Shown: positions 1 through 64,000 of the stretch, in pieces
Numbering within the stretch: position 1 is the first letter of the stretch
Layout: the number at the start of each line of letters is the position of its first letter
Assembly: GCA_963665275.2 (NCBI GenBank)
Contig: CAXXIN010000013.1
Location: 64,001 to 128,000, forward strand
Source of the DNA: Negativicutes bacterium
GTDB lineage: Bacteria; Bacillota; Negativicutes; UBA1444
DNA length: 64,000 bases
Direction: 5' to 3'
Translations under genes and position numbers: made by a program
The notes under the pieces: model-generated
The model's input: only the letters and a program-made list of their open reading frames with translations
Databases searched by the model: none
What the model was told of the DNA's origin: nothing

Positions 1-14
1 GAAACAATGCGCAT
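1..14 (-). CDS. 5' end of a gene running out of the window (MRIVS...)
   Basis: Minus strand reads AAAGGAG-N9-ATG CGC ATT GTT TC at the window edge; product unknown. Confidence 0.5.
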
Positions 15-163
15 AGCAGTCGGCTCCTTTGCCCTATTCGAACCACTCCACTGCTCCAGTGGGCGCGGACAATCAGTATTTAGTAAATATTAGTTCGACA
101 TTTGCCGCATATTACCTGCCCGACAGAATGCTTATCCGATATATTGTATAATGGCCGGGGAAT

Positions 164-187
164 AAAAGAAAGCCGCCAAAAAGCGGC
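164..187 (-). terminator. Intrinsic terminator after AEC transporter
   Basis: GCCGC-TTTTTG-GCGGC hairpin followed by TTTCTTTT on minus strand. Confidence 0.6.
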
Positions 188-227
188 AGGCGCCCCGGAG
201 GCTACCATTACAGGCTTTGAAAAGTCT

Positions 228-1163
228 TTACCACAGGAAAAGCGCCGGAAAAACCAGCAGCAGATAGACCGCTGTTGATAGGACAAAGGCGCCCACGGCT
301 AGATGGAGATTCAATCCGAACAGCTTCATCGCGATCACCGCATTGACCGCGGTCGGCTGGGCTGCGAGCAGGATCAGCGTCCGAAAGGCCGTCATATCGT
401 GGATGAAGAACCCAGCAAAAGCGACAATGAATACAGGCGTTATCACGCATTTGATTATTGTGATATCCAACGCATCACGCCAATAGTGCCGAACCTCGCC
501 AAAATCCATAGAATAGCCTACCGGGACCAAAAAAGTCCAGGCGGAGAAATGAATCATCATGTCAAATGCCGGCAGAAAACTCTCCGGGCGATGCACGCCC
601 AGCCAATTGAGCAGAATGCCGACGCACATCCCGACCAACGGTACCTGATTGCGATTGAACAGGATCTGCTTCAGATTTATGCGCAACCCGCTGCCATGAT
701 CATACACATTCCTGTAATGCTGCGCGAGGGGATAGGCAAAGCCGAACATCAGCAGGCTGTTGAACAATAGAGTCATCTGAGTATAGGCATAACCGGTCTC
801 ACCGTACAGAATATAGGCGGACAACGAACCGAGCGTGACATGGTTCGATAAAAATCCCGAGATGGTGTAGCTGCCATAATCCAGGCTGCTTTTGTATTTC
901 CGGCGCCCCCATAACAGGGCCAGCCCGCCCGGGATAATATGGAGCAATATGCCGAATATCGGCAGCCATATGAGATCGAATACCGGAACCAGGCCCCAGA
1001 TGCTGAAAGCAGTGAGCCCCGGGAACAAGACAATGATGCCGAAAGAAATCATCCAGTTAAAAATACGTTCACTGCCCCGCGCCGACCTACGCAACGTATA
1101 GCCAACGATCAACGGCAGAATCATATCAATGAATAGCGTTATGAACTTGGCTGCTATATCCAT
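228..1163 (-). CDS. AEC (auxin efflux carrier/malate permease) family membrane transporter
   Basis: 311 aa, about 10 hydrophobic segments, two-half organisation, C-terminal AAQPTAVNA motif. Confidence 0.75.
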   Translation of the reverse strand: MDIAAKFITLFIDMILPLIVGYTLRRSARGSERIFNWMISFGIIVLFPGLTAFSIWGLVPVFDLIWLPIFGILLHIIPGGLALLWGRRKYKSSLDYGSYTISGFLSNHVTLGSLSAYILYGETGYAYTQMTLLFNSLLMFGFAYPLAQHYRNVYDHGSGLRINLKQILFNRNQVPLVGMCVGILLNWLGVHRPESFLPAFDMMIHFSAWTFLVPVGYSMDFGEVRHYWRDALDITIIKCVITPVFIVAFAGFFIHDMTAFRTLILLAAQPTAVNAVIAMKLFGLNLHLAVGAFVLSTAVYLLLVFPALFLW

Positions 1164-1195
1164 CCGGATTACACCACTTTCATCTTATAAAAGCA

Positions 1196-1266
1196 ACAGG
1201 TCGCCGCATCGGGATTCCAGTTGCATGTTAATTATACATGCTGGATCCCAAAATGCGAAGACCTGT
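1196..1266. repeat. Long imperfect inverted repeat (hairpin)
   Basis: ACAGGTC/GACCTGT, CGCAT/ATGCG, GGGA/TCCC, TCCAG/CTGGA and CATGT/ACATG form nested stems. Confidence 0.8.
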
Positions 1267-1297
1267 CGATGCCGGTTATTATCTGGATCGTCGCCAG

Positions 1298-2515
1298 TTA
1301 AAGAATCTGACTGATATGCATGGCCTTGAACTTACCGCTCGCCTTGGCCGCTTTGTTGAGCTGAATGAGGCAGCCGGGACAACCGGTCACCACGATGTCC
1401 GCTCCAGTTGCTTCTATATTCTGGCGTTTCTTGTCGATGATGCTGTCGGAGATCTCCGGATAGTCCATAAAGAACGACCCACCGCCTCCACAGCACATAT
1501 CCGCATCTTTCATTTCGCAGTAGTCGCCAGCCGCCGCCACTAGAGCCCTTGGCTCTTTTTTGATACCCTGCCCGCGCACCAGATGGCATGGATCGTGGTA
1601 GGTAATCTTTGCCCCGCTTTTTTGGCGCGGCACATAGCCGGCCTTGGCCAGGTACTCCGTCAGATCCAGAATCTTGGCGCTGAACGCCGCCGCGCGGTCT
1701 TTCCATTCAGGATCATTGGCAAAATACGAGGCCACATGTTTCAAAGTTCCGCTGCAACTCGCACAGTCGCTGACCACCAGATCAACGTCTTCAAACTGTC
1801 GGATATTCTCTTTGGCGAGTTCCAAAAATTCGCTCTCCATCGCATGCGCCAGGTGCGGAAGTCCACAACAGACATTGTCCCGGGTTACGGGCTTCGTGAC
1901 GCGCCCGAGTACTTCCATCGTCTGCGCGGCTGCCTCCGGAAACATGATCTGCATGCCGCAACCCTTGAAGTAAGCCACCCGGCTGGTTGCCGTCACTGCC
2001 GCGTTTGAAGGGGAAGTCGCCGTTCCCAGTGCGCCTGGGCCGGCAAACGCCGTCAGGAAATGTTGCCTCGTGTATTCGTCCGGCGCAGCGCCGAACGGGG
2101 CCAGGGAGTTCATGCCGAGTTTTCGCGCGACCGACAGTCCTGCGGCTCCCAACTTCACCATCCAGGGCCGACTCATCACGCCGCCCACGAAACGGTATTT
2201 CAGACTGGGGCCGTCGGCGTTGTCGGCCAGATATTGCCGGGCCAGGATCATGGCTTCGTCGGTTCTGACTTTGGCCGGACAGGCAGTGACGCACCGCTGG
2301 CACAAAATGCAGAAATCAAGGGCAGCCCGGACTTCAGGAGTTGGTTCCAGCACTCCGTCCGCCATCGCCCGCAGGATCGTGTTTTTGCCACGGGCAGCCG
2401 AAGCTTCGAGGTCTTTGCTCCCGAACAGAGGGCAGACTGTAAGGCAATTGCCGCAACGGTCGCACTGGGAAACGAGCGCCCGCGCCGCGTCGAGTTTTTC
2501 CTGAGATTTATTCAT
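1298..2515 (-). CDS. glcF: GlcF-like Fe-S subunit (two 4Fe-4S motifs plus two CCG domains)
   Basis: CDRCGNCLTVCP and CILCQRCVTACP; CCG motifs; YHDPCHL; adjacent to GlcD-like gene. Confidence 0.8.
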   Translation of the reverse strand: MNKSQEKLDAARALVSQCDRCGNCLTVCPLFGSKDLEASAARGKNTILRAMADGVLEPTPEVRAALDFCILCQRCVTACPAKVRTDEAMILARQYLADNADGPSLKYRFVGGVMSRPWMVKLGAAGLSVARKLGMNSLAPFGAAPDEYTRQHFLTAFAGPGALGTATSPSNAAVTATSRVAYFKGCGMQIMFPEAAAQTMEVLGRVTKPVTRDNVCCGLPHLAHAMESEFLELAKENIRQFEDVDLVVSDCASCSGTLKHVASYFANDPEWKDRAAAFSAKILDLTEYLAKAGYVPRQKSGAKITYHDPCHLVRGQGIKKEPRALVAAAGDYCEMKDADMCCGGGGSFFMDYPEISDSIIDKKRQNIEATGADIVVTGCPGCLIQLNKAAKASGKFKAMHISQIL

Positions 2516-2530
2516 AAGGAAAGGCCTCCA

Positions 2531-3922
2531 TTACCAGATCTTTCCGGGATTGAGAATCCCTTTGGGGTCAAGCGCCTGCTTGACGGACTTGAGGGCGGCA
2601 ACGCCGGCTTCGCCCAAAGCTTTGACGATATAAGGCCGCTTGGTGATCCCGATCCCATGCTCGCCAGACAGAGTTCCGCCGACGGAGAGCGCAACGTCGA
2701 AAATTTCGCCAACGACATGATGGGCCAGTTTTTCTTCGGCTGGATTGCTGAGATCACACAGCACCGAGGGATGCAGGTTGCCGTCTCCCGCATGACCGAA
2801 CACTGCGATAGGCAGCCCGTTCCTGAGCGAAACTTCTTTGAGCCGCCTCACGGCTTCCGGGAATGCGTCGCGAGGCACGGAGATATCTTCCCCGAGCCGG
2901 TTGGGCGCCATGGCTGCGACGGCCGAACTTAGCCCCCGCCGAATCGCCCACAGTTCATCGGCCTCTGCCTGTGACTGCGCAACTCGGAAGGAAACGGCAT
3001 GAAGGTTGGCAACAACTTTACTGATGGCGTCGGACTGCTGTTTGAGAGAGGCCTCGTCCGGTCCATCGACCTCTAAGATCAGGCAGGCTTTGGCCTCCGG
3101 ATCAAAAGGCGTTTTCTTTTGCCTGACAATGGCTTCCAAACTGACGTCATCGATCAGTTCGGCCACCGACGGCACGATATTTTGCTGCAGCATGTCATGG
3201 ACAGCGGCGCAGCCATCATCAAGGGAGCGAAAAAACACCTGCATGACGCCGCGTTTGGCCGGCATGGGGATTAGTCGCAGGATGGCTTTGGTGACGATGC
3301 CCAGTGTCCCTTCGGAACCGACCATGAGTTGGGTAAGGTTGTACCCGGTGACATTTTTAATGGACTTGCCGCCGGTTTTGATGATGGAACCGTCAGCCAT
3401 GACGACTTCGAGACCCATGACATAGTTGGCAGTGACACCGTACTTAACGGCGCGCATTCCGCCGGCGTTCTCGGCGACATTACCGCCGATGAGCGAATAG
3501 GCCCAACTGGCAGGGTCGGGCGGATAGAAGAGCCCTTCCTTCGCACAATAGTCATACAGATCCTTGGTTCGAACACCCGCTTCGGTGGTTACCATCATGT
3601 TTTTCTTATCCAGTTCCAGAATATCTGTCATACGGTCCAGCGTAAGCGCAATTCCTCCATGCAGAGGAACGCTGCCGCCGGAACGTCCGCTGGAAGCGCC
3701 GCGAGGGGTGACAGGTATGCCGTGCTCGAAAGCGATTTTCATGACCCCGGACACTTCCTCTACACTGCGGGGACGTACGACGAGATCCGGCTTATTCGCG
3801 GTCGCCAGGGCTACAGGGGACGAATCGTAGGAATAGCCAAACCGCTCCAAATCGGAGGTCAGCACATGTTCCTTGCCAACGATCTCCCGCAGTTGTCCGA
3901 CAATTTTTTCTTCAATAGCCAA
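2531..3922 (-). CDS. glcD: FAD-linked 2-hydroxyacid dehydrogenase, GlcD/D-lactate/D-2-hydroxyglutarate dehydrogenase family
   Basis: PDPAS..IGGNVAENAGG, GSEGTLG, GHAGDGNLH, GEHGIG, LNPGK motifs. Confidence 0.85.
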   Translation of the reverse strand: MAIEEKIVGQLREIVGKEHVLTSDLERFGYSYDSSPVALATANKPDLVVRPRSVEEVSGVMKIAFEHGIPVTPRGASSGRSGGSVPLHGGIALTLDRMTDILELDKKNMMVTTEAGVRTKDLYDYCAKEGLFYPPDPASWAYSLIGGNVAENAGGMRAVKYGVTANYVMGLEVVMADGSIIKTGGKSIKNVTGYNLTQLMVGSEGTLGIVTKAILRLIPMPAKRGVMQVFFRSLDDGCAAVHDMLQQNIVPSVAELIDDVSLEAIVRQKKTPFDPEAKACLILEVDGPDEASLKQQSDAISKVVANLHAVSFRVAQSQAEADELWAIRRGLSSAVAAMAPNRLGEDISVPRDAFPEAVRRLKEVSLRNGLPIAVFGHAGDGNLHPSVLCDLSNPAEEKLAHHVVGEIFDVALSVGGTLSGEHGIGITKRPYIVKALGEAGVAALKSVKQALDPKGILNPGKIW

Positions 3923-3973
3923 AGGCTCAGCTCCTTTCGTTTTATCAAAATCACAAGCCCATACAAATAAATC

Positions 3974-5371
3974 TTACAGCACGCCGATCCATTTCCAATA
4001 AGTGAAGACAACCACGCTGAAGAATGTGGCGGCCAAAACGCTTACATACGCACCTGTCTTCATAAGCTCACTTGCCTTAACCTGATTGGTGCCGTTGATC
4101 ACCGCGTTCGGCATATTGGATACCGGCAGCAGGTATTGATGCTGCATGTTCATACCGAGAACCAGTGCAAAAATCATCGGATTGGCGCCGATTGCCGTTG
4201 CGTGAGCGATGACGATCGGAGTGAGCGCCGTTGTTTTGGGCCCGCCGCCAGTAAAGAATACTTGGAGTGCAGTCACAATCCAGATCAACAACACAATCTG
4301 AACGGAGTAATCCATAGCCGCTATCGGCTTCAGCATAGTTCCCGCCAGCCATTTGGCCGCGCCGGAAGTTGCCAGTGCGCCGCCCATCGAAAGCCCGGCG
4401 CCATACAGTACGAAAATACTCCAGGGGACTTTGGTCTGCGCTTCCTTCCAGCTCATGACGCCAATACCGGGCCATAGCAGGAGTACGACTGAAAATAAGC
4501 CAACAATGGCAACATTAATTCGATGAATGGAATCGGTGGCCCAGAGCGCCAAGGTGAGCGAGAATACCAACAAAGTATAGTATTCCACCCGTGTTACCGG
4601 GCCCATCTTATCAAGTTCCGTTTTCACATATTCCTGGCCTTGGCCGAGAGTGGCCATTTCCGGCGGCCACAGAAAACGAATCAGAAGTACTGAGATGAAG
4701 GCGAGTGTAAATGCCGGCGGTGCGCCGACTCGGAACCACTCTGCCCAGGAAATGTTTGTTCCGGTGGCTGCCTGAATCAAACCGACCGTTATGGGGTTGC
4801 CTACATGGGCGGTCAAAACGCCGATACTCATGGCCGTTCCACTCATGGCAACAATGAAGAGCAACGCTTTCACGATATTGCTCTGACCTTCTTTGGCATT
4901 GAAGGCCTGCCCGATACCGAGCACGATCGGCAACATCAACAGCGTCCGAGCGGTAATCGAAGGAACCAGGAATGTCATGACAAGCATAACCAGCGCAATC
5001 GCCCAATAAATTTTGTTTGCATTGCCACCCGCCAAATTAACCAGGTACAATGCAATGCGCTTGGACAGACCGGATTTTTCCATGGCCCCTGCCATAATGA
5101 AACCTATGACAATCAGCCATAGTGAGGTATTGGAGTAACCGGAAAATGCCCCCGCCAGAGATGTGGCCTTGAGTGCAGCCAACAGAAGTACAATGATAAG
5201 TCCGCTTAATGCATCCTCGATAGCCTGGGTCACCCAGACGATGATGGCAAATACTGATACTGCCATCGCCATTTTGGCCGCCTGCGGCAGTCCGGTCACT
5301 GCCGGCATCCCAAAGGCAATCAGTAACATGGCCGCTATGCCCCCCCAAAGACCCAGTTGCTTTTTTGTCAT
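3974..5371 (-). CDS. DASS/SLC13 di-/tricarboxylate transporter
   Basis: 465 aa polytopic protein; MEKSGLSKRIAL, VPSITAR, PVSNMPNA motifs. Confidence 0.85.
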   Translation of the reverse strand: MTKKQLGLWGGIAAMLLIAFGMPAVTGLPQAAKMAMAVSVFAIIVWVTQAIEDALSGLIIVLLLAALKATSLAGAFSGYSNTSLWLIVIGFIMAGAMEKSGLSKRIALYLVNLAGGNANKIYWAIALVMLVMTFLVPSITARTLLMLPIVLGIGQAFNAKEGQSNIVKALLFIVAMSGTAMSIGVLTAHVGNPITVGLIQAATGTNISWAEWFRVGAPPAFTLAFISVLLIRFLWPPEMATLGQGQEYVKTELDKMGPVTRVEYYTLLVFSLTLALWATDSIHRINVAIVGLFSVVLLLWPGIGVMSWKEAQTKVPWSIFVLYGAGLSMGGALATSGAAKWLAGTMLKPIAAMDYSVQIVLLIWIVTALQVFFTGGGPKTTALTPIVIAHATAIGANPMIFALVLGMNMQHQYLLPVSNMPNAVINGTNQVKASELMKTGAYVSVLAATFFSVVVFTYWKWIGVL

Positions 5372-5410
5372 TCCCGCTCCCCCTTTATATTCACAAAAAT
5401 CTGTATTTTA

Positions 5411-5480
5411 ATATTACATAAATTATTCATTGGAACCAATGATGTGATGATGAACGACAAAAAACGACCCCCAAAATGCT
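5411..5480 (-). promoter_or_regulatory. Putative sigmaA promoter with upstream LytTR-type direct repeat (DASS operon)
   Basis: AGCATTTTGG-N11-TGTCGTTCAT-N10-TTGGTT-N17-TAATAT; same geometry as the korD promoter. Confidence 0.5.
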
Positions 5481-5503
5481 TTGCAGCGTTACGAGCGTCG
5501 TTT
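5459..5503 (-). terminator. Terminator-like hairpin after lhgO-like gene
   Basis: AAACGAC...GTCGTTT stem with GCAA loop, followed by T run on minus strand. Confidence 0.5.
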
Positions 5504-5531
5504 GTAGCTATAAGTTAAAAAGAACAATTGT

Positions 5532-6668
5532 TTATAACTCAACCCAACCGGACACCATGCGGGCAATGGATATGCAGGCGGTAAGTCCTGGTGATTCAAT
5601 ACCGACCAGGTTAATGAACCCCGGCAAGCCATGATCGATTTCGTGCCTGATGACGAAGTCTTTGGTCGGGTCGGTGGGTGACTGGATTTTTGGCCGAATT
5701 CCTGCCATATCCGGCGCAATATCTTCACGCGTCAAAAACGGCAGATAACTGCCGGCCGCCTTGAAAAACTCGTCGCCATGGTCAGCATCGACATCATAAC
5801 TGATATCATCGACATAAAACGCACTGGGGCCGAGCCGAGCCCGCCCGTCCAGGCTCTTGGTCACATGGATTCCCAGGCCTTTCAGTGCTTTCAGCGGCGG
5901 TGGATATACCAGGTGGTTCAGGAGTTTGGACTTGGCCGCCGAGATTGAAAAATATTCCCCTTTGACCCAATAGATCCGCCAGCCTTCTTGCTGCGGGTTC
6001 AACCCGAGCCAGGCGCCGATCCTGTCACTCCACAGTCCGGCGCAGTTCACGAGATATCGGCAGGCCAGTTGGTCTTCCGATCCATCCGGGCCACGAAAAG
6101 TCACTTCATATTCGCCGGTAACTCCATCGCGTTCCACTGCCGTAACTTCGTTCCGGTAGACGATGCAATTTTCCGGACCTGATTCCACAATCTGTTCAAA
6201 CTTCGCCATGAGCTTATGGCTATCGACAATGCCGGTCGATGGTGAATGAATCGCAGCCACCGCCCTAATGTCGGGCTCCAGCTTCATCACGTCCGCTTTG
6301 GCCAATTCTTTCAGGTCAGTCATCCCGTTGATGGCTCCCTGTCGGGCAATGGCTTCAATATGCGGTATTTCCGATTCATCGCGGGCAATAATCAGTTTAC
6401 CGATCTTCTGGTGCGGAATCGTATATTTTTCGCAGAATTCGTAGAGTAGCGGGCGCCCTTCCAGGCAAAGCCGCGCTTTGAGTGAATCCGTAGGATAATA
6501 CATGCCGCCGTGCACCACTTCGCTGTTCCGGCTTGAAGTATGCCAGCCGAATTGCTGCTCCTTATCCATCACAACAATGCTCGCCTGCGGTTTCTGCCGC
6601 GTCAGTTCCGCCGCTACAGCCAGGCCTACAACTCCTGCGCCGATTACAATGACATCTACTTTATCCAT
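5532..6668 (-). CDS. lhgO: FAD-dependent oxidoreductase, L-2-hydroxyglutarate oxidase family
   Basis: GAGVVG, TSSRNSEVVHGGMYY...SLKA, KGEYF, GLGIH, AGIRPK, GIESPGLT motifs. Confidence 0.75.
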   Translation of the reverse strand: MDKVDVIVIGAGVVGLAVAAELTRQKPQASIVVMDKEQQFGWHTSSRNSEVVHGGMYYPTDSLKARLCLEGRPLLYEFCEKYTIPHQKIGKLIIARDESEIPHIEAIARQGAINGMTDLKELAKADVMKLEPDIRAVAAIHSPSTGIVDSHKLMAKFEQIVESGPENCIVYRNEVTAVERDGVTGEYEVTFRGPDGSEDQLACRYLVNCAGLWSDRIGAWLGLNPQQEGWRIYWVKGEYFSISAAKSKLLNHLVYPPPLKALKGLGIHVTKSLDGRARLGPSAFYVDDISYDVDADHGDEFFKAAGSYLPFLTREDIAPDMAGIRPKIQSPTDPTKDFVIRHEIDHGLPGFINLVGIESPGLTACISIARMVSGWVEL

Positions 6669-6731
6669 TCAAACCCCTCCTCGTTCAATTCTAATATTCG
6701 CCTAAGATGGGTCTTTTCCTTTCCCTGGCAG

Positions 6732-6774
6732 AAAAAATGACGCCCACGCGCAGATTGCTGCAACATGAGCGCCA
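6732..6774 (-). terminator. Intrinsic terminator after kor operon
   Basis: TGGCGCTCATG/CGTGGGCGTCA stem (G-U pairs) plus inner stem, followed by TTTTTT. Confidence 0.7.
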
Positions 6775-6830
6775 TTTGTAATCAACGGGGTGCGTATTTT
6801 ACGCCTATCAATTTGTTAAGAATCAAGTTC

Positions 6831-7367
6831 CTACGCATTGTCCCGCACGAGCTGGAACCCGATCTCAATCGCCTGTTTGTTCTTGGCTTCGGTTCCCTTG
6901 GGTACCCGTGCCAGCACTGCCGCGACCAGAGAATCCTGGCTCACGGTCTGCGTCAGCCCCACGATCGCACCGAGGGCGATGATGTTGGCGAACATGTCCT
7001 TACCCAGTTCATCCCGCGCCGCCTTCGTGATCGGCAGCGCCACGATCTTCGCCTTGGTCTCGCTCAGTTCCCGCACGAAGGTGGAGTCCACGACCAAGCT
7101 GGCCTCGCCGCCGACGCTGTTCCCGTATTTGTTGAAGGATTCCTGGCTCATCGCCAAGAGGATGTCTGCTTTCAGTACTTTCGGGTAGTCGATGGTCTCA
7201 TCCGAGATGATGACTTCCGCCCGGCTTGCGCCGCCTCTGGCTTCCGGTCCGTAGGACTGGGTCTGGATGGCCTGTTTGCCGTCGAGCACGGCGGCTTCGG
7301 CAAGGATGATCCCGGCCAGGATCAGGCCCTGGCCGCCGGTGCCTGTGAGTACGATCTGTTTCATCAT
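6831..7367 (-). CDS. korC: 2-oxoacid:ferredoxin oxidoreductase gamma subunit
   Basis: GTGGQG, QSYGPEARGG motifs; start reassigned to the ATG overlapping the korB stop. Confidence 0.9.
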   Translation of the reverse strand: MMKQIVLTGTGGQGLILAGIILAEAAVLDGKQAIQTQSYGPEARGGASRAEVIISDETIDYPKVLKADILLAMSQESFNKYGNSVGGEASLVVDSTFVRELSETKAKIVALPITKAARDELGKDMFANIIALGAIVGLTQTVSQDSLVAAVLARVPKGTEAKNKQAIEIGFQLVRDNA

Positions 7368-8191
7368 GCCTCTGCGCCTCCCTTGCCCTGGAGCCGGGCG
7401 ATCAGTTTGTCGTATTCGGCGGTGTATTCCGGCGCTTCGGATTTGTGCAGCTCGCCGATGACGAATTTGCCCACGAGTTCTTCCGGTTTCATTTTGACTG
7501 CGGCCTGGATGAATACGGCGTTGTCTTTTTGCCACTGCATCATCTGCGCCGGCGAGCCCATTTTGTTCTTGCGTCCGAACGAGGTCGGGCACTGGGTGAT
7601 GCCGTCAATGACGGAAAAGCCTTTGTTGGCGATGCCTTTGGCGATGATGTCGGTGAGCTGCATCGCATGATACGCCGTGCCCCGCGCGACGTAGGTGGCG
7701 CCGGCGGCGATCGCCAGGGCCGCGATGTCGAAGGGCCGCTCTAGGCTGCCGTAGGGGGCGGTGGTGGCCATGGTGCCGTGCGGTGACAGCGGCGAGGATT
7801 GGCCGCCGGTCATGCCGTAGATGCTGTTGTTGAAGATGATGGTAGTGAGGTCGATGTTCCGCCGGCAGGCGTGAATGAAGTGGTTGCCGCCGATGGCGGT
7901 GGCATCGCCGTCGCCGGTGATGACGATGACGTTCAGTTCCGGGTTGGCCAGTTTGATGCCGGTGGCAAAGGGCAACGCCCGGCCGTGGGCGGTATGAACG
8001 GTGTTGAAGTTCATGTAGCCTGAGGCGCGCGAGGAGCAGCCGATGCCGGAGACGATGATGGTTTTCTTCTGCTCGAGCTGCTGTTTGTCGATGGCCCGCA
8101 ATATGGCGGCGAGCAAGATGCCGTGGCCGCAGCCGGGGCACCAGATATGCGGCAGTGCGCTCTGCCGGAGATATTTTTCAAGTACGGCCAT
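7364..8191 (-). CDS. korB: 2-oxoacid:ferredoxin oxidoreductase beta (TPP-binding) subunit
   Basis: WCPGCGHG, GIGCSS, GDGD, YGMTGGQ; start MAVLEK overlaps korA stop. Confidence 0.9.
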   Translation of the reverse strand: MAVLEKYLRQSALPHIWCPGCGHGILLAAILRAIDKQQLEQKKTIIVSGIGCSSRASGYMNFNTVHTAHGRALPFATGIKLANPELNVIVITGDGDATAIGGNHFIHACRRNIDLTTIIFNNSIYGMTGGQSSPLSPHGTMATTAPYGSLERPFDIAALAIAAGATYVARGTAYHAMQLTDIIAKGIANKGFSVIDGITQCPTSFGRKNKMGSPAQMMQWQKDNAVFIQAAVKMKPEELVGKFVIGELHKSEAPEYTAEYDKLIARLQGKGGAEA

Positions 8192-9327
8192 TATTTGACA
8201 CCTCCCGCTTTCAGGATCGGTTCCAGGATTTCTTCCGGTTCGAACAGTTCCCCATCGACCCGGGTGACGGATACGACTTTGTCCCGGCCGACGTAGCGTT
8301 CGATTTCGCCGACGAGCTGGCCGCAGTTGAGTTCGGGAACGATGATGGTTTTGGCGTGCTTGGTTTTTTCCATGACCATCTCCGCCGGGAACGGCCAAAT
8401 GGTGATGAGTTTCAGGAGTCCGACTTTGGCGCCCTTGGCCCTGGCTTCTTTGACGGCGGCGCTGGCGGCGCGGGAAGACCCGCCGTAGGTGAGGACGATG
8501 ACGTCGGCGCCGGCCAGGCCGTCTTCGGTGTAGAGGGTGATGTCCTTTTGCGCCCGGGTGAGTTTACTCTCGAGACGGTGCACGAGTTCGTCGGTGACTT
8601 TGCCGCCGCCTGAGGGCATGCCGGCGTAGGTGTGGACCAAGCCGGTGACATGATAATAGTAGCCGGTTCCGAACGGGGCCATCGGCGGCACGCCGTCGGC
8701 GTCGGGTTTATAGGCCTGATAGGTTTCCGGGGGGTCGGTCGGGGTCTTGCGGTTCATAACGGTAATTTCGGAGTCCTCCGGCAGTTCCACGCGCTCGCGC
8801 ATGTGGCCGATGACTTCGTCTAGCAAGAGGATGACGGGGGTGCGGTATTTTTCAGAGAAGTTGACGGAGGCTACGGCGACGTCGTAGGCTTCCCGAACGG
8901 AGCCGGGAGACAGGACGATGATGCCGTGGTCGCCATGAGTGCCCCAGCGCGACTGCATGACGTCTCCCTGCGCGGGAGAGGTCGGCAGGCCGGTGGAGGG
9001 ACCCATTCGCTGGACGTTGACGATGACGCAGGGGATTTCGGTCATGCAGCCATAGCCGATGAGTTCCTGTTTGAGGGAGAAGCCGGGACCGCTGGTGGCG
9101 GTGATGGCTTTGACGCCGGTGAGCGACGCCCCGAGGACAGCGCCCATGCTGGCGATTTCGTCTTCCATCTGGATGAATTTGCCGCCGATTTTCGGCAGTT
9201 CTTCCGCCAGGATTTCGGCGACTTCGGTGCTGGGGGTGATGGGGTATCCGGCAAAGAAGCGGACGCCGGCGGCAAGCATGCCTGCGGCGCAGGCCTGGTT
9301 GCCTTGCATCAGTCGAGCTGGACTCAT
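8191..9327 (-). CDS. korA: 2-oxoacid:ferredoxin oxidoreductase alpha subunit
   Basis: GYPITPSTE, QMEDEIAS, ATSGPGFSL, GPSTGLPT motifs; start MSPARL. Confidence 0.9.
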   Translation of the reverse strand: MSPARLMQGNQACAAGMLAAGVRFFAGYPITPSTEVAEILAEELPKIGGKFIQMEDEIASMGAVLGASLTGVKAITATSGPGFSLKQELIGYGCMTEIPCVIVNVQRMGPSTGLPTSPAQGDVMQSRWGTHGDHGIIVLSPGSVREAYDVAVASVNFSEKYRTPVILLLDEVIGHMRERVELPEDSEITVMNRKTPTDPPETYQAYKPDADGVPPMAPFGTGYYYHVTGLVHTYAGMPSGGGKVTDELVHRLESKLTRAQKDITLYTEDGLAGADVIVLTYGGSSRAASAAVKEARAKGAKVGLLKLITIWPFPAEMVMEKTKHAKTIIVPELNCGQLVGEIERYVGRDKVVSVTRVDGELFEPEEILEPILKAGGVK

Positions 9328-9530
9328 TATTTCGCCGCCTCCTTCTCTTTTTTTACGACCTGAATCGCGAAGTCCGGGCAGCGTAGTTCGCACTGGCCGC
9401 ACGAGATACAGGCTTCCGGCGCTTTTTCATACACTTTGCCCAACTCATCGAGTTCGAGCACTTGTTTCGGGCAGAACGCCACGCAGATCCCACAGCCTTT
9501 GCAGAATTTCCGGTTAATGATAACTGCCAA
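9327..9530 (-). CDS. korD: 2x[4Fe-4S] ferredoxin, delta subunit
   Basis: CKGCGICVAFCP and CISCGQCELRCP; TTG start 7 nt after AGGAGG. Confidence 0.85.
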   Translation of the reverse strand: MAVIINRKFCKGCGICVAFCPKQVLELDELGKVYEKAPEACISCGQCELRCPDFAIQVVKKEKEAAK

Positions 9531-9586
9531 TTTCAAGCCTCCTATTTCAATAAAAACGTAAGGGTTGGAAGTCTCTTCTACCGTAA

Positions 9587-9656
9587 ATCTTAATAGAAAT
9601 TTTTGTATGAGACAAAGGAATATGAACGAGGTGCGAAAAAAAGCACCCGAGTTGCA
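9587..9656 (-). promoter_or_regulatory. Putative sigmaA promoter with LytTR-type direct repeat (kor operon)
   Basis: TGCAACTCGG-N11-CGCACCTCGT-N10-TTGTCT-N17-TAAGAT. Confidence 0.6.
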
Positions 9657-9673
9657 GATATACAACACGGGTG
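9636..9673 (-). terminator. Intrinsic terminator after response regulator
   Basis: CACCCG.GTTG...CAAC.CGGGTG hairpin followed by CTTTTTTT. Confidence 0.7.
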
Positions 9674-9706
9674 TACAAAGTACAAACTAAATACAAACCG
9701 ATTTTC

Positions 9707-10438
9707 TTACAGCGGCAGATACATTTTTAAGCGTGCGGCATAGACCCTACCCACCGGAATTTCCTCTTTCGACGGACTCATGATGAGCAGGTAACCGCGG
9801 TTAAACCAGTTCGCCAGCTGGCCAATCTGGTTGACATTGACAATAAAGTTGCGATGGCAACGAAAAAAATCCGCCGGGTCTAATGCCTCTTCAAGCTCAT
9901 GCAAGCGGTTGCGAATTTCATAGCGTTTTCCCGCTAAAGTGCGGATGAAAATTTGCCGATTCTCCGCCTGGAAATATTCTATCTGCGCCACATCGATGAC
10001 TTCCAGCCGATCGCCTGTTTCGGCCAGTACTTTTTTTAAAAATGGGCGGGGGGGCGTGGTCGATTTTGGGGTCAGTCGAGCCCGCAGTCTCTTTAAAACC
10101 CGCTCGATATCACTTTCATCGAAGGGCTTCAGGATATAGTCCACGGCATCTACTTGAAAGGCATCAACGGCAAAATTATTGAATGCCGTAACGAATACGA
10201 TAAAAGGTTTCCGCGGGCGGGAAGAGAGGACTCTCGCCGCATCCATGCCATTCATGACCGGCATCTGGATGTCGAGAAAGACCGCATCCACTTCCAGCTT
10301 GTCCACCAGCGCGATAGCATCTTCTCCGTTGTGACCGATGCCTACGACTTCGACTTCGCCCGAGTTCTCCAGCAGGCATTTCAACTCATCGCACAGAATC
10401 GGCTCATCATCAATCAGGATAACTTTCAATAGCCCCAT
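9707..10438 (-). CDS. LytTR-family response regulator
   Basis: Receiver (IDDE, FLDIQMP, YILKP) plus LytTR domain (FFRCHRNFIVN). Confidence 0.92.
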   Translation of the reverse strand: MGLLKVILIDDEPILCDELKCLLENSGEVEVVGIGHNGEDAIALVDKLEVDAVFLDIQMPVMNGMDAARVLSSRPRKPFIVFVTAFNNFAVDAFQVDAVDYILKPFDESDIERVLKRLRARLTPKSTTPPRPFLKKVLAETGDRLEVIDVAQIEYFQAENRQIFIRTLAGKRYEIRNRLHELEEALDPADFFRCHRNFIVNVNQIGQLANWFNRGYLLIMSPSKEEIPVGRVYAARLKMYLPL

Positions 10439-12159
10439 GAACTCTGACCCTCCTTGCGCAGAACGGGCAGCAGGACCTTAACAACCGTGCCCTGTCCTTC
10501 CCGGCTCTCAATTTCCAGACCATATTGCGGTCCAAACGTGGCCTGAATTCGTTTGTGAACATTATTGAGTCCGATCCCAGCCCCCGTTGTCTCGCGGACG
10601 GAACTGCCGTCAAACTGCCTGATTGCCTGCAACCGCGCAGCACAGATCCCGGCGCCGTCATCCGCCACCTCGATATGAAGGAGGGTTTCCGCCTCATAGA
10701 TCCGGATCACGAGAGTTCCCCCGTCACGTTTGGAGGACAGGCCATGTTTGATCGCATTCTCAACGAGCGGCTGCAGGGAAAATACCGGCAGCAGAACGTC
10801 CGACAACCCCTCGGAAACTTCTTCCCGGAGCCGAATCCGCTCGCCGAAACGCGATTGTTCCAGCCGCACATAAGAACGGGTGATTTCCAGTTCTTCATCC
10901 AGTCGGGCCAGATCCGCGCCATGCTCAAGCGTACGGCGCAAGAAATCCGACAAATCTTTGATTCGCGCCCGCGCTTGCTCCGGTGCGGTTCTCACCAAGG
11001 CCCGGATAGTCCCCAGCGTATTAAACAGGAAATGCGGGTTCACTTGCGCCTTCAGCATGTTGTATTCCGCTTGCGCCAGCATCACCTTCTGCTCGGCTAG
11101 GGAGTGCCGGTCCAATAAGAGCCCCAGGAAGTCCGCAATCCCCTGAATAATTTCTGCTTCATACGCGGTGATGACTTCGCCTTTCGTCTTGTAGAGTTTC
11201 AGAATTCCCTGCACCTGTCCATCAACGACCAGCGGGGCTTCAATCACCGAAGTAAGCGGACACTGAGGGTCCGGGCAACCGATCTCTTCGCGGCTGTTGA
11301 AAATCATGGTCCGCCGGGCGTTAACCGCCTGGTGGGTAGCCTGCGTCAAAATTGGTGAATTCACCAGATGATGGTCCGATCCAAGCCCCACGAAACTGAG
11401 CACCATTTCATTGTTGGTAATCGCCACGGCGGCCGCTTTGGTCTCCGCCCGGATGATGCCGGCAATTTTCGCGGCAGTCTTGACGTTCAGCCCCTCGTGC
11501 AACAGTTCGGTAGTTTGCTGAATCAGGCGGATCGCCTGTTGCGCCGACTGCGCCTGGACTTTTTGCTGCTCGCGGAATACGTCCCGCACAATATAGAAAA
11601 ACAACCCCACGGCTAGGGAATTGGCGATGATGGTTGGAATGCCGATAATCGATTCCAGTTCCCATGCTTTCTCAAACGGTTTCGACAAAAGCAAAATCAA
11701 AAATTTCAGATTCAGTTCGCACACGAGAGCGGTCAATAAAGCGATTTTCAACGTCAAGCGACCGGGGCCGTATTTTTTGTAGACGAAGCCACTGATCAGC
11801 CCTGCCATGACATTGGCCAGCACCGAAGCGGTCACCGTATAGCCGCCAAGCAGATAACGGGGAATTGCGCCAATAATGCCGGCTATCACTCCGACCAAAG
11901 GTCCCCCCAACAATCCACCGGCGATCGGACCGACGATCCGGGTATTGGCCAGAGCCCCGACTACCGGAATGCCAATATAATTGCCCAGGGCTGAAAATAC
12001 GCCAAATATCAGCGCCAGTATGATTTTGTCATACAGACGGTACTGCGAGTAAGTCAGGGCCCTGCGAATAGCAGGCAGACGCGTGCTGACATAGGCGCCC
12101 ACACCAATCAGCGCAACATTGCGGGCGATATCCAGGATAAGTTCCCACTGCAATTTCAT
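10426..12159 (-). CDS. LytS/YehU-type sensor histidine kinase (5TM-5TMR_LYT)
   Basis: LANTR..GGLLGGP membrane domain, GAF-like region, AQVNPHFLFNTL, LQPLVENAIKHG. Confidence 0.92.
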   Translation of the reverse strand: MKLQWELILDIARNVALIGVGAYVSTRLPAIRRALTYSQYRLYDKIILALIFGVFSALGNYIGIPVVGALANTRIVGPIAGGLLGGPLVGVIAGIIGAIPRYLLGGYTVTASVLANVMAGLISGFVYKKYGPGRLTLKIALLTALVCELNLKFLILLLSKPFEKAWELESIIGIPTIIANSLAVGLFFYIVRDVFREQQKVQAQSAQQAIRLIQQTTELLHEGLNVKTAAKIAGIIRAETKAAAVAITNNEMVLSFVGLGSDHHLVNSPILTQATHQAVNARRTMIFNSREEIGCPDPQCPLTSVIEAPLVVDGQVQGILKLYKTKGEVITAYEAEIIQGIADFLGLLLDRHSLAEQKVMLAQAEYNMLKAQVNPHFLFNTLGTIRALVRTAPEQARARIKDLSDFLRRTLEHGADLARLDEELEITRSYVRLEQSRFGERIRLREEVSEGLSDVLLPVFSLQPLVENAIKHGLSSKRDGGTLVIRIYEAETLLHIEVADDGAGICAARLQAIRQFDGSSVRETTGAGIGLNNVHKRIQATFGPQYGLEIESREGQGTVVKVLLPVLRKEGQSSWGY

Positions 12160-12219
12160 GGTTTCCTGCGGCTCCCTCTGCTATTCCGGCGTGCCTGCCT
12201 GCGCCGTGCTTGTTTCTTG

Positions 12220-12621
12220 TTAGGTATGATTGGAATCTTTCAGTACATAGAGGCAAACCGAACTATTGGGTTCTCTGCCGGCTTGGCCGAGCCTGTAAGA
12301 GAGTTCCAGCCGCAACCGAAACTCCTCGTCCTCCGTCGCAGCGCGGAACCACTCACGCAACGTCGGTTTGGGATCAAAATTGTCCAGGATTTCGGTGTGT
12401 TCGAGGTATTCAGCCACCGATAGCGGCGCCCCGTCATCGTCGTTCTGCCGAACATGCCCGATGAATTTTTCCGGCCCGAACAGTCCCAGGAGAGGAACAT
12501 AATACCAGTGCCGAAACAAGCCCAGTCGGACGGCCACCCGGCTGTCAGAGCCGAACTCCCTGCTGAAATGGAGAATGTTGTGAATCACTTCCTGCAGAGT
12601 CTGCACCGTCCGCAACTGCAC
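12220..12621 (-). CDS. Hypothetical protein, 133 aa
   Basis: GTG start after AAGGAGG; fills the gap between sbcC and the kinase. Confidence 0.65.
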   Translation of the reverse strand: MQLRTVQTLQEVIHNILHFSREFGSDSRVAVRLGLFRHWYYVPLLGLFGPEKFIGHVRQNDDDGAPLSVAEYLEHTEILDNFDPKPTLREWFRAATEDEEFRLRLELSYRLGQAGREPNSSVCLYVLKDSNHT

Positions 12622-12684
12622 CTCACGCGCCTCCTTGATTTCCTCTCACCTTAAAACAATTCAGCCTGTGAATCAAAAACCCTT

Positions 12685-15600
12685 TTATCCCACATGAAAT
12701 TCTGCCCGACTGCCGCGCTCGATCGGGATGATTTCCAGCCTGGCATCGATCCGTTCACGCAACTCCGGCACATGGGAGATGATTCCGACCAGTCTGCCTC
12801 CCTGCTTCAACTCTACCAGTGCGTCTATTGCCAGTTCCAGCGTTTCCGGGTCCAGCGTCCCGAACCCCTCGTCCACGAATAGCGTTTCGAGATGAATGCC
12901 GCCGGACCGGGACTGTACGACATCCGCCAGCCCGAGCGCCAGGGAAAGCGAAGCCAGGAACGTTTCACCGCCGGACAAAGTCTGCACCGGACGAGCTTCG
13001 CCGGTATAGCCGTCGAGAACTTCCAGGTCCAGCCCGGCGCCCCTCCGTTTGTCTTCCCTTTCTTCTCTGCGTCTCAGTCTGTAACGGCCCCGGGTCATTT
13101 CTTTCAGGCGCAGATTCGCATAAAGGCTGACTTCATCCAGCAAAAAGCCCAGCACATATCGTTCGAAACTGACGCCGGTAAAACGTCCGGAGGCAAGTTC
13201 GTGGAGCCCTGCATAGAGGGCATGGTTCTCCTCTGCCGCCGCCCGTTCCAAGAGTAGTTCCATGAACCGGGCGATCAGGCTCCGCGCCTGTTGCAAGCGA
13301 TCTTGAAGACGCCCTTCCTCCACCCGCAATTCCTGCTCCCTCACATTCGCTGCGGCATAAGAAGCCTCCAGCGCACTCAGGTCCGGCGCTCCCGTGATCA
13401 GACGCGCCGCCAGAACGGCCCGTTCCACCCGCTCGCGAGCCGCTGCCCTCCTCCCGTCAAAATCGCGAATTACCGCATCGAGTTCCCGGCGCACTTCGGG
13501 GCTGCGCAGGGCAGCGCTGTACTCGGCATCGCCAGGCAAGCCTGCCTCGGCGATGCGCAGGACGTTTCTCGCCCTCGGCAACTTCCCATGCCTGCTCTGC
13601 CTTGTCGACAGCGGCTTTTCGTTCATCATTCTGGGTCTGGGCCTGGGCCAACGCATTGCCGGCCGCAATCGTTTTTTGACGCGATTGTTCCAGCTGGCTC
13701 TGCATTGCGGATATATGGGCTGTAACTTGAGCAATCGCCAGCTCCAGAGCCTTGATGTCACGATATTCCTCCGGAACCGACGCCTGACGATCCCGCGCCA
13801 CCGCCTCCGCCACCTGTGCCCGGGATTCAGCGCCAGTCCGGCTCTGTTCCCTGAAGGTGCGACCTGACTTCGCCGCTTCCAATTTTTGCAGCAGCATCTG
13901 CCCTTGTTGTCGCAGCGTTTCGACTTCCACTCCCGCGCTGACAGCCTCTTGCCAGCTTTGCCGGGCCGCCTTCACGGCCAGATCCAACCGCGTCAGGTCC
14001 CACCCGGCATATTCGCCAAGTTCCTCCGACAGCGCGGCCAGCGCATGCGTCAGCCGGTCGCGCTCGGACCGGGCCGCATACTCCAGCGGTCGGGCCATAT
14101 CGGACGCTTTGCGACACTCCTCCACGAGTTGTTTCTGTCGCCGCAGCGCCGCCTGATCCGGGGCATCCCCGGACGCAACCGCCGGAGCGGGATGCTCGGT
14201 CGATCCGCATACAGGGCAGGGCCGTCCGGCAGCCAGACTGCCGGCCAATAGCGCAGCCTGCTCATTTTCCCAGTGTCCCTGCAGTATTTCCAGCCGGGAC
14301 TGCTCGTTTTCTCCATGCACGCGTCCTGCTTCCAGAGCCACTGTGGCTTCGGTCAATTTTTTTTCCGCAGCCAACAGTGCGGTTGCAGTCAGGCTGAGCT
14401 TTTCGCGGCGTTCCCACAGGCCCTGCCATTGTTTGAAAGCAGCCTCGCGTCCTCCTGTTTCGGCCGAAAGAACGGCGACCCGGGCCGCCCGGGCCTGAAG
14501 CGTTTCGCTGCTTTGCTGCAAGATTGCCAGTGCCGTCTCAGATTTTTGAAGTTCTTCTGCTGCGACTGAAGCCTCCTGCCTGCAGCGGCGGGCGACGGCG
14601 AGAGTTTCCCCGAGCGCCGCGCTCTTGCTTCTGAGATCTTCCAGCCGAGTCTTTTCCTGAATCCACCCAGCCAGTTCCGGTTCCCTTGCCTGTAGTGATT
14701 CCCATTCGCGAACTGCTGTTTCCCGTCGAAGATTCGCAGCCGCCAGTTCCGCTTGTGCTTCATGCCAATGAACGACGGAGCGTTCGCGGTCGAGTTGCCG
14801 CTCCTGGGCCACAGCAACGGATTCGCCGGCTTCGGCCGCCTGCAAAGCCCGCTGCAGTTCGAGACGTTTAGCCGACACCTCGTCCGCCGTCGATTGCAAG
14901 GTTATGAGCGCCAGTTCCGCCGAATGTCGCTCATCCAGAGCCTGACGATCCCTCTGCGCTCCTGCGAGCAGTTGCCTGGCAAGAGTAACTGCCGAAGAGG
15001 CATCGGCGATCTGCTGCTGCAAACCGACGGCTGCCTGTTCGTCCGCAGCCAGACGAACTTCCAGTTCCTCCCGTGTTTCTACCCCGGCCAGGGTCTGCAG
15101 TTCCTGCCTTTTAGCCTCCAGCTCGGCGAAGCGTTCCGCCCAGATTTTCGACTCATCCTTCAGTCGTTGTTCGACGACGCTGTAATACTCCGTCTGGAAC
15201 AGCGTCTGCATGATTTCTTGCCGCTCGCCGGAATCCGCCAGCAGCAGACGGCGAAATTCACCTTGAGGCAGCAGTACGACCTGTCTGAACTGGTCCCCCC
15301 GAAAACCTAGAATCCGTTGCACTTCAGAGGTGACCTTCTGCGTTTTTTCGGCCAGCACAGCAGTTTCTTCCCCGTCAACATTAAGGCGGAACAGTGCGGC
15401 GCTCTCCCCGATCTCCGTGAATCCCACGCCCCGTTTGCGGGCGATCTTTTGTTTCGGCGCGCGCCGGACTCGGTATAGTTCCTGCCCAACAGCAAAATCG
15501 AAGCTCACTTCCGTGACATCCGTTTCCGCCGCGTAATCGCTGCGCATATTCTCGCCGCTGCGTACTTTCCCGCTCGTTTCCCCGTAAAGCGCATAGCACA

Positions 15601-15742
15601 TCGCATCAAGCAGGGAAGTTTTCCCCGAACCGGTCGGTCCATGGATCAAAAAGAAGCGGTAAGCACCCAGTTCGGAAAAATCGATCATCTGCTGACCCGC
15701 ATAGGGTCCGAACGCTCGGATGTCCAGTTTTATCGGTCTCAT
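12685..15742 (-). CDS. sbcC: SbcC/Rad50-like ATPase, split by one frameshift near 13565-13575
   Basis: N part has GPTGSGKT and CPVCGS zinc hook; C part has LSGGETF, FVDEGFGTLD, IISH; the two ORFs overlap in different frames. Confidence 0.85.
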
Positions 15743-16878
15743 ACGGCATCACCGCCAGCCCGGGCCGTATCGTCCAGAAGCGCGGCCATCGTCTCCCGCT
15801 GTTTCGCACCGAGCGATTTTTGCGTCGACCACTCGGCAAACGATTCGAATAGCTCCAGACCAGACAGGGAGCGATGGTCTGGTCGAAGTCCCGTTGTAAA
15901 CTGCAAGGCTTCCTGCTGATAACGGTAAGCAATCTCCATTGTCTTCGGATAAAGGGTCCGCAAACGGTGTATCGCCTGGATCACCGGCGCTTCGTCCAAA
16001 AGGGTGATGCTCAGATAATCGTTCGGATTCTCACCGGCTTTCGGTCCCTGCATCAGCTCGCTGAACAACCCCTCAACAAGGCGCATGTCTCGGTGACCAG
16101 ACAGCGGCAGAAACTCCTGTCTGCGATTGCCGGCCTCGTCGATTTCCACCAGATAGACGCCTTTTTTGTGCGCCGCCTCGTCAAAGGAATATTTCATCAA
16201 AGAGCCGCTGTACGTCACCCGGCCCCCTTCCATCTGCTGCGGCCGGTGCAAATGTCCCATGGCCACATAGTCGAATCCGCCGAAGTGTTCGGCCGAAACC
16301 GCGCCGCTGCCTCCCACACTGAGCGGCCGCTCCGATTCTGAACACTCTCCGCCGGTCAGAAATGCATGGGCCAGCGCCACGCTTCTGCCTGATTTTCCAC
16401 CCCTGCCCGCCATCCGGCGGCTGATCGCCGCATCGGCATCCGTTACCGTAGAATCCGCCAATTCCAGGCGAACAGCAGCCGTATCCGCATACGGAAGCAG
16501 TTCGAAGCGGACCGGGCCCCAAACATCTTCCAGCGTCACCGCACTGGGAGTCACCGATGAAGCGACATGCAGCCGGTTTTTGCCGAAAAAGCGGTTGCCG
16601 AAAGCAAGTCGCGGCCCACTGTCATGATTACCGGAAATCATCAGCACCGGTATGCCGGCATCCAACACCAAGGCGCCCAGCGTCTCGTCGAGCAGTTCCA
16701 CCGCCTCGGCGGGTGGAACACTCCGGTCATAGACGTCGCCTGCGATCAGGATGGCATCCGGTTTCATATCCTTCGCCATCGCGACGAACTCACCCAAAAG
16801 AGTCGCCTGCTCTTCGGTAAGCGATTCACCGAAAAACAGGCGTCCCAAATGCCAATCCGAAGTATGGATAAATCTCAT
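15739..16878 (-). CDS. sbcD: SbcD/Mre11-like nuclease
   Basis: HTSDWHLG, AGDVYD, GNHDS, MGHLH motifs; overlaps sbcC start. Confidence 0.92.
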   Translation of the reverse strand: MRFIHTSDWHLGRLFFGESLTEEQATLLGEFVAMAKDMKPDAILIAGDVYDRSVPPAEAVELLDETLGALVLDAGIPVLMISGNHDSGPRLAFGNRFFGKNRLHVASSVTPSAVTLEDVWGPVRFELLPYADTAAVRLELADSTVTDADAAISRRMAGRGGKSGRSVALAHAFLTGGECSESERPLSVGGSGAVSAEHFGGFDYVAMGHLHRPQQMEGGRVTYSGSLMKYSFDEAAHKKGVYLVEIDEAGNRRQEFLPLSGHRDMRLVEGLFSELMQGPKAGENPNDYLSITLLDEAPVIQAIHRLRTLYPKTMEIAYRYQQEALQFTTGLRPDHRSLSGLELFESFAEWSTQKSLGAKQRETMAALLDDTARAGGDAV

Positions 16879-16896
16879 GCCCAAGCCTCCGCATTT

Positions 16897-17595
16897 TTAT
16901 TTTTCTAATTCGCCGGAAGCCTCCGCTGCTTTTTTCGCGTCCCTCGACGCCTGCCAGGCTTCACGGGCCATCTCCAGAATACGTTTTTCGTTTTTTGCTT
17001 GCGGGTTGCCGACTACCCGGCCCAAATACGAGAGCGCCTCGTCATATCGGCCGACGCGCCGCAGCAGTTCGCCGATGATATAGGACAGGGTGACTTCCGT
17101 CAATGTTCCGATCGGCGTTTGCTCACGCATAAAAGCCGCCTCATAGTTTTTCACGGCCCGGTCCAATACGGCCTTTTCTTCAGCGACCATTGCTTTTTCC
17201 CGGTACAGCCAGGCCAAACGCAATTCCAGGCTAGCGATATGGCTGGCAGGCAACCCCACCATGCCGGCATAATAAATAGCCAGCTTATAGGACGTGACCG
17301 CTTGTTCCCAGCTCCGGGGGCCGCTGAGATCCAATTTGACCTCGCGTCCGGTCAGGAAGGTCTTCAGGTTCTGCCGGGCGCCTTCCAGCAAGGTGAAAAA
17401 TCGTTCTTCATGGGCGGCGAATCCGCAGTTGGGGCACACCCATATCGTGTAGTAATAAGGATTCAGATCCTTGAAATGCGTGCAAAAATCGGTATCCGTA
17501 GATTCCGCGACGATCTGACCCCTGGTCTTCGTCAATTTGAAATTTTGTTCGCATATGGGACAGGTCTTTTCGACCTGATATAAGGGATCCAGCAT
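16897..17595 (-). CDS. DUF2225-like protein (two CxxC pairs, TPR-like helices)
   Basis: CPIC...DTDFC...CPNCGFA; LRLAWLYRE; IGELLRRVG. Confidence 0.75.
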   Translation of the reverse strand: MLDPLYQVEKTCPICEQNFKLTKTRGQIVAESTDTDFCTHFKDLNPYYYTIWVCPNCGFAAHEERFFTLLEGARQNLKTFLTGREVKLDLSGPRSWEQAVTSYKLAIYYAGMVGLPASHIASLELRLAWLYREKAMVAEEKAVLDRAVKNYEAAFMREQTPIGTLTEVTLSYIIGELLRRVGRYDEALSYLGRVVGNPQAKNEKRILEMAREAWQASRDAKKAAEASGELEK

Positions 17596-17615
17596 AGAAA
17601 AGTCCTCCTATCGTC

Positions 17616-20600
17616 TCAATTTCGCGCAGTTTTTATCACCAGCGCGCGAATCTCGGCTGCGAGCTCAGGCGTCAGCTCCGTACCGTTTAGTCGCCAGGAC
17701 CAGTTTCCTGCCGCGGTGCCCGGCAGGTTCATTCTCGCCTCTGTATCGAGACCCAGCCAGTCCTGCGCCGGAATCATGGCCACTCGGGCTACACTGGACA
17801 TCACGCGCTCCACGAGTGCCCTGACCAGCTCCTGCAAAGGGATATCGGGCGAAGCCTGGGCGTAGGCCAAAGCGCCGGCATACAGTTCAGGCTGTTTCAC
17901 CTGCGCGAATTTCAGCCAGCCCAATAGCGTATCATTGTCATGTGTGCCGGTATAGTAGAATGTGTTCGGTTGAGGGTTCGGCAGATGATAGCCCTTCCCG
18001 TCCGGATCGGGCCAAATCAGAAAAGGCATGATCGCCATGCCCGGCAGGAAGAACGATTCCTTCAATTTCACGACTTCCGGCGTTATAACGCCGAGGTCTT
18101 CCGCCAATATCGGAATTTCACCCAACTGGCGCAGCAGCGCGTTGAAAAAATGTGCAGCCGGCCCCTTGACCCATTTGCCGCGAATCGCAGTTTTGGCGCG
18201 GGTCGGAATTTCCCAGAACGCTTCGAACCCCCGGAAATGGTCGATGCGAATTGCATCTACAGACCGGAACAGCCACTGCAAGCGACGTATCCACCATGAA
18301 TAGTCATCTGCGGCATGCTGGGTCCAATCATAATGAGGATTGCCCCAACGCTGACCAGTCCGGCTGAAATAGTCAGGCGGTACTCCCGCACAGGTCTTGG
18401 GGCGTCCGTGTTTATCAAGCGAGCAAAGTTGTGGAAACGCCCAGACATCGGCGCTGTCATGCGCAATAAAAATTGGCAGGTCGCCGACAATTTTTATGCC
18501 TTTGGCCGTTGCATGGCGATGCAACTTGTCCCACTGGCTGAAGAATATGTACTGCACGAAACGGTGAAAGCCGATTTCCGTCTCCAGCTTGGCCTTATAT
18601 CGCTGCAGGGCTTCCGGTTCTCTATGCGCCACGCCTGCATCCCATTCCGTCCAGGCCGCTCCTGCATGGAAATCTTTCAACGCCCTGAACCAAACGTAGT
18701 CCTCTATCCAGGCGGCAGCATTCCTACAGAAGTCCAGGTAATCCTCCGGTTCCGGCTGCTGGCGGAAATTGGTGTAAGCAACTCGCAGCAAGGTATTTTT
18801 CCACGCAGACACTTTTTCATATTCCACTTTCCCGTCGCAAAGTCCTGCCGGGGGCAAAAGCTCTTGCAGCAGTCCGCGCGCGAGCAGATCCTCCGGTGAT
18901 ATCAGAAGCGGGTTGCCGGCAAAAGCCGAGGCGCTCTGATAAGGCGATCCGGTAGAGTCGACCGGCGTCAGGGGAAGAACCTGCCAGAGAGTTTGACCGG
19001 CTGCCGCCAGCCAATCGACAAAAGTATGGGCAGCTGGACCGAGATCGCCGATCCCATAAGGGCCCGGCAACGATGTCGGATGCAGCAAAATACCTGAGTG
19101 TCTGGCAGAAAACAACGGGTGCACCGCCGCCTTCAGCAGGATCGCCGACAGCGGCGGCAGGGTGATCGACAACAGCCCTTTCTCATCCGGCAGATAAAGG
19201 GCGTTTTCCTGCCCGAGGATTTCGCGAAGCGGTCCGAAACAGACCGAAGAAATGTCGACGACCCACTCGACAACAGCCTCGCTTCGATTGACAAAAACCA
19301 AAGCGGCTGCATCCGGCATCACCGACCCCAGCACATCACGACCCTCGTCCGTTCGTCGACCGAAGGCAAAGATATCAGCTCCGGCCGAAAGTGGAACCCA
19401 GCGCCCTGTGCGCAGCACTGCCTCGGAGCGGCGAATCGTTGCCAAACGCTGGTACCATTCCACCAGTTCCGCTTCCTCGTTCCCCCATGGATAGGTCCGA
19501 CGGTTCTGCGGATCACTGTGCCCTTCCAGGCCGGCTTCGTCGCCATAATAGATACAGGGCACGCCCGGTGAGGCAAACTGGATCAGCGCCGCCAGTTTCA
19601 GCCGTTCCACCGCCACGCGGCGCGCGGCGGCAGGCAGATGATAACGCGCCTGTTCCAGCTTCGTCAATTGATTTTCCGGCGCCGCGCCGCCAAGAAGCGT
19701 CAGCGCCCGCGGCACATCATGCGACCCAAGTACGTTCATGGTCGCATAAAAATAGGGCGCCGGATAGTTTTCACTCAGGCTGATCAACCGGCGCATGGAG
19801 GCATCCGCATCGCAATGTCCGGTGAAAAAGTCGATCACCGCCGATCGGAACGGATAATTGATGACTGAATCCAGTTCCCGACCCAAGAGATACTCTCGCA
19901 GAATTCCATAGCTTTCCTTGCGTGAAGCATCTTCCCACACTTCTCCGATCAGTACGGCCTCCGGATCTGTCGCTTTAAGTTCGCGGTACATCTCTTGCAC
20001 GAACTCTCCCGGCAGTTCATCTACGACATCCAGCCGCCAGCCGGCAGCGCCCCTTTTCAACCAGTGTTTGATCACGCTGTCCGGTCCGCTGATAATGAAG
20101 TCGCGGTAGGAAGGTTCCATTTCATTGACATTCGGCAGGGTAGTCACCCCCCACCAGCAATCGTACTTGTCCGGATACTCAGTAAACCGGTACCAAGGGT
20201 AGGAAGGAGAATCTTTGGACCGCAACGCAGCTTGAAAATAAGGACTGTCAGAACCGGTATGACTGAACACGCCGTCCAGAATCAGATGGATCCCGGCAGC
20301 GCTTGCTGCGGCCTGTAGCCGGGCGAAGGCCTCGTCTCCGCCGAACTGCGCGTCCACTTTTTTGTAATCGCCTGTATCGTATTTATGGTTGGATACCGAT
20401 TCGAAAATCGGATTCATGTAGAGAATCGTCACGCCCAGACTCTTCAAGTATGAAAGTTTGTCGGTAACGCCGTCCAGTGTGCCGCCAAAAAAATCATACG
20501 CGGCAATATCCCCCGTTTGCGGGTCCTTGGCATAAAACGGGGAATCATTCCAGTGAGGATGATATAGCCCTCCAGCGGGCAGTTCCGGCAGCGGGGATGG

Positions 20601-21059
20601 TTGGTCACCCCGATAAAAACGGTCGGGAAAAATCTGGTACATGATCCCATTCGTGTACCACTCCGGAACCTTAGCCTTCACGTCATACACCGTAATCTGC
20701 CAATCAGCCTCCGGCACGGCTCCGAATTCGACGCCTTCTCCGCCCATCCCGTCGCCCGGTGCACCGTATCCAAAGGAACGGTCTTCACACCTGATCTGAA
20801 AATGATACCAGAGCAACCCTGGCTCCGGCGGCGCACTTATCTGGAACCGGAAGCGGAAGCAAACCGGCGTCTCCTCAACGGTGAAGGGTTCGAGAATCAA
20901 TTCCCCGGTTGCCTTGGACCACATCCTCAGGTTGACGGATTGCGGCATGCCAACTGTACTAGCATCAATATAAAGATTGACCGTCGTTCCGCATGGAACA
21001 GCTCCGAACGGACGACGGTACTGGCTATCATGGGAGTCATGGTAAAAGGAACAACTCAT
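17616..21059 (-). CDS. malQ: GH13 neopullulanase/amylopullulanase-like domain fused to GH77 4-alpha-glucanotransferase
   Basis: YQIFPDRF, GWRLDVVDE, IGEVWED, GSHD; then GILLHPTSLPG, SPY, GVPPDYFS, RIDHFRG, TGTHDNDT, RMNLPG. Confidence 0.9.
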   Translation of the reverse strand: MSCSFYHDSHDSQYRRPFGAVPCGTTVNLYIDASTVGMPQSVNLRMWSKATGELILEPFTVEETPVCFRFRFQISAPPEPGLLWYHFQIRCEDRSFGYGAPGDGMGGEGVEFGAVPEADWQITVYDVKAKVPEWYTNGIMYQIFPDRFYRGDQPSPLPELPAGGLYHPHWNDSPFYAKDPQTGDIAAYDFFGGTLDGVTDKLSYLKSLGVTILYMNPIFESVSNHKYDTGDYKKVDAQFGGDEAFARLQAAASAAGIHLILDGVFSHTGSDSPYFQAALRSKDSPSYPWYRFTEYPDKYDCWWGVTTLPNVNEMEPSYRDFIISGPDSVIKHWLKRGAAGWRLDVVDELPGEFVQEMYRELKATDPEAVLIGEVWEDASRKESYGILREYLLGRELDSVINYPFRSAVIDFFTGHCDADASMRRLISLSENYPAPYFYATMNVLGSHDVPRALTLLGGAAPENQLTKLEQARYHLPAAARRVAVERLKLAALIQFASPGVPCIYYGDEAGLEGHSDPQNRRTYPWGNEEAELVEWYQRLATIRRSEAVLRTGRWVPLSAGADIFAFGRRTDEGRDVLGSVMPDAAALVFVNRSEAVVEWVVDISSVCFGPLREILGQENALYLPDEKGLLSITLPPLSAILLKAAVHPLFSARHSGILLHPTSLPGPYGIGDLGPAAHTFVDWLAAAGQTLWQVLPLTPVDSTGSPYQSASAFAGNPLLISPEDLLARGLLQELLPPAGLCDGKVEYEKVSAWKNTLLRVAYTNFRQQPEPEDYLDFCRNAAAWIEDYVWFRALKDFHAGAAWTEWDAGVAHREPEALQRYKAKLETEIGFHRFVQYIFFSQWDKLHRHATAKGIKIVGDLPIFIAHDSADVWAFPQLCSLDKHGRPKTCAGVPPDYFSRTGQRWGNPHYDWTQHAADDYSWWIRRLQWLFRSVDAIRIDHFRGFEAFWEIPTRAKTAIRGKWVKGPAAHFFNALLRQLGEIPILAEDLGVITPEVVKLKESFFLPGMAIMPFLIWPDPDGKGYHLPNPQPNTFYYTGTHDNDTLLGWLKFAQVKQPELYAGALAYAQASPDIPLQELVRALVERVMSSVARVAMIPAQDWLGLDTEARMNLPGTAAGNWSWRLNGTELTPELAAEIRALVIKTARN

Positions 21060-21084
21060 GAGGTACCCTCCCTGCAGGGATATC

Positions 21085-22110
21085 TTATATCATTTTATTC
21101 AGATCACGATTTCCGCCTAATCTCCATAAGCTTATTTTATAAATGCCCCGTTCTTTTGCTAGGCTGCTCCAATAATTCAGGGTCTTTACATCAGCATACC
21201 ACACTTGGTAATGAACCCCGTCATTTTCATATTCAAAAAACTGACTCTGGCTGTCTTTATCCCGTTGCGGCACGGCATCATAGGTCGCAGACAGCACTTG
21301 CGCTTCCGCTTCCGTCACCAGTTGCTTTTTCCCATTGGATCCCCATACACAGCCACCTGTCGCAAATGCAACCGATTTTTCTCCCGGCAGGCTGTCCATT
21401 TGGGTCAAGAGAGTTTGAATGAAAGTTTTATTCGCTTTGGGGCCTGGACCACTATGCATCCCATACAGGTTATAAAACATGACAATATACTCCGGTCCAT
21501 TGGCAAACGCCGTTGAGGCAAACGGAGTATTCGGCTCCAAAACAACCCTAACTTTCAAATTTTTGTTCCGGGCACGTGGATATAGTTTATTGACAAACCG
21601 CAAAAAAAGTTGCCCTACGGGTTCATCCTTCCATACTCTCTCATAATCAATTTCCAATCCATCATAGCCGCCTTCCAGGGTCAAGGCGATGATGTCATCG
21701 ATATGTTTATCCATGGAAGCCTCATTCGACAGCAGTCGGCGCAGGACTTCCGTATCCTTGAGCACAACGGTTCCATCGATAACCTTCTTGTCATTGACAA
21801 ACGAAAGATAAGTTTCATAGGGCATTTTCTTACGTTTATGCTCGCTTTTTATCTCGCGAATCGCCGCCGGTATGAATAGTCGATCCAATTCGTCATAATA
21901 GGCGCCGAAATAAACAAGTTTCCCGGCCTTGTTGCCCATTTTGACCAAATCTTTGCCGCCCGCGTCCAAATCCCAATAAGCCAACCAGACCGATCTATTG
22001 ATATCCTCTTTCTCCATGGATTTGGCGATCAGGTGATTGCTTTGCGAGCACCCTGCCAAAACAAGAAAAACGACCAGCAACATAACAGCTTTACCCAATT
22101 TATGCTTCAC
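21085..22110 (-). CDS. GH18-like glycoside hydrolase, predicted lipoprotein
   Basis: VLAGC lipobox; YDGLEIDYE (variant DxxDxDxE); MFYNL; SLWRLGG. Confidence 0.75.
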   Translation of the reverse strand: MKHKLGKAVMLLVVFLVLAGCSQSNHLIAKSMEKEDINRSVWLAYWDLDAGGKDLVKMGNKAGKLVYFGAYYDELDRLFIPAAIREIKSEHKRKKMPYETYLSFVNDKKVIDGTVVLKDTEVLRRLLSNEASMDKHIDDIIALTLEGGYDGLEIDYERVWKDEPVGQLFLRFVNKLYPRARNKNLKVRVVLEPNTPFASTAFANGPEYIVMFYNLYGMHSGPGPKANKTFIQTLLTQMDSLPGEKSVAFATGGCVWGSNGKKQLVTEAEAQVLSATYDAVPQRDKDSQSQFFEYENDGVHYQVWYADVKTLNYWSSLAKERGIYKISLWRLGGNRDLNKMI

Positions 22111-22129
22111 ACAAAGCCTCCCACGGCAA

Positions 22130-23998
22130 TTACAAGTTAACGATGAACCAGTTGATCAGAGTTTCCCACCACTGTTTCAGGTTATATTTTACAGCGTCCC
22201 ATCCTTGCAGTTTTCCATCGAACAGAACGCGTTCCTTCTCTGCTCCCGTGTTCTCAGTAATAACCAGTTTTTCGAATACACCATCATAAACATCATCCGC
22301 TAAGTTTCTTTGGCTCCAGCCGGATGCTTTCCAGCCTGATTCCAAATAAACCTTGCCGCCCTGCAAAACAGTAACCGCTACATCTTGAACGGCACTCTTG
22401 CCATCCACCATCACACTCAGTTTATCACCTTTGAGTGAAATCGTCAGCATGCGGTCGCCTTTAGCGTGAACACTAATTGTCGGTATGTATTCCGGAGCAC
22501 CTTCGGCAACACTAGGAACTTTCTCCAATTCCTTGTTTTTAAGTCGTTCAGCATAAATCTTCGCTTTTTCCGCCGATGTCGCATACCTTACGAAAGTTTC
22601 CAGTTCGCGTATTTCGGCGGCTTTCTTGTCTTCAGGAATCGATATGGGAGCCTTGCCATCGTGTTTATCCAAATTCAACTTGTGCAATACTTTTTCGGCG
22701 CCGCCGGTTCTTTCCCGCACATATAAAAAGTTGTCGGTGATGTCCACAGACAGATATCGGTTTAAGCTATTATCGGCCCTGAGATAAATACCCTGAGTCC
22801 CCACTTTATTTCCCTTGAGGTGTACCGAGACTTTCGCGTCCGCGAAGTCGGCATTGTTTCGCAAGCGAACCAAGCCGTTATCTTTGGGCAAACAAGTTAA
22901 AATCATCGTTTCGTTTTGGATCTCAAAAGCGCCTTTCAACGTATCCCAGGCTTGCTGACGCGATAAATCGCCACGAACAAATTCCATTTTTTGAAGGTTG
23001 TCATATTTGATGCGCATCAGCAAATGGTTGGTATACCAATAAGCTTGCGGCTGCATCCTAGTCAAATCATACGGACTGCTGTTTTTGACATTGAAAGAAA
23101 AGCCTTCCCTGTTAAAGTTGAGCTTGAATAGTTCTTTGATCCACTGCTCGTTCACGGCGCTCACTTTGTCGTTATTCCCGAAACTGCCGGTATTGGAATG
23201 CATTAAAATATAAAGTTTGGGTACATAACCAATCGCACTATTATATTGTTTTCGCAGCGTATCATAATCATACGAAATACGATCTTTCATTTTTTCATAG
23301 CTTTCTTTGGGAACGAAGTACTCATCGCGAACATAATCCATCAAATAATGATTGTATTTCCGGCCCAAATACGACATCACGCTGCTATGTTCCAACGGTT
23401 CCAATTCGCCCAAATAATTGTCGTAGCGATCAAAAACATTGATAAACGCCAGTCGGTAACCATTGGTTCCCATTTCCCAATAAGTAGTTCTTTCAAGGTC
23501 GACTAACTCTTCCGGCATTAAAAATTTAGTATCTTTTTTTTCAAACTTTTCCGGGTAAGTCAGCATGGTTGCCTTAAAATTCAAGTCTTCCAATATTTTT
23601 TGCGAAAAGATTGCCGTATCCCGGCGCCCATCCTCAAACATCAAAAATAGTGATTTTTCGGGAAGTATTTTGCCCGTTTGGTAATAATTGATAACATCTT
23701 GCTGCGTTATTGTCACATAGCCCTGATCTTTCAGCGCCTGCAAATGTTCTTGCAACCGTCCCACGCCTATGAGATTTTGATCGCCGATACGTTCCACACC
23801 AAAATAAGAAAGCGCAACGAACCCCCTGTCGCCTGCGAACCGGGTATTGGCTCGAGACACCGGTTCATAGGCGGTTAAGGTGACAATAGAGACGACAATG
23901 ATGGCCAACAATACGAGCAGTATCAGGCCTTGGAAAACACCACGGATAATTTTGTTTCTATTTTTGCGGCTTGTGTATTTTTCATCGTATGTCTTCAT
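22130..23998 (-). CDS. Membrane-anchored PgaB/IcaB-like polysaccharide deacetylase with C-terminal beta-sandwich region
   Basis: N-terminal TM; LKDQGYVTI...LPEKSLFLMFEDG (variant TFDDG). Confidence 0.65.
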   Translation of the reverse strand: MKTYDEKYTSRKNRNKIIRGVFQGLILLVLLAIIVVSIVTLTAYEPVSRANTRFAGDRGFVALSYFGVERIGDQNLIGVGRLQEHLQALKDQGYVTITQQDVINYYQTGKILPEKSLFLMFEDGRRDTAIFSQKILEDLNFKATMLTYPEKFEKKDTKFLMPEELVDLERTTYWEMGTNGYRLAFINVFDRYDNYLGELEPLEHSSVMSYLGRKYNHYLMDYVRDEYFVPKESYEKMKDRISYDYDTLRKQYNSAIGYVPKLYILMHSNTGSFGNNDKVSAVNEQWIKELFKLNFNREGFSFNVKNSSPYDLTRMQPQAYWYTNHLLMRIKYDNLQKMEFVRGDLSRQQAWDTLKGAFEIQNETMILTCLPKDNGLVRLRNNADFADAKVSVHLKGNKVGTQGIYLRADNSLNRYLSVDITDNFLYVRERTGGAEKVLHKLNLDKHDGKAPISIPEDKKAAEIRELETFVRYATSAEKAKIYAERLKNKELEKVPSVAEGAPEYIPTISVHAKGDRMLTISLKGDKLSVMVDGKSAVQDVAVTVLQGGKVYLESGWKASGWSQRNLADDVYDGVFEKLVITENTGAEKERVLFDGKLQGWDAVKYNLKQWWETLINWFIVNL

Positions 23999-24001
23999 GA
24001 T

Positions 24002-25840
24002 CTACGCCTTTGCCTGTTTTACTGCAGGCTTTTTCAGCATTGAAGCAAGGTCGGCAGGTGTCATGCGGGTGCCCCAGGTTGTCTTCCAGAAAGTTACCCA
24101 GGCAATGGGCATCTGCCAGAGCAATATGACCTCATAATATAAACAAAACCAGAGACCAAAACTCCAGGTCGAGCTTTTTCTGAGAAACAATTGCGCCATA
24201 CTCATCAGCAAGGCCATTAATACAAGACCAAAAAGGAAGGTCATCGGCCAAACCCGATGGACGATCGGAATATAGATCAGATTGTATAGCACGACCACCG
24301 GCGCCAGTATCGGTATCAGCAGGCCCATATAGAACGAAAGGGCCATAAAAGGTTCCTTCCTCCACATAAATCGAGCTGCAATCAAAGACTCTCTCAACCA
24401 TGAACGTTTCCAGCGCATTTGCTGTTTCAAAAAAACACTATGAGTACTGGGCACAATCGTGGCGCATATTGCAGTATCTTGATAACAAGTACGGTTGTGG
24501 CGCAAGATGAAGTTCGTCATGCTGCGGTCATCGCCGAAGGTGGCTCTTTCACCCAAAAACTTTTGATTTCGCCAGTCTTCCAGATACTTCAAAATCAAGT
24601 CTTTGCGGTAACAGGCCAGCGGCCCGGATAAACAGGTCACTGCATCAAAGTAACTTTCGGCGGCCTTCATGATACGAAATGCAATATAATAGCGTACGGA
24701 CTGCATTTTCGTCAACGCGCTGGAAAAAGTATTGGCAACATCGGTTCTGCCGGACACCCCACCCATTTCTTCATCCTTGAAGGGCTGAACAAGATTGCGA
24801 ATCGCAAAAGGATCCAAAAAACTGTCGGAGTCAACAAACACCATCAGCTCATGCTTGGCCATTAAAGAGCCTACCGCCATCGCTTCGCGTTTCCCGGCAT
24901 TTTTTGCTTGCCGGATATAACGAATCCGGTTTTGGGTATCATAACGGCTTTCTTTTATTTTCAGTTCATCAACAATTTCTTTAATTCTTTCAAATGAGTT
25001 GTCATTGGAGCAATCATCAACAACGATGACTTCCAATTTATCCAGCGGATAATCTTGGTTAATGCAGCCTAAAATCGTTCTTTGAATCATCTGTTCTTCG
25101 TCAAAGCAAGGAATAACAATGGAAACCCCCGGCGTAAAGTCGGGATCAATTGGGACTGGACGATAAAACATCGCAACGAAATATCGACTCAACAAAAAGG
25201 TAGCCGCAATAATACTATACAGGTACAGGTATTTATTAAATTTGAAGTAAAGAATACTTTCGACCCGCATCAACATAACGCAGGCTACGATTACGAACAA
25301 GAAAAATGAAGCCGCCGATATCATATACCAGTTTTTTTTCTTGGAGGCATATTGCGCAATCGTCTCGGAAAATTGAACGGCGCATTGGACTTTCCCGTTG
25401 TTTGCGTTGCCAAGCCGCATTATTTTCGCTGCAATATTGACACTCATCTCATAACCTTCCGGCATTGTACCGGGAACTATGGTAAATTTAAGCCGGACTT
25501 GTTCCCCTGGTTGCATGTCTTTGGCGTCTTCCTGGGATATTTCCAACAACATTCCTGTCGTAGATATGTCGATACTTTTCCCGCCACAGCTACTATTTCT
25601 AAAGGCAGAAGCATAGTGGACCGCGACATCATAATTAACCAAATAACGCCGTCCGCCTTTTTCATTTTCAATAAGCGCCGCAACATCACTTGATTGTTCA
25701 TTACTTATAGCCTGACGTCGGTCAGTATTGCTCCGCACATTTTCTTTATCCGGCACTTTGGAAAGCAGCCTGCGATCGGGTTTCCCTACCGGCAACACCT
25801 CGGAAATATCTTTAAGTACTGGTTGAAAAAACTGATCCAC
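24002..25840 (-). CDS. Processive GT2 synthase (hyaluronan synthase/NodC-like) with N-terminal PilZ domain
   Basis: DISTTG PilZ motif; VDDCS, GKR, VDSDS, SGPL.CYR, GDDR.MTN, QQMRW; TM helices on both sides. Confidence 0.85.
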   Translation of the reverse strand: MDQFFQPVLKDISEVLPVGKPDRRLLSKVPDKENVRSNTDRRQAISNEQSSDVAALIENEKGGRRYLVNYDVAVHYASAFRNSSCGGKSIDISTTGMLLEISQEDAKDMQPGEQVRLKFTIVPGTMPEGYEMSVNIAAKIMRLGNANNGKVQCAVQFSETIAQYASKKKNWYMISAASFFLFVIVACVMLMRVESILYFKFNKYLYLYSIIAATFLLSRYFVAMFYRPVPIDPDFTPGVSIVIPCFDEEQMIQRTILGCINQDYPLDKLEVIVVDDCSNDNSFERIKEIVDELKIKESRYDTQNRIRYIRQAKNAGKREAMAVGSLMAKHELMVFVDSDSFLDPFAIRNLVQPFKDEEMGGVSGRTDVANTFSSALTKMQSVRYYIAFRIMKAAESYFDAVTCLSGPLACYRKDLILKYLEDWRNQKFLGERATFGDDRSMTNFILRHNRTCYQDTAICATIVPSTHSVFLKQQMRWKRSWLRESLIAARFMWRKEPFMALSFYMGLLIPILAPVVVLYNLIYIPIVHRVWPMTFLFGLVLMALLMSMAQLFLRKSSTWSFGLWFCLYYEVILLWQMPIAWVTFWKTTWGTRMTPADLASMLKKPAVKQAKA

Positions 25841-25873
25841 ATGCCGCCCCCCTCTCCGTCATCGATAAGAAAT

Positions 25874-28504
25874 TTATCTTCCGCTATTATGTTGAGTTGT
25901 CAATTCCAATGATTTTTTACGATCGATTTGGGAATATCCCTGAATTAAATAATCCGACAATTGCCCGATTCTAAACTTGGTTGGATCCGAATCCCGTTTG
26001 TTTTCGTTGGCTGTCAACAATAGATCCAAAGCTACGGCAGTATAGATGGACGTATCCGACATGTGCATAACCAGGATCGCCCCTTTATTCACCTCACCGT
26101 TTTCAGTGTAAATCCCTTCCTTGAAGCGTTTTACAAGCTCGGCAACACTTTTCGCATCATAATCATGCGTACTATAAGAGCCTTGGACAATGAATTCAAA
26201 ACCAGCTTTGAAAACCGAGTCCACTCCATCTTTATTGATTGCCAGCTGTGGCGGTCGAAAGAAACGCGTCAATGAGTATTTACCGTTAACTGCCACGTCG
26301 CCTACCACGTCACGGAGTTTATGAAAGGAAGCTATCAGTTCCTGAACATATTCATCCCTGTTGTCCTGTGTTTTCACCTGTTTGCCGAGATTGGGATCCC
26401 GGACTGCCATGGGTTTGTGCTGATCCGAATGGTTGCCGATCTCATGTCCCTCCAACGCCATGGTCCTCAGTAGGTTGGGATTGTTCAGGACGGTTCTCGT
26501 GAGAATAAAGAACGTACCGAATACGTTATGCTTCCTGAGGACATAAAGCAGCTTGTTGATGGAAGCATCGGTTCCCCAGTCGTCAAAGGTCAGGAAAATG
26601 ACATTATCGCTAGCATGAACCAGTCCGCTCTTATCAAGGCGACGGGTTTCCATTTTAGAAAAATCGATGATTCGATCTTCGTCATTAACATCTATGTTCC
26701 CGATATAACGCTGGGACAGTTTGGTCACGAGACTTTTGTTTTCGCCTTCGAAAGCCGGAGTATCTTTCAGCAGCTGTGGCGGAACGTTCTTTAGGTCAAC
26801 GGGATAACGATAAAGAAATTTTTTGTTGCTGAGAAGGGTCCCCACAGGTTTGATCGTGTAACGGGAGTTATTGGACTTGTTATTTTCAGGGTTGTCATAA
26901 AACGTTGAATACGCGATATTATCAATTTTTTTGAGCTTGATAAGCTCTATTAAATTACCAACCAGCAAATTGTTGGTGTAATAATCCATCCGAAAATGCA
27001 CAATTTGGCCGCGGGCCAAAGAAAATAGGGACTTGGGAAAGATTTCATCAGCGACTTGGTCTGCTGTTGCATAATCTTTATGCTTGGTTTGAACCACGGT
27101 TACAGATTGCCCAATCATCACGCAACCCTGCGAGGAAACCGCCTGCATCGTCGCATCGGCAATCGCTCCGCCGGGCTGTTTCACCAGGTTGGTTTTGACT
27201 CCATATTGCGATTGCAGAACTTTGCGGCCAGAGAGTATCCGTTTTTCGACCTGATCCTGCGTTTCGCCCTCTTTAGGCCGTATCGCCAATCCAACTTCGT
27301 GCCCGCCTGCCAAGATCTGGCGAACAAGCTTCGGATACTGCTGCAATTCCAATTCTGTTACGAAGAACGTTCCAGCAACCTCCAATTGTTTCAAGCGATT
27401 CAGAACATCATTCACTACCGGTTCATTTGATAGTCCCGAAAACGAATAGGCTAATGCCGGTTCGGTTGTATAAATCATTTTGACTTCTTTATCAGGAAGG
27501 CCGATAATTTCCGCTGCGTATACTTTGCGAAGTGTAAACAAGCTCACTAACTCTTCATGGATAAAGTCAATCGCCTTGCCCACCGACCAACTTCCAGCCT
27601 TTGTTGTTGGGAATGAATCGACATAGACCGTCGCTATTTTCTCCTGAGCAAGTGCATTCAGCAGTTTTTCCACAGTCGCGACGATATCTTTTTCGCCCAC
27701 ATCCACAGGCTGCGCCAATACTTTCAAACCTGGCTGCTTGTCAATAGCCGGTTTTAAGTCGATTTTTCCTTTTTCATCGACAATCAGATCTGGATTAGGC
27801 TTCAATTTCACAGAGACAATACTGCCCGGGCGAATCTTATTGACGAAGCTTCGCGCCGCTTGGTCAGAATTCACATTTTTTGCGGTTACAAAAGTATCGC
27901 TCTTCACGACACTCTTGAAGCCGCAGGCTTTGGCCGCCTGCAATACTGGGTCTGTATATTTCGTATCGTTGGCTTTCAACAGATTAGGGCCATTATCCGA
28001 GGTCACCTTGATGATTTTTTGCGAGCGGCAAAAATCCTTTACCAAGCGTTCCGTCGGTAGCGTCTCCATTTTTGTCAACCCAATGAGGGTATAGTTTTCA
28101 ATCTTGTGGCCCGCTTTTCTGATATTCACAACGGTTTGAGGATCTTCAGCCGTTTGAATCCCATCAACAAAAAACGTAGCTTTGGCTTTATATTTGTCCA
28201 ATAAATCCAAAATTCTCTGCATCACGGCGCGATCCGTCAGTCCGTCGAACGTTAGAGCGATCTGGCGCTGATTGTCTGTGGCGCCGGTCGTAATCATTGC
28301 TTTCTCCGGATTCTTCTTCATGCGGTCCATCGCAGCAGCGATTTCGGCATCCGCATTATAGGCACTGCTCAAATCGGTTATATTTCGATATCCCCCGCCG
28401 GTCTGTTGCGTGAAATAACTTTTAAAGAAAAATACCCAACTCAAAGCCGCTACGATGAGCAGCACAACAAGCAACGAAATCACTTTTCCTCTCAAGCATA
28501 TCAC
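25874..28504 (-). CDS. Polysaccharide deacetylase with three NodB/CE4 domains
   Basis: LTFDGL, YSFSGL and LTFDDWG starts; only the third has HEIGNHSDQH, RPP and LVMH. Confidence 0.8.
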   Translation of the reverse strand: MICLRGKVISLLVVLLIVAALSWVFFFKSYFTQQTGGGYRNITDLSSAYNADAEIAAAMDRMKKNPEKAMITTGATDNQRQIALTFDGLTDRAVMQRILDLLDKYKAKATFFVDGIQTAEDPQTVVNIRKAGHKIENYTLIGLTKMETLPTERLVKDFCRSQKIIKVTSDNGPNLLKANDTKYTDPVLQAAKACGFKSVVKSDTFVTAKNVNSDQAARSFVNKIRPGSIVSVKLKPNPDLIVDEKGKIDLKPAIDKQPGLKVLAQPVDVGEKDIVATVEKLLNALAQEKIATVYVDSFPTTKAGSWSVGKAIDFIHEELVSLFTLRKVYAAEIIGLPDKEVKMIYTTEPALAYSFSGLSNEPVVNDVLNRLKQLEVAGTFFVTELELQQYPKLVRQILAGGHEVGLAIRPKEGETQDQVEKRILSGRKVLQSQYGVKTNLVKQPGGAIADATMQAVSSQGCVMIGQSVTVVQTKHKDYATADQVADEIFPKSLFSLARGQIVHFRMDYYTNNLLVGNLIELIKLKKIDNIAYSTFYDNPENNKSNNSRYTIKPVGTLLSNKKFLYRYPVDLKNVPPQLLKDTPAFEGENKSLVTKLSQRYIGNIDVNDEDRIIDFSKMETRRLDKSGLVHASDNVIFLTFDDWGTDASINKLLYVLRKHNVFGTFFILTRTVLNNPNLLRTMALEGHEIGNHSDQHKPMAVRDPNLGKQVKTQDNRDEYVQELIASFHKLRDVVGDVAVNGKYSLTRFFRPPQLAINKDGVDSVFKAGFEFIVQGSYSTHDYDAKSVAELVKRFKEGIYTENGEVNKGAILVMHMSDTSIYTAVALDLLLTANENKRDSDPTKFRIGQLSDYLIQGYSQIDRKKSLELTTQHNSGR

Positions 28505-28513
28505 CCCTTACAA

Positions 28514-29844
28514 TTATAGGCTCCAGTAAGAATATCCATGGTCTTCCATTGTTTGCTGGTCAAAGATATTCTTAACGTCGATAAGTACGGGTTGAGTGCT
28601 GCCGTCCTGCGGTTTAAACATCCGATCCAAATCTGCCAGCTGCAGCTCGGCAAACTGGCGATGCGCAACTAGAAACACCAAACAATCGGCGTTCACCACT
28701 TCGTGCAAGTCCACCAGCTCCGCATTCAATTCGGTGTGAAGCTCGTCGGCATCGATGAAAGGATCCGCAACTTTCACACGAAGGCCAAATGAACTGAGAT
28801 GCTTGAAAACATCTACCGCTTTGGAATTGCGCATATCGGGGACGTTTTCTTTGAATGTCAGTCCTAATATATATATATTGGCTTTACTGACATGCAGGCC
28901 CGCCAGAATCATCTTCTTGATGACTCTGTCCGCAACATAAAAGCCCATATCATCATTAATTTTACGGCCGGCTGCGATGATCTGCGAATGATATCCCAGT
29001 TTTTCAGCCTGATAGATGAAATAATAAGGATCAACGCCGATGCAGTGCCCGCCGACCAGCCCCGGATAGAACCCCAACGCATTCCATTTGGTGTTCATGG
29101 CTTCAATCACATCCAGGGTCTTTAGCCCCATCCGATCAAACACCATCGCCAATTCGTTCATAAATGCGATGTTAATATCGCGTTGGGCATTTTCAACCAG
29201 CTTAGCCGCTTCAGCCACCTTAATACTAGTGGCTTTGAAGATTCCCGCTGTAATGATTAATTCATAAATAGCAGCAATATCATTGCAGGTTTGTTCATCC
29301 ATCCCCGATACAATTTTTCGGATGTTTTCCAGCCTGTGAACTTTATCGCCGGGATTAATCCGCTCCGGCGAATAGCCAATTTTGAAGTCCTCACCACAGA
29401 CTAATTTCGACTTATTCTCCAGTATCGGAGCGCAAACTTCCTCGGTAACCCCGGATATACTGTCGATTCGAAGACAACGATGCAACCCGGGGATAGATTG
29501 GCCCCGACCATTTCACAAGCACTGATTACCGGCGCCAGATTCGGAGTTTTGTCTCCATTAACAGGCGTTGGTACAGCTACAATAATCACTTTGGCTTCTT
29601 TTAACCTGGCTGGATCTGTCGTAAACTCCAGCGTTGTTTGCTGCACTTTTTCATTACCGATTTCATTCGTCGGATCAACACCGTGCAAATACAGTTCAAT
29701 CTTTTCATGATTGACATCAAAACCAATGGTTTTTACTTTCTCAGCAAAGGCTACAGCCAGCGGCAATCCGACATAGCCTAGCCCGACCACCGCTAAATAT
29801 TCATGCCCATCCCGAACTCCAGCAAAGGTATTGACCATTTCCAT
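28514..29844 (-). CDS. UDP-N-acetylhexosamine 6-dehydrogenase (WbpO/TviB-like), frameshift at 29449-29452
   Basis: GLGYVGLP, FESTVYPG|VTEE, YSPERINPG, GLVGGHCIGVDPYY; one extra G in the G4 run restores the frame. Confidence 0.85.
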
Positions 29845-31730
29845 TAGAAAAAGGCTGTCAAGGAGCCCCACCAGGTTGATCCCGGCTCTCCTGTCGTTAT
29901 TTCATGCAAATTATAATATTCCAGTCCGCCAACCAGATTTTCCGCCAATGTGTAATAAATTCCAATACCCAGTCCCCTATAACCCTGCATCCACCCGCCT
30001 CTGCCATTCATACTCGGCGAAATGTAAGTATATCGCGGTTGCGAGTAATATCTGGCAAAAATGCCATAAGTCCCCGGTCTCCAGGTTTTTAACTGGCCAT
30101 AATTCAAACCAAACACATAACCAAAATTATTGCCCTGGCTATCTTTCTGGCTTGCAAGCAAAATCATCGAACCCAGGCTGAAATTGCTGAATTTGTATTC
30201 TCCGGCCAAATTCACAATTGTATTCTGTTTCTGAAGCTCCTCATTCATCTTATAGTTATAGACACCAGCTTCCAGATTATAATCCAAAGCTTCCTGCCGC
30301 GCAGTGGCGATAAAGCTCTGTGTCGTATAATCGGTGTTCCCAAAAGCAAACGTATACTTTACAGGTCCACCAAAAGTAACCCTGCCGCCTACGAACGTGC
30401 TATCATAAATATTTCCGTCGGCCATAAAATAACCAAACGACCCTGCCTGAATAGTTCCCCCTTTAATATTTCCCGTCGTACTTAAACGAAAGGTAACTGC
30501 GTCATTATAATTCAGAAAACTCTTTTCTCCTTCAAGCATCCCATTAAAACGCCAATCCTTATTAACCCATACTTCGGCTCCAACGCGGGCGCGAAGGCCG
30601 GATGTATTCTGTCCCCAGCTTTGGTACCCTTGATTGACAGCGTAATGATACCGAATGTTTCCATCGATCTTCACTTTGTTGATCGGACTCTTTTTCGCGT
30701 CTCCCACGGTCATCAAATCGTTCATGATACCTGAATAAGTGTCTGGGGTAAGGGCTTTGGGCGCACGTGCTGCAGGCGGGCTTGCCGCATAAGCATTCGG
30801 CGGCGCAGCCGGCTTAGTTGTGCCTTGCGGCGCTGCGGATTCTTTGGGTCCGGCGACATTTGTCTGACTCGGCAAGCTTGTCGCGCCACCGGTCGCTTGT
30901 CGGGTCGCGTTGACGTGGTTAACATCAACCGTGTCCATATACTTGGTCGTCAGTTTGGCAAGATCGTTTGAAAAATCAGCTTTGGCCTTTTCAATGTTCA
31001 ACTTCGGATTGCTATATATCCTACTTTTGATTTGCGCCATGTCATTGCCGAAAGCAGATCTCTGGTCTGGCAACAAAGTTGGGCTAAGGTTGGCAACGGT
31101 TTGATCAACTTCGCTATCAACAGTGACCTTGAATTTTATAACATTATTATTAGGTAAAGCCCCAATCTTCTCAGCAAGCTGTCTCATTTCAGCAGCAAAA
31201 TCAGCTTTTGCTTGCTGAGGCGTGGCTTGAACTGGAGCAGCTTTTTCGCTTGTCACCTTAGTAGCTCCGGCGCTGATCGCTGAATTTGGAGTTTTATTTT
31301 GACCTTTATCTGGAACTGTATTTTTCGCAACTACAACCTCACGCGATTCCACTTTGGGCATAAAAGCCGATGTGATTTGCGCAACATCATAAGAAAAGTC
31401 CGCTTTGGATTTTTCAATGTTCAATTTGGGATCGGCGTATATTTTATTTTTGATCCGCGTCATTTCGTTAGCAAAAATAGGGCGTTGGTCCGGCGGCAGG
31501 GTTGGGTTGAGTTTGGCAACCGTTTGATCAACTTCACTATCAAGCGTAACCTTAAATCTAATGACATTATTATTGGGCAACGCAACAATCTTCGACGTCA
31601 GTTGCGCCATTTCGTAGGCGAAATCCGCTTTATCCTGCGCATGAGCCGTCTGAATAAAAAAACCTTCAATCGATAGTCCGATTATACTTAGCATGAAAAA
31701 CAGTACTATGAGCTTTTTCCCCAACCGCAT
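29844..31730 (-). CDS. Secreted protein with duplicated N-terminal helical domain and C-terminal OmpM-like beta-barrel porin
   Basis: Signal peptide (AHA|Q); two ~92 aa repeats; KVKIDGNIRYHY...VNKDWRFNGMLE; alternating aromatic strands; terminal Phe. Confidence 0.7.
   Translation of the reverse strand: MRLGKKLIVLFFMLSIIGLSIEGFFIQTAHAQDKADFAYEMAQLTSKIVALPNNNVIRFKVTLDSEVDQTVAKLNPTLPPDQRPIFANEMTRIKNKIYADPKLNIEKSKADFSYDVAQITSAFMPKVESREVVVAKNTVPDKGQNKTPNSAISAGATKVTSEKAAPVQATPQQAKADFAAEMRQLAEKIGALPNNNVIKFKVTVDSEVDQTVANLSPTLLPDQRSAFGNDMAQIKSRIYSNPKLNIEKAKADFSNDLAKLTTKYMDTVDVNHVNATRQATGGATSLPSQTNVAGPKESAAPQGTTKPAAPPNAYAASPPAARAPKALTPDTYSGIMNDLMTVGDAKKSPINKVKIDGNIRYHYAVNQGYQSWGQNTSGLRARVGAEVWVNKDWRFNGMLEGEKSFLNYNDAVTFRLSTTGNIKGGTIQAGSFGYFMADGNIYDSTFVGGRVTFGGPVKYTFAFGNTDYTTQSFIATARQEALDYNLEAGVYNYKMNEELQKQNTIVNLAGEYKFSNFSLGSMILLASQKDSQGNNFGYVFGLNYGQLKTWRPGTYGIFARYYSQPRYTYISPSMNGRGGWMQGYRGLGIGIYYTLAENLVGGLEYYNLHEITTGEPGSTWWGSLTAFF
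30935..31635 (-). repeat. Internal duplication of a ~92 aa domain
   Basis: KADFAxEMxQL..KI.ALPNNNVI.FKVT.DSEVDQTVA.L.PTL.PDQR...PKLNIEK.KADFS occurs twice. Confidence 0.9.
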
Positions 31731-31813
31731 CGTTCGCACCGCCACCTTAATTTTACGTTAGTCATTTTGTTTTCGAATAATCGATATTCACAGCCCTGCA
31801 AAGGCTCTCATTT

Positions 31814-34705
31814 TTACCGGGTACCAGAAATGAATAGGTTTCGTCTGATAATCTTCCCTGCGTTGGCAGATTTATTGGGAATAGGTGTATTCACCGCTTC
31901 CGCAACGTCATCTGGTGACGCCATTTGGGCGGGAGTCACAATCACTTCATCAGGGATTGCCTCCGAAATGTCTGCGCATGCGTCTTTGGCGGTATCCCTC
32001 ATAATCCACGCTTCCCACGTTGGCACCGTTTTGACAGGGGACACGTTCAGTTCAGCATTACAATCTCTAACAATCCGTGGTTCCCACGCTGGCGCCAATT
32101 TTTCGAGAGGCACAGTCACTTCAGCAGGGATTAACTCCGGTATGCTTTCACTTGTCGCTGGGGCAGCATCTCTCACAATCCACGGTTCCCATGCCGGCGA
32201 CGATATTTCGGAAATCACATTCTCTTCCACGGCGACTAACTCTTCCGGTATGCTAACACTTTGTTCTTGGGCGGAATCTCTTTCAATCCAAGTTTCCCAC
32301 AGCGGTTCCGTTTTTTCGGGAATCGCAGTCTCTTCAAAGGAGACCAACTCCTCCGGTATGCTAACACTTTGTTCTTGGGCGGAATCTCTTTCAATCCAAG
32401 TTTCCCACAGCGGTTCCGTTTTTTCGGGAATCGCAGTCTCTTCAAAGGAGACTAACTCCTCCGGTATGCTAACACTTTGTTCTTGGGCGGAATCTCTCGC
32501 AATCCACGTTTCCCACAACGGTGCATCGCCCGTCAGTTCGGGATGGGCTGCCGACGGTTCACGGCCCGCAAGTTTTGACTTGATGCGAATCGTAACATTT
32601 TTCCTTAACCTGTTACGGTTTTGCTGTTCAGTTGGTAAAACGGCGCCCGCAGTCACAGTTTCGAGAATTGGAACCGTAGTCTGTTCCATAGAACGAGGCT
32701 CTTCGAGTATCTCTTCGCGAGCCTCTTCCGCTCTAGCCTGCTCCGTTTTAGGTTTTCTATTGAAACCGAAGAAAAACAACAACAACATTATTAATCCGGC
32801 AAATGCTGCTCCAACGATGATAATCGGTTTCTTATATTGCCCCCAGTAACGGGTAAACACCCCTTGTGCAACCGGTTGCACAACCGAGGTGCTGTTATCA
32901 ACATCACGCACATCCACAGAAAAAATCCGGCCTGGTTGCCGGAACGCCATGACATTCCCCACCAGAGGCTCGTAATGTCCGGGGCGATTCAAAAACCGCA
33001 ATGCCGCCACAAGTAACCCGCCGTTCTGTTTTGTTGAAAATACAATAACTGGAGCTCCGTTATTCCCGGCGATTTTCCCCACAACCGAATTCAAATTGGG
33101 TTGTAACTCAGTCGGTATTGGCGGATTATTGTCCTGATACCCAGCTACACTCTGTCCCGGCAGAGTCGGCATGAGGTCTTGCAAAAAGGGCGGTTCATTC
33201 CCGGCGTTGATCAACGCGACGACATATTGATCCGGTGGAAGAAAAGTCTGCGCCGCCAGCGTCTGCAGGGTTGGAAAAGCATAGGTCGCCGTTGGCAGCT
33301 GCCGATTAAGGAAAACCATTAGCTCAGCGATCATTTTAAGCGGATCGCCCAACTTTTCATCCAGCAATACCGTCCCTTGTCGAGCAAAAAATATGCCGAT
33401 ATTGGACCACCCAAAATGATCCAGCTTTTGCTGTCCCGTTCCCCACATGTAACTGTTGGGAGAAACTTGCACCGAATGAGTAGTCCCACGAATCTGGCAC
33501 TGCCCCTGCTCTTCGGGATAATTTACTTGAACGTTCAGATTATTTTTCGACAACATCTCGGTACCAGTAGGCAGGGCAATATCTCTGCTAAATTGGCCTG
33601 CTTGATCCAGTGCCGAACTGTGCATCAATTTGCTGTTAAAGAACACATCAAGCCTTGCGGGCCTGGCCTGGTCAAATGCCACCATATTGGATCCTTCAAG
33701 GTGAATACCCATTTTTTCCGGTACATTCCCCCAAAGTGACGGGTATAGCGGGAAATCGGACGATACTTGCAAAACACCTTCCTGAACCGTCTGATTGCCG
33801 AATGAAATTTTTTCCGTTCCTTTTCCATCAGAATTCGTGGCAGAATTACTTTCGGGGGTGCGGCCAACGACCGAATTGCGCGGGAAAACCGGCAAATCCG
33901 CAAGCTGTCTCGCCACGGATTCAAGCTCACTTACACTACCCGCTGAAAGCAACAAGGTATTCGGATCCGCCAAGGCAATTCCGGCCTGCGTTTTGTTAAA
34001 ATAGGCAGGCAACTGGTTTCGCAAGGCGACCCAAATGCGAGGTGTGTTGGGTCGATCTCCCACCTCCCCCGCTTTAGCGATCTGAACATCCAAATGGGGA
34101 TAGTTTTTCTTTAATATGCCAAACGCCCACGCTGCCGGCGTCATTTCAGCCAATCCGGCATTATCGGGAACTACAATCAGCGCCGACTGTTGAAAATTGC
34201 CAAAAAAGTCCGCTACGCTGCGAACCGGCATCATATCATAATTCAAATCAATTTTTGTATCATTATGAACTGTATAAAATAGACCGCCTGTATAATAATC
34301 GCGGCAGAGATCATTGGAAATGAACATGTTCGCTTTGATCTGGAGGCGGAAAGCATCTCGAAACTCACCATCCAGCGGCAGATTGACTGTGATTTTTTTC
34401 TGTGCTCTCAGTTGTTTTACGGTTTTGCTCTCCAACAACTTATCGTTGAAATAAAATGAAAACAGAGCATCATCGTGAAGTTGAGGACTCGGCGTAAGTG
34501 AAAAAGTGGCAGAAGCCGAATAAATTTTAGCTAACCGTGGCACTGGAAACACCATTGACAAGGATGAGTTCGGAGCCTTAACGACAAGCTCTTTCTCGAA
34601 TTCGAGCGCATCCAGTCCAACGCTGCGATTGGCGGCCTGAACAGGCAATGCAATATGGAATACAAGCAAGACCGTAAGCATTATTCCAACAAATTTTCTA
34701 GTCAT
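31814..34705 (-). CDS. BcsB-like periplasmic co-polymerase with long acidic, repetitive C-terminal tail
   Basis: Signal peptide; DLCRD...LFYTVH and a second Cys (QCQI); TM near residue 640; paralog of 61373-63397. Confidence 0.65.
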   Translation of the reverse strand: MTRKFVGIMLTVLLVFHIALPVQAANRSVGLDALEFEKELVVKAPNSSLSMVFPVPRLAKIYSASATFSLTPSPQLHDDALFSFYFNDKLLESKTVKQLRAQKKITVNLPLDGEFRDAFRLQIKANMFISNDLCRDYYTGGLFYTVHNDTKIDLNYDMMPVRSVADFFGNFQQSALIVVPDNAGLAEMTPAAWAFGILKKNYPHLDVQIAKAGEVGDRPNTPRIWVALRNQLPAYFNKTQAGIALADPNTLLLSAGSVSELESVARQLADLPVFPRNSVVGRTPESNSATNSDGKGTEKISFGNQTVQEGVLQVSSDFPLYPSLWGNVPEKMGIHLEGSNMVAFDQARPARLDVFFNSKLMHSSALDQAGQFSRDIALPTGTEMLSKNNLNVQVNYPEEQGQCQIRGTTHSVQVSPNSYMWGTGQQKLDHFGWSNIGIFFARQGTVLLDEKLGDPLKMIAELMVFLNRQLPTATYAFPTLQTLAAQTFLPPDQYVVALINAGNEPPFLQDLMPTLPGQSVAGYQDNNPPIPTELQPNLNSVVGKIAGNNGAPVIVFSTKQNGGLLVAALRFLNRPGHYEPLVGNVMAFRQPGRIFSVDVRDVDNSTSVVQPVAQGVFTRYWGQYKKPIIIVGAAFAGLIMLLLFFFGFNRKPKTEQARAEEAREEILEEPRSMEQTTVPILETVTAGAVLPTEQQNRNRLRKNVTIRIKSKLAGREPSAAHPELTGDAPLWETWIARDSAQEQSVSIPEELVSFEETAIPEKTEPLWETWIERDSAQEQSVSIPEELVSFEETAIPEKTEPLWETWIERDSAQEQSVSIPEELVAVEENVISEISSPAWEPWIVRDAAPATSESIPELIPAEVTVPLEKLAPAWEPRIVRDCNAELNVSPVKTVPTWEAWIMRDTAKDACADISEAIPDEVIVTPAQMASPDDVAEAVNTPIPNKSANAGKIIRRNLFISGTR
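32234..32521 (-). repeat. 108-bp tandem repeat, about 2.7 near-identical copies
   Basis: Units start at 32234, 32342, 32450 and encode WETWIERDSAQEQSVSIPEELVSFEETAIPEKTEPL. Confidence 0.95.
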
Positions 34706-35045
34706 TTCTACTCCCCTCCCCACTGTCCGATGCAGACCCATTCCGAAACTTTATTCAATTAATATCGCAATATGCTTTGAGTATTCGATTTAATCATTAG
34801 TGCAATGAATAAATTTCAACAATATATCTTATCCAACATTGATAGAAGTTAGAAGAGATTATTTACACTTACACCTATTTTACTATATCTTACAGCGAAT
34901 CCCGTCACGCTGTCTATAACATAATAAATAATCACTCTTTGAAAAACTATTACTACTTCAATTTAATCATAAAGCATCTCCGGCTTCTTTGCCATTATCC
35001 GAAAGTAGAATCTTGTTGACTGCAACGCAAGCGCCGCTCTTGCTA

Positions 35046-35567
35046 TTATAATTTTCCATTTCGGATAAATTCAAGAATCCGTCCGCCCAATGCGATTCGC
35101 ATAAAAAAATAAAGCAAAAACAGCACACTGATATTATCTAATAAGTCCAGCTGTTTTATTCTGTATCCACCCATCTGCAAGAATCCCTGCCAGGCTTCAT
35201 TAACGGGTTTGGGAAACTGCCAACCTTCAAGAGGCCAAAAAAAGATTCCGGGATGAAGCCACATTACATCCAACATATCATGAAACAGTATCCCCAGGAA
35301 AACTGTTGACAGCCACAAATTGCGATTCCAAAGCCACTGAATGATCATCAGCAACCCAATGCATCCCAGAAAAGAGAAAGAATGGCCAAACGAGCGGCTC
35401 TCATATTCATAGCTTCCTGCCAACAAGCTAGCCAGTGGCTTGTCAATCAAATCCGGCAATAACGATGCGATAGCCAAAATCCGGTAGTCGATCTGTCGCA
35501 GCCGCAATCCTTTTTCCAGCAGTTTCACTCCAGTGGTCGTAAATCCAATATGGGATAAAGGTAACAT
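35046..35567 (-). CDS. Membrane-bound metal-dependent hydrolase (YdjM-like)
   Basis: H...LLPDLIDK...RSFGHS...HDMLD...WPL motifs. Confidence 0.75.
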   Translation of the reverse strand: MLPLSHIGFTTTGVKLLEKGLRLRQIDYRILAIASLLPDLIDKPLASLLAGSYEYESRSFGHSFSFLGCIGLLMIIQWLWNRNLWLSTVFLGILFHDMLDVMWLHPGIFFWPLEGWQFPKPVNEAWQGFLQMGGYRIKQLDLLDNISVLFLLYFFMRIALGGRILEFIRNGKL

Positions 35568-35595
35568 TTTTCCTCCGGTTTACTTGATATAATGG

Positions 35596-36858
35596 TTAAT
35601 TGTTTTGATTATTCATGCCCAACACCTTGACGTTGAATCCTGCATCTTTCCATTTCGCATGGTTCAAGCAATTTCGGGTGTCGAACAGTTGCTTGTTCCT
35701 CATGAGAAGTCCCAGTTCAGGCGCGGAAAGATATTTATATTCTTTATGATCCGCCAGCAGCACCACCAAATCAGAGGCTAAAAACGCTTCTTCGAGATTC
35801 GACATTTCAAATTCATAGTTTTTTACATATGGATCGTAAATTTTCACGCCGATATTTTTCTTCACAAGTTCTCGTATGACTTCCGTCGCAGGGCTTTCAC
35901 GGATGTCATCCACATTGCCCTTGTATGCAACTCCCAGAACAGTGACCTTGGGATCGGCAATCTGCTCCAACATTTTCTCCACTAGTCCAGCGACAAAGTG
36001 CGGCATCGTATTGTTTATTTCCCGACTAAGTTGAATTAGCTTGGCATTCCTGGATTTTTCAACGATGAACCAAGGATCAACCGCCAGACAATGTCCTCCA
36101 ACTCCAGGTCCCGGTTGGTGCAGATTTACTCTCGGATGCATGTTGGCAAGTTTAATTACTTCCAGTGCATCCAAATTTAATTCATACGCGATTTTGCAGA
36201 CCTCATTGGCCAATGCAATGTTCACATCGCGAAAGGTATTCTCCATCAATTTCGCCATTTCCGCCGAGGTGGCATCCGTAATGACCAAATTTCCTTGAAC
36301 CACCTTTTCATAAATCTCTCTGGCTTTTTCGGCGGACTGGTTGTTGATGCCGCCAATGATCCGATCATTGCTAACGAATTCATGCAAAATATTCCCCGGC
36401 AATACCCGCTCCGGACAATGCGCCAGAAAAATCTCTTCGCCGATTCCATAGCCACTTTTCAATAATATGGGAATCAAAATATCTGCCGTGGTGCGCGGGG
36501 GGCAAGTGGACTCCAAAATCACCAAATTCCCTTTTCGCAAGAACGGCAATATCGATTCAGCAGCCTTTGTAACGTACGTCAAGTCTGCAGTATTATCGCT
36601 TTTAATCGGAGTTGGAACGGCAATAATGAAAGTATCAGCTTCTTCGGGCATTAGCTGCGCACGCATGTTACCTGATTGAACCGCCGCATAGACAACGGTT
36701 TTCAGTCCCGGTTCGTTAATATGAATCTGGCCTTTGTTTATTACATCAACAATCTTGGAATCAACGTCAACGCCAATAACTTGAAACCCATTTGTCGCCA
36801 AAATACTTGCGGTTGGAAGGCCAATATACCCTAGCCCCAAAACACATATTTTATTCAC
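35596..36858 (-). CDS. wecC: UDP-N-acetyl-D-mannosamine dehydrogenase
   Basis: GLGYIGLPT, CPERVLPG, KLMENTFRDVNIA, PGPGVGGHC, DIRESP. Confidence 0.85.
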   Translation of the reverse strand: MNKICVLGLGYIGLPTASILATNGFQVIGVDVDSKIVDVINKGQIHINEPGLKTVVYAAVQSGNMRAQLMPEEADTFIIAVPTPIKSDNTADLTYVTKAAESILPFLRKGNLVILESTCPPRTTADILIPILLKSGYGIGEEIFLAHCPERVLPGNILHEFVSNDRIIGGINNQSAEKAREIYEKVVQGNLVITDATSAEMAKLMENTFRDVNIALANEVCKIAYELNLDALEVIKLANMHPRVNLHQPGPGVGGHCLAVDPWFIVEKSRNAKLIQLSREINNTMPHFVAGLVEKMLEQIADPKVTVLGVAYKGNVDDIRESPATEVIRELVKKNIGVKIYDPYVKNYEFEMSNLEEAFLASDLVVLLADHKEYKYLSAPELGLLMRNKQLFDTRNCLNHAKWKDAGFNVKVLGMNNQNN

Positions 36859-36913
36859 TACCGCTTCCTCCAATCCTGCTGTCAACCCCGCTACGCCGTT
36901 AAGCCTTCTCTAT

Positions 36914-37849
36914 CTAGCCAACAATCACAATTTCACCCGTTTTCTCTTCAGTGAGTTTTTGGTAACCCTTTACGACAAAAGCCCACCCGCAATACATTTT
37001 ATTGTGCTGATTCCTATCCCATTGCTTCGCATAATCCAGAAAGGTCTTGCGATCAAACAATTCGTACATGACTTTTAATTGTGCGATGTGAAGGCGATGA
37101 TAAAACGGGCTGGATAGCTTATTGCCCACATCATATTTTGACCAATAGCCGCAATCAAATAGTGCAAGATCCTGTTCAAGGGCATTGACGGCATTATCGA
37201 GAAACTGCTTGTACTGAGGATCTCCGCTGGCCTTATAATAGTCGAAAAGTCCCCAAGTGGAAAATATCCATCCGTTGAGCACCACTGGTTTCTCGATATA
37301 TTCTTTGAACCACATTTTCCCATCGTTATATTGCGTACAGCCTCCATCGGCAATAGCACGACACATGAAATCAACAGCCCGCTTTGCTGCCTGCAAATAT
37401 TTCAGGTCGCGGGTTTCCATGTACGCCCGTGCCAACAATGAAGCGCCTTCCCCTTGAGCCATTGACGAGTAGGGTGGGGATATATTGACAATCGAAAATG
37501 TATTCCAGGCTCCACTTTCTTCTTGGTTGGCCAGGGCCCAGTCGACAGTTCGCATGAAAAGCTGTTTGTATTTTTTTTCCCCAGTCATGAGGTATAAATC
37601 GTATGCACCCAATCCATACTGAAATATGGCAATCGAAAAATAAACTCGTTTCCCTTCATTTGTTATGTTATATACAAGGCTGGTTTCATCCAGCAGTACA
37701 CCGGGATTCAATACTTTTTCTGTAAGATTATTGTAATAACCCTTTACTTCACTCTTGGAATAAGTTCTCCCCGCATCCTGGATAACATGGAGAACACTTC
37801 TTCCACTTAACATCTTGATCCATTTATTCAAGAGGCGGACTGCTTTCAT
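36914..37849 (-). CDS. D-glucuronyl C5-epimerase family protein
   Basis: YSSMAQG, VLNGWIF..WGLFDY, WSKYD, YHRLHIAQL motifs of the C5-epimerase C-terminal domain. Confidence 0.8.
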   Translation of the reverse strand: MKAVRLLNKWIKMLSGRSVLHVIQDAGRTYSKSEVKGYYNNLTEKVLNPGVLLDETSLVYNITNEGKRVYFSIAIFQYGLGAYDLYLMTGEKKYKQLFMRTVDWALANQEESGAWNTFSIVNISPPYSSMAQGEGASLLARAYMETRDLKYLQAAKRAVDFMCRAIADGGCTQYNDGKMWFKEYIEKPVVLNGWIFSTWGLFDYYKASGDPQYKQFLDNAVNALEQDLALFDCGYWSKYDVGNKLSSPFYHRLHIAQLKVMYELFDRKTFLDYAKQWDRNQHNKMYCGWAFVVKGYQKLTEEKTGEIVIVG

Positions 37850-37885
37850 CTCTTATCTCCCACTCGCTTGGAAAACACTAAAAAT

Positions 37886-38880
37886 TCAAAACCCCTTTGA
37901 TTGTCGATAGCCTGCCAGAATCTGATCCACCGTCCGAGTTGCCCGAGCCGCACTGGCAGCATCGCCGGGGCACTTGCCCACACCATTGAGCTCATCAACG
38001 ATGGTTTGGATAAAGGGCTGCTGCACATGAACCGGGTTAGCATAGTGCAGTTCCCTGATACCCTCCTTCGTATGAACGTATACCGGCTGATCCGAGAAAA
38101 AAGGCAAACCGGATTCTCCCGGTAGAACCTTCAATGACCACTTCGTCGCGGTATTCAAAGCAAGTGTAGCCCCAACTGCCGGTACCCAGTACCCCGGACG
38201 CGGATCTCCAGAGCGCCGTCACGACATCCTCGACCTCATATAATCCAGCCTGATTTCCCGCAATGCCCACGCACTTCCTCCATCGGGCCGAAAAGGAAGT
38301 CCATCATATCAATCACGTGGATGCCGCTATCGAGAAACTTGCCGCCGCCGGCGATTTGCGGCAACAACCTCCACGGCAAATGGTCGCGGTCAAAATCTGT
38401 CGGCTGAGGCGGTTGGTATTGCGTTACCTGGACGATTCGCACTTCGCCAATAGCTTTTTGATCCAGAAGATCTTTAATTTTGATGAACCGGTCCATCGCC
38501 CGGCGATAAAAAGCAACATAGAGCGGCGTCTGTGCCAATTCAGCTGCACGGATCATTTCCAGGCAATCTTCGTATCGATCGGCCATGGGCTTTTCTACAT
38601 AGGCCACTTTACCATGTTTCGAGCATAACAGGGCATACTGCTTGTGGAAGGCAGGCGGCGTCGCGACATACACCGCGTCGATTTCCGCATCACTCATCAT
38701 CTCTTCCACAGAAGCGTAAACCTTCGGCACGCCATGTCGCTTCGCATAGTCCACGGCCCGCTCTTCATGAAGGCTGAAAACGCCCTGCAGCGTGGAGTGG
38801 TTGGCTTTGTAAAGCCCCGGGCCGCTTTTCACTTCCGTCACTGCGCCGCAGCCAATCATCCCCCAGCGAATAGTCCTCAT
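37886..38880 (-). pseudogene. Gfo/Idh/MocA oxidoreductase interrupted by two +1 frameshifts (about 38267 and 38100), possibly sequencing errors
   Basis: GCGAV, VATPP..H, VEKP, GGG.FLD.GIH; three consecutive ORF pieces join at G3 and T6 runs. Confidence 0.75.
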
Positions 38881-38925
38881 AGCACACCTCCTGTTGAAAT
38901 TGTCAATGCAGCAATTATTGCAGCG

Positions 38926-40085
38926 TTACACTTCGTAATCATCCAGTATCGTCCGAAGAATATCTTTCTCGGAGTAATGTTCAAGAACATACTGTCTTTC
39001 AGCGTTTGCTTCGATTTTACCTGCCTGCCACAATCGATGATACTCCATGATTCCTTCAGCAATAGCTTCCGGATGAATGCTGGCAAACAAACGCTCCGGT
39101 TTCCCTCGCAAAACCTCTGGAAAAGCGCAAATCGGCGTAGCCAAAACAGGAGTTCCACAGGCCATGGCTTCGAGAACAGGCAGGCCAAATCCTTCACCAT
39201 CAATGGATGGCATAATAAAAACATCTGCGGCCTGATATCGTTGCACAACTTCCTCATCAGGCACATACCCCAAGAATGATACCGAGCCGGCCAATCCCAA
39301 CTCCGTCGCCCAGTTGCTCCAACTCGTTTCGCATGGGTCCCTTTCCGCCGATAATCAGCTTGGCATGAGGAATGCGATCTTTGATCAGCGCAAATGCTCG
39401 AATCAAATTGTCCAGGCCCATTCGCGCCTGCAGTCCGCGAAGCGTATAGATAATGAAATCAGTGGCTTCCATAGCTAATTCCGACCGAACCGACTCCCGA
39501 TTGACCGGCAAAACGAAGATGTCCATGTCGATCCAATCAGGCACAATTCGAATCTTGGCGCCGAACGCTTCATAGTCTGTAATCCGGACCCGCGTATAGT
39601 CTGAAATGCAGTGGATTTTCGCGCTGCGCGCATACACGGCATTTTCGATATGGGTCATCATGCGTTCCTTCAAGCTTGAATCTTGGGACAAAGTTCCCAG
39701 CATTTTATGATGGTAGATCATCGGGTCGTGAACCGTAAATATTTTCCTAACTTTGGAGGACAAATACCGGGATAAAAAATAGTAAGTCATATAGTCATGT
39801 CCGTGCAATACATCCGGTTCCTGGTCCCCAAAATGCGTTTTCCAGCCGCGCCAGCAGTTCGCCATCATCGTTGCAAAATTCATCACTGAACTGCGCCGTT
39901 TTTGAAATGCGAAGGTATATACGGGGACTCCTTCCAATTCGTAGGACTCACATAGGGTACTGGGGCAGAATATTACCGCGTCAAATCCGCACTTGCGCAA
40001 GCTTTTGGCGTGTGTAAGTGCAACCACTTGCAACCCCCCGTTTTTGCCGCGGATCTGCCGAAGATAGTATGGTTATTTTTTTCAA
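38926..40085 (-). pseudogene. GT4 glycosyltransferase interrupted by two frameshifts (about 40043 and 39310)
   Basis: TTG start after AGGAG; GGLQ N-terminal motif; EGFGLPVLEAMACGTPV in last piece; breaks at A5/G6 and G3 runs. Confidence 0.75.
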
Positions 40086-40157
40086 TGAGTTAATTCTCCT
40101 TTCTCTAATGAGCAAGAAGTTGAAACAAGCTGTTTCTGCGCTGTTCTTTCAGTATTA

Positions 40158-41057
40158 TTATCCATATCTCCGATACCAATAGGCCGATAACCATCGAAGG
40201 GGTTTGAGAATATCCGTGATATTTATTAACCCATCGGTCACTTCCCACTGGTCATTATAATTGTAGGTATGCAGTTTTTGATTTTTCTCGCACCAATCGG
40301 GCCCAATCTCCGATATTGGCTTCTCCTCGTAGTGTGTTTCCGTCAAGCTGGTGATCTCGTTAAATACCACAGATAATCCATATTTTCCGGAACAGTTTTG
40401 AGCCGGTCGAATTAATTTTCCGTCACAAAAAAATAGGTTTCCTGCCGGACGCGCTGTTCGAGAATCTCGATTAACCGGATTTTGCGTGTGGGGGAGTCCA
40501 TTCCGAATATAAAGAATCAGCAAAAAAGACGTGCAAATCCCCAGCATATGCAGGATTTTTCGCATCCAGCATATTGGTAAACAACCACCACTTTTTATTG
40601 TAAAAAAACAACGTTGAATCAGCGGTCTTAAACCCGCTCATCAACACTCGCTTCAATATCCATTGATCGGGGAAAATTTACAGCCTCATACAATTCAACC
40701 GTATTGTTGACGCTGGTATCTGGAATCATAAAAAATTCCTTGATCTGTCTTAAACAGAAAAGGATAGGCGAGGTGATGCTCTTTTTCCAATACAACCTGG
40801 GGCGTTGAATACTTTCCATGCTCGTCAATCTCAATGCAGCTAATAACGCCTTTCCGCTTTTTCAGATGAAAATCCTCAAAAAAAACAAAGTGCTTCCCTG
40901 CATTTTCAATCACAAACGGATCGGCAAAAAATCTTCCTGCCGAGGGGCGAATGATTTGGAAATCATTCATGGGCAAGGGTAAGGAAAAAGGCTGTTTCTT
41001 GCGAAATGCAATAAACCATTGCTGAAAAACAAATAATCTCTCCAGTGAAATCATCAC
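40158..41057 (-). pseudogene. Beta-propeller protein (GINT1 N-terminal/GH43-like) with three frameshifts
   Basis: FFADPF, HLAYPF, MIPD, WWLF, RPAG, RPAQ pieces align in order with the C-terminal half of 51443-53146. Confidence 0.7.
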
Positions 41058-41081
41058 TTACCCCCTTCGCGGTGTATTCAA

Positions 41082-42344
41082 CTACTGTTTCTGTGTAACG
41101 CGATTAATAACTGTGATTAGCTTCCCCGTCAGCACTTTATAATCAAACTCCGCCGCACCGATTTTTGCATTCCTGCCCATTTGTTCGTATTGTTCCTTCG
41201 GCATGTCATGCACTTTCAGAATCGTCCAGGCAAGAGCCTCAGGCGTCGACACTTCCAGCGAAAGCCCGCATGCATACTTTTCCAGCAGACAGTATCCCAT
41301 TTTTATTGTCGAAATAATCGGCTTCCCTGATGCCATATATTCAAACAACTTATTGGAGCTGTTTCCCCTTGTCCAATTGTACCTCGATGGAGAATAGTTC
41401 AAAATGTTGACTGACGATTTACTCAGAATATAGGGAATACAGCGTTTATCCACATAGCCTTTTAACTTCACATTGGCAATTTCTTCGTCCAAAATACGCT
41501 TCTGTAGTGCTTCCATTTCATTGCCGTCACCGTAAATAAGGAACTGGATATCGGTATGTTCCTTCAGCAAAACTGCGGCATCCAGTAGGTTTCCGACATC
41601 ATTAACCGGGCGAATCGAGCCGGCGTAGACGACATTGAATTTATCGTCTTCCAAGTCACTGTCACTAACGGGGTTATCAGCAATGGACTTTTGGAAAACT
41701 TCTAAATCTACACCGTTGTTGATGTAGTAGCATTTTCCCAAGTCAAGATCCCCACCATGCGCGGTATCCCATTTATGCTCTTTGAGGTAGCCTGTATCCC
41801 CTTCCTTGGTGAAAATCATCGCATCAGCATTACGATAAATCCAGTGTTCGCCTGCGGTCAAGCATTTTCCCAGCAGACTGCGCTCTTTGAGTTTGCCAAA
41901 TGTGAATATGGCATCCGGCCACAAATCACGCACCTCACAGATGCAAGGAATCTTAAATTGCCGGGCTACATGAATCCCGGCAATCATCGTCAGGGGATGG
42001 GGGCTGGAAGCAATGATAACATCAGGCTTTCCATGTTCCTTCGCATACTGCCTTGATATCGCCCGCAACCCAAAATAGAACGCGGCCATATTCTTTATCC
42101 GAGCGATCAATCCCTTTGCCGACGATGGCGTGTTCACAAAAACAAAGGGGATTCCCCATTCATTGTTCAATAAATAGGCTCGCCCGTCGTTTATCAGGTT
42201 AACATCAGAATGGTGAAGATAAGAGGCGGCAAAAATTGTCGCCTCCATACCACATTCCTGCAATCGTTTCCCGAAGTTGAAGGGTCTGATTTGTCCGCTC
42301 AGGTTTGGTGGAACTGCATAGTGATGAAAGAACCAAATATTCAT
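41082..42344 (-). CDS. GT4 glycosyltransferase (WbuB-like)
   Basis: EVRDLWP, YAGSI, NKLFEYMASGKPII. Confidence 0.85.
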   Translation of the reverse strand: MNIWFFHHYAVPPNLSGQIRPFNFGKRLQECGMEATIFAASYLHHSDVNLINDGRAYLLNNEWGIPFVFVNTPSSAKGLIARIKNMAAFYFGLRAISRQYAKEHGKPDVIIASSPHPLTMIAGIHVARQFKIPCICEVRDLWPDAIFTFGKLKERSLLGKCLTAGEHWIYRNADAMIFTKEGDTGYLKEHKWDTAHGGDLDLGKCYYINNGVDLEVFQKSIADNPVSDSDLEDDKFNVVYAGSIRPVNDVGNLLDAAVLLKEHTDIQFLIYGDGNEMEALQKRILDEEIANVKLKGYVDKRCIPYILSKSSVNILNYSPSRYNWTRGNSSNKLFEYMASGKPIISTIKMGYCLLEKYACGLSLEVSTPEALAWTILKVHDMPKEQYEQMGRNAKIGAAEFDYKVLTGKLITVINRVTQKQ

Positions 42345-42383
42345 TCAACCACTCCTGTTTTCAACGCCATAATAAATAAGTTC

Positions 42384-43830
42384 CTACGAGTGGGCATACT
42401 GATTTTCTTGTTTTGTTTCGTCAGATGGCGGGGCAGAACGTGCAGACGGTATTGGTTGCTCCGCTTCAGAGCCTAAGGTTCCACAAATCTCCTCCAGCTC
42501 CTCGTCTCCAACACCCTCGGCGTGACTGCGGGAAAGCACAACCTTCACCGTTTTCAACATCAACACCAGATCCGTAATCACATTGCATTGTTGAATATAA
42601 ATCAGGTCGTATACCAGCTTGCTATACGGCGTGGTGGTGTATTTCCCATAAACCTGCGCCATGCCGGTTATCCCCGGTTTCACGTTGCTACGGTGAATGT
42701 ATTCCGGTAATTTCTTTTTTAGTTTCTCGACGAAGAATGGGCGTTCCGGTCTTGGCCCCACAATGCTCATGTTGCCGATCAACACATTAACCAATTGCGG
42801 CAGTTCGTCGATCCGTGTTGCCCGAATAAATCGGCCCACCCTAGTCACACGCGGATCATCCGTCGTCGCCAACACCGGTCCCGTATGTTCTTCTGCATCG
42901 ATGCGCATCGTGCGGAACTTGTAGACGTTAAACTCTTTTTCCTGTTCGCCAACCCGTCGTTGGCTGAAAAAAAACAGGGCCATGGCTATCCAACTTAATT
43001 GCGATCGCCACTAGAATAAACACCGGAATCAGGCACACCATCCCAATCGCTGCAACAACAAGGTCCAGCAGCCGCTTCATGAGTTGCTGTTCCGGTGTAG
43101 GGCGCAGATAACGCGGTCGAAAAACCGGAATATCATCGATTTTATCCAAGTCAACATGACTGCAATACAATTCATAGAATTCCGGTATGATAAAGACCTG
43201 TTTTTCGTTCATTTGGCAATAATGCAACATAGCCGCCTTATCGCCAAGTTTCATGTCAGAAGACAGAATCACCAAATCAACATCGTGCATGACTGCCTTC
43301 CAGTCGCCGCTGTCATATTCCGGGCAAACATATTTCACACGATCCTTCAGATAATCGTGTGAATGAAGACGGCTGACCAGACTGTGGCAATCGGTGGCGC
43401 CTCCCATAAGCAAAACCTTGCGCGATACCATGCTTGCATGCTCAAGCTTCCAGTACAAGCTATTCCATAAAGACAATGCCACAAATTGCAACAAAGTGGC
43501 CGTGAGCAAAATGCTGCGGGAATAGGCAAAATCCCTTAAAAAAAAGCTGATTGCCATAATGATGACGAACATCTTCACCATGACAATCGCCAAATCAATC
43601 AACACTTCGCTGTAGTTCTTGCGAATTAGCGAAAGCAGACCATTGAAAACCAATAATGTAGCTACAACAACCAACATTACCGGCAACATTCCTCTGTAAA
43701 GCTCCATGTCGAGCGTTGCATCACGGTATGAAAGGACTAGAAAAATTGCAGCATAGGAAGACAGGGCAACGAGCACCATATCTCCTGCAAACAATGTGAT
43801 CTTTCGCAATCCTGGAAAACGTCGTCGCAC
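42384..43830 (-). pseudogene. Polyprenyl-phosphate sugar phosphotransferase copy 2, frameshifted at T8 (42967-42974)
   Basis: Near-duplicate of 44204-45592, which has T7 here; YKFRTM, DELPQL, VGPRP, KPGITG. Confidence 0.85.
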
Positions 43831-43881
43831 CCAATTCCCTCTTTCACAAATCAATCGTCTTTTCTTAGCAACTTCCCCTTA

Positions 43882-44181
43882 CTAATGCGCGAGCAAGCCA
43901 TAAATCGACGCAGTAGTATCGTCCACAAATCGGCATCCATAAAGCTTGTTGCTGTTACGCAAAACAATGGCGTTAACAACAACGGTCCGAGTCAGTGTCG
44001 TCAATTCCAATTTAATACGCTCGCCCAAGGACAATACAGCTTCCGTTTCAAATCCAATATTGTCTTCGGACACATCGACCGACAAAGCCTGGTAACAGTG
44101 ATCGGGCGTATTTTCTGATCGCAATGCCAATGTTTGGGTGACATTGATGCGCCCCCGTTCACGCCTTTCTAGATAATCCAT
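43882..44181 (-). CDS. Stand-alone PilZ-domain protein
   Basis: ERRERGR (RxxxR), DVSEDNIG (variant DxSxxG), YGCRF. Confidence 0.75.
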   Translation of the reverse strand: MDYLERRERGRINVTQTLALRSENTPDHCYQALSVDVSEDNIGFETEAVLSLGERIKLELTTLTRTVVVNAIVLRNSNKLYGCRFVDDTTASIYGLLAH

Positions 44182-44203
44182 GTCAACACATCCTTAATTA
44201 AAG

Positions 44204-45592
44204 TTACTGACTAGGCCCGCCAGTTTTTGCGGATACTTCGTATGTATGTAATGTTTCGCGATTAGTATTGCGAACACCTTCTGCGCTGCTCTTGGAAAGT
44301 AAAACCTTCACCGTTCGCAACATCAGCACCAGATCCGTAATCACATTGCACTGCTGAATATAAGTCAGATCGTACACCAGCTTGTTGTATGGGGTAGTAT
44401 TGTATTTGCCGTAGACCTGCGCCATGCCGGTTATTCCCGGTTTCACGTTGCTGCGGTGAATATATTCCGGCAATTCCCGTTTCAGCATTTCAACAAAGAA
44501 CGGGCGTTCCGGCCTTGGCCCCACAATGCTCATGTTGCCGATCAACACATTAACCAATTGCGGCAGTTCGTCGATCCGCGTGGCCCGAATAAACCGCCCC
44601 ACCCTAGTCACACGCGGATCATCCGTCGTCGCCAACACCGGTCCCGTATGTTCTTCTGCATCGATGCGCATCGTGCGAAACTTGTAGACGTTAAACTCTT
44701 TTTCCTGTTCGCCAACCCGCCGTTGACTGAAAAAAACAGGGCCATAGCTATCCAGCTTAATTGCGATCGCCACTAGAATAAACACCGGAATCAGGCACAC
44801 CGTTGCAGTCGCAGCAACAACAAGGTCCAACATTCGCTTCATAAGTTGCTGTTCCGGCGTAGGTCGCAGATAACGCGGCCGAAAAACCGGAATGTCGTCG
44901 ATTTTATCCAAGTCAACATGACTGCAATACAATTCATAGAATTCCGGTATGATAAAGACCTGTTTTTCGTTCATTTGGCAATAATGCAGCATAGCCGCCT
45001 TATCGCCAAGTTTCATGTCCGAAGATAGGATCACCAAATCAACATCATGCATGACCGCTTGCCAGTCGCTAGTTTCGTAATCAGGGCAAACATATTTCAC
45101 ATAGTCCTTCAGGTACGAATGAGTACGAAGACGGTTGATCAGGACATGAGATTCCTTGGTCGAACCCATGAGCAACACTCTGCGTGAAATCATACTGGCA
45201 TGTTCGAGCCGCCAAAAAAAACGGTTCCAAAAAGCCAAGGTCACAAATTGGATCATTGTTGCGGTGAGCAGGATACTGCGGGAATAGGCAAAATCCCGTA
45301 AGAAAAAACTGATCGCCATCATGATGACGAACATCTTCACCATGACAATCACCAAATCAATCAACACTTCACTGTATTGTTTGCGAACCAACGAAAGCAA
45401 GCCATTAAAAACCAGCAACGTGGCCGCAACAGCCAATATAACTGGCAGCATTCCGTGGTAAAGTTCCATGTCCAGCTGTACGTCACGAAATGGAACGACT
45501 AAGAAAATCGCCGCATAGGAAGACAGGGCAACGAGCGCCAGATCGCCTGCAAACAATAGGATTTTTCTCAATCCCGGAAAACGACGTCGCAC
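44204..45592 (-). CDS. Polyprenyl-phosphate sugar phosphotransferase (WcaJ/CpsE-type priming GT) copy 1
   Basis: 4 N-terminal TMs, KR.LD, YKFRTM, RIDELPQL, GPRPER; GTG start after GAAAGGGGGAG. Confidence 0.9.
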   Translation of the reverse strand: MRRRFPGLRKILLFAGDLALVALSSYAAIFLVVPFRDVQLDMELYHGMLPVILAVAATLLVFNGLLSLVRKQYSEVLIDLVIVMVKMFVIMMAISFFLRDFAYSRSILLTATMIQFVTLAFWNRFFWRLEHASMISRRVLLMGSTKESHVLINRLRTHSYLKDYVKYVCPDYETSDWQAVMHDVDLVILSSDMKLGDKAAMLHYCQMNEKQVFIIPEFYELYCSHVDLDKIDDIPVFRPRYLRPTPEQQLMKRMLDLVVAATATVCLIPVFILVAIAIKLDSYGPVFFSQRRVGEQEKEFNVYKFRTMRIDAEEHTGPVLATTDDPRVTRVGRFIRATRIDELPQLVNVLIGNMSIVGPRPERPFFVEMLKRELPEYIHRSNVKPGITGMAQVYGKYNTTPYNKLVYDLTYIQQCNVITDLVLMLRTVKVLLSKSSAEGVRNTNRETLHTYEVSAKTGGPSQ

Positions 45593-45798
45593 CGAACTCC
45601 CCCTTTCTCGCATCGGTCAACCTTACCAGATTTTGCAGGTAAGAATGCTTGCTTTGAAACGATATTTCAAACTTTTTCTTAATCATACAATGAAAAAAGC
45701 CTTTTCGATATTAGCCTAAAGTATAATAATTAGAATCGGAAGTGAAATTTGAATTGAAAAACAAAATTATTGGTTAAAGCCAAGTTCATCTCTTCGCC

Positions 45799-47007
45799 TT
45801 ATGACAAACGAAATTTTCCCAAAAGCTTCGGTCCGATCGACTCGATGTTGAAATGTTCTTTTACTTGGATTTTTCCCAACCGAATCATACTTGCCTTTTT
45901 GCTTTCGTCATGCATGAGAGACAATAACGCCTCAAATAAAGCTATAGGGTCTTTGTCCGGCACAAGAATCGATGTTCCGTCTACGCAAAGTTCCGGTATA
46001 CCACCTGTCAACGTCGAAACTACTGGAACTCCCGCCGCCATGGCTTCAATGAGTGAAACAGGAATCCCTTCCATTTCCCCACGGTCCGTTACAATACTCG
46101 GCAAAGTCACACAATCCCATTGCCCGGAAAAGAGTTTCGCAAGAAGGAGTGAATGAGATATCTCGCCAAGAAAATTAATACACCCTGCCAGTCCCATTTG
46201 ACTGACTTGCTGTTGCATCTGGAGTTTCAATTCCCCTTTGCCTGCAAAATCAAGCTGAACTTTTTCGCCTTGCTTCTGCAGCAATTGAATAGCCTGAATC
46301 AAATAAATGTGTCCCTTCACTTCGACGAAATTGGCTGGCATGAGAATCCTAAATATCCGGTCCTCATCCTGCTTTTTTTTATGCTCAGTAGCAACTTCGG
46401 GAGGAATTGCAACTCCCATATGAAGAACATGGACTTTTTCAGTCTTGCCAGTCAAATTTCGAATCGACCTTGCGCCATTTTCATTGATACACCGCACAAA
46501 AGAGCAAGAATTTATTTTTTCCCTAATTAGATTGTTTACTGCGATGTCCGCCCGGTGAGCGGTAATGCTCCAGGGGATTTTCAGCATGGATGCCGTTATC
46601 ATGGCCATAGTGGCGCTTGCATTTATCCAATGAACATGAATATGGTCAGGGATCCCAGTCTTGCGTAGGTATCTTGTCAACCAGAGCGCTTTGGGAATAA
46701 CAGCAAGATTTTTAATAAAAATCCATGAATTTTTACTTTTCCCGATTTTCATGATCAGTTTCGCAACTTCGACGGGGTTCCGACCTATCTCTTGCACTGC
46801 CGCAACAATAATTGAGCCATTACATAGCGGTTGTTTTAGGGAAAACGCCAACAGTGCCTCGCTATCCTGATGAACTACTTCACTCTCGGGACGCAATGGA
46901 ACTACCGTAACGTGATGTCCAGCTTTCATAATATACATGATTTCGGGAATAACAAAAGCTTCATACGTACCAAAGGGTAAATTATGGGTAATATAACAGA
47001 TCTTCAT
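45799..47007 (-). CDS. GT4 glycosyltransferase (WcaL-like)
   Basis: HIHVHW, TAHRAD, EGIPVSLIEAMAAGVPVV. Confidence 0.85.
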   Translation of the reverse strand: MKICYITHNLPFGTYEAFVIPEIMYIMKAGHHVTVVPLRPESEVVHQDSEALLAFSLKQPLCNGSIIVAAVQEIGRNPVEVAKLIMKIGKSKNSWIFIKNLAVIPKALWLTRYLRKTGIPDHIHVHWINASATMAMITASMLKIPWSITAHRADIAVNNLIREKINSCSFVRCINENGARSIRNLTGKTEKVHVLHMGVAIPPEVATEHKKKQDEDRIFRILMPANFVEVKGHIYLIQAIQLLQKQGEKVQLDFAGKGELKLQMQQQVSQMGLAGCINFLGEISHSLLLAKLFSGQWDCVTLPSIVTDRGEMEGIPVSLIEAMAAGVPVVSTLTGGIPELCVDGTSILVPDKDPIALFEALLSLMHDESKKASMIRLGKIQVKEHFNIESIGPKLLGKFRLS

Positions 47008-47041
47008 TTTCTCAGTCCCATTGTTGCGTACTTCCCCACTA

Positions 47042-48175
47042 TCACAAAATTGGTTCTCCTTTTGCAACCTGCTCAATCAGTTTCACGTAGGAATCCACCA
47101 TCACGTCCAAACTATTATGACGCCGAACGTAGTCCGCACCAATACTCCCTAGCCTTCTTGCCAGCAATTCATCACCAGCAAGTTGTTTTAACGAGTTCCA
47201 ATAATGTTCGACATTATTTTCCGCAAATATGAAGGGGGATAGCTCTGCGATATCGCGCTGTATGTCCTTTGCATATCCTACCTGTGTGGTAAGGACCGGC
47301 AGTTCGCAAGCCATCGCTTCCAGCAGAGAATAACTGCACCCTTCATATCGCGTAGGAAACACGAATATATCCGCCGCAGAATAGATCTCCGGGATTTGGT
47401 TATAGTTTACATTTTGCACAAATACAACATTAGCCGGCCACCCTGACGGTATTTCATCAGTGGCAATCAAAAACTTGATCCGCAATTGCTCTTCCCATGC
47501 CAGCACGGCAAGAGCACGCAACTCTTCAAACCCCTTCCCGATAATGCCAAACCTTCCTGTAAAGCAGGCGACAAAGTCATCAGTATCTACTCCATATTTT
47601 TGCCGACAACCGGCTGGATCTCTTGGGGAGAAATGCTCTGTATCAATTCCATTAGGAATTACTATCGGTTTTATGCCGGAATAATATTGCCGAAGCTCTT
47701 CGGCTACAGCACTGGAAACCGCGACAGAAACAGCACCGGTTGCAGTATATTGCTCCAAGCCCCCCTTAAATCTGTCCAACCCAATATATCGATTCAATTT
47801 CGTCCGCCACGTAACACCGGCGGGAAACTTGAGGTGCGACAACCCCCGCATGCTTCCATGATGAATAACGATGCGGGGAATTTGGGTTTTCCCTCGCAAA
47901 TTCCACCCCGCTATGCTGTTTTGGATGATGACATCCGTGAGGACACTATGCGCGGACATCTGTCGCCAGGCAACATTGCCAATCTGCATGTTGCGGTACT
48001 GATTGACCAGATATTTGTCGTACCATTTATCGGTCCAACCCTCGATTGAACTGCGATCATAAACATCTATCATCATTTTTCGGCTTGCCAAACAATCTGC
48101 CATTGAGAAGGCAAACCGTTCAACGCCACCTATATTACCTGGCGAAATATCCGACACAAGCGCAATTCGCAGCAC
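47042..48175 (-). CDS. GT4 glycosyltransferase
   Basis: GGVER, IPNGID, YEGCSYSLLEAMACELPV. Confidence 0.85.
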   Translation of the reverse strand: MLRIALVSDISPGNIGGVERFAFSMADCLASRKMMIDVYDRSSIEGWTDKWYDKYLVNQYRNMQIGNVAWRQMSAHSVLTDVIIQNSIAGWNLRGKTQIPRIVIHHGSMRGLSHLKFPAGVTWRTKLNRYIGLDRFKGGLEQYTATGAVSVAVSSAVAEELRQYYSGIKPIVIPNGIDTEHFSPRDPAGCRQKYGVDTDDFVACFTGRFGIIGKGFEELRALAVLAWEEQLRIKFLIATDEIPSGWPANVVFVQNVNYNQIPEIYSAADIFVFPTRYEGCSYSLLEAMACELPVLTTQVGYAKDIQRDIAELSPFIFAENNVEHYWNSLKQLAGDELLARRLGSIGADYVRRHNSLDVMVDSYVKLIEQVAKGEPIL

Positions 48176-48224
48176 GACCAATCCTCCAATCACTGGATAC
48201 GACTTCGCATCGTCAGCTATCACG

Positions 48225-49358
48225 CTAGCTGTGTAAATCGTTCGACTTCAATTCCTTCTTTTCACTCCGCATCAAACAGGTGCACAAGCGCGACATTTGA
48301 TTTTTTAGCTGCGATTTGCATTGACACGAAAAATACGGTACATACAAAGCAAGACATGCAACAGCCCGCGTTTTACTCAGAATGAAGGTTCTGCAGTTAT
48401 GCTGTATCCCGCCAATTTTAAACTTATACTCTTCGGTCCCTCTCGTTAAATCAAAATATTTAACCTGTTTATTTTGATTAATGAGGAAGCAAATTGTTTT
48501 ATATAAGAGCACGATACCAATACTATATTCTTTATAAATCGACTTATACGCGGTTATGGGAGAGCAAATGGTCCCGTTGGGAGAAACAAATCCCAAAAAA
48601 ACGGCAGCAATTTCACCATCAATATAGCATTCTGCCAAAAACCCTTGTCGTGTATCGCGCAAGTACTGCTTTACTGCATTTACACTTTTTAAATTAACTT
48701 CGCGCCGCAGTTCCAAAGAATGATTTATGTACAATTGAAGCACTTCATCAATAGCCCCTTCTTGCAGTTGACGATCTTCTACAAATCGATATTCAACCTC
48801 GAGCAGGCTATTTTCAAGTCGCGATATGCTTCGTCTAACTTTCGATTTAACTCGCTTGGACAAAGTGGCGTGAAATTCGTCAATACTGCCCCAAATAGGC
48901 ACCTTAACACAGGGGGTGCAATAGTTTCTTTGGCCAAAAGGCAATCGGTCGACAAAAGAGCTTATCCGACTGCTGCTGTGCAGCAAATTGAGATGTAAGA
49001 TAACGTTGGTCCTGGCATTTATTAATTCGTTTATAAAGTAATAAAAATCTTCGTATCGCAAATCCTGGTGATAAATAAAGTTTAAGTAGTCAGAATGCGT
49101 TTCTTCCCCTAAAAACCTTAACTCCTGAAAAACAACTTTGTTGCGTTTAACAAAAGGGGCGATTAAGATCATTTTCCCTTGTTTGTACAGACAATAATAG
49201 TTTAGGGTACCCCCATAGGTGCCATTTTCAATCAACGCAATATTCCATTCAAAAGACTGATACGGAGATAGTTCACTATTGTTTTCATACAGTTCCGCCC
49301 ACTCCGCACTGATAGTAAAAATGCTTTCAACAGAAGATAATAATGATATTTGAAACAA
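48225..49358 (-). CDS. GNAT acetyltransferase, CelD/BcsL-like
   Basis: PYQSFEW, SDYL, YSIG.VL, FDLTRGTEEYK. Confidence 0.75.
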   Translation of the reverse strand: MFQISLLSSVESIFTISAEWAELYENNSELSPYQSFEWNIALIENGTYGGTLNYYCLYKQGKMILIAPFVKRNKVVFQELRFLGEETHSDYLNFIYHQDLRYEDFYYFINELINARTNVILHLNLLHSSSRISSFVDRLPFGQRNYCTPCVKVPIWGSIDEFHATLSKRVKSKVRRSISRLENSLLEVEYRFVEDRQLQEGAIDEVLQLYINHSLELRREVNLKSVNAVKQYLRDTRQGFLAECYIDGEIAAVFLGFVSPNGTICSPITAYKSIYKEYSIGIVLLYKTICFLINQNKQVKYFDLTRGTEEYKFKIGGIQHNCRTFILSKTRAVACLALYVPYFSCQCKSQLKNQMSRLCTCLMRSEKKELKSNDLHS

Positions 49359-49498
49359 ATTGCCACCTTCCTTATTATAACGATATTTTGATGCATCTTC
49401 CCCTCATTTCCCCATAATGATTCAGATTCGTTGCTCATTTTGACTCAAGCGTGACACGACGAATAAGGCTGTGTCGAAGTTGTTATTTTTTAATCGCT

Positions 49499-50113
49499 TC
49501 ATCTACTTACGATCTCGTACTGCGCCATTATTTTATTGTAACTGAAGGAACAGCACACAAATGATCCAATTGGAATAAAACCATTTCTTTCAATCCCTTT
49601 ACGACTACGAATGTTTGAAGCAAGCGCACCTATAATGAACCGCTTACCGTCTATTTGCAAACATATATGATTAAGCAATTTTGTATAATAACCTTGTCGT
49701 TGAAACATATCATTAGTCATAAAGTCAAATAACATATATACTCCGCCAGGGATATCGATCTTCTTATTAATTTCAGTAATGGGAAAATCCTGGCAATGGC
49801 CTGCATACCACCCAGATGATATTACATGATGTTGGTTGCAAAAAGCGACAAAGCATGCATCATAATTGGCGAATCTTTCGTATGCAAGCGGTGATTGTTG
49901 CATTTGAAATTGATTTAAAAGGTCGACATACTCATCAATACAATGCGCCTCTTTGTAAACAACGTCAGTTCCAAGGTTTAATGGGAAAGGAACGATACCT
50001 GCCTTAGTTGTTGTATATACCACCATTTTAGGTCTAAAAACACACAGATGCGTTTGTATCCTATTGATGACCCTCCTCATTATGCGTCTGGCAATCTGGC
50101 TGATTTCAAACAC
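49499..50113 (-). CDS. Putative GNAT-fold protein
   Basis: FQRQGYY..LL and N..S...ERNGF motifs; GTG start after AAAGGAG. Confidence 0.55.
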   Translation of the reverse strand: MFEISQIARRIMRRVINRIQTHLCVFRPKMVVYTTTKAGIVPFPLNLGTDVVYKEAHCIDEYVDLLNQFQMQQSPLAYERFANYDACFVAFCNQHHVISSGWYAGHCQDFPITEINKKIDIPGGVYMLFDFMTNDMFQRQGYYTKLLNHICLQIDGKRFIIGALASNIRSRKGIERNGFIPIGSFVCCSFSYNKIMAQYEIVSR

Positions 50114-50239
50114 GATCTTCACTCCTTTCAGCTGGATAGTCAACGCCTCGTAATTAACTTGTGTATATTTCTGCCAAACCAACTGATTTGGCGTTACTAT
50201 GGATCATCCATATCCAAGCCCGTATCTTGTCCGTCCATT

Positions 50240-51415
50240 TTAGTGCGACCTATCTTTTGTCGCGCCCTCCGCATATACCTTCAAATATTGTTGCGCCATT
50301 ATTATGTGGGAAAATTTTTCCACACAATGGATTCGCGCCGCCGCGCCCATTCTTTTCAGCAGATTTGTATCAGCCATTAACGCGTGCACTCGATCCGCCA
50401 AAGCGCCCACATCGTCGGGGGCTACCAGATATCCCGTAATTCCGTCCTGCACATGTTCCTCCAAGGCGCTGGTTCGATACGCAACGATGGGCAACCCGCT
50501 GGACATTGCCTCAAGCACGGAATAAGGCGATGACTCCTCCGATTTTCCCGAAAGACCGGCCTGTCGAGAAGGAAACAGCAAAATATCGCCTTGTCGATAA
50601 AACTCCGGCATTCTCTCCTTCCGCAATGAGCCAAGAAACGTTACCTGATCCACTAATCCTTTATCCAGCACGTACTGCTTCGCCGCCGACTCCTGAGACC
50701 CCGTTCCGGCAACACTTAGCAAAATCCGCATTTCTGATCGGCTGTTCAAAATATGAATTACCTGGAGCGCATCAAGAATTCCTTTGGCGGTTTGCAACAG
50801 GCCAGCGAAGAGAATATTTGTTTTTTTTGAAGCCACTTCACTACTGGGTTTATAAATATCTGTATCGAGTCCATTGGGTATAATGGTGACCGTTTTAGCA
50901 GTAAATTGTGTTATATAGCTGGCGGCCCTACGCCCGACACAAATGATTGAATCCACTTGATCATAACCGATTTTTTCCATGCCCCAGAGCCATTGATGAG
51001 TTTTATCGCCAATAATACACCAATTGCGGGATTCGGCTTCGTAGGTCAAATACCCATGAACTGTCAATGCCAATCTACAACCCGTCAAATAGCGCAACAC
51101 TTTTGCCATTCCCACATGTTGGACATTTTGGATATTCAGTACATCAATCTTACCCTTCGTTTTCCACAAGGCATCCGCGATATAATACGCGTCTTCCGAC
51201 CAGCGTCGATAGCGACGCGACAAATACAAATTTGCCTTCCCAATAATTTTTTCTGGTAGGCGAATAAACGGTATGCGAATGCACGATGGCGGATTTTCCG
51301 GCACAACAGCAACATCGTGTCCTAATTCGCGAAGTCCTTTCGCCAACATACACACATGAGTGGATACTCCGCCAATTTCTTCGAAAGGAGGGGATGGAAG
51401 CAATACAATGTTCAC
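50240..51415 (-). CDS. GT4 glycosyltransferase
   Basis: GGVSTH, IPNGLD, E...YSVLEAMSSGLPIV, DGITGYLV. Confidence 0.85.
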   Translation of the reverse strand: MNIVLLPSPPFEEIGGVSTHVCMLAKGLRELGHDVAVVPENPPSCIRIPFIRLPEKIIGKANLYLSRRYRRWSEDAYYIADALWKTKGKIDVLNIQNVQHVGMAKVLRYLTGCRLALTVHGYLTYEAESRNWCIIGDKTHQWLWGMEKIGYDQVDSIICVGRRAASYITQFTAKTVTIIPNGLDTDIYKPSSEVASKKTNILFAGLLQTAKGILDALQVIHILNSRSEMRILLSVAGTGSQESAAKQYVLDKGLVDQVTFLGSLRKERMPEFYRQGDILLFPSRQAGLSGKSEESSPYSVLEAMSSGLPIVAYRTSALEEHVQDGITGYLVAPDDVGALADRVHALMADTNLLKRMGAAARIHCVEKFSHIIMAQQYLKVYAEGATKDRSH

Positions 51416-51442
51416 GGACAGCCTCCTCGGTACAATAACCTA

Positions 51443-53146
51443 TCAACGCCACAGTTTACGAAACTTCCGGATAATAGCCGCAGGATATCTTGATCTCTTC
51501 GTTAGCCCGTCAACAATTGTCATTTCATTGACAAAATTCAAGGTGTGGACTGCAATTATCTTTTTACTCCAAAGCGGTTCAATATCGCTGATGCATTCTT
51601 CTTTGTATTCCTCTTCATTTAACGTAACGATATGGTTAATTTTGATTCCGTATCCATAAATTTTGGAACTGTTTTGCGATGGACGATATAGATTCCCGTT
51701 ATACTCAAATATATTCCCTGCGGGGCGCGCGGACCTCACATCAGATACAATCGGATTTTGAACGTGTGGAGTCCAGTTTCCCGAAAATAAGTCTTCGGAA
51801 TAAAACAGAAACAATTCATCAAATGAAGAAGTTTGCTCATTTTCACGAATACTAGCGAACAGCCACCACTTTCCATCTTTTTGCAGTACGGTGGTGTCAA
51901 ATGCCTGAATATTTTTCATGATAATCGTAACCATTTCCCATCTATTGGGAAACTCAACGCATTTATATAACTCAATTGTATTGTTGCCAGAAGTCTCTGG
52001 AATCATGTAGTATTCGTTGTTGTATGAGAAAATGAACGGGTAGGACATGTGATACGGTTTTTCTATTATTTTTTTTGTCAAAGATACTTTTTCATTTTCG
52101 TCAATTGTTAGATACGAAATATGCCCTTTGTTGTTTTGCGCCATAACTTCCTCAACGAAAACATAATACTTCCGGTCTTCATATATAATAAAGGGATCCG
52201 CCCAAAACCGATCAGGCGGCGGAATCAGTTGCTTATACCGTGATAAGGTCGGCGAAAGCATTTTCCCTTTATTAATAGCGTACAGCAATATATATTGGTC
52301 AAAATAAAAGCAGCGCTGAATACTTCTAGTGATGATCTTTAGCAAATGGCGCAAAACTAATCTAATCCATTCACTTTTCTGAGGAACGGCATAGATTGGC
52401 CGTGAATAAAAATAAGGATGTTGGTTATTCAGCTTTATGCGCGCGAGGAGGGATTCTTCGCCGAATTCGTGGAGCTCTTGCAATTTGCGTGGGATAAAAG
52501 ACACCGTCTTCCAATAATTATTATTGTTATTCTGCTCGACAGACAGAGCATCCGTTTGCGCAAAAGATTCATAGAGGACTTGGGTCTTGTTCGGATCATT
52601 GCCCAGAATCTGCAGCATTGAGCCGGTTTCACCCCGTCCTTCAAAAACTTCCCAAAAACCGACCGGTCCAACTTGATTGATTCGATTATCGCCATGCCAA
52701 TGCGCCCAAACTCCATATTTTGAGGCAGAAAGAACTTCGCCTCTTAAATCGTCGAATCCCAACTTGATCAGGACATCCAGATTACATGCTTGAATTGTTG
52801 CGCAATCTTCGGGATTCAAATATTCTACGAGCCCTTTCTGGTTAGGTGTTACGGTAATCCAAGAACTATTCGTCAAAACCTGCTTCAAATTTTTCGGTTC
52901 AAAAGCATTAGGTTCCACCCTGCATATCAATTTATCCAATTTATAAGCGACGGAAAAAAAGAGCGTTTCAAATTTATTATCATTATTGCGATATTGTTTA
53001 TTCCTCGCAATATAGGCTTCATCCTTTTGAACAACCAGAGTGATTTCCGCATAGTTACTACCGACGATTTTATTTATCATTGTGTAGGCCCAATGCGGAA
53101 TTTGATTAGAATCAACTAAGAGACCAATTAATAGCTTTTTGCGCAT
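51443..53146 (-). CDS. Formyltransferase-like N domain fused to GINT1-like beta-propeller
   Basis: DVLIKLG..LRGEVL....GVW..WHG....GP.GFWE; FWADPF, HMSYPF, MIPE, RPAG, RPSQ. Confidence 0.6.
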   Translation of the reverse strand: MRKKLLIGLLVDSNQIPHWAYTMINKIVGSNYAEITLVVQKDEAYIARNKQYRNNDNKFETLFFSVAYKLDKLICRVEPNAFEPKNLKQVLTNSSWITVTPNQKGLVEYLNPEDCATIQACNLDVLIKLGFDDLRGEVLSASKYGVWAHWHGDNRINQVGPVGFWEVFEGRGETGSMLQILGNDPNKTQVLYESFAQTDALSVEQNNNNNYWKTVSFIPRKLQELHEFGEESLLARIKLNNQHPYFYSRPIYAVPQKSEWIRLVLRHLLKIITRSIQRCFYFDQYILLYAINKGKMLSPTLSRYKQLIPPPDRFWADPFIIYEDRKYYVFVEEVMAQNNKGHISYLTIDENEKVSLTKKIIEKPYHMSYPFIFSYNNEYYMIPETSGNNTIELYKCVEFPNRWEMVTIIMKNIQAFDTTVLQKDGKWWLFASIRENEQTSSFDELFLFYSEDLFSGNWTPHVQNPIVSDVRSARPAGNIFEYNGNLYRPSQNSSKIYGYGIKINHIVTLNEEEYKEECISDIEPLWSKKIIAVHTLNFVNEMTIVDGLTKRSRYPAAIIRKFRKLWR

Positions 53147-53381
53147 TGTATAATGGATCCCTCACTTCTTTTCGATCTGCTATCTGCAGTTGAAGAACTG
53201 CTACGCTTTTTATGACATCTTCCATGCTTAACGGAAGGACGCCCTAATAGACTTGACCCGGCGTTTTCCAATTCAAACTTTGGTGGGGACAGAAGTAGTT
53301 GTGGAGGACGTGAATTGAAAATTAAATGTTGCAATGTTACGAACAATAGCAGTTATGTCAATTTTCCTTCCTACTCCTATA

Positions 53382-54428
53382 TTAGAGGGTATCAATTTTT
53401 GATATACCTCTACCTCTTTTCCCAATAATAAACGGAAAATAGGCGTTGATAACAAAAATAATTGGAATACAAACAACGATTGTGCCGATGGTGACCAAGA
53501 TTCCATAAAAAAACGACAGTTGTTGAAGTATCCCTATATGAGGGATAAAGTGATAAACATATTCGACAAAAGGTGATACCAAGAATTGATGCATCGCTAA
53601 CAAAATTATTGAATTTTTACCTATAAAAGAAATTGCCGGCATGATCTTCATATTCCGAACCACAATTAGAAAGAAACCGATACCGGAAAAGGCAGCCAAA
53701 TAGAAGAGAATGTAATTATGATAATTATTGATAAACATATCTATCATTTCTTGACTAAATCCAGCACCTAAATTTATAGCCAGCAAAAGTAACATTACTT
53801 TAAAATTCGAGGAATTCTCTGTTGATATTACTTCATATTCTCTGATGAGATACCCTGTGCCATAAAAGACAATGGCTGTTAGAGCAGCATCAAAACTCCA
53901 TGGCAACGGAATTGAAACCATAGAGCTATACAAATAACCGATAATTGAACAAATGGCCAGCAAACTGACTATTCCCCTTTTATTTGTTTTGGTCCCGGCC
54001 CAAAACAAATAAAATAGTATTTCCGTAAGAAAAAGGCACGCCAAGAACCACATTGTCCCATTGTGGGCACCCCAGTATTCTCCGCGAATTCCATATATTG
54101 TTCCCCAAATAGGTGTCATTATCGTACCGTGATATGAAGTTCCAATTAAATTATGGCGCACACTTTTTTGCAACCAATAGAGATACATTATGGCTGAAAA
54201 ACAAAAATACGGCACGATTAATGCCTTTATCTTTTTGATAAAAAAATCTCGAAAGTTATAGTTTTGGTCATTATAAAACAAGTAGCCTGACAAAAAGAAA
54301 AAAAGCGGCATATGAAAAGAGTAGATAAATTGCTGAACAAAAGACGGAATTGGTGCGTGCGCAAAAATAACAAGGATAATACCAATCCCCTTCGCCATAT
54401 CAATCCACGGAATTCTATCTTTTATCAT
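53382..54428 (-). CDS. Acyltransferase family 3
   Basis: RIPWIDMAKGIGIILVIFAH, FHMPLFFFLSG, WFL..LF. Confidence 0.85.
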   Translation of the reverse strand: MIKDRIPWIDMAKGIGIILVIFAHAPIPSFVQQFIYSFHMPLFFFLSGYLFYNDQNYNFRDFFIKKIKALIVPYFCFSAIMYLYWLQKSVRHNLIGTSYHGTIMTPIWGTIYGIRGEYWGAHNGTMWFLACLFLTEILFYLFWAGTKTNKRGIVSLLAICSIIGYLYSSMVSIPLPWSFDAALTAIVFYGTGYLIREYEVISTENSSNFKVMLLLLAINLGAGFSQEMIDMFINNYHNYILFYLAAFSGIGFFLIVVRNMKIMPAISFIGKNSIILLAMHQFLVSPFVEYVYHFIPHIGILQQLSFFYGILVTIGTIVVCIPIIFVINAYFPFIIGKRGRGISKIDTL

Positions 54429-54532
54429 TAAGCAATTCCTTTCCTTGAAAAGTAATGATTCAAGATGATACTTATGAACCTGATCAAGTTGATTACAAGG
54501 GAACAGCAGGCAAATGATCTTTGTTTGACAGC

Positions 54533-55687
54533 TTAATTCTGTTTTGCTGGAACATCTTTTTTCATCGCCCATTCACTAAGTTTTTTGCCCCATTGAATTG
54601 ACGGAACTTCGACCCAGTAATAGCCGGCAAGCGACACGGTTATTGAAGCGATGAAGGCGATCATTAATACTATCCATATGGGTATAATACCATAGAGTAA
54701 ATAAAGGCAAGAGCATAATACGATAAAGTGCAGAAGATATAGGCTGTACGATATTTTACCCAAAACAACAACAAATCTATTCATCAATAATCGAGAGATT
54801 GACTCTGAAGACAAGCTGGTCACTATTATTATTGAGACGCCAATGGCGATAAGATAGTCTAAAAATAGATTGATGTAATGGAAAGTCAGCCAGTCGGAAA
54901 TATAAAGAGCCAACCCAAGTGTAAACAACGCCAATTTTATGCTCTTTCTGCTTGCTGAGCATAATTCAACTAAGCTTCTCTTGTGTTTTGCAAGTAAAGC
55001 CCCTACAACAAACACCACAGTGAAGTGGACAGTCATGTAAATGGCGTCCAATGTACTTGCGTCAATTCCTATGGATAATATCCCTTTCTTGTGGATAGCA
55101 ATTAAGCCACGGAACAACATTTCAATCGCTATTGACGTCCCAAAGCAAAGCTTCCAATTGTAGCGGCAGACAAAACACATAAGCAGTGGGAAAAGCAGGG
55201 ATATTCTCATTTCATAAACCAAAGACCAAATTACCGGATCAATCACTCGAGTATCGAAATCACTAATTAAAATTAAATGAGTGATTAAGGAGGTGAGACT
55301 AATGTCTAATTTCCAAAAAGAGTTAAACCAGTCGCTTAATCCGATCAGGTCTCCTTTTTGCAAAAATGATTTTGACACAATTCCGGCCATTATCGCGACG
55401 TAATACGGTATGTAAATTCGAAAAGCCCTTTTTATGAAAAAAGATATGTAAGAAGGACTATTTCCGTTATTGAACGGGATTGATAAAACAAATCCACTCA
55501 ACACGAAGAAAAAAATCACTGCTTCGCGGCCTGCCCAAAATAAGTGAAGAGGCGAATATTTGAAAATGAAAATCAATGCAGTATCATCGGTGTACATTTG
55601 CGGAAAAATCAATAAAAAGTGTGAAAATACAACGGTTAACGAAGCAAGTCCTCTTAAGGAGTCTAATTCCCAAAGTCGCTTTTCCAC
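54533..55687 (-). CDS. Acyltransferase family 3 (OafA-like)
   Basis: LDSLRGLA, FFVLSGF, KRAFRI, WSLVYE, GKISYSLYLLH, VEVP. Confidence 0.88.
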   Translation of the reverse strand: MEKRLWELDSLRGLASLTVVFSHFLLIFPQMYTDDTALIFIFKYSPLHLFWAGREAVIFFFVLSGFVLSIPFNNGNSPSYISFFIKRAFRIYIPYYVAIMAGIVSKSFLQKGDLIGLSDWFNSFWKLDISLTSLITHLILISDFDTRVIDPVIWSLVYEMRISLLFPLLMCFVCRYNWKLCFGTSIAIEMLFRGLIAIHKKGILSIGIDASTLDAIYMTVHFTVVFVVGALLAKHKRSLVELCSASRKSIKLALFTLGLALYISDWLTFHYINLFLDYLIAIGVSIIIVTSLSSESISRLLMNRFVVVLGKISYSLYLLHFIVLCSCLYLLYGIIPIWIVLMIAFIASITVSLAGYYWVEVPSIQWGKKLSEWAMKKDVPAKQN

Positions 55688-55778
55688 AATGCGCTCCTGT
55701 TCATTTTATAATTTCTGCAATTTGAAGAAATGATTACTACATCCCGGATTCCGAAAGACTCTTTTTCATAGTTAATTT

Positions 55779-57014
55779 TTACTGTCGCGCACAGGCAACA
55801 AATCCCAAAAGCCCATAGAAAATGGCATTAAATACATAAAATGAAATAAAATGTGCTGACCATACTGAGGTCGCAAGGTATCCAACGCTGAAGACCAAAT
55901 ATGCGTCAAGCATCCAATTTTCAGGAGCAAGTTTCTTCTGTTCCAAAAACATTTTAAATAATAACCAAAGAAAACATGTAAATGCTATAACTCCAAGAAA
56001 ACCAGAAACCACTGCTGCTTCCAGAAACGCATTGTGCGCGCCTTCAGCTGCACCATTTGTAATGTGAGCCATGTTTTCGTATCCAATTCCAAAAGGATGA
56101 GTTGAAATAAGGTTCCATGTAATGCTCCAGACTTGATCCCTTGCACTTAGCGCAGCGCTTGCCTCGCCGGCTTTTATGGCTGATATCGTCGCAACTATTC
56201 TGGGAATATTTATCACACTTAAAAGACTGCCCAGAGTTAACACAAGCGAAAGAAGGAAAGCTTTTAGGTGCAGTTTTGTCCTTATCAGCAGAATAATAAT
56301 ACTTAACACTGAAACAAAAACTGTCAGAATTGCTTCTCTCGATTGTGTCAACAACATTGTTAAACCGGACCCAACTACCAACAATGCAAAGAACAATTTT
56401 GCGCCGGTTTTCTTCTCGTACAAAATGCCCATTATTCCAATAATAGAGAAAAATGCAGACAGCGCACCCAATTGATTCGGATCAGCAGTTTGCCCAACTA
56501 ATCGCGAATCTTGTGATGTAAAAGTTGCGGACATTAATTGGAAAAAATTTACACTGGTTTCTCCTGAAAATATATTCCACAAAACTCCTGCAAGGAATGT
56601 CACCATTAAAAGCCAAACAATTAACCTCAATTCTTTGACTTTTAAATTAGAATCCGTTCCGTAGTAAAACAACACCGGAGAAATACACCAAAGCAAAAAA
56701 TTATAAAAAGTTCGTGGCAAAAACTGCACCATTTCATTATACATAATGAAAAATAATACAGTGGGTATAAAAAAAGTAATGGCTAAAAAGATATATGCAA
56801 GAAAAAAACGAAATACTGCCGGTGGTCGTCTGATAACAATATCATGTTGGTTCTGCAAAAGCGCTTTAACAAATATTCCTATCACCAGTAAGATTGTCAC
56901 CATATCGCCTGGCGATAAGTTTAACGTGCGCGAGAAAATCGGCAGTTCCACAATTGGGCGAAAGGCGAATGCCGCATATAATAAAAGTGCGAAGACTACC
57001 ATGCGCTGTTGCAT
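55779..57014 (-). CDS. Wzy polymerase / O-antigen ligase family protein
   Basis: Polytopic; DPN, LTQSR, R..W, HPFGIG, AHN motifs. Confidence 0.75.
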   Translation of the reverse strand: MQQRMVVFALLLYAAFAFRPIVELPIFSRTLNLSPGDMVTILLVIGIFVKALLQNQHDIVIRRPPAVFRFFLAYIFLAITFFIPTVLFFIMYNEMVQFLPRTFYNFLLWCISPVLFYYGTDSNLKVKELRLIVWLLMVTFLAGVLWNIFSGETSVNFFQLMSATFTSQDSRLVGQTADPNQLGALSAFFSIIGIMGILYEKKTGAKLFFALLVVGSGLTMLLTQSREAILTVFVSVLSIIILLIRTKLHLKAFLLSLVLTLGSLLSVINIPRIVATISAIKAGEASAALSARDQVWSITWNLISTHPFGIGYENMAHITNGAAEGAHNAFLEAAVVSGFLGVIAFTCFLWLLFKMFLEQKKLAPENWMLDAYLVFSVGYLATSVWSAHFISFYVFNAIFYGLLGFVACARQ

Positions 57015-58426
57015 TATATTTGACTTGTCCTCCGAATAAACTTAGCGCAAAAGGGCCATGATACACCAACATAGATTAGGCTGCCCGACAATACCAAAAA
57101 TCCGACATGAAAATGGAGAAACTGCTGCATACCAAAGACGCAGGCTGCCATAATAGCGCTACTTCCCATGGAAATGAACAGAAATTTATAATTGACCCAG
57201 GGTTCGTTAAGCAAGGGTTTAACTTTTACCACCATGCAAAGGAAAACAACCAATTCAGCGATAACCATGGCCGCTGCCGACCCAGTAGCCCGCCAGTATG
57301 GAATTAGTGCTAAATTGCCTGCCACATTGGTAGCAGCACCCAACGCCAACGCACTTAAATAATTTTTGTCCTTTTTGACTGCCAATAACAAATTGGCCAT
57401 AGTAACACTAAGAGCCATAAAAAAAACATAATACAGTAAAAGTATGAAGGGCATTACCGCCGGCGCATAGACTTCGCCAAAAAAGGCAGTGATAAGGCTA
57501 TGCGCCAAAATCGTCCCGCCCGTAATAACCGGGATCATAAAATAGAGCATAGAGTGAAAATTTTGCCGTAAGAACTCCCCCACCTGCTGTTGATCCGTAG
57601 CCAACAATCGAATCATGACTGGCCAGGTCGATTGCGAGTAAATCGCGATGATACTGGAAAGAGCGATAACAATCTTGTACGCTACGCTATAATATCCGAC
57701 CTCTTCTGACCCAACAAAATAGCCAAGCAAAATCATATCCATATTCTCATAAACCTGAGACAACAATCCGGCAAGCGCAAATGGCAGCGCCATCTTTAAC
57801 AAGGCGCGGAATTGTGTCAAGTTGAAACAGATGTGCAAAGGCTGAATATTCCTGTATAAATAGTGCAAGTAAGAGCACGCAATCACGGATCCGACAAAAG
57901 AATACACGGGAATGAAATAGATGTTCGTTACATCTTTGACCCAGAGAAAAACCAGGCTGCAACTTACGACCGAGCCAAGCAAATTCGCCACAGTTATGGA
58001 CTGCAGATCTTCCATACCGACAAAAAACCAATCCAATAAGCAAGCGGAACTTACCATCGTCAATCCGTACAAAATCAGCAAATAAAACAACCGCTGATTG
58101 GAAACAAAAAGCACTCCGTACAGGACTAACATAGAATAAAAAACGATAGCCAGCCCAACCCTCAATGAAAACAACACACTTACCGCGTCCTGGGAGTCAG
58201 TCTGAGCCCGGGCAACTTCACGTGTTCCGATCGTTGGCAAGCCAAAAGATGCAACCAAGCTAAAATAACTTACAAGGGCTAGCGCCAAACTAATGTCGCC
58301 GTAATCAGCCGGCCCCAATATCCGAGCCAGATAGACAACAATAAAAAATGAAAATAGCTGGCTAAATAATCGACCAGCCAATCCCATGCCCAAATTCGCG
58401 AAGACTGATTTTTGCAGTAGTTTCAT
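57014..58426 (-). CDS. wzx: Polysaccharide flippase
   Basis: YLARILGPADYG, D.ILLG...VGYYS.AYK; about 12-14 TMs. Confidence 0.88.
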   Translation of the reverse strand: MKLLQKSVFANLGMGLAGRLFSQLFSFFIVVYLARILGPADYGDISLALALVSYFSLVASFGLPTIGTREVARAQTDSQDAVSVLFSLRVGLAIVFYSMLVLYGVLFVSNQRLFYLLILYGLTMVSSACLLDWFFVGMEDLQSITVANLLGSVVSCSLVFLWVKDVTNIYFIPVYSFVGSVIACSYLHYLYRNIQPLHICFNLTQFRALLKMALPFALAGLLSQVYENMDMILLGYFVGSEEVGYYSVAYKIVIALSSIIAIYSQSTWPVMIRLLATDQQQVGEFLRQNFHSMLYFMIPVITGGTILAHSLITAFFGEVYAPAVMPFILLLYYVFFMALSVTMANLLLAVKKDKNYLSALALGAATNVAGNLALIPYWRATGSAAAMVIAELVVFLCMVVKVKPLLNEPWVNYKFLFISMGSSAIMAACVFGMQQFLHFHVGFLVLSGSLIYVGVSWPFCAKFIRRTSQI

Positions 58427-58457
58427 CTTTTACCTTTTGCCATGATATCGATTAATT

Positions 58458-59114
58458 TCATTCATATCCGACAACGTCATTTATAACCGTGCCTAGAATA
58501 TTGGCTTTTGCGCCCTTAAGAAGCTCCGCCGCTTTTTGTGCGGCTTTGGGAGTAACAGTCTTGCTATCGATCACCAATACGACGCTGTCAACCTTCGATG
58601 CTAAAACACAGGCATCGGACACAACATAATCGCGTTTAAATAGCAGCGGCGAACTGGTCAGCACAATGTAATCCGTAAGAGTTCGCAGAAAGTCGAATAA
58701 TGCGCGGGTTTTTTCATTAGACAAGGCCGTAATTGGCCCCACCGGAAGCGGGCCACTGGTCACAACTCTCAAATTGGGCACCCAGGATTCTTGCAGAATA
58801 TCTTTCATCAGCACTTCGCCTTGGATTAAATTGGTTAAGCCAACATTCTCCAACCCAAATCCCTCACACACGATAGGGCTGCGAAGATCACAATCCACCA
58901 AAACCACCTTATGCCCCGCGTAGGCCAAGGCCGCCGCCGCATTGACAGCAGTCATCGTACCCCCATCCCCTTCACTGGCGCTGGCAAATAAGACGGACTG
59001 CACTTTACCCCCTCTAAATTCCGCACTTTGAATCCTAGCGCACAAAGTGCGGAAGGATTCCGCCTGGGGGGATTGTTCGCGGTCTTTAATGACATACCTC
59101 ACCCGGTCACCCAT
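58458..59114 (-). CDS. CpsD/CapB-like BY-kinase homolog with degenerate Walker motifs
   Basis: AESFRTL, VDCDLRSP, ILG.VIN; Walker A reads GDGGT, Walker B reads LTSSP. Confidence 0.8.
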   Translation of the reverse strand: MGDRVRYVIKDREQSPQAESFRTLCARIQSAEFRGGKVQSVLFASASEGDGGTMTAVNAAAALAYAGHKVVLVDCDLRSPIVCEGFGLENVGLTNLIQGEVLMKDILQESWVPNLRVVTSGPLPVGPITALSNEKTRALFDFLRTLTDYIVLTSSPLLFKRDYVVSDACVLASKVDSVVLVIDSKTVTPKAAQKAAELLKGAKANILGTVINDVVGYE

Positions 59115-60444
59115 CAGTTTCCCTCCTGATCCTAGCTTGCCAAATCTTCCAACGCGTATTGGCCTCCAATCTTGGGACAATGCCGATCACCGGCAAGTCC
59201 AGGTAACGGGCTGCATCTTCGGGCGTATCAATGGTTTTGTAAAAATATTCAATCACAAAAGTTAGCATGGTTCCGATGAAAAGGCCCAAAAACGCCGCAA
59301 TAACAAGATTGAAGGTTTTCAACGGTTTAACCGGGTCCTTTGGCAACGCAGCCATGTCAAAGATTTGCACGTTGGTGGACTCCATGACTTCACTGATGCG
59401 TGCTTCTTCGTAGCGTTTTGCGAGCATCGTATATACCCCTTCGGCTACTGAATAGTCAAGCATCAGACGAGCCAGTCTGGTTTCAGCTGCCGGCAGCCTG
59501 GCCAACTCTTTTTCTTCCAGCGAGTTGATTTGCTGCAATGTCGTTTTCTGGGTTTCACCCAAAGAAACTTCGCCCCGAGCTATTCGGAGAAGTTCGTTCT
59601 GCAGCTTCGCACGGGTTTCGGCAAGTGCGGTCTGTGCATTTACCACGCGAGGATGTTCGTCCGTCAAGCTTTTGAGCAATACGGCCAGTTCGGCTTCTTG
59701 TTCGGCCAATCGGTTGCGGTACTGCTGCAAAAGCGGCGTATCCACGATGACAGAAGGCGTTTTCATCTTAGCTCGTGCTGCTTCTAACGCCAATCGATTT
59801 TCAGCTTCCAGCTTTTTCAGATTTGACTGCCGCTCTACAAACGTTCGGGCCTGTTCGTTGATCGCGACCACCTGATTGGTCAGCTTGTGCTCTGTCAGCG
59901 CTTTTTCCGCTTTATCAAGATCGCGCTTTACATCCGCCAGCCGCTCGCCAATAAAAACACGAGCCTCTTTGCTTTCAGCGCGAACGATATTGAGGAGCCG
60001 CTCATTAAAAGCATCCGCCAGTGCATTTGCAAAGGTCTGCGCTTCTAATGGCGAACCAGCCAGAACGGCAACTTCCAAAATCTCCGTATCTTTTAATGGG
60101 CGAACTCTGATTCTCCCAGCGACATTCTCAAAGTTCAGCGGTTCAGTATCCCCACTGGCGCTTTTTTCAATCGCAGCTTCTACGACTGTGCGACTCTTGA
60201 TCAACTCTGCAAAGGTATACATTTTCTTGGTCAATTCTTCCGATGACCACGGCACGCTTGCGGCATCGGTCACGCTTCTCGTAGCCGGCTTCACCCTGAT
60301 AGTAACTTTGGCTTCATAAGTCGGCGGCAACATATTAAAAATGATTGCCAGAACAATCGCAACGCAGAAGGTTGAATAAACCCAGTTGCGGCGGCGCCTG
60401 ACAATCGATAATATTTCATGTATCTCTATGCGGTCCTGTCCCAT
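59107..60444 (-). CDS. Polysaccharide co-polymerase (Wzz/GumC, Wzc membrane module)
   Basis: Two TMs, PTYEA, IKSR.V, HPRV coiled coil, P..PVKP, LPVIGIVP. Confidence 0.85.
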   Translation of the reverse strand: MGQDRIEIHEILSIVRRRRNWVYSTFCVAIVLAIIFNMLPPTYEAKVTIRVKPATRSVTDAASVPWSSEELTKKMYTFAELIKSRTVVEAAIEKSASGDTEPLNFENVAGRIRVRPLKDTEILEVAVLAGSPLEAQTFANALADAFNERLLNIVRAESKEARVFIGERLADVKRDLDKAEKALTEHKLTNQVVAINEQARTFVERQSNLKKLEAENRLALEAARAKMKTPSVIVDTPLLQQYRNRLAEQEAELAVLLKSLTDEHPRVVNAQTALAETRAKLQNELLRIARGEVSLGETQKTTLQQINSLEEKELARLPAAETRLARLMLDYSVAEGVYTMLAKRYEEARISEVMESTNVQIFDMAALPKDPVKPLKTFNLVIAAFLGLFIGTMLTFVIEYFYKTIDTPEDAARYLDLPVIGIVPRLEANTRWKIWQARIRRETDG

Positions 60445-60487
60445 TTAGATCCCCCTGATAAAAACATTTCGCTTTGTCGGCGGTGCG

Positions 60488-61156
60488 TCAAAGATTTGAA
60501 TTATTGCCACCATATACGCCAACAGCTTTCAAATTGTAGAAGATCTGCGTCAAGGGCACAATATCACGGGTTATATCAATGCGATTATTTTCTGTCAAGT
60601 AAACAATATCTCCTTCGCGTAAAAGAGGGTTCTTGCTTACATCCCCTTTCTTAAGCAGTTCCATCAAATTCACCCGCAGCGGTTCGCCGACCTGATCCTT
60701 GTGAATAAGGAAAACTTTGGTTTTAGCGGCATCTTTTGTCCACCCTTTTGCGGCTCCGATGGCATCCATCAGGTTTCGGCTTTTATCCAGTTCATAAAGA
60801 CCAGGCGCGGTGACTTCGCCCACAACATAAACCCGTTCGGTGCTAAAACGCGTCACATTCACCGTCACCCGGGGAGTCACATAATATTTCCCGAGCAATG
60901 TATTGATCGTCTGTGCCAATCCCTGCGGCGAAAGCCCTTCAGCCTTGATCTCCCCCACAAGCGGATAAGCAAATTTCCCATCTGGACGAATGGTGATGGA
61001 TTCCGGATTGCCGGGAGCGGGATAACTAAGCTCCGGATATCCAAAAACATTGACGCTTACCACGTCTCCCGGACGCAAAATATATTCACTTGCTGATGCA
61101 AGCATATTTGGCAATAACGTCGCAGCCAACGCGAATAGAATCACCCATCTCTTCAA
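60488..61156 (-). CDS. wza: OPX polysaccharide export protein
   Basis: Y.LRPGD, IRPDG...PLVGEI, V.VVGEV..PG.Y, SLBB region; signal peptide without Cys. Confidence 0.85.
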   Translation of the reverse strand: MKRWVILFALAATLLPNMLASASEYILRPGDVVSVNVFGYPELSYPAPGNPESITIRPDGKFAYPLVGEIKAEGLSPQGLAQTINTLLGKYYVTPRVTVNVTRFSTERVYVVGEVTAPGLYELDKSRNLMDAIGAAKGWTKDAAKTKVFLIHKDQVGEPLRVNLMELLKKGDVSKNPLLREGDIVYLTENNRIDITRDIVPLTQIFYNLKAVGVYGGNNSNL

Positions 61157-61273
61157 CGTAACAACTCCCTCAACAACTAACTTGGCAGAAAAGATTATAG
61201 CTAATGATACTATTCACCACAGAACCCATTTTCCCTGCTCTTTGCTTGAAATAGTGGATGCCATGCACAGCGA

Positions 61274-61329
61274 CAAGGCAGAATACAGTAGCAAATTCCT
61301 TTCCAACAGCGCTACAGCATTCCGCCCTG
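61274..61329 (-). other. Strand-specific RNA hairpin in intergenic region
   Basis: CAGGGCGGAATGC/GTATTCTGCCTTG plus GTAGCG/TGCTAC stems with four G-U pairs on minus strand. Confidence 0.65.
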
Positions 61330-61372
61330 CTCTCTATTGCCAATTTAATAACCTACCCGAGTCATCGCAACC

Positions 61373-63397
61373 TCACTTAAACAAGGTTTTCTTGGAAGAA
61401 TCTATTTGTCCGGGGTCCCGCTTGACTTTTCGAGGCGGGAACATTCTGCGGAATAGGATAAATATTATCATACCAAGCAACAGTCCCACCGCAATCAATA
61501 TCAAAACCTTGTATTGTTCCCAAATCGCAGCAATCGAGAAACCTTTTTCGTTCGATTTTTGCGCTTTGGCGTTCTTGTCGGAAACATCAAAAGAATAAAG
61601 CTTTGTGGGTTGTTGATACACCAGCACATTCCCGATCAGTCCCGCAGCATTTTTCGGCTGACTGATATGCCGAAAGGCTTCAATCAGTAGGGCGCCATCC
61701 ATATTCGCCGAAAATATAACCAGCGGTGCGCCCTTATTTTCTCCGACTCTGCCCACAACGGTATTCACATTGGCCTGCTGCTCAAACAAATTAATCGTTG
61801 TGCCTTTGCGATAAACATTGAAGTCCGCGCCGATGGAAGCAGGCATCTTCTCCTGAAGCGCCGCAGGAATGTTGCCGGCGAGCCCCGCAACGAGAACAAC
61901 GCCGTTTGCAGGAGCTTCGTTCTGTTGATGCAAGGGCAGATAATTGGGGAAAGCCGCGATTCCTGTTGGCAGCTGGCGATTCAGGAAATAAGCGATTTCG
62001 CCCGCAAGTTTCAGTGTGTCGAGTCCCAGTGTCTCATCAAGCAAAACAGTTGCCGGCCGCCCCAAAAACAACCCGATATTCGACCAATCAAACCGCTCAA
62101 AGCGATACTGCCCCGATCCCCACACGTAACTGCTCGGAAGAATTTGCGCGACTTGAAATTTCCCCTTTATTTTGCACTGGTTCGGATCTTCCGGATAATT
62201 GAACAGGATTTTCAACGTGTTGCTCGACCGTAATTCAACAGGTTCCTGCAACACGATATCCTTTTTAAATTGCCCGGTCCGATCCAGCACAGAACTGTGA
62301 ACCAAATTGTTGTTCAGAAACACATCCATCCGGACGGGGCGCCCAGTATCAACGGGCAAGGTATGCGAGCCTTCCAGATGAAAGCCCAAGCGTTCAGGTA
62401 TTTTATCCAGCAAAATCGGAAACAGTCGAAACTCAGAGGGAACACTGAAAAGTCCTTCCTGAAGATTGTTGTCGCCGAAAGCGATAGCTTCCGTAACTGA
62501 ACCGGAAGGCGTTTCAATGGGTGGTATCGCAATTCGTTTCTCCGCCTGCATATGCAAGGAACTCTTGGGAAGGTCCAGCAGTTGTTGAACAAAAGCTTTA
62601 AGACTTGGCACATCAGCGGCGGAAATCAATAATGTATTGGGATCCTTCAATGTAACGCCGGGAGCAGCGCCCTTAAAATACTTGGGCAATTTGGAGTCAA
62701 GTCCGATCCATATTCGGGGAACCGGCGGCAATTTGGCAAGTTCAGCAGCTCGTACGAGTCGAATTTTCAAATGGGGCTGCCCTTTTTTCAGTGCGCCATA
62801 CAGCCAGGCGCCTGGGACATACTCGGCCATCGTCGCATCATCCGGGACCACAACAAGCAGGTCCTGTTGAAAACTACCCAGAAAATCCGCCACCGTGCGA
62901 ACTGGCAACATGTCATAGGTCAGATTCAAAGAAGTAGTTCCGTGTACGATAAAAAACAGCCCGCCCGATTGAGAATCCCGGCACAGATCATCGGTGATGA
63001 ACATGCCGGACTTAATCTGAAGCTGTGCGAAATCCCGCGCAATCCCATCGACCGGCAGTTGCAAAGAAAAAGACTTTTGTTGACGAAGCTCTCTGGCTGT
63101 ACGCGTCGATACAAGCTTATTATTGTAATGGAAGAAAAAAACCGTTTCGTCACTTAATTGGGAACTGGGCGTAACCGCCACCGTTGCCGTGGCGGACTGG
63201 ATCTTTGCCAGGCGCGGTATTGGGAAGTCAAGAAAAATGGAAGAAGCGGGGGCTTTCACTTGCACGGCGCTTTCAATTCCAACAGCCTCGAGTCCGATTG
63301 AACGGCTCAGCGCATCAACGGGCATTGTTCCACAAAAAATGAAAATCAATCCGGTAAGCAAGGCTCCAATAATCTTAATAATTCCGGACCCTCCCAT
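61373..63397 (-). CDS. BcsB-like periplasmic protein, paralog 2 (start uncertain)
   Basis: Signal peptide, DLCRD...LFF.VH, QCKI, C-terminal TM; colinear with 31814-34705. Confidence 0.65.
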   Translation of the reverse strand: MGGSGIIKIIGALLTGLIFIFCGTMPVDALSRSIGLEAVGIESAVQVKAPASSIFLDFPIPRLAKIQSATATVAVTPSSQLSDETVFFFHYNNKLVSTRTARELRQQKSFSLQLPVDGIARDFAQLQIKSGMFITDDLCRDSQSGGLFFIVHGTTSLNLTYDMLPVRTVADFLGSFQQDLLVVVPDDATMAEYVPGAWLYGALKKGQPHLKIRLVRAAELAKLPPVPRIWIGLDSKLPKYFKGAAPGVTLKDPNTLLISAADVPSLKAFVQQLLDLPKSSLHMQAEKRIAIPPIETPSGSVTEAIAFGDNNLQEGLFSVPSEFRLFPILLDKIPERLGFHLEGSHTLPVDTGRPVRMDVFLNNNLVHSSVLDRTGQFKKDIVLQEPVELRSSNTLKILFNYPEDPNQCKIKGKFQVAQILPSSYVWGSGQYRFERFDWSNIGLFLGRPATVLLDETLGLDTLKLAGEIAYFLNRQLPTGIAAFPNYLPLHQQNEAPANGVVLVAGLAGNIPAALQEKMPASIGADFNVYRKGTTINLFEQQANVNTVVGRVGENKGAPLVIFSANMDGALLIEAFRHISQPKNAAGLIGNVLVYQQPTKLYSFDVSDKNAKAQKSNEKGFSIAAIWEQYKVLILIAVGLLLGMIIFILFRRMFPPRKVKRDPGQIDSSKKTLFK

Positions 63398-63425
63398 CGG
63401 CGATAGAGGCCAAGTGCTAAAATTC

Positions 63426-63462
63426 TGAAGAAAGCAGACGGCATCGTCATCTGCTTTCTTCA
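63426..63462 (-). terminator. Strong hairpin / probable intrinsic terminator downstream of glgP
   Basis: Perfect 13-bp inverted repeat TGAAGAAAGCAGA/TCTGCTTTCTTCA. Confidence 0.65.
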
Positions 63463-63502
63463 ATTCGCGCATAACTTAAGAAGCGACCAGCTTGTCCCTT
63501 TT

Positions 63503-63531
63503 ATTATAGGGGACCGAAAGTTCAAAACCAA
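63503..63531 (-). promoter_or_regulatory. Putative sigmaA promoter
   Basis: TTGGTT-N17-TATAAT. Confidence 0.45.
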
Positions 63532-63550
63532 TTATCCTAAAGTATAGTTC

Positions 63551-64000
63551 TCAAAAAATAACTGGTTTTACCTGCCAAATCCCGACTGCATACTCCCAGA
63601 TTGTATTATCGCTGGAAAACTCACCGGAATGGGCGATATTATGGATGCACATCTGACGCCACCGGGCTTTATCCTTGTATAGACGGTCGATCTGTTCCTG
63701 CGCAATGGCATAATCGCCGAAATCTTCCAGTAGGAAAAACTCGTCGTTGTGTTGCAGCAGCCCGTCATACAATCCCAGAAACTCTTCCCGTCCGGCAGGC
63801 AACTCACCACTCACCAGTTGGTCCACCACCACCTTCAGTCGCGGATTGGCTTCATAAACAGCGCGCGAATTATACCCTCCCCTCTTGTGGAAGTCCATGA
63901 CCTCGTCGGGAGTCAGGCCAAAAGCGACGAAATTCTCCGTCCCCACCTCGCTGCGAATCTCGATGTTGGCGCCGTCATGGGTTCCGATCGTAACGGCCCC
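63551..64000 (-). CDS. glgP: Glycogen/starch phosphorylase, C-terminal part
   Basis: GAVTIGTHDGANIEI, D.FFLL.DF..Y, SG.FSSD.TI.EYA..IW. Confidence 0.92.
   Translation of the reverse strand, partial: GAVTIGTHDGANIEIRSEVGTENFVAFGLTPDEVMDFHKRGGYNSRAVYEANPRLKVVVDQLVSGELPAGREEFLGLYDGLLQHNDEFFLLEDFGDYAIAQEQIDRLYKDKARWRQMCIHNIAHSGEFSSDNTIWEYAVGIWQVKPVIF

Follow-up and report, generated by a model that had tools for sequence, protein, structure and literature searches.

Class I hyaluronan synthases (HAS), among them XlHAS1, CvHAS and the enzymes of streptococcal and Bacillus hasAB, are single GT2 proteins with uronate-stabilizing channel residues, a gating loop and a linked UDP-sugar dehydrogenase, and to our knowledge none of them requires a partner protein, a deacetylase or a GH18. 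The alginate system, through Alg8, Alg44, AlgD, AlgK and AlgE, provides for a uronate polymer, an in-operon dehydrogenase, PilZ control and export by TPR and barrel. The window analyzed here, a stretch of 64,000 nucleotides from a Negativicutes bacterium, contains a cluster of seven genes that has the features of class I HAS and adds to them an N-terminal PilZ-like domain, a HexNAc-type dehydrogenase, a membrane partner, a deacetylase, a GH18 and an outer-membrane pore. With alginate it shares the uronate polymer and the export by TPR and barrel (both predicted here), the in-operon dehydrogenase and PilZ, but its chemistry is that of UDP-HexNAc rather than GDP-mannose, its GT2 is HAS-type, its barrel is of the 16-stranded OmpM kind, and GH18 and NodB stand where alginate has a lyase and acetyltransferases. 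PNAG synthesis by pgaABCD follows the same synthase-dependent logic, and the cluster has a CE4 fold near PgaB/IcaB and, on Sporomusa barrels, a PgaA-like TPR; it differs in having no PgaD (no Pfam match in the cluster) or GH153, a low PgaC score, a CE4-fold protein whose His ligands are lost and whose C-terminal domain is CBM66-like, and an OmpM-type barrel with no sequence relation to the PgaA-like one. True pga operons were found separately within the same class. Cellulose Bcs and clostridial Ccs also have a PilZ-synthase fusion, and the genus of the window has a BcsB-like gene, but PilZ is C-terminal in BcsA and N-terminal here, the BcsB-like gene is not core, and no BcsC, GH8 or GH5 was found. 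The Vi antigen system (TviB/TviC/TviE) has the counterpart of the TviB-like dehydrogenase, which would likewise supply a UDP-HexNAc-uronate donor, although the cluster has no TviC and uses a processive membrane GT2 instead of TviE and an ABC transporter. Unlike a NodC locus, it has no nodA-type acyltransferase among its seven genes, and its synthase has Arg383 rather than Glu and scores under the NodC cut-off. The initial annotation had proposed a synthase-dependent polysaccharide system distinct from each of Bcs, Pga, Alg and Pel, and that proposal is supported.

All seven open reading frames (21085-34705, Table 1) are real, and their tight packing in one orientation is as initially described. 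In cluster order the spacing is 68 bases between the BcsB-like and barrel genes, a 1-base overlap, and then 9, 33, 3 and 19 bases; the overlap, in which the dehydrogenase start meets the barrel stop at 29844, had also been read correctly, and the domain calls hold up on profile search. The conserved operon comprises six genes, encoding the barrel, the TviB-like dehydrogenase, the triple NodB protein, the PilZ-GT2, the CE4-fold protein and the GH18. An Rfam search of the window gave no match, and neither promoter predictions (30, against 23.8 ± 5.5 in shuffled sequences) nor terminator predictions (21, against 15.9 ± 3.7) were in clear excess. Full-text literature searches, with subscription journals largely uncovered, found no description of the cluster, and an earlier description is thus possible; the accessible main text of one operon survey (PMC7112194) contains none of the terms hyaluron-, Selenomon-, Pelosinus, Veillonell- and Desulfovibrio.

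Table 1. Genes of the cluster, with positions in the window
Feature	Length	Position	Strand	Basis
BcsB-like protein	963 aa	31814..34705	-	profile search, distribution, tree
Outer-membrane barrel, proposed export pore	633 aa	29844..31745	-	model, OmpM1 comparison, co-occurrence
TviB-like UDP-HexNAc C6 dehydrogenase		28514..29844	-	profile scores, closest structures
Membrane-anchored triple NodB/CE4 protein	876 aa	25874..28504	-	profile search, motif alignment
PilZ-like domain fused to class I HAS-like GT2	612 aa	24002..25840	-	profile search, structure relatives, alignment
Pseudo-CE4 partner	622 aa	22130..23998	-	model, fold comparison, alignment
GH18 (YdhD/SleL-like) predicted lipoprotein, Cys21		21085..22110	-	profile search, alignment, structures

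The synthase has the features of a processive inner-membrane GT2, namely DxD, a catalytic Asp, QxxRW and TM helices, and its nearest solved structures are the class I HAS of Xenopus (E 5e-38) and of a Chlorella virus (7e-30), with cellulose synthase at 5e-5, in agreement with the HAS-like assignment made at the outset. Its scores on the PgaC and CelA models are 114.6 (cut-off 422.3) and 41 (cut-off 699). Among 26 aligned sequences K317, R383, Y384, F388, R389, K392, C403, D438, R439, R476, W477 and S480 are invariant, as is the gating loop W589-R592, so that the class I HAS features are present: the IFH1 basic pair, the acceptor collar (which includes Y384, F388, C403, W477 and S480) and the gating loop. 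Counted on the alignment, whose chain numbers lie 13 above the published XlHAS1 numbering, R383 and K392 correspond to XlHAS1 R287 and R296, with Lys replacing Arg at the second. According to the accessible text of PMC11750622, these two XlHAS1 residues stabilize GlcA within the channel. Position 383 is Arg in Bacillus HasA and Glu in NodC and PgaC. The GT2 domain was matched in Pfam together with PilZ (28.5 bits against a cut-off of 22.5, residues 70-159); the PilZ-like domain has the second motif (S93, G96) and lacks the canonical in-line RxxxR. Control by c-di-GMP through this domain is plausible, and the genome has 56 GGDEF matches.

In the assembly the dehydrogenase is broken into two open reading frames (29401-29871 and 28514-29485), with one base missing from a G run. 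Given that Logan contigs of two runs (X1 and X2), one of them possibly the source sample of the window, have one extra base at 29448 and otherwise no differences, and that relatives have a single intact frame of ~440 aa, the split is an assembly error; the extra base rules out a genuine pseudogene. All four intact homologues are TviB-type, scoring 424-452 bits on TviB, below its equivalog cut-off of 592, against 199-224 on WecC and at most 152 on Ugd, and the closest structures are HexNAc-type. This supports the UDP-HexNAc specificity first suggested, and no linkage to a HasB/Ugd-type UDP-glucose dehydrogenase was seen. The product of TviB is given as UDP-GlcNAcA in the accessible text of PMC8760489. 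The gene is present in 32 of 33 Negativicutes loci, 9 of 23 monoderm loci and none of nine from Desulfovibrionaceae. Five loci without it were checked: three of the genomes have an orthologue elsewhere (58-69% identity), which in both cases inspected lies inside another polysaccharide cluster, and two have only 37% matches. Of two Desulfovibrionaceae genomes, one has only a 29% match. Together, the HAS uronate-binding residues of the GT2 and its UDP-HexNAc-type partner dehydrogenase lead us to predict a HexNAc-uronate polymer, not hyaluronan.

The gene directly after the GT2 in 78 of 79 loci, and in nine of nine from Desulfovibrionaceae, encodes a protein with no Pfam family, composed of an N-terminal helix and TM anchor, a PgaB/IcaB-fold domain, a CBM66-like β-sandwich and a C-terminal helix. 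It gives a weak match to the PgaB N-domain profile. The initial annotation had assigned the modifier role to it; this assignment is not supported, as the metal and acid histidines are gone. PgaB H39, D101, H162 and H167 correspond to F66, E122, N179 and A184, position 179 is His in none of 61 sequences, and both the PgaB-type Asp-His-His metal site and the GH153 domain are absent, the C-terminal domain being CBM66-like. The model of its complex with the GT2 scores 0.63, compared with 0.05 for the best control. Of pairs with solved structures 116 of 157 came up to the mark applied, and of mismatched pairs 2 of 215; the mark is only roughly applicable here, where our own alignments were used. 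The runs share at least 73% of contacts, with a partner pLDDT of at least 79, and place partner residues 3-27 against GT2 residues 355-358 and 496-501. The coupling to the GT2 gene and the modeled docking make this pseudo-CE4 protein the likelier co-polymerase or scaffold, more so than the BcsB-like protein.

The BcsB-like protein, originally cast as co-polymerase, has a signal peptide, a periplasmic part, a TM helix (625-649) and a low-complexity tail encoded in part by 3.6 copies of a 108-bp repeat (32135-32522); the BcsB N-terminal match covers only residues 40-175 (49.7 bits). A single-query search did not find the gene in 47 of 54 GT2-positive genomes; it matched in seven and lay next to the cluster in four, and the gene was absent upstream of the cluster in all 30 long Negativicutes loci from named records. 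These results count against the proposed role. In the genus of the window it stands immediately before the barrel in all four GT2-positive genomes, and these four copies form one clade (support 100/99), which indicates co-inheritance with the cassette in the genus. Of the 21 copies on the tree, 10 are in pga-type operons and three, a second copy in the window among them, precede Wza/Wzc clusters. The gene is a genus-restricted, local accessory, acquired from pga-type operons of the same genus, and was rejected as a core component.

Of the three Polysacc_deac_1 stretches in the triple NodB protein, only the third looks active, judging by its motifs: it retains D641, D642, H692, H696, R750, D781 and H814, whereas domains 1 and 2 lack these histidines. 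The GH18 Pfam match is weak (25.7 bits, below cut-off), but the DxDxE motif can be recognized, with D155 and E157 invariant in 20 of 20 sequences and E153 where the motif has its first Asp, a position that is Glu in at least 90% of members.

The barrel protein has no Pfam family and is labeled merely "porin/hypothetical" in the Atlas. Its model comprises two helical units of ~95 aa (69% identical) and a 16-stranded OmpM-fold barrel (356-633) that superposes on OmpM1 with Z 27.4 and an rmsd of 2.3 over 273 aligned residues. Like the OmpM of diderm Firmicutes it ends in a C-terminal Phe; unlike that porin and tether it is operon-restricted, has no SLH match (none in 34 of 34 barrel proteins scanned with Pfam) and has helical repeats or TPR in place of the coiled-coil stalk, which is absent, helical bundles being modeled instead. 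Judged by eye only, some Selenomonadaceae and Pectinatus barrels have SLH-like N termini. Two long conserved loops lie at the sites of the constricting loops 3 and 7 of OmpM1, which admits monosaccharides and not disaccharides (accessible text of PMC10628300), so that passage of a polymer would need a wider or gated pore. The GT2 was found in 54 of 201 Negativicutes genomes sampled, all 54 with a barrel, and also in Lachnospiraceae, Oscillospiraceae, Clostridium, Cohnella and Desulfovibrionaceae. The barrel is present in 33 of 33 long loci from Negativicutes and 0 of 23 loci from monoderms, essentially two lineages rather than 56 independent cases; this supports the anticipated restriction of the barrel to diderms, but the system is not so restricted, its barrel-less core being common in monoderm Clostridia and Bacilli. 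Two records titled Lachnospiraceae and Acholeplasmataceae were rejected as monoderm barrels: both have a gene for LpxC and are placed among Megasphaera and Acidaminococcaceae. The initial annotation had also noted the lack of TPR, which is true of the copy in the window, in whose genome no PgaA-like TPR protein was found, and untrue of seven Sporomusa-clade barrels bearing a PgaA-like TPR array. The TPR of the Sporomusa barrel has 36% identity, across 695 aa, with the PgaA-like protein encoded in the pga operon of a Negativicute. In Desulfovibrionaceae the OmpM-type barrel is replaced by an unrelated 1600-aa TPR protein, which has a barrel match at its C terminus and no sequence relation to the Sporomusa TPR; a further protein there, a β-helix protein of ~745 aa, has no Pfam family. 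We infer that the barrel serves as polymer exit.

We consider it probable that the cluster is a new type of synthase-dependent exopolysaccharide or capsule system. UDP-GlcNAcA would be made by the TviB-like dehydrogenase, to judge from its family, and the HAS-like GT2 would polymerize and translocate a β-linked, N-acetylated, uronate-containing chain, either alternating GlcNAc-GlcNAcA or poly-GlcNAcA. The dead CE4-fold/CBM protein would dock on the synthase through its N-terminal helix, as modeled, and guide the chain, standing in for BcsB or PgaD. Domain 3 of the triple NodB protein may then partly de-N-acetylate the chain, and the GH18 lipoprotein may trim or free it. An outer-membrane exit would be added in diderms and none in monoderms, in line with co-occurrence: the OmpM-derived barrel in Negativicutes, the TPR protein in Desulfovibrionaceae.

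The JGI, NCBI and UniRef labels of the GT2 read hyaluronan synthase, and with the HAS channel residues conserved and the TviB-like gene absent in some hosts, it might be a true one, supplied with UDP-GlcA from elsewhere or by a misassigned dehydrogenase and yielding a modified hyaluronan. We regard this as unlikely, since identity to Bacillus HasA is only ~30%, the linked dehydrogenase is HexNAc-type rather than Ugd/HasB, as it also is beside the more distant PilZ-less relatives (two of two scanned), and the partner, deacetylase and GH18 would be superfluous to such an enzyme as we know it. It is also improbable that the cluster makes only short oligomers or a glycan that stays on the envelope (of the Nod-factor or periplasmic kind) and that the OmpM paralogue, rather than letting out a long chain, serves as a porin for small solutes, as a tether or as an anchor at the surface. 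NodC is the top NCBIfam model for the GT2 (178 bits, cut-off 550), NodB and GH18 lie alongside, the OmpM constriction loops are apparently kept, and K392 supplies the Lys that in XlHAS1, as R296K, leads to shorter products (accessible text of PMC11750622); yet NodC, with its Glu at 383, has no gating-loop motif, and the Sporomusa TPR graft and the Desulfovibrionaceae TPR protein are hallmarks of polymer exporters.

The original model, a seven-gene system with the BcsB-like protein as required co-polymerase and an active PgaB-like deacetylase, draws on the position and single clade of the BcsB-like gene in the genus, but the many GT2 genomes in which it was not found, its relatives in pga-type and Wza/Wzc settings and the missing His179 leave it little chance. 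A sporulation locus, with the hydrolase and the deacetylases acting in the remodeling of peptidoglycan or the spore cortex, would fit the structures nearest the GH18 (YdhD and YaaH/SleL), the best models for NodB (PdaB and PdaA) and two Cohnella loci in which the cluster lies upstream of genes read by eye as dacF-spoIIA-sigF. It is very improbable, because the cluster is intact in the non-sporulating Megasphaera, Selenomonas, Pectinatus, Dialister and Desulfovibrionaceae, and Pfam shows no LysM domain in the GH18.

On the preferred reading of a new secretion system, we tentatively go further and suggest a widespread, unrecognized family to be set next to those of cellulose, PNAG, alginate and Pel, joining a c-di-GMP-gated HAS relative, a zwitterionic hyaluronan-like N-acetylglucosaminuronate polymer, a dead-deacetylase co-polymerase and an outer-membrane exit gained twice, once from an ancestral OmpM tether-porin, with a later PgaA TPR graft; that all of these hold jointly has somewhat less than an even chance. 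Since cultured hosts include Sporomusa, Pelosinus and Pectinatus, the system can be tested now. If the reading is true, many "hyaluronan synthase" labels hide makers of another glycosaminoglycan-like polymer, with bearing on gut-commensal surface glycans, biofilms in electrosynthesis and brewing, and hyaluronan-analogue engineering. The family would offer a natural comparison for uronate-donor selection by HAS-type enzymes and for one secretion core with and without an outer membrane, OmpM having putatively been co-opted as the exit. The hosts are gut and soil anaerobes, for which the cluster would represent new bacterial slime or capsule machinery.

The seven ORFs of the cluster encode, in order, a BcsB-like protein, an OmpM-like barrel, a TviB-like dehydrogenase, a triple NodB protein, a PilZ-linked synthase (GT2), a 622-aa CE4-like protein (pseudo-CE4) and a GH18 protein. 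As the initial annotation had described, they are co-oriented and tightly packed (gaps ≤68 bases), the dehydrogenase start overlapping the barrel stop. Their GC content is 43-50% versus 55-60% for the adjoining 8-20 kb. The dehydrogenase ORF is broken in two in the window's assembly, but contigs of two public sequencing runs, otherwise without differences from the window, carry an extra base at 29448 and the gene is unbroken in relatives; the frameshift is therefore an assembly error. Three of four public runs cover this stretch; the X4 contigs break at that position. Further broken ORFs in the window suggest additional indel errors.

Coordinates of features in the window and in loci (L) of other genomes
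Feature	Position	Strand	Remarks
Seven-ORF cluster	21085-34705	-	
Dehydrogenase start/barrel stop	29844	-	one-base overlap
Broken ORFs	12685-15742, 38236-41057, 42384-43854		sbcC-like gene; glycosyltransferase genes; one of a tandem wcaJ-like pair
Tandem repeat	32135-32522		108 bp, 3.6 copies, 87% match; cytoplasmic tail of BcsB-like protein; public contigs break there
Second BcsB-like gene	61373-63472	-	699 aa; 44% identical to first copy
NodB-GDSL variant	L038:8273-9970, 15405-17990		
~745-aa Desulfovibrionaceae protein	L093:11471-13711, L139:2551-4788		
PilZ-less GT2 relatives	L107:6345-9048, L109:7811-10819, L108:5546-6967		36-38%; without pseudo-CE4 or GH18

The host is probably a Negativicute: its GT2 groups within Sporomusaceae, and contigs of its class-mates match records named Pelosinus and Massilibacillus. 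Scanning GTDB genomes gave 173 GT2 relatives, and the best 80 of the 173 loci were sorted by GT2 tree and record title (43 from Negativicutes, 35 monoderm, 2 from Desulfovibrionaceae). Among these best 80, Negativicutes loci extending ≥6 kb upstream carry the barrel (33/33), dehydrogenase (32/33) and NodB (33/33), versus 0/23, 9/23 and 22/23 for monoderm loci; none of the 35 monoderm loci has a barrel match, the diderm restriction that had been expected of such a co-occurrence check. With at least 3.2 kb downstream, all 34 Negativicutes loci have both pseudo-CE4 and GH18; of 30 monoderm loci, 29 have pseudo-CE4 and 28 have GH18. We checked for LpxC in five of the seven loci whose titles clash with the tree or say little; both barrel-bearing records encode it and none was found in the three barrel-less ones. 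Gene content is at odds with the record title at L085, L091, L053, L061 and L038, where two records with "monoderm" titles encode LpxC and those titled "Bacteroides" or "Chloroflexi" group with Clostridia. GT2 occurs in 54/201 class genomes, all 54 barrel-positive, and in 10/401 phylum genomes, three of these being PilZ-less relatives at 38-41%. Another 21 class genomes are barrel-positive, comprising one fragmented assembly and 20 genomes of a single family with 29-48% matches, probably ordinary OmpM paralogues.

Several variants were seen. Selenomonadaceae and Dialister-like loci (L020, L021, L032, L040, L049, L096, L103-L105) divide the triple NodB, placing one domain before GT2 and two after GH18. 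L038 and L041 carry a NodB-GDSL fusion, and their downstream genes resemble, by eye, MBOAT and an AlgJ-type protein, which suggests polymer O-acetylation. Oscillospiraceae loci (L045, L046, L052, L054, L060) have up to five NodB-type genes and, beside the dehydrogenase, a divergent gene (350-450 aa) that fits no known family. In Cohnella (L069, L071) the cluster immediately precedes genes that, by eye, look like dacF-spoIIAA-spoIIAB-sigF-spoVA. The PilZ-less relatives, two of which adjoin a UDP-HexNAc-type dehydrogenase, are a simpler sister system.

The solved proteins nearest to GT2 are class I hyaluronan synthases (HAS), and the gating loop, acceptor collar and channel-entry basic residues are unchanged in 26/26 aligned sequences, in keeping with the HAS-like assignment made initially. 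By alignment, Arg-383 and Lys-392 correspond to Arg-287 and Arg-296 of XlHAS1 (offset counted by hand; PMC11750622), NodC and PgaC having Glu rather than Arg at position 383, and Lys-317 and Arg-476 correspond to Lys-177 and Arg-341 of CvHAS, which frame the donor carboxylate (PMC12987647). Arg-389 is invariant and Arg-365 is present in ≥90%, an added positive charge that would fit a strongly anionic chain. The dehydrogenase, initially annotated as of UDP-HexNAc type, is indeed TviB-like in 4/4 intact homologues, yet below the TviB equivalog cut-off; given this enzyme type and no epimerase in the cluster, the simplest donor would be UDP-GlcNAcA. Against this, the dehydrogenase is often absent from monoderm and Desulfovibrionaceae loci, and three of seven tested genomes with dehydrogenase-less loci have no match above 37%. 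We lean slightly toward a polymer containing HexNAc-uronate. The PilZ-like domain scores over the Pfam cut-off and lacks the canonical in-line RxxxR, for which conserved arginines 24, 36 and 65 may be stand-ins; the window's genome has 56 GGDEF matches, and control by c-di-GMP is marginally favored.

Pseudo-CE4 had been taken for a PgaB-like modifier, a role its residues argue against. The model (pLDDT 90, pTM 0.87) combines a PgaB/IcaB/PplD-fold domain (Z 20-21, rmsd 2.6-3.1) on a TM anchor with a sandwich resembling CBM66 (Z 17.1, rmsd 2.3, 149 aligned). His-39, Asp-101, Asp-102, His-162 and His-167 of PgaB, invariant in ten true PgaB sequences and which we take to have catalytic-site roles, align with Phe-66, Glu-122, Asp-123, Asn-179 and Ala-184. 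Position 179 is Asn/Gln in 61/61, and the four commonest residues at 66 and 184 exclude His, so the protein is most likely catalytically dead. It immediately follows GT2 in 78/79 loci (among the best 80 of 173). Predicted as a complex, the pair scored 0.63 versus 0.05 for the best control, passing a mark reached by 116/157 solved and 2/215 mismatched pairs that is only roughly applicable here. The model, with contact agreement ≥73% and partner pLDDT ≥79, lays the N-terminal helix of pseudo-CE4 on the cytosolic face of GT2 and supports binding; a direct partnership is probable. The triple NodB claimed initially is present, although only domain 3 has the full catalytic set (invariant 15/15), domains 1 and 2 lacking the catalytic histidines. 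GH18, nearest to YdhD and SleL/YaaH, keeps Asp-155 and Glu-157 in 20/20; catalysis by GH18 enzymes relies on an N-acetylated sugar at the -1 site, an independent pointer to a polymer bearing N-acetyl groups.

The modeled barrel (pLDDT 78 overall, mostly >90 in the barrel part) has 16 strands and best matches OmpM1 (Z 27.4), far above other porins (20.3), with PelB at 16.4, PgaA at 15.4 and AlgE at 14.0. Where OmpM has an SLH stalk, this barrel has two helical units. The initial statement that TPR is lacking holds for this copy but not for seven Sporomusa-clade loci, in which a ~650-residue TPR region is fused ahead of the barrel and shares 33-37% identity with a PgaA-like protein from a Negativicute; PNAG export requires TPR domains (PMC5933820). 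Against export, the model has two long conserved loops where OmpM1 constricts to ∼3.7 Å (PMC10628300). We consider it reasonably likely that the barrel is the polymer exit.

In Desulfovibrionaceae, GT2 occurs in 8/151 genomes, and the order GT2, pseudo-CE4, 1600-aa TPR protein is kept in 9/9 loci examined, with GH18 in 7/9 and a β-helix-like protein in 6/9; none of the nine has a dehydrogenase, NodB, OmpM barrel or BcsB. The C-terminal barrel match of the TPR protein, by sequence, is weak and under cut-off. A ~745-aa protein there has Atlas neighbors at 0.93-0.94, 13-19% of whose members carry β-helix and polysaccharide-deacetylase families; it may be a triple NodB substitute, a lyase or an epimerase.

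The BcsB-like gene, initially counted as part of the system, is accessory. Searched with the window's second copy as single query, so that distant copies may be missed, BcsB-like genes occur in 19/201 class genomes, only seven of which have GT2. Of 30 long Negativicutes loci from named records (best 80 of 173), none has the gene upstream of the cluster; the sole match (L087) lies downstream, inside a separate pga operon. In the window's genus all four GT2-positive genomes have a BcsB-like gene immediately before the barrel, and these copies form one clade, sister to pga-associated copies, on a tree of 21 rows (omitting G012:C402 and a G004 fragment). Ten of the 21 lie in pga-type operons, assigned by HMM for L119 (PgaB and PgaC over cut-off), L111 and L124 and by alignment for the remainder. 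The extra gene sits inside true pgaABCD operons of Negativicutes (L119, L111-L114, L120-L122, L124, L125), and in L119 it is fused to PgaD (Pfam PgaD at 109-236 of 912 aa), as it probably is in L121 and L122; a PNAG system carrying a cellulose-type co-polymerase is unusual. The window's second copy immediately precedes wza/wzc-like genes of a Wzy-dependent cluster (∼35-61 kb), and L110 and L126 are arranged alike. At the site after glgP, genomes of the window's genus have a BcsB-like gene followed by a pga (G010) or hyaluronan-synthase-like (G007, G011) cassette; in the window, the Wzy cluster lies in between and has a BcsB-like copy of its own. The polysaccharide cassette in the interval from the glycogen operon (glgP) to the amylopullulanase/4-α-glucanotransferase gene (window 17616-64000, L018, L111, L115) varies from genome to genome, and the interval resembles a cassette-exchange site in this genus.

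The cluster shares its working principle with Pga, Alg and Bcs but belongs to none of them, and its active site is like that of class I HAS whereas its precursor enzyme differs, much as the initial annotation held in matching it to no known type. It is a real, conserved synthase-dependent system, very probably one for a secreted polysaccharide, and apparently undescribed, as searches of an open-access library found no description of it. Because the hosts are kin, the envelope pattern counts as two diderm lineages with different exits versus barrel-less monoderms. The core is GT2, pseudo-CE4, GH18 and a deacetylase, with the dehydrogenase usual, the outer-membrane exit lineage-specific and the BcsB-like gene local.
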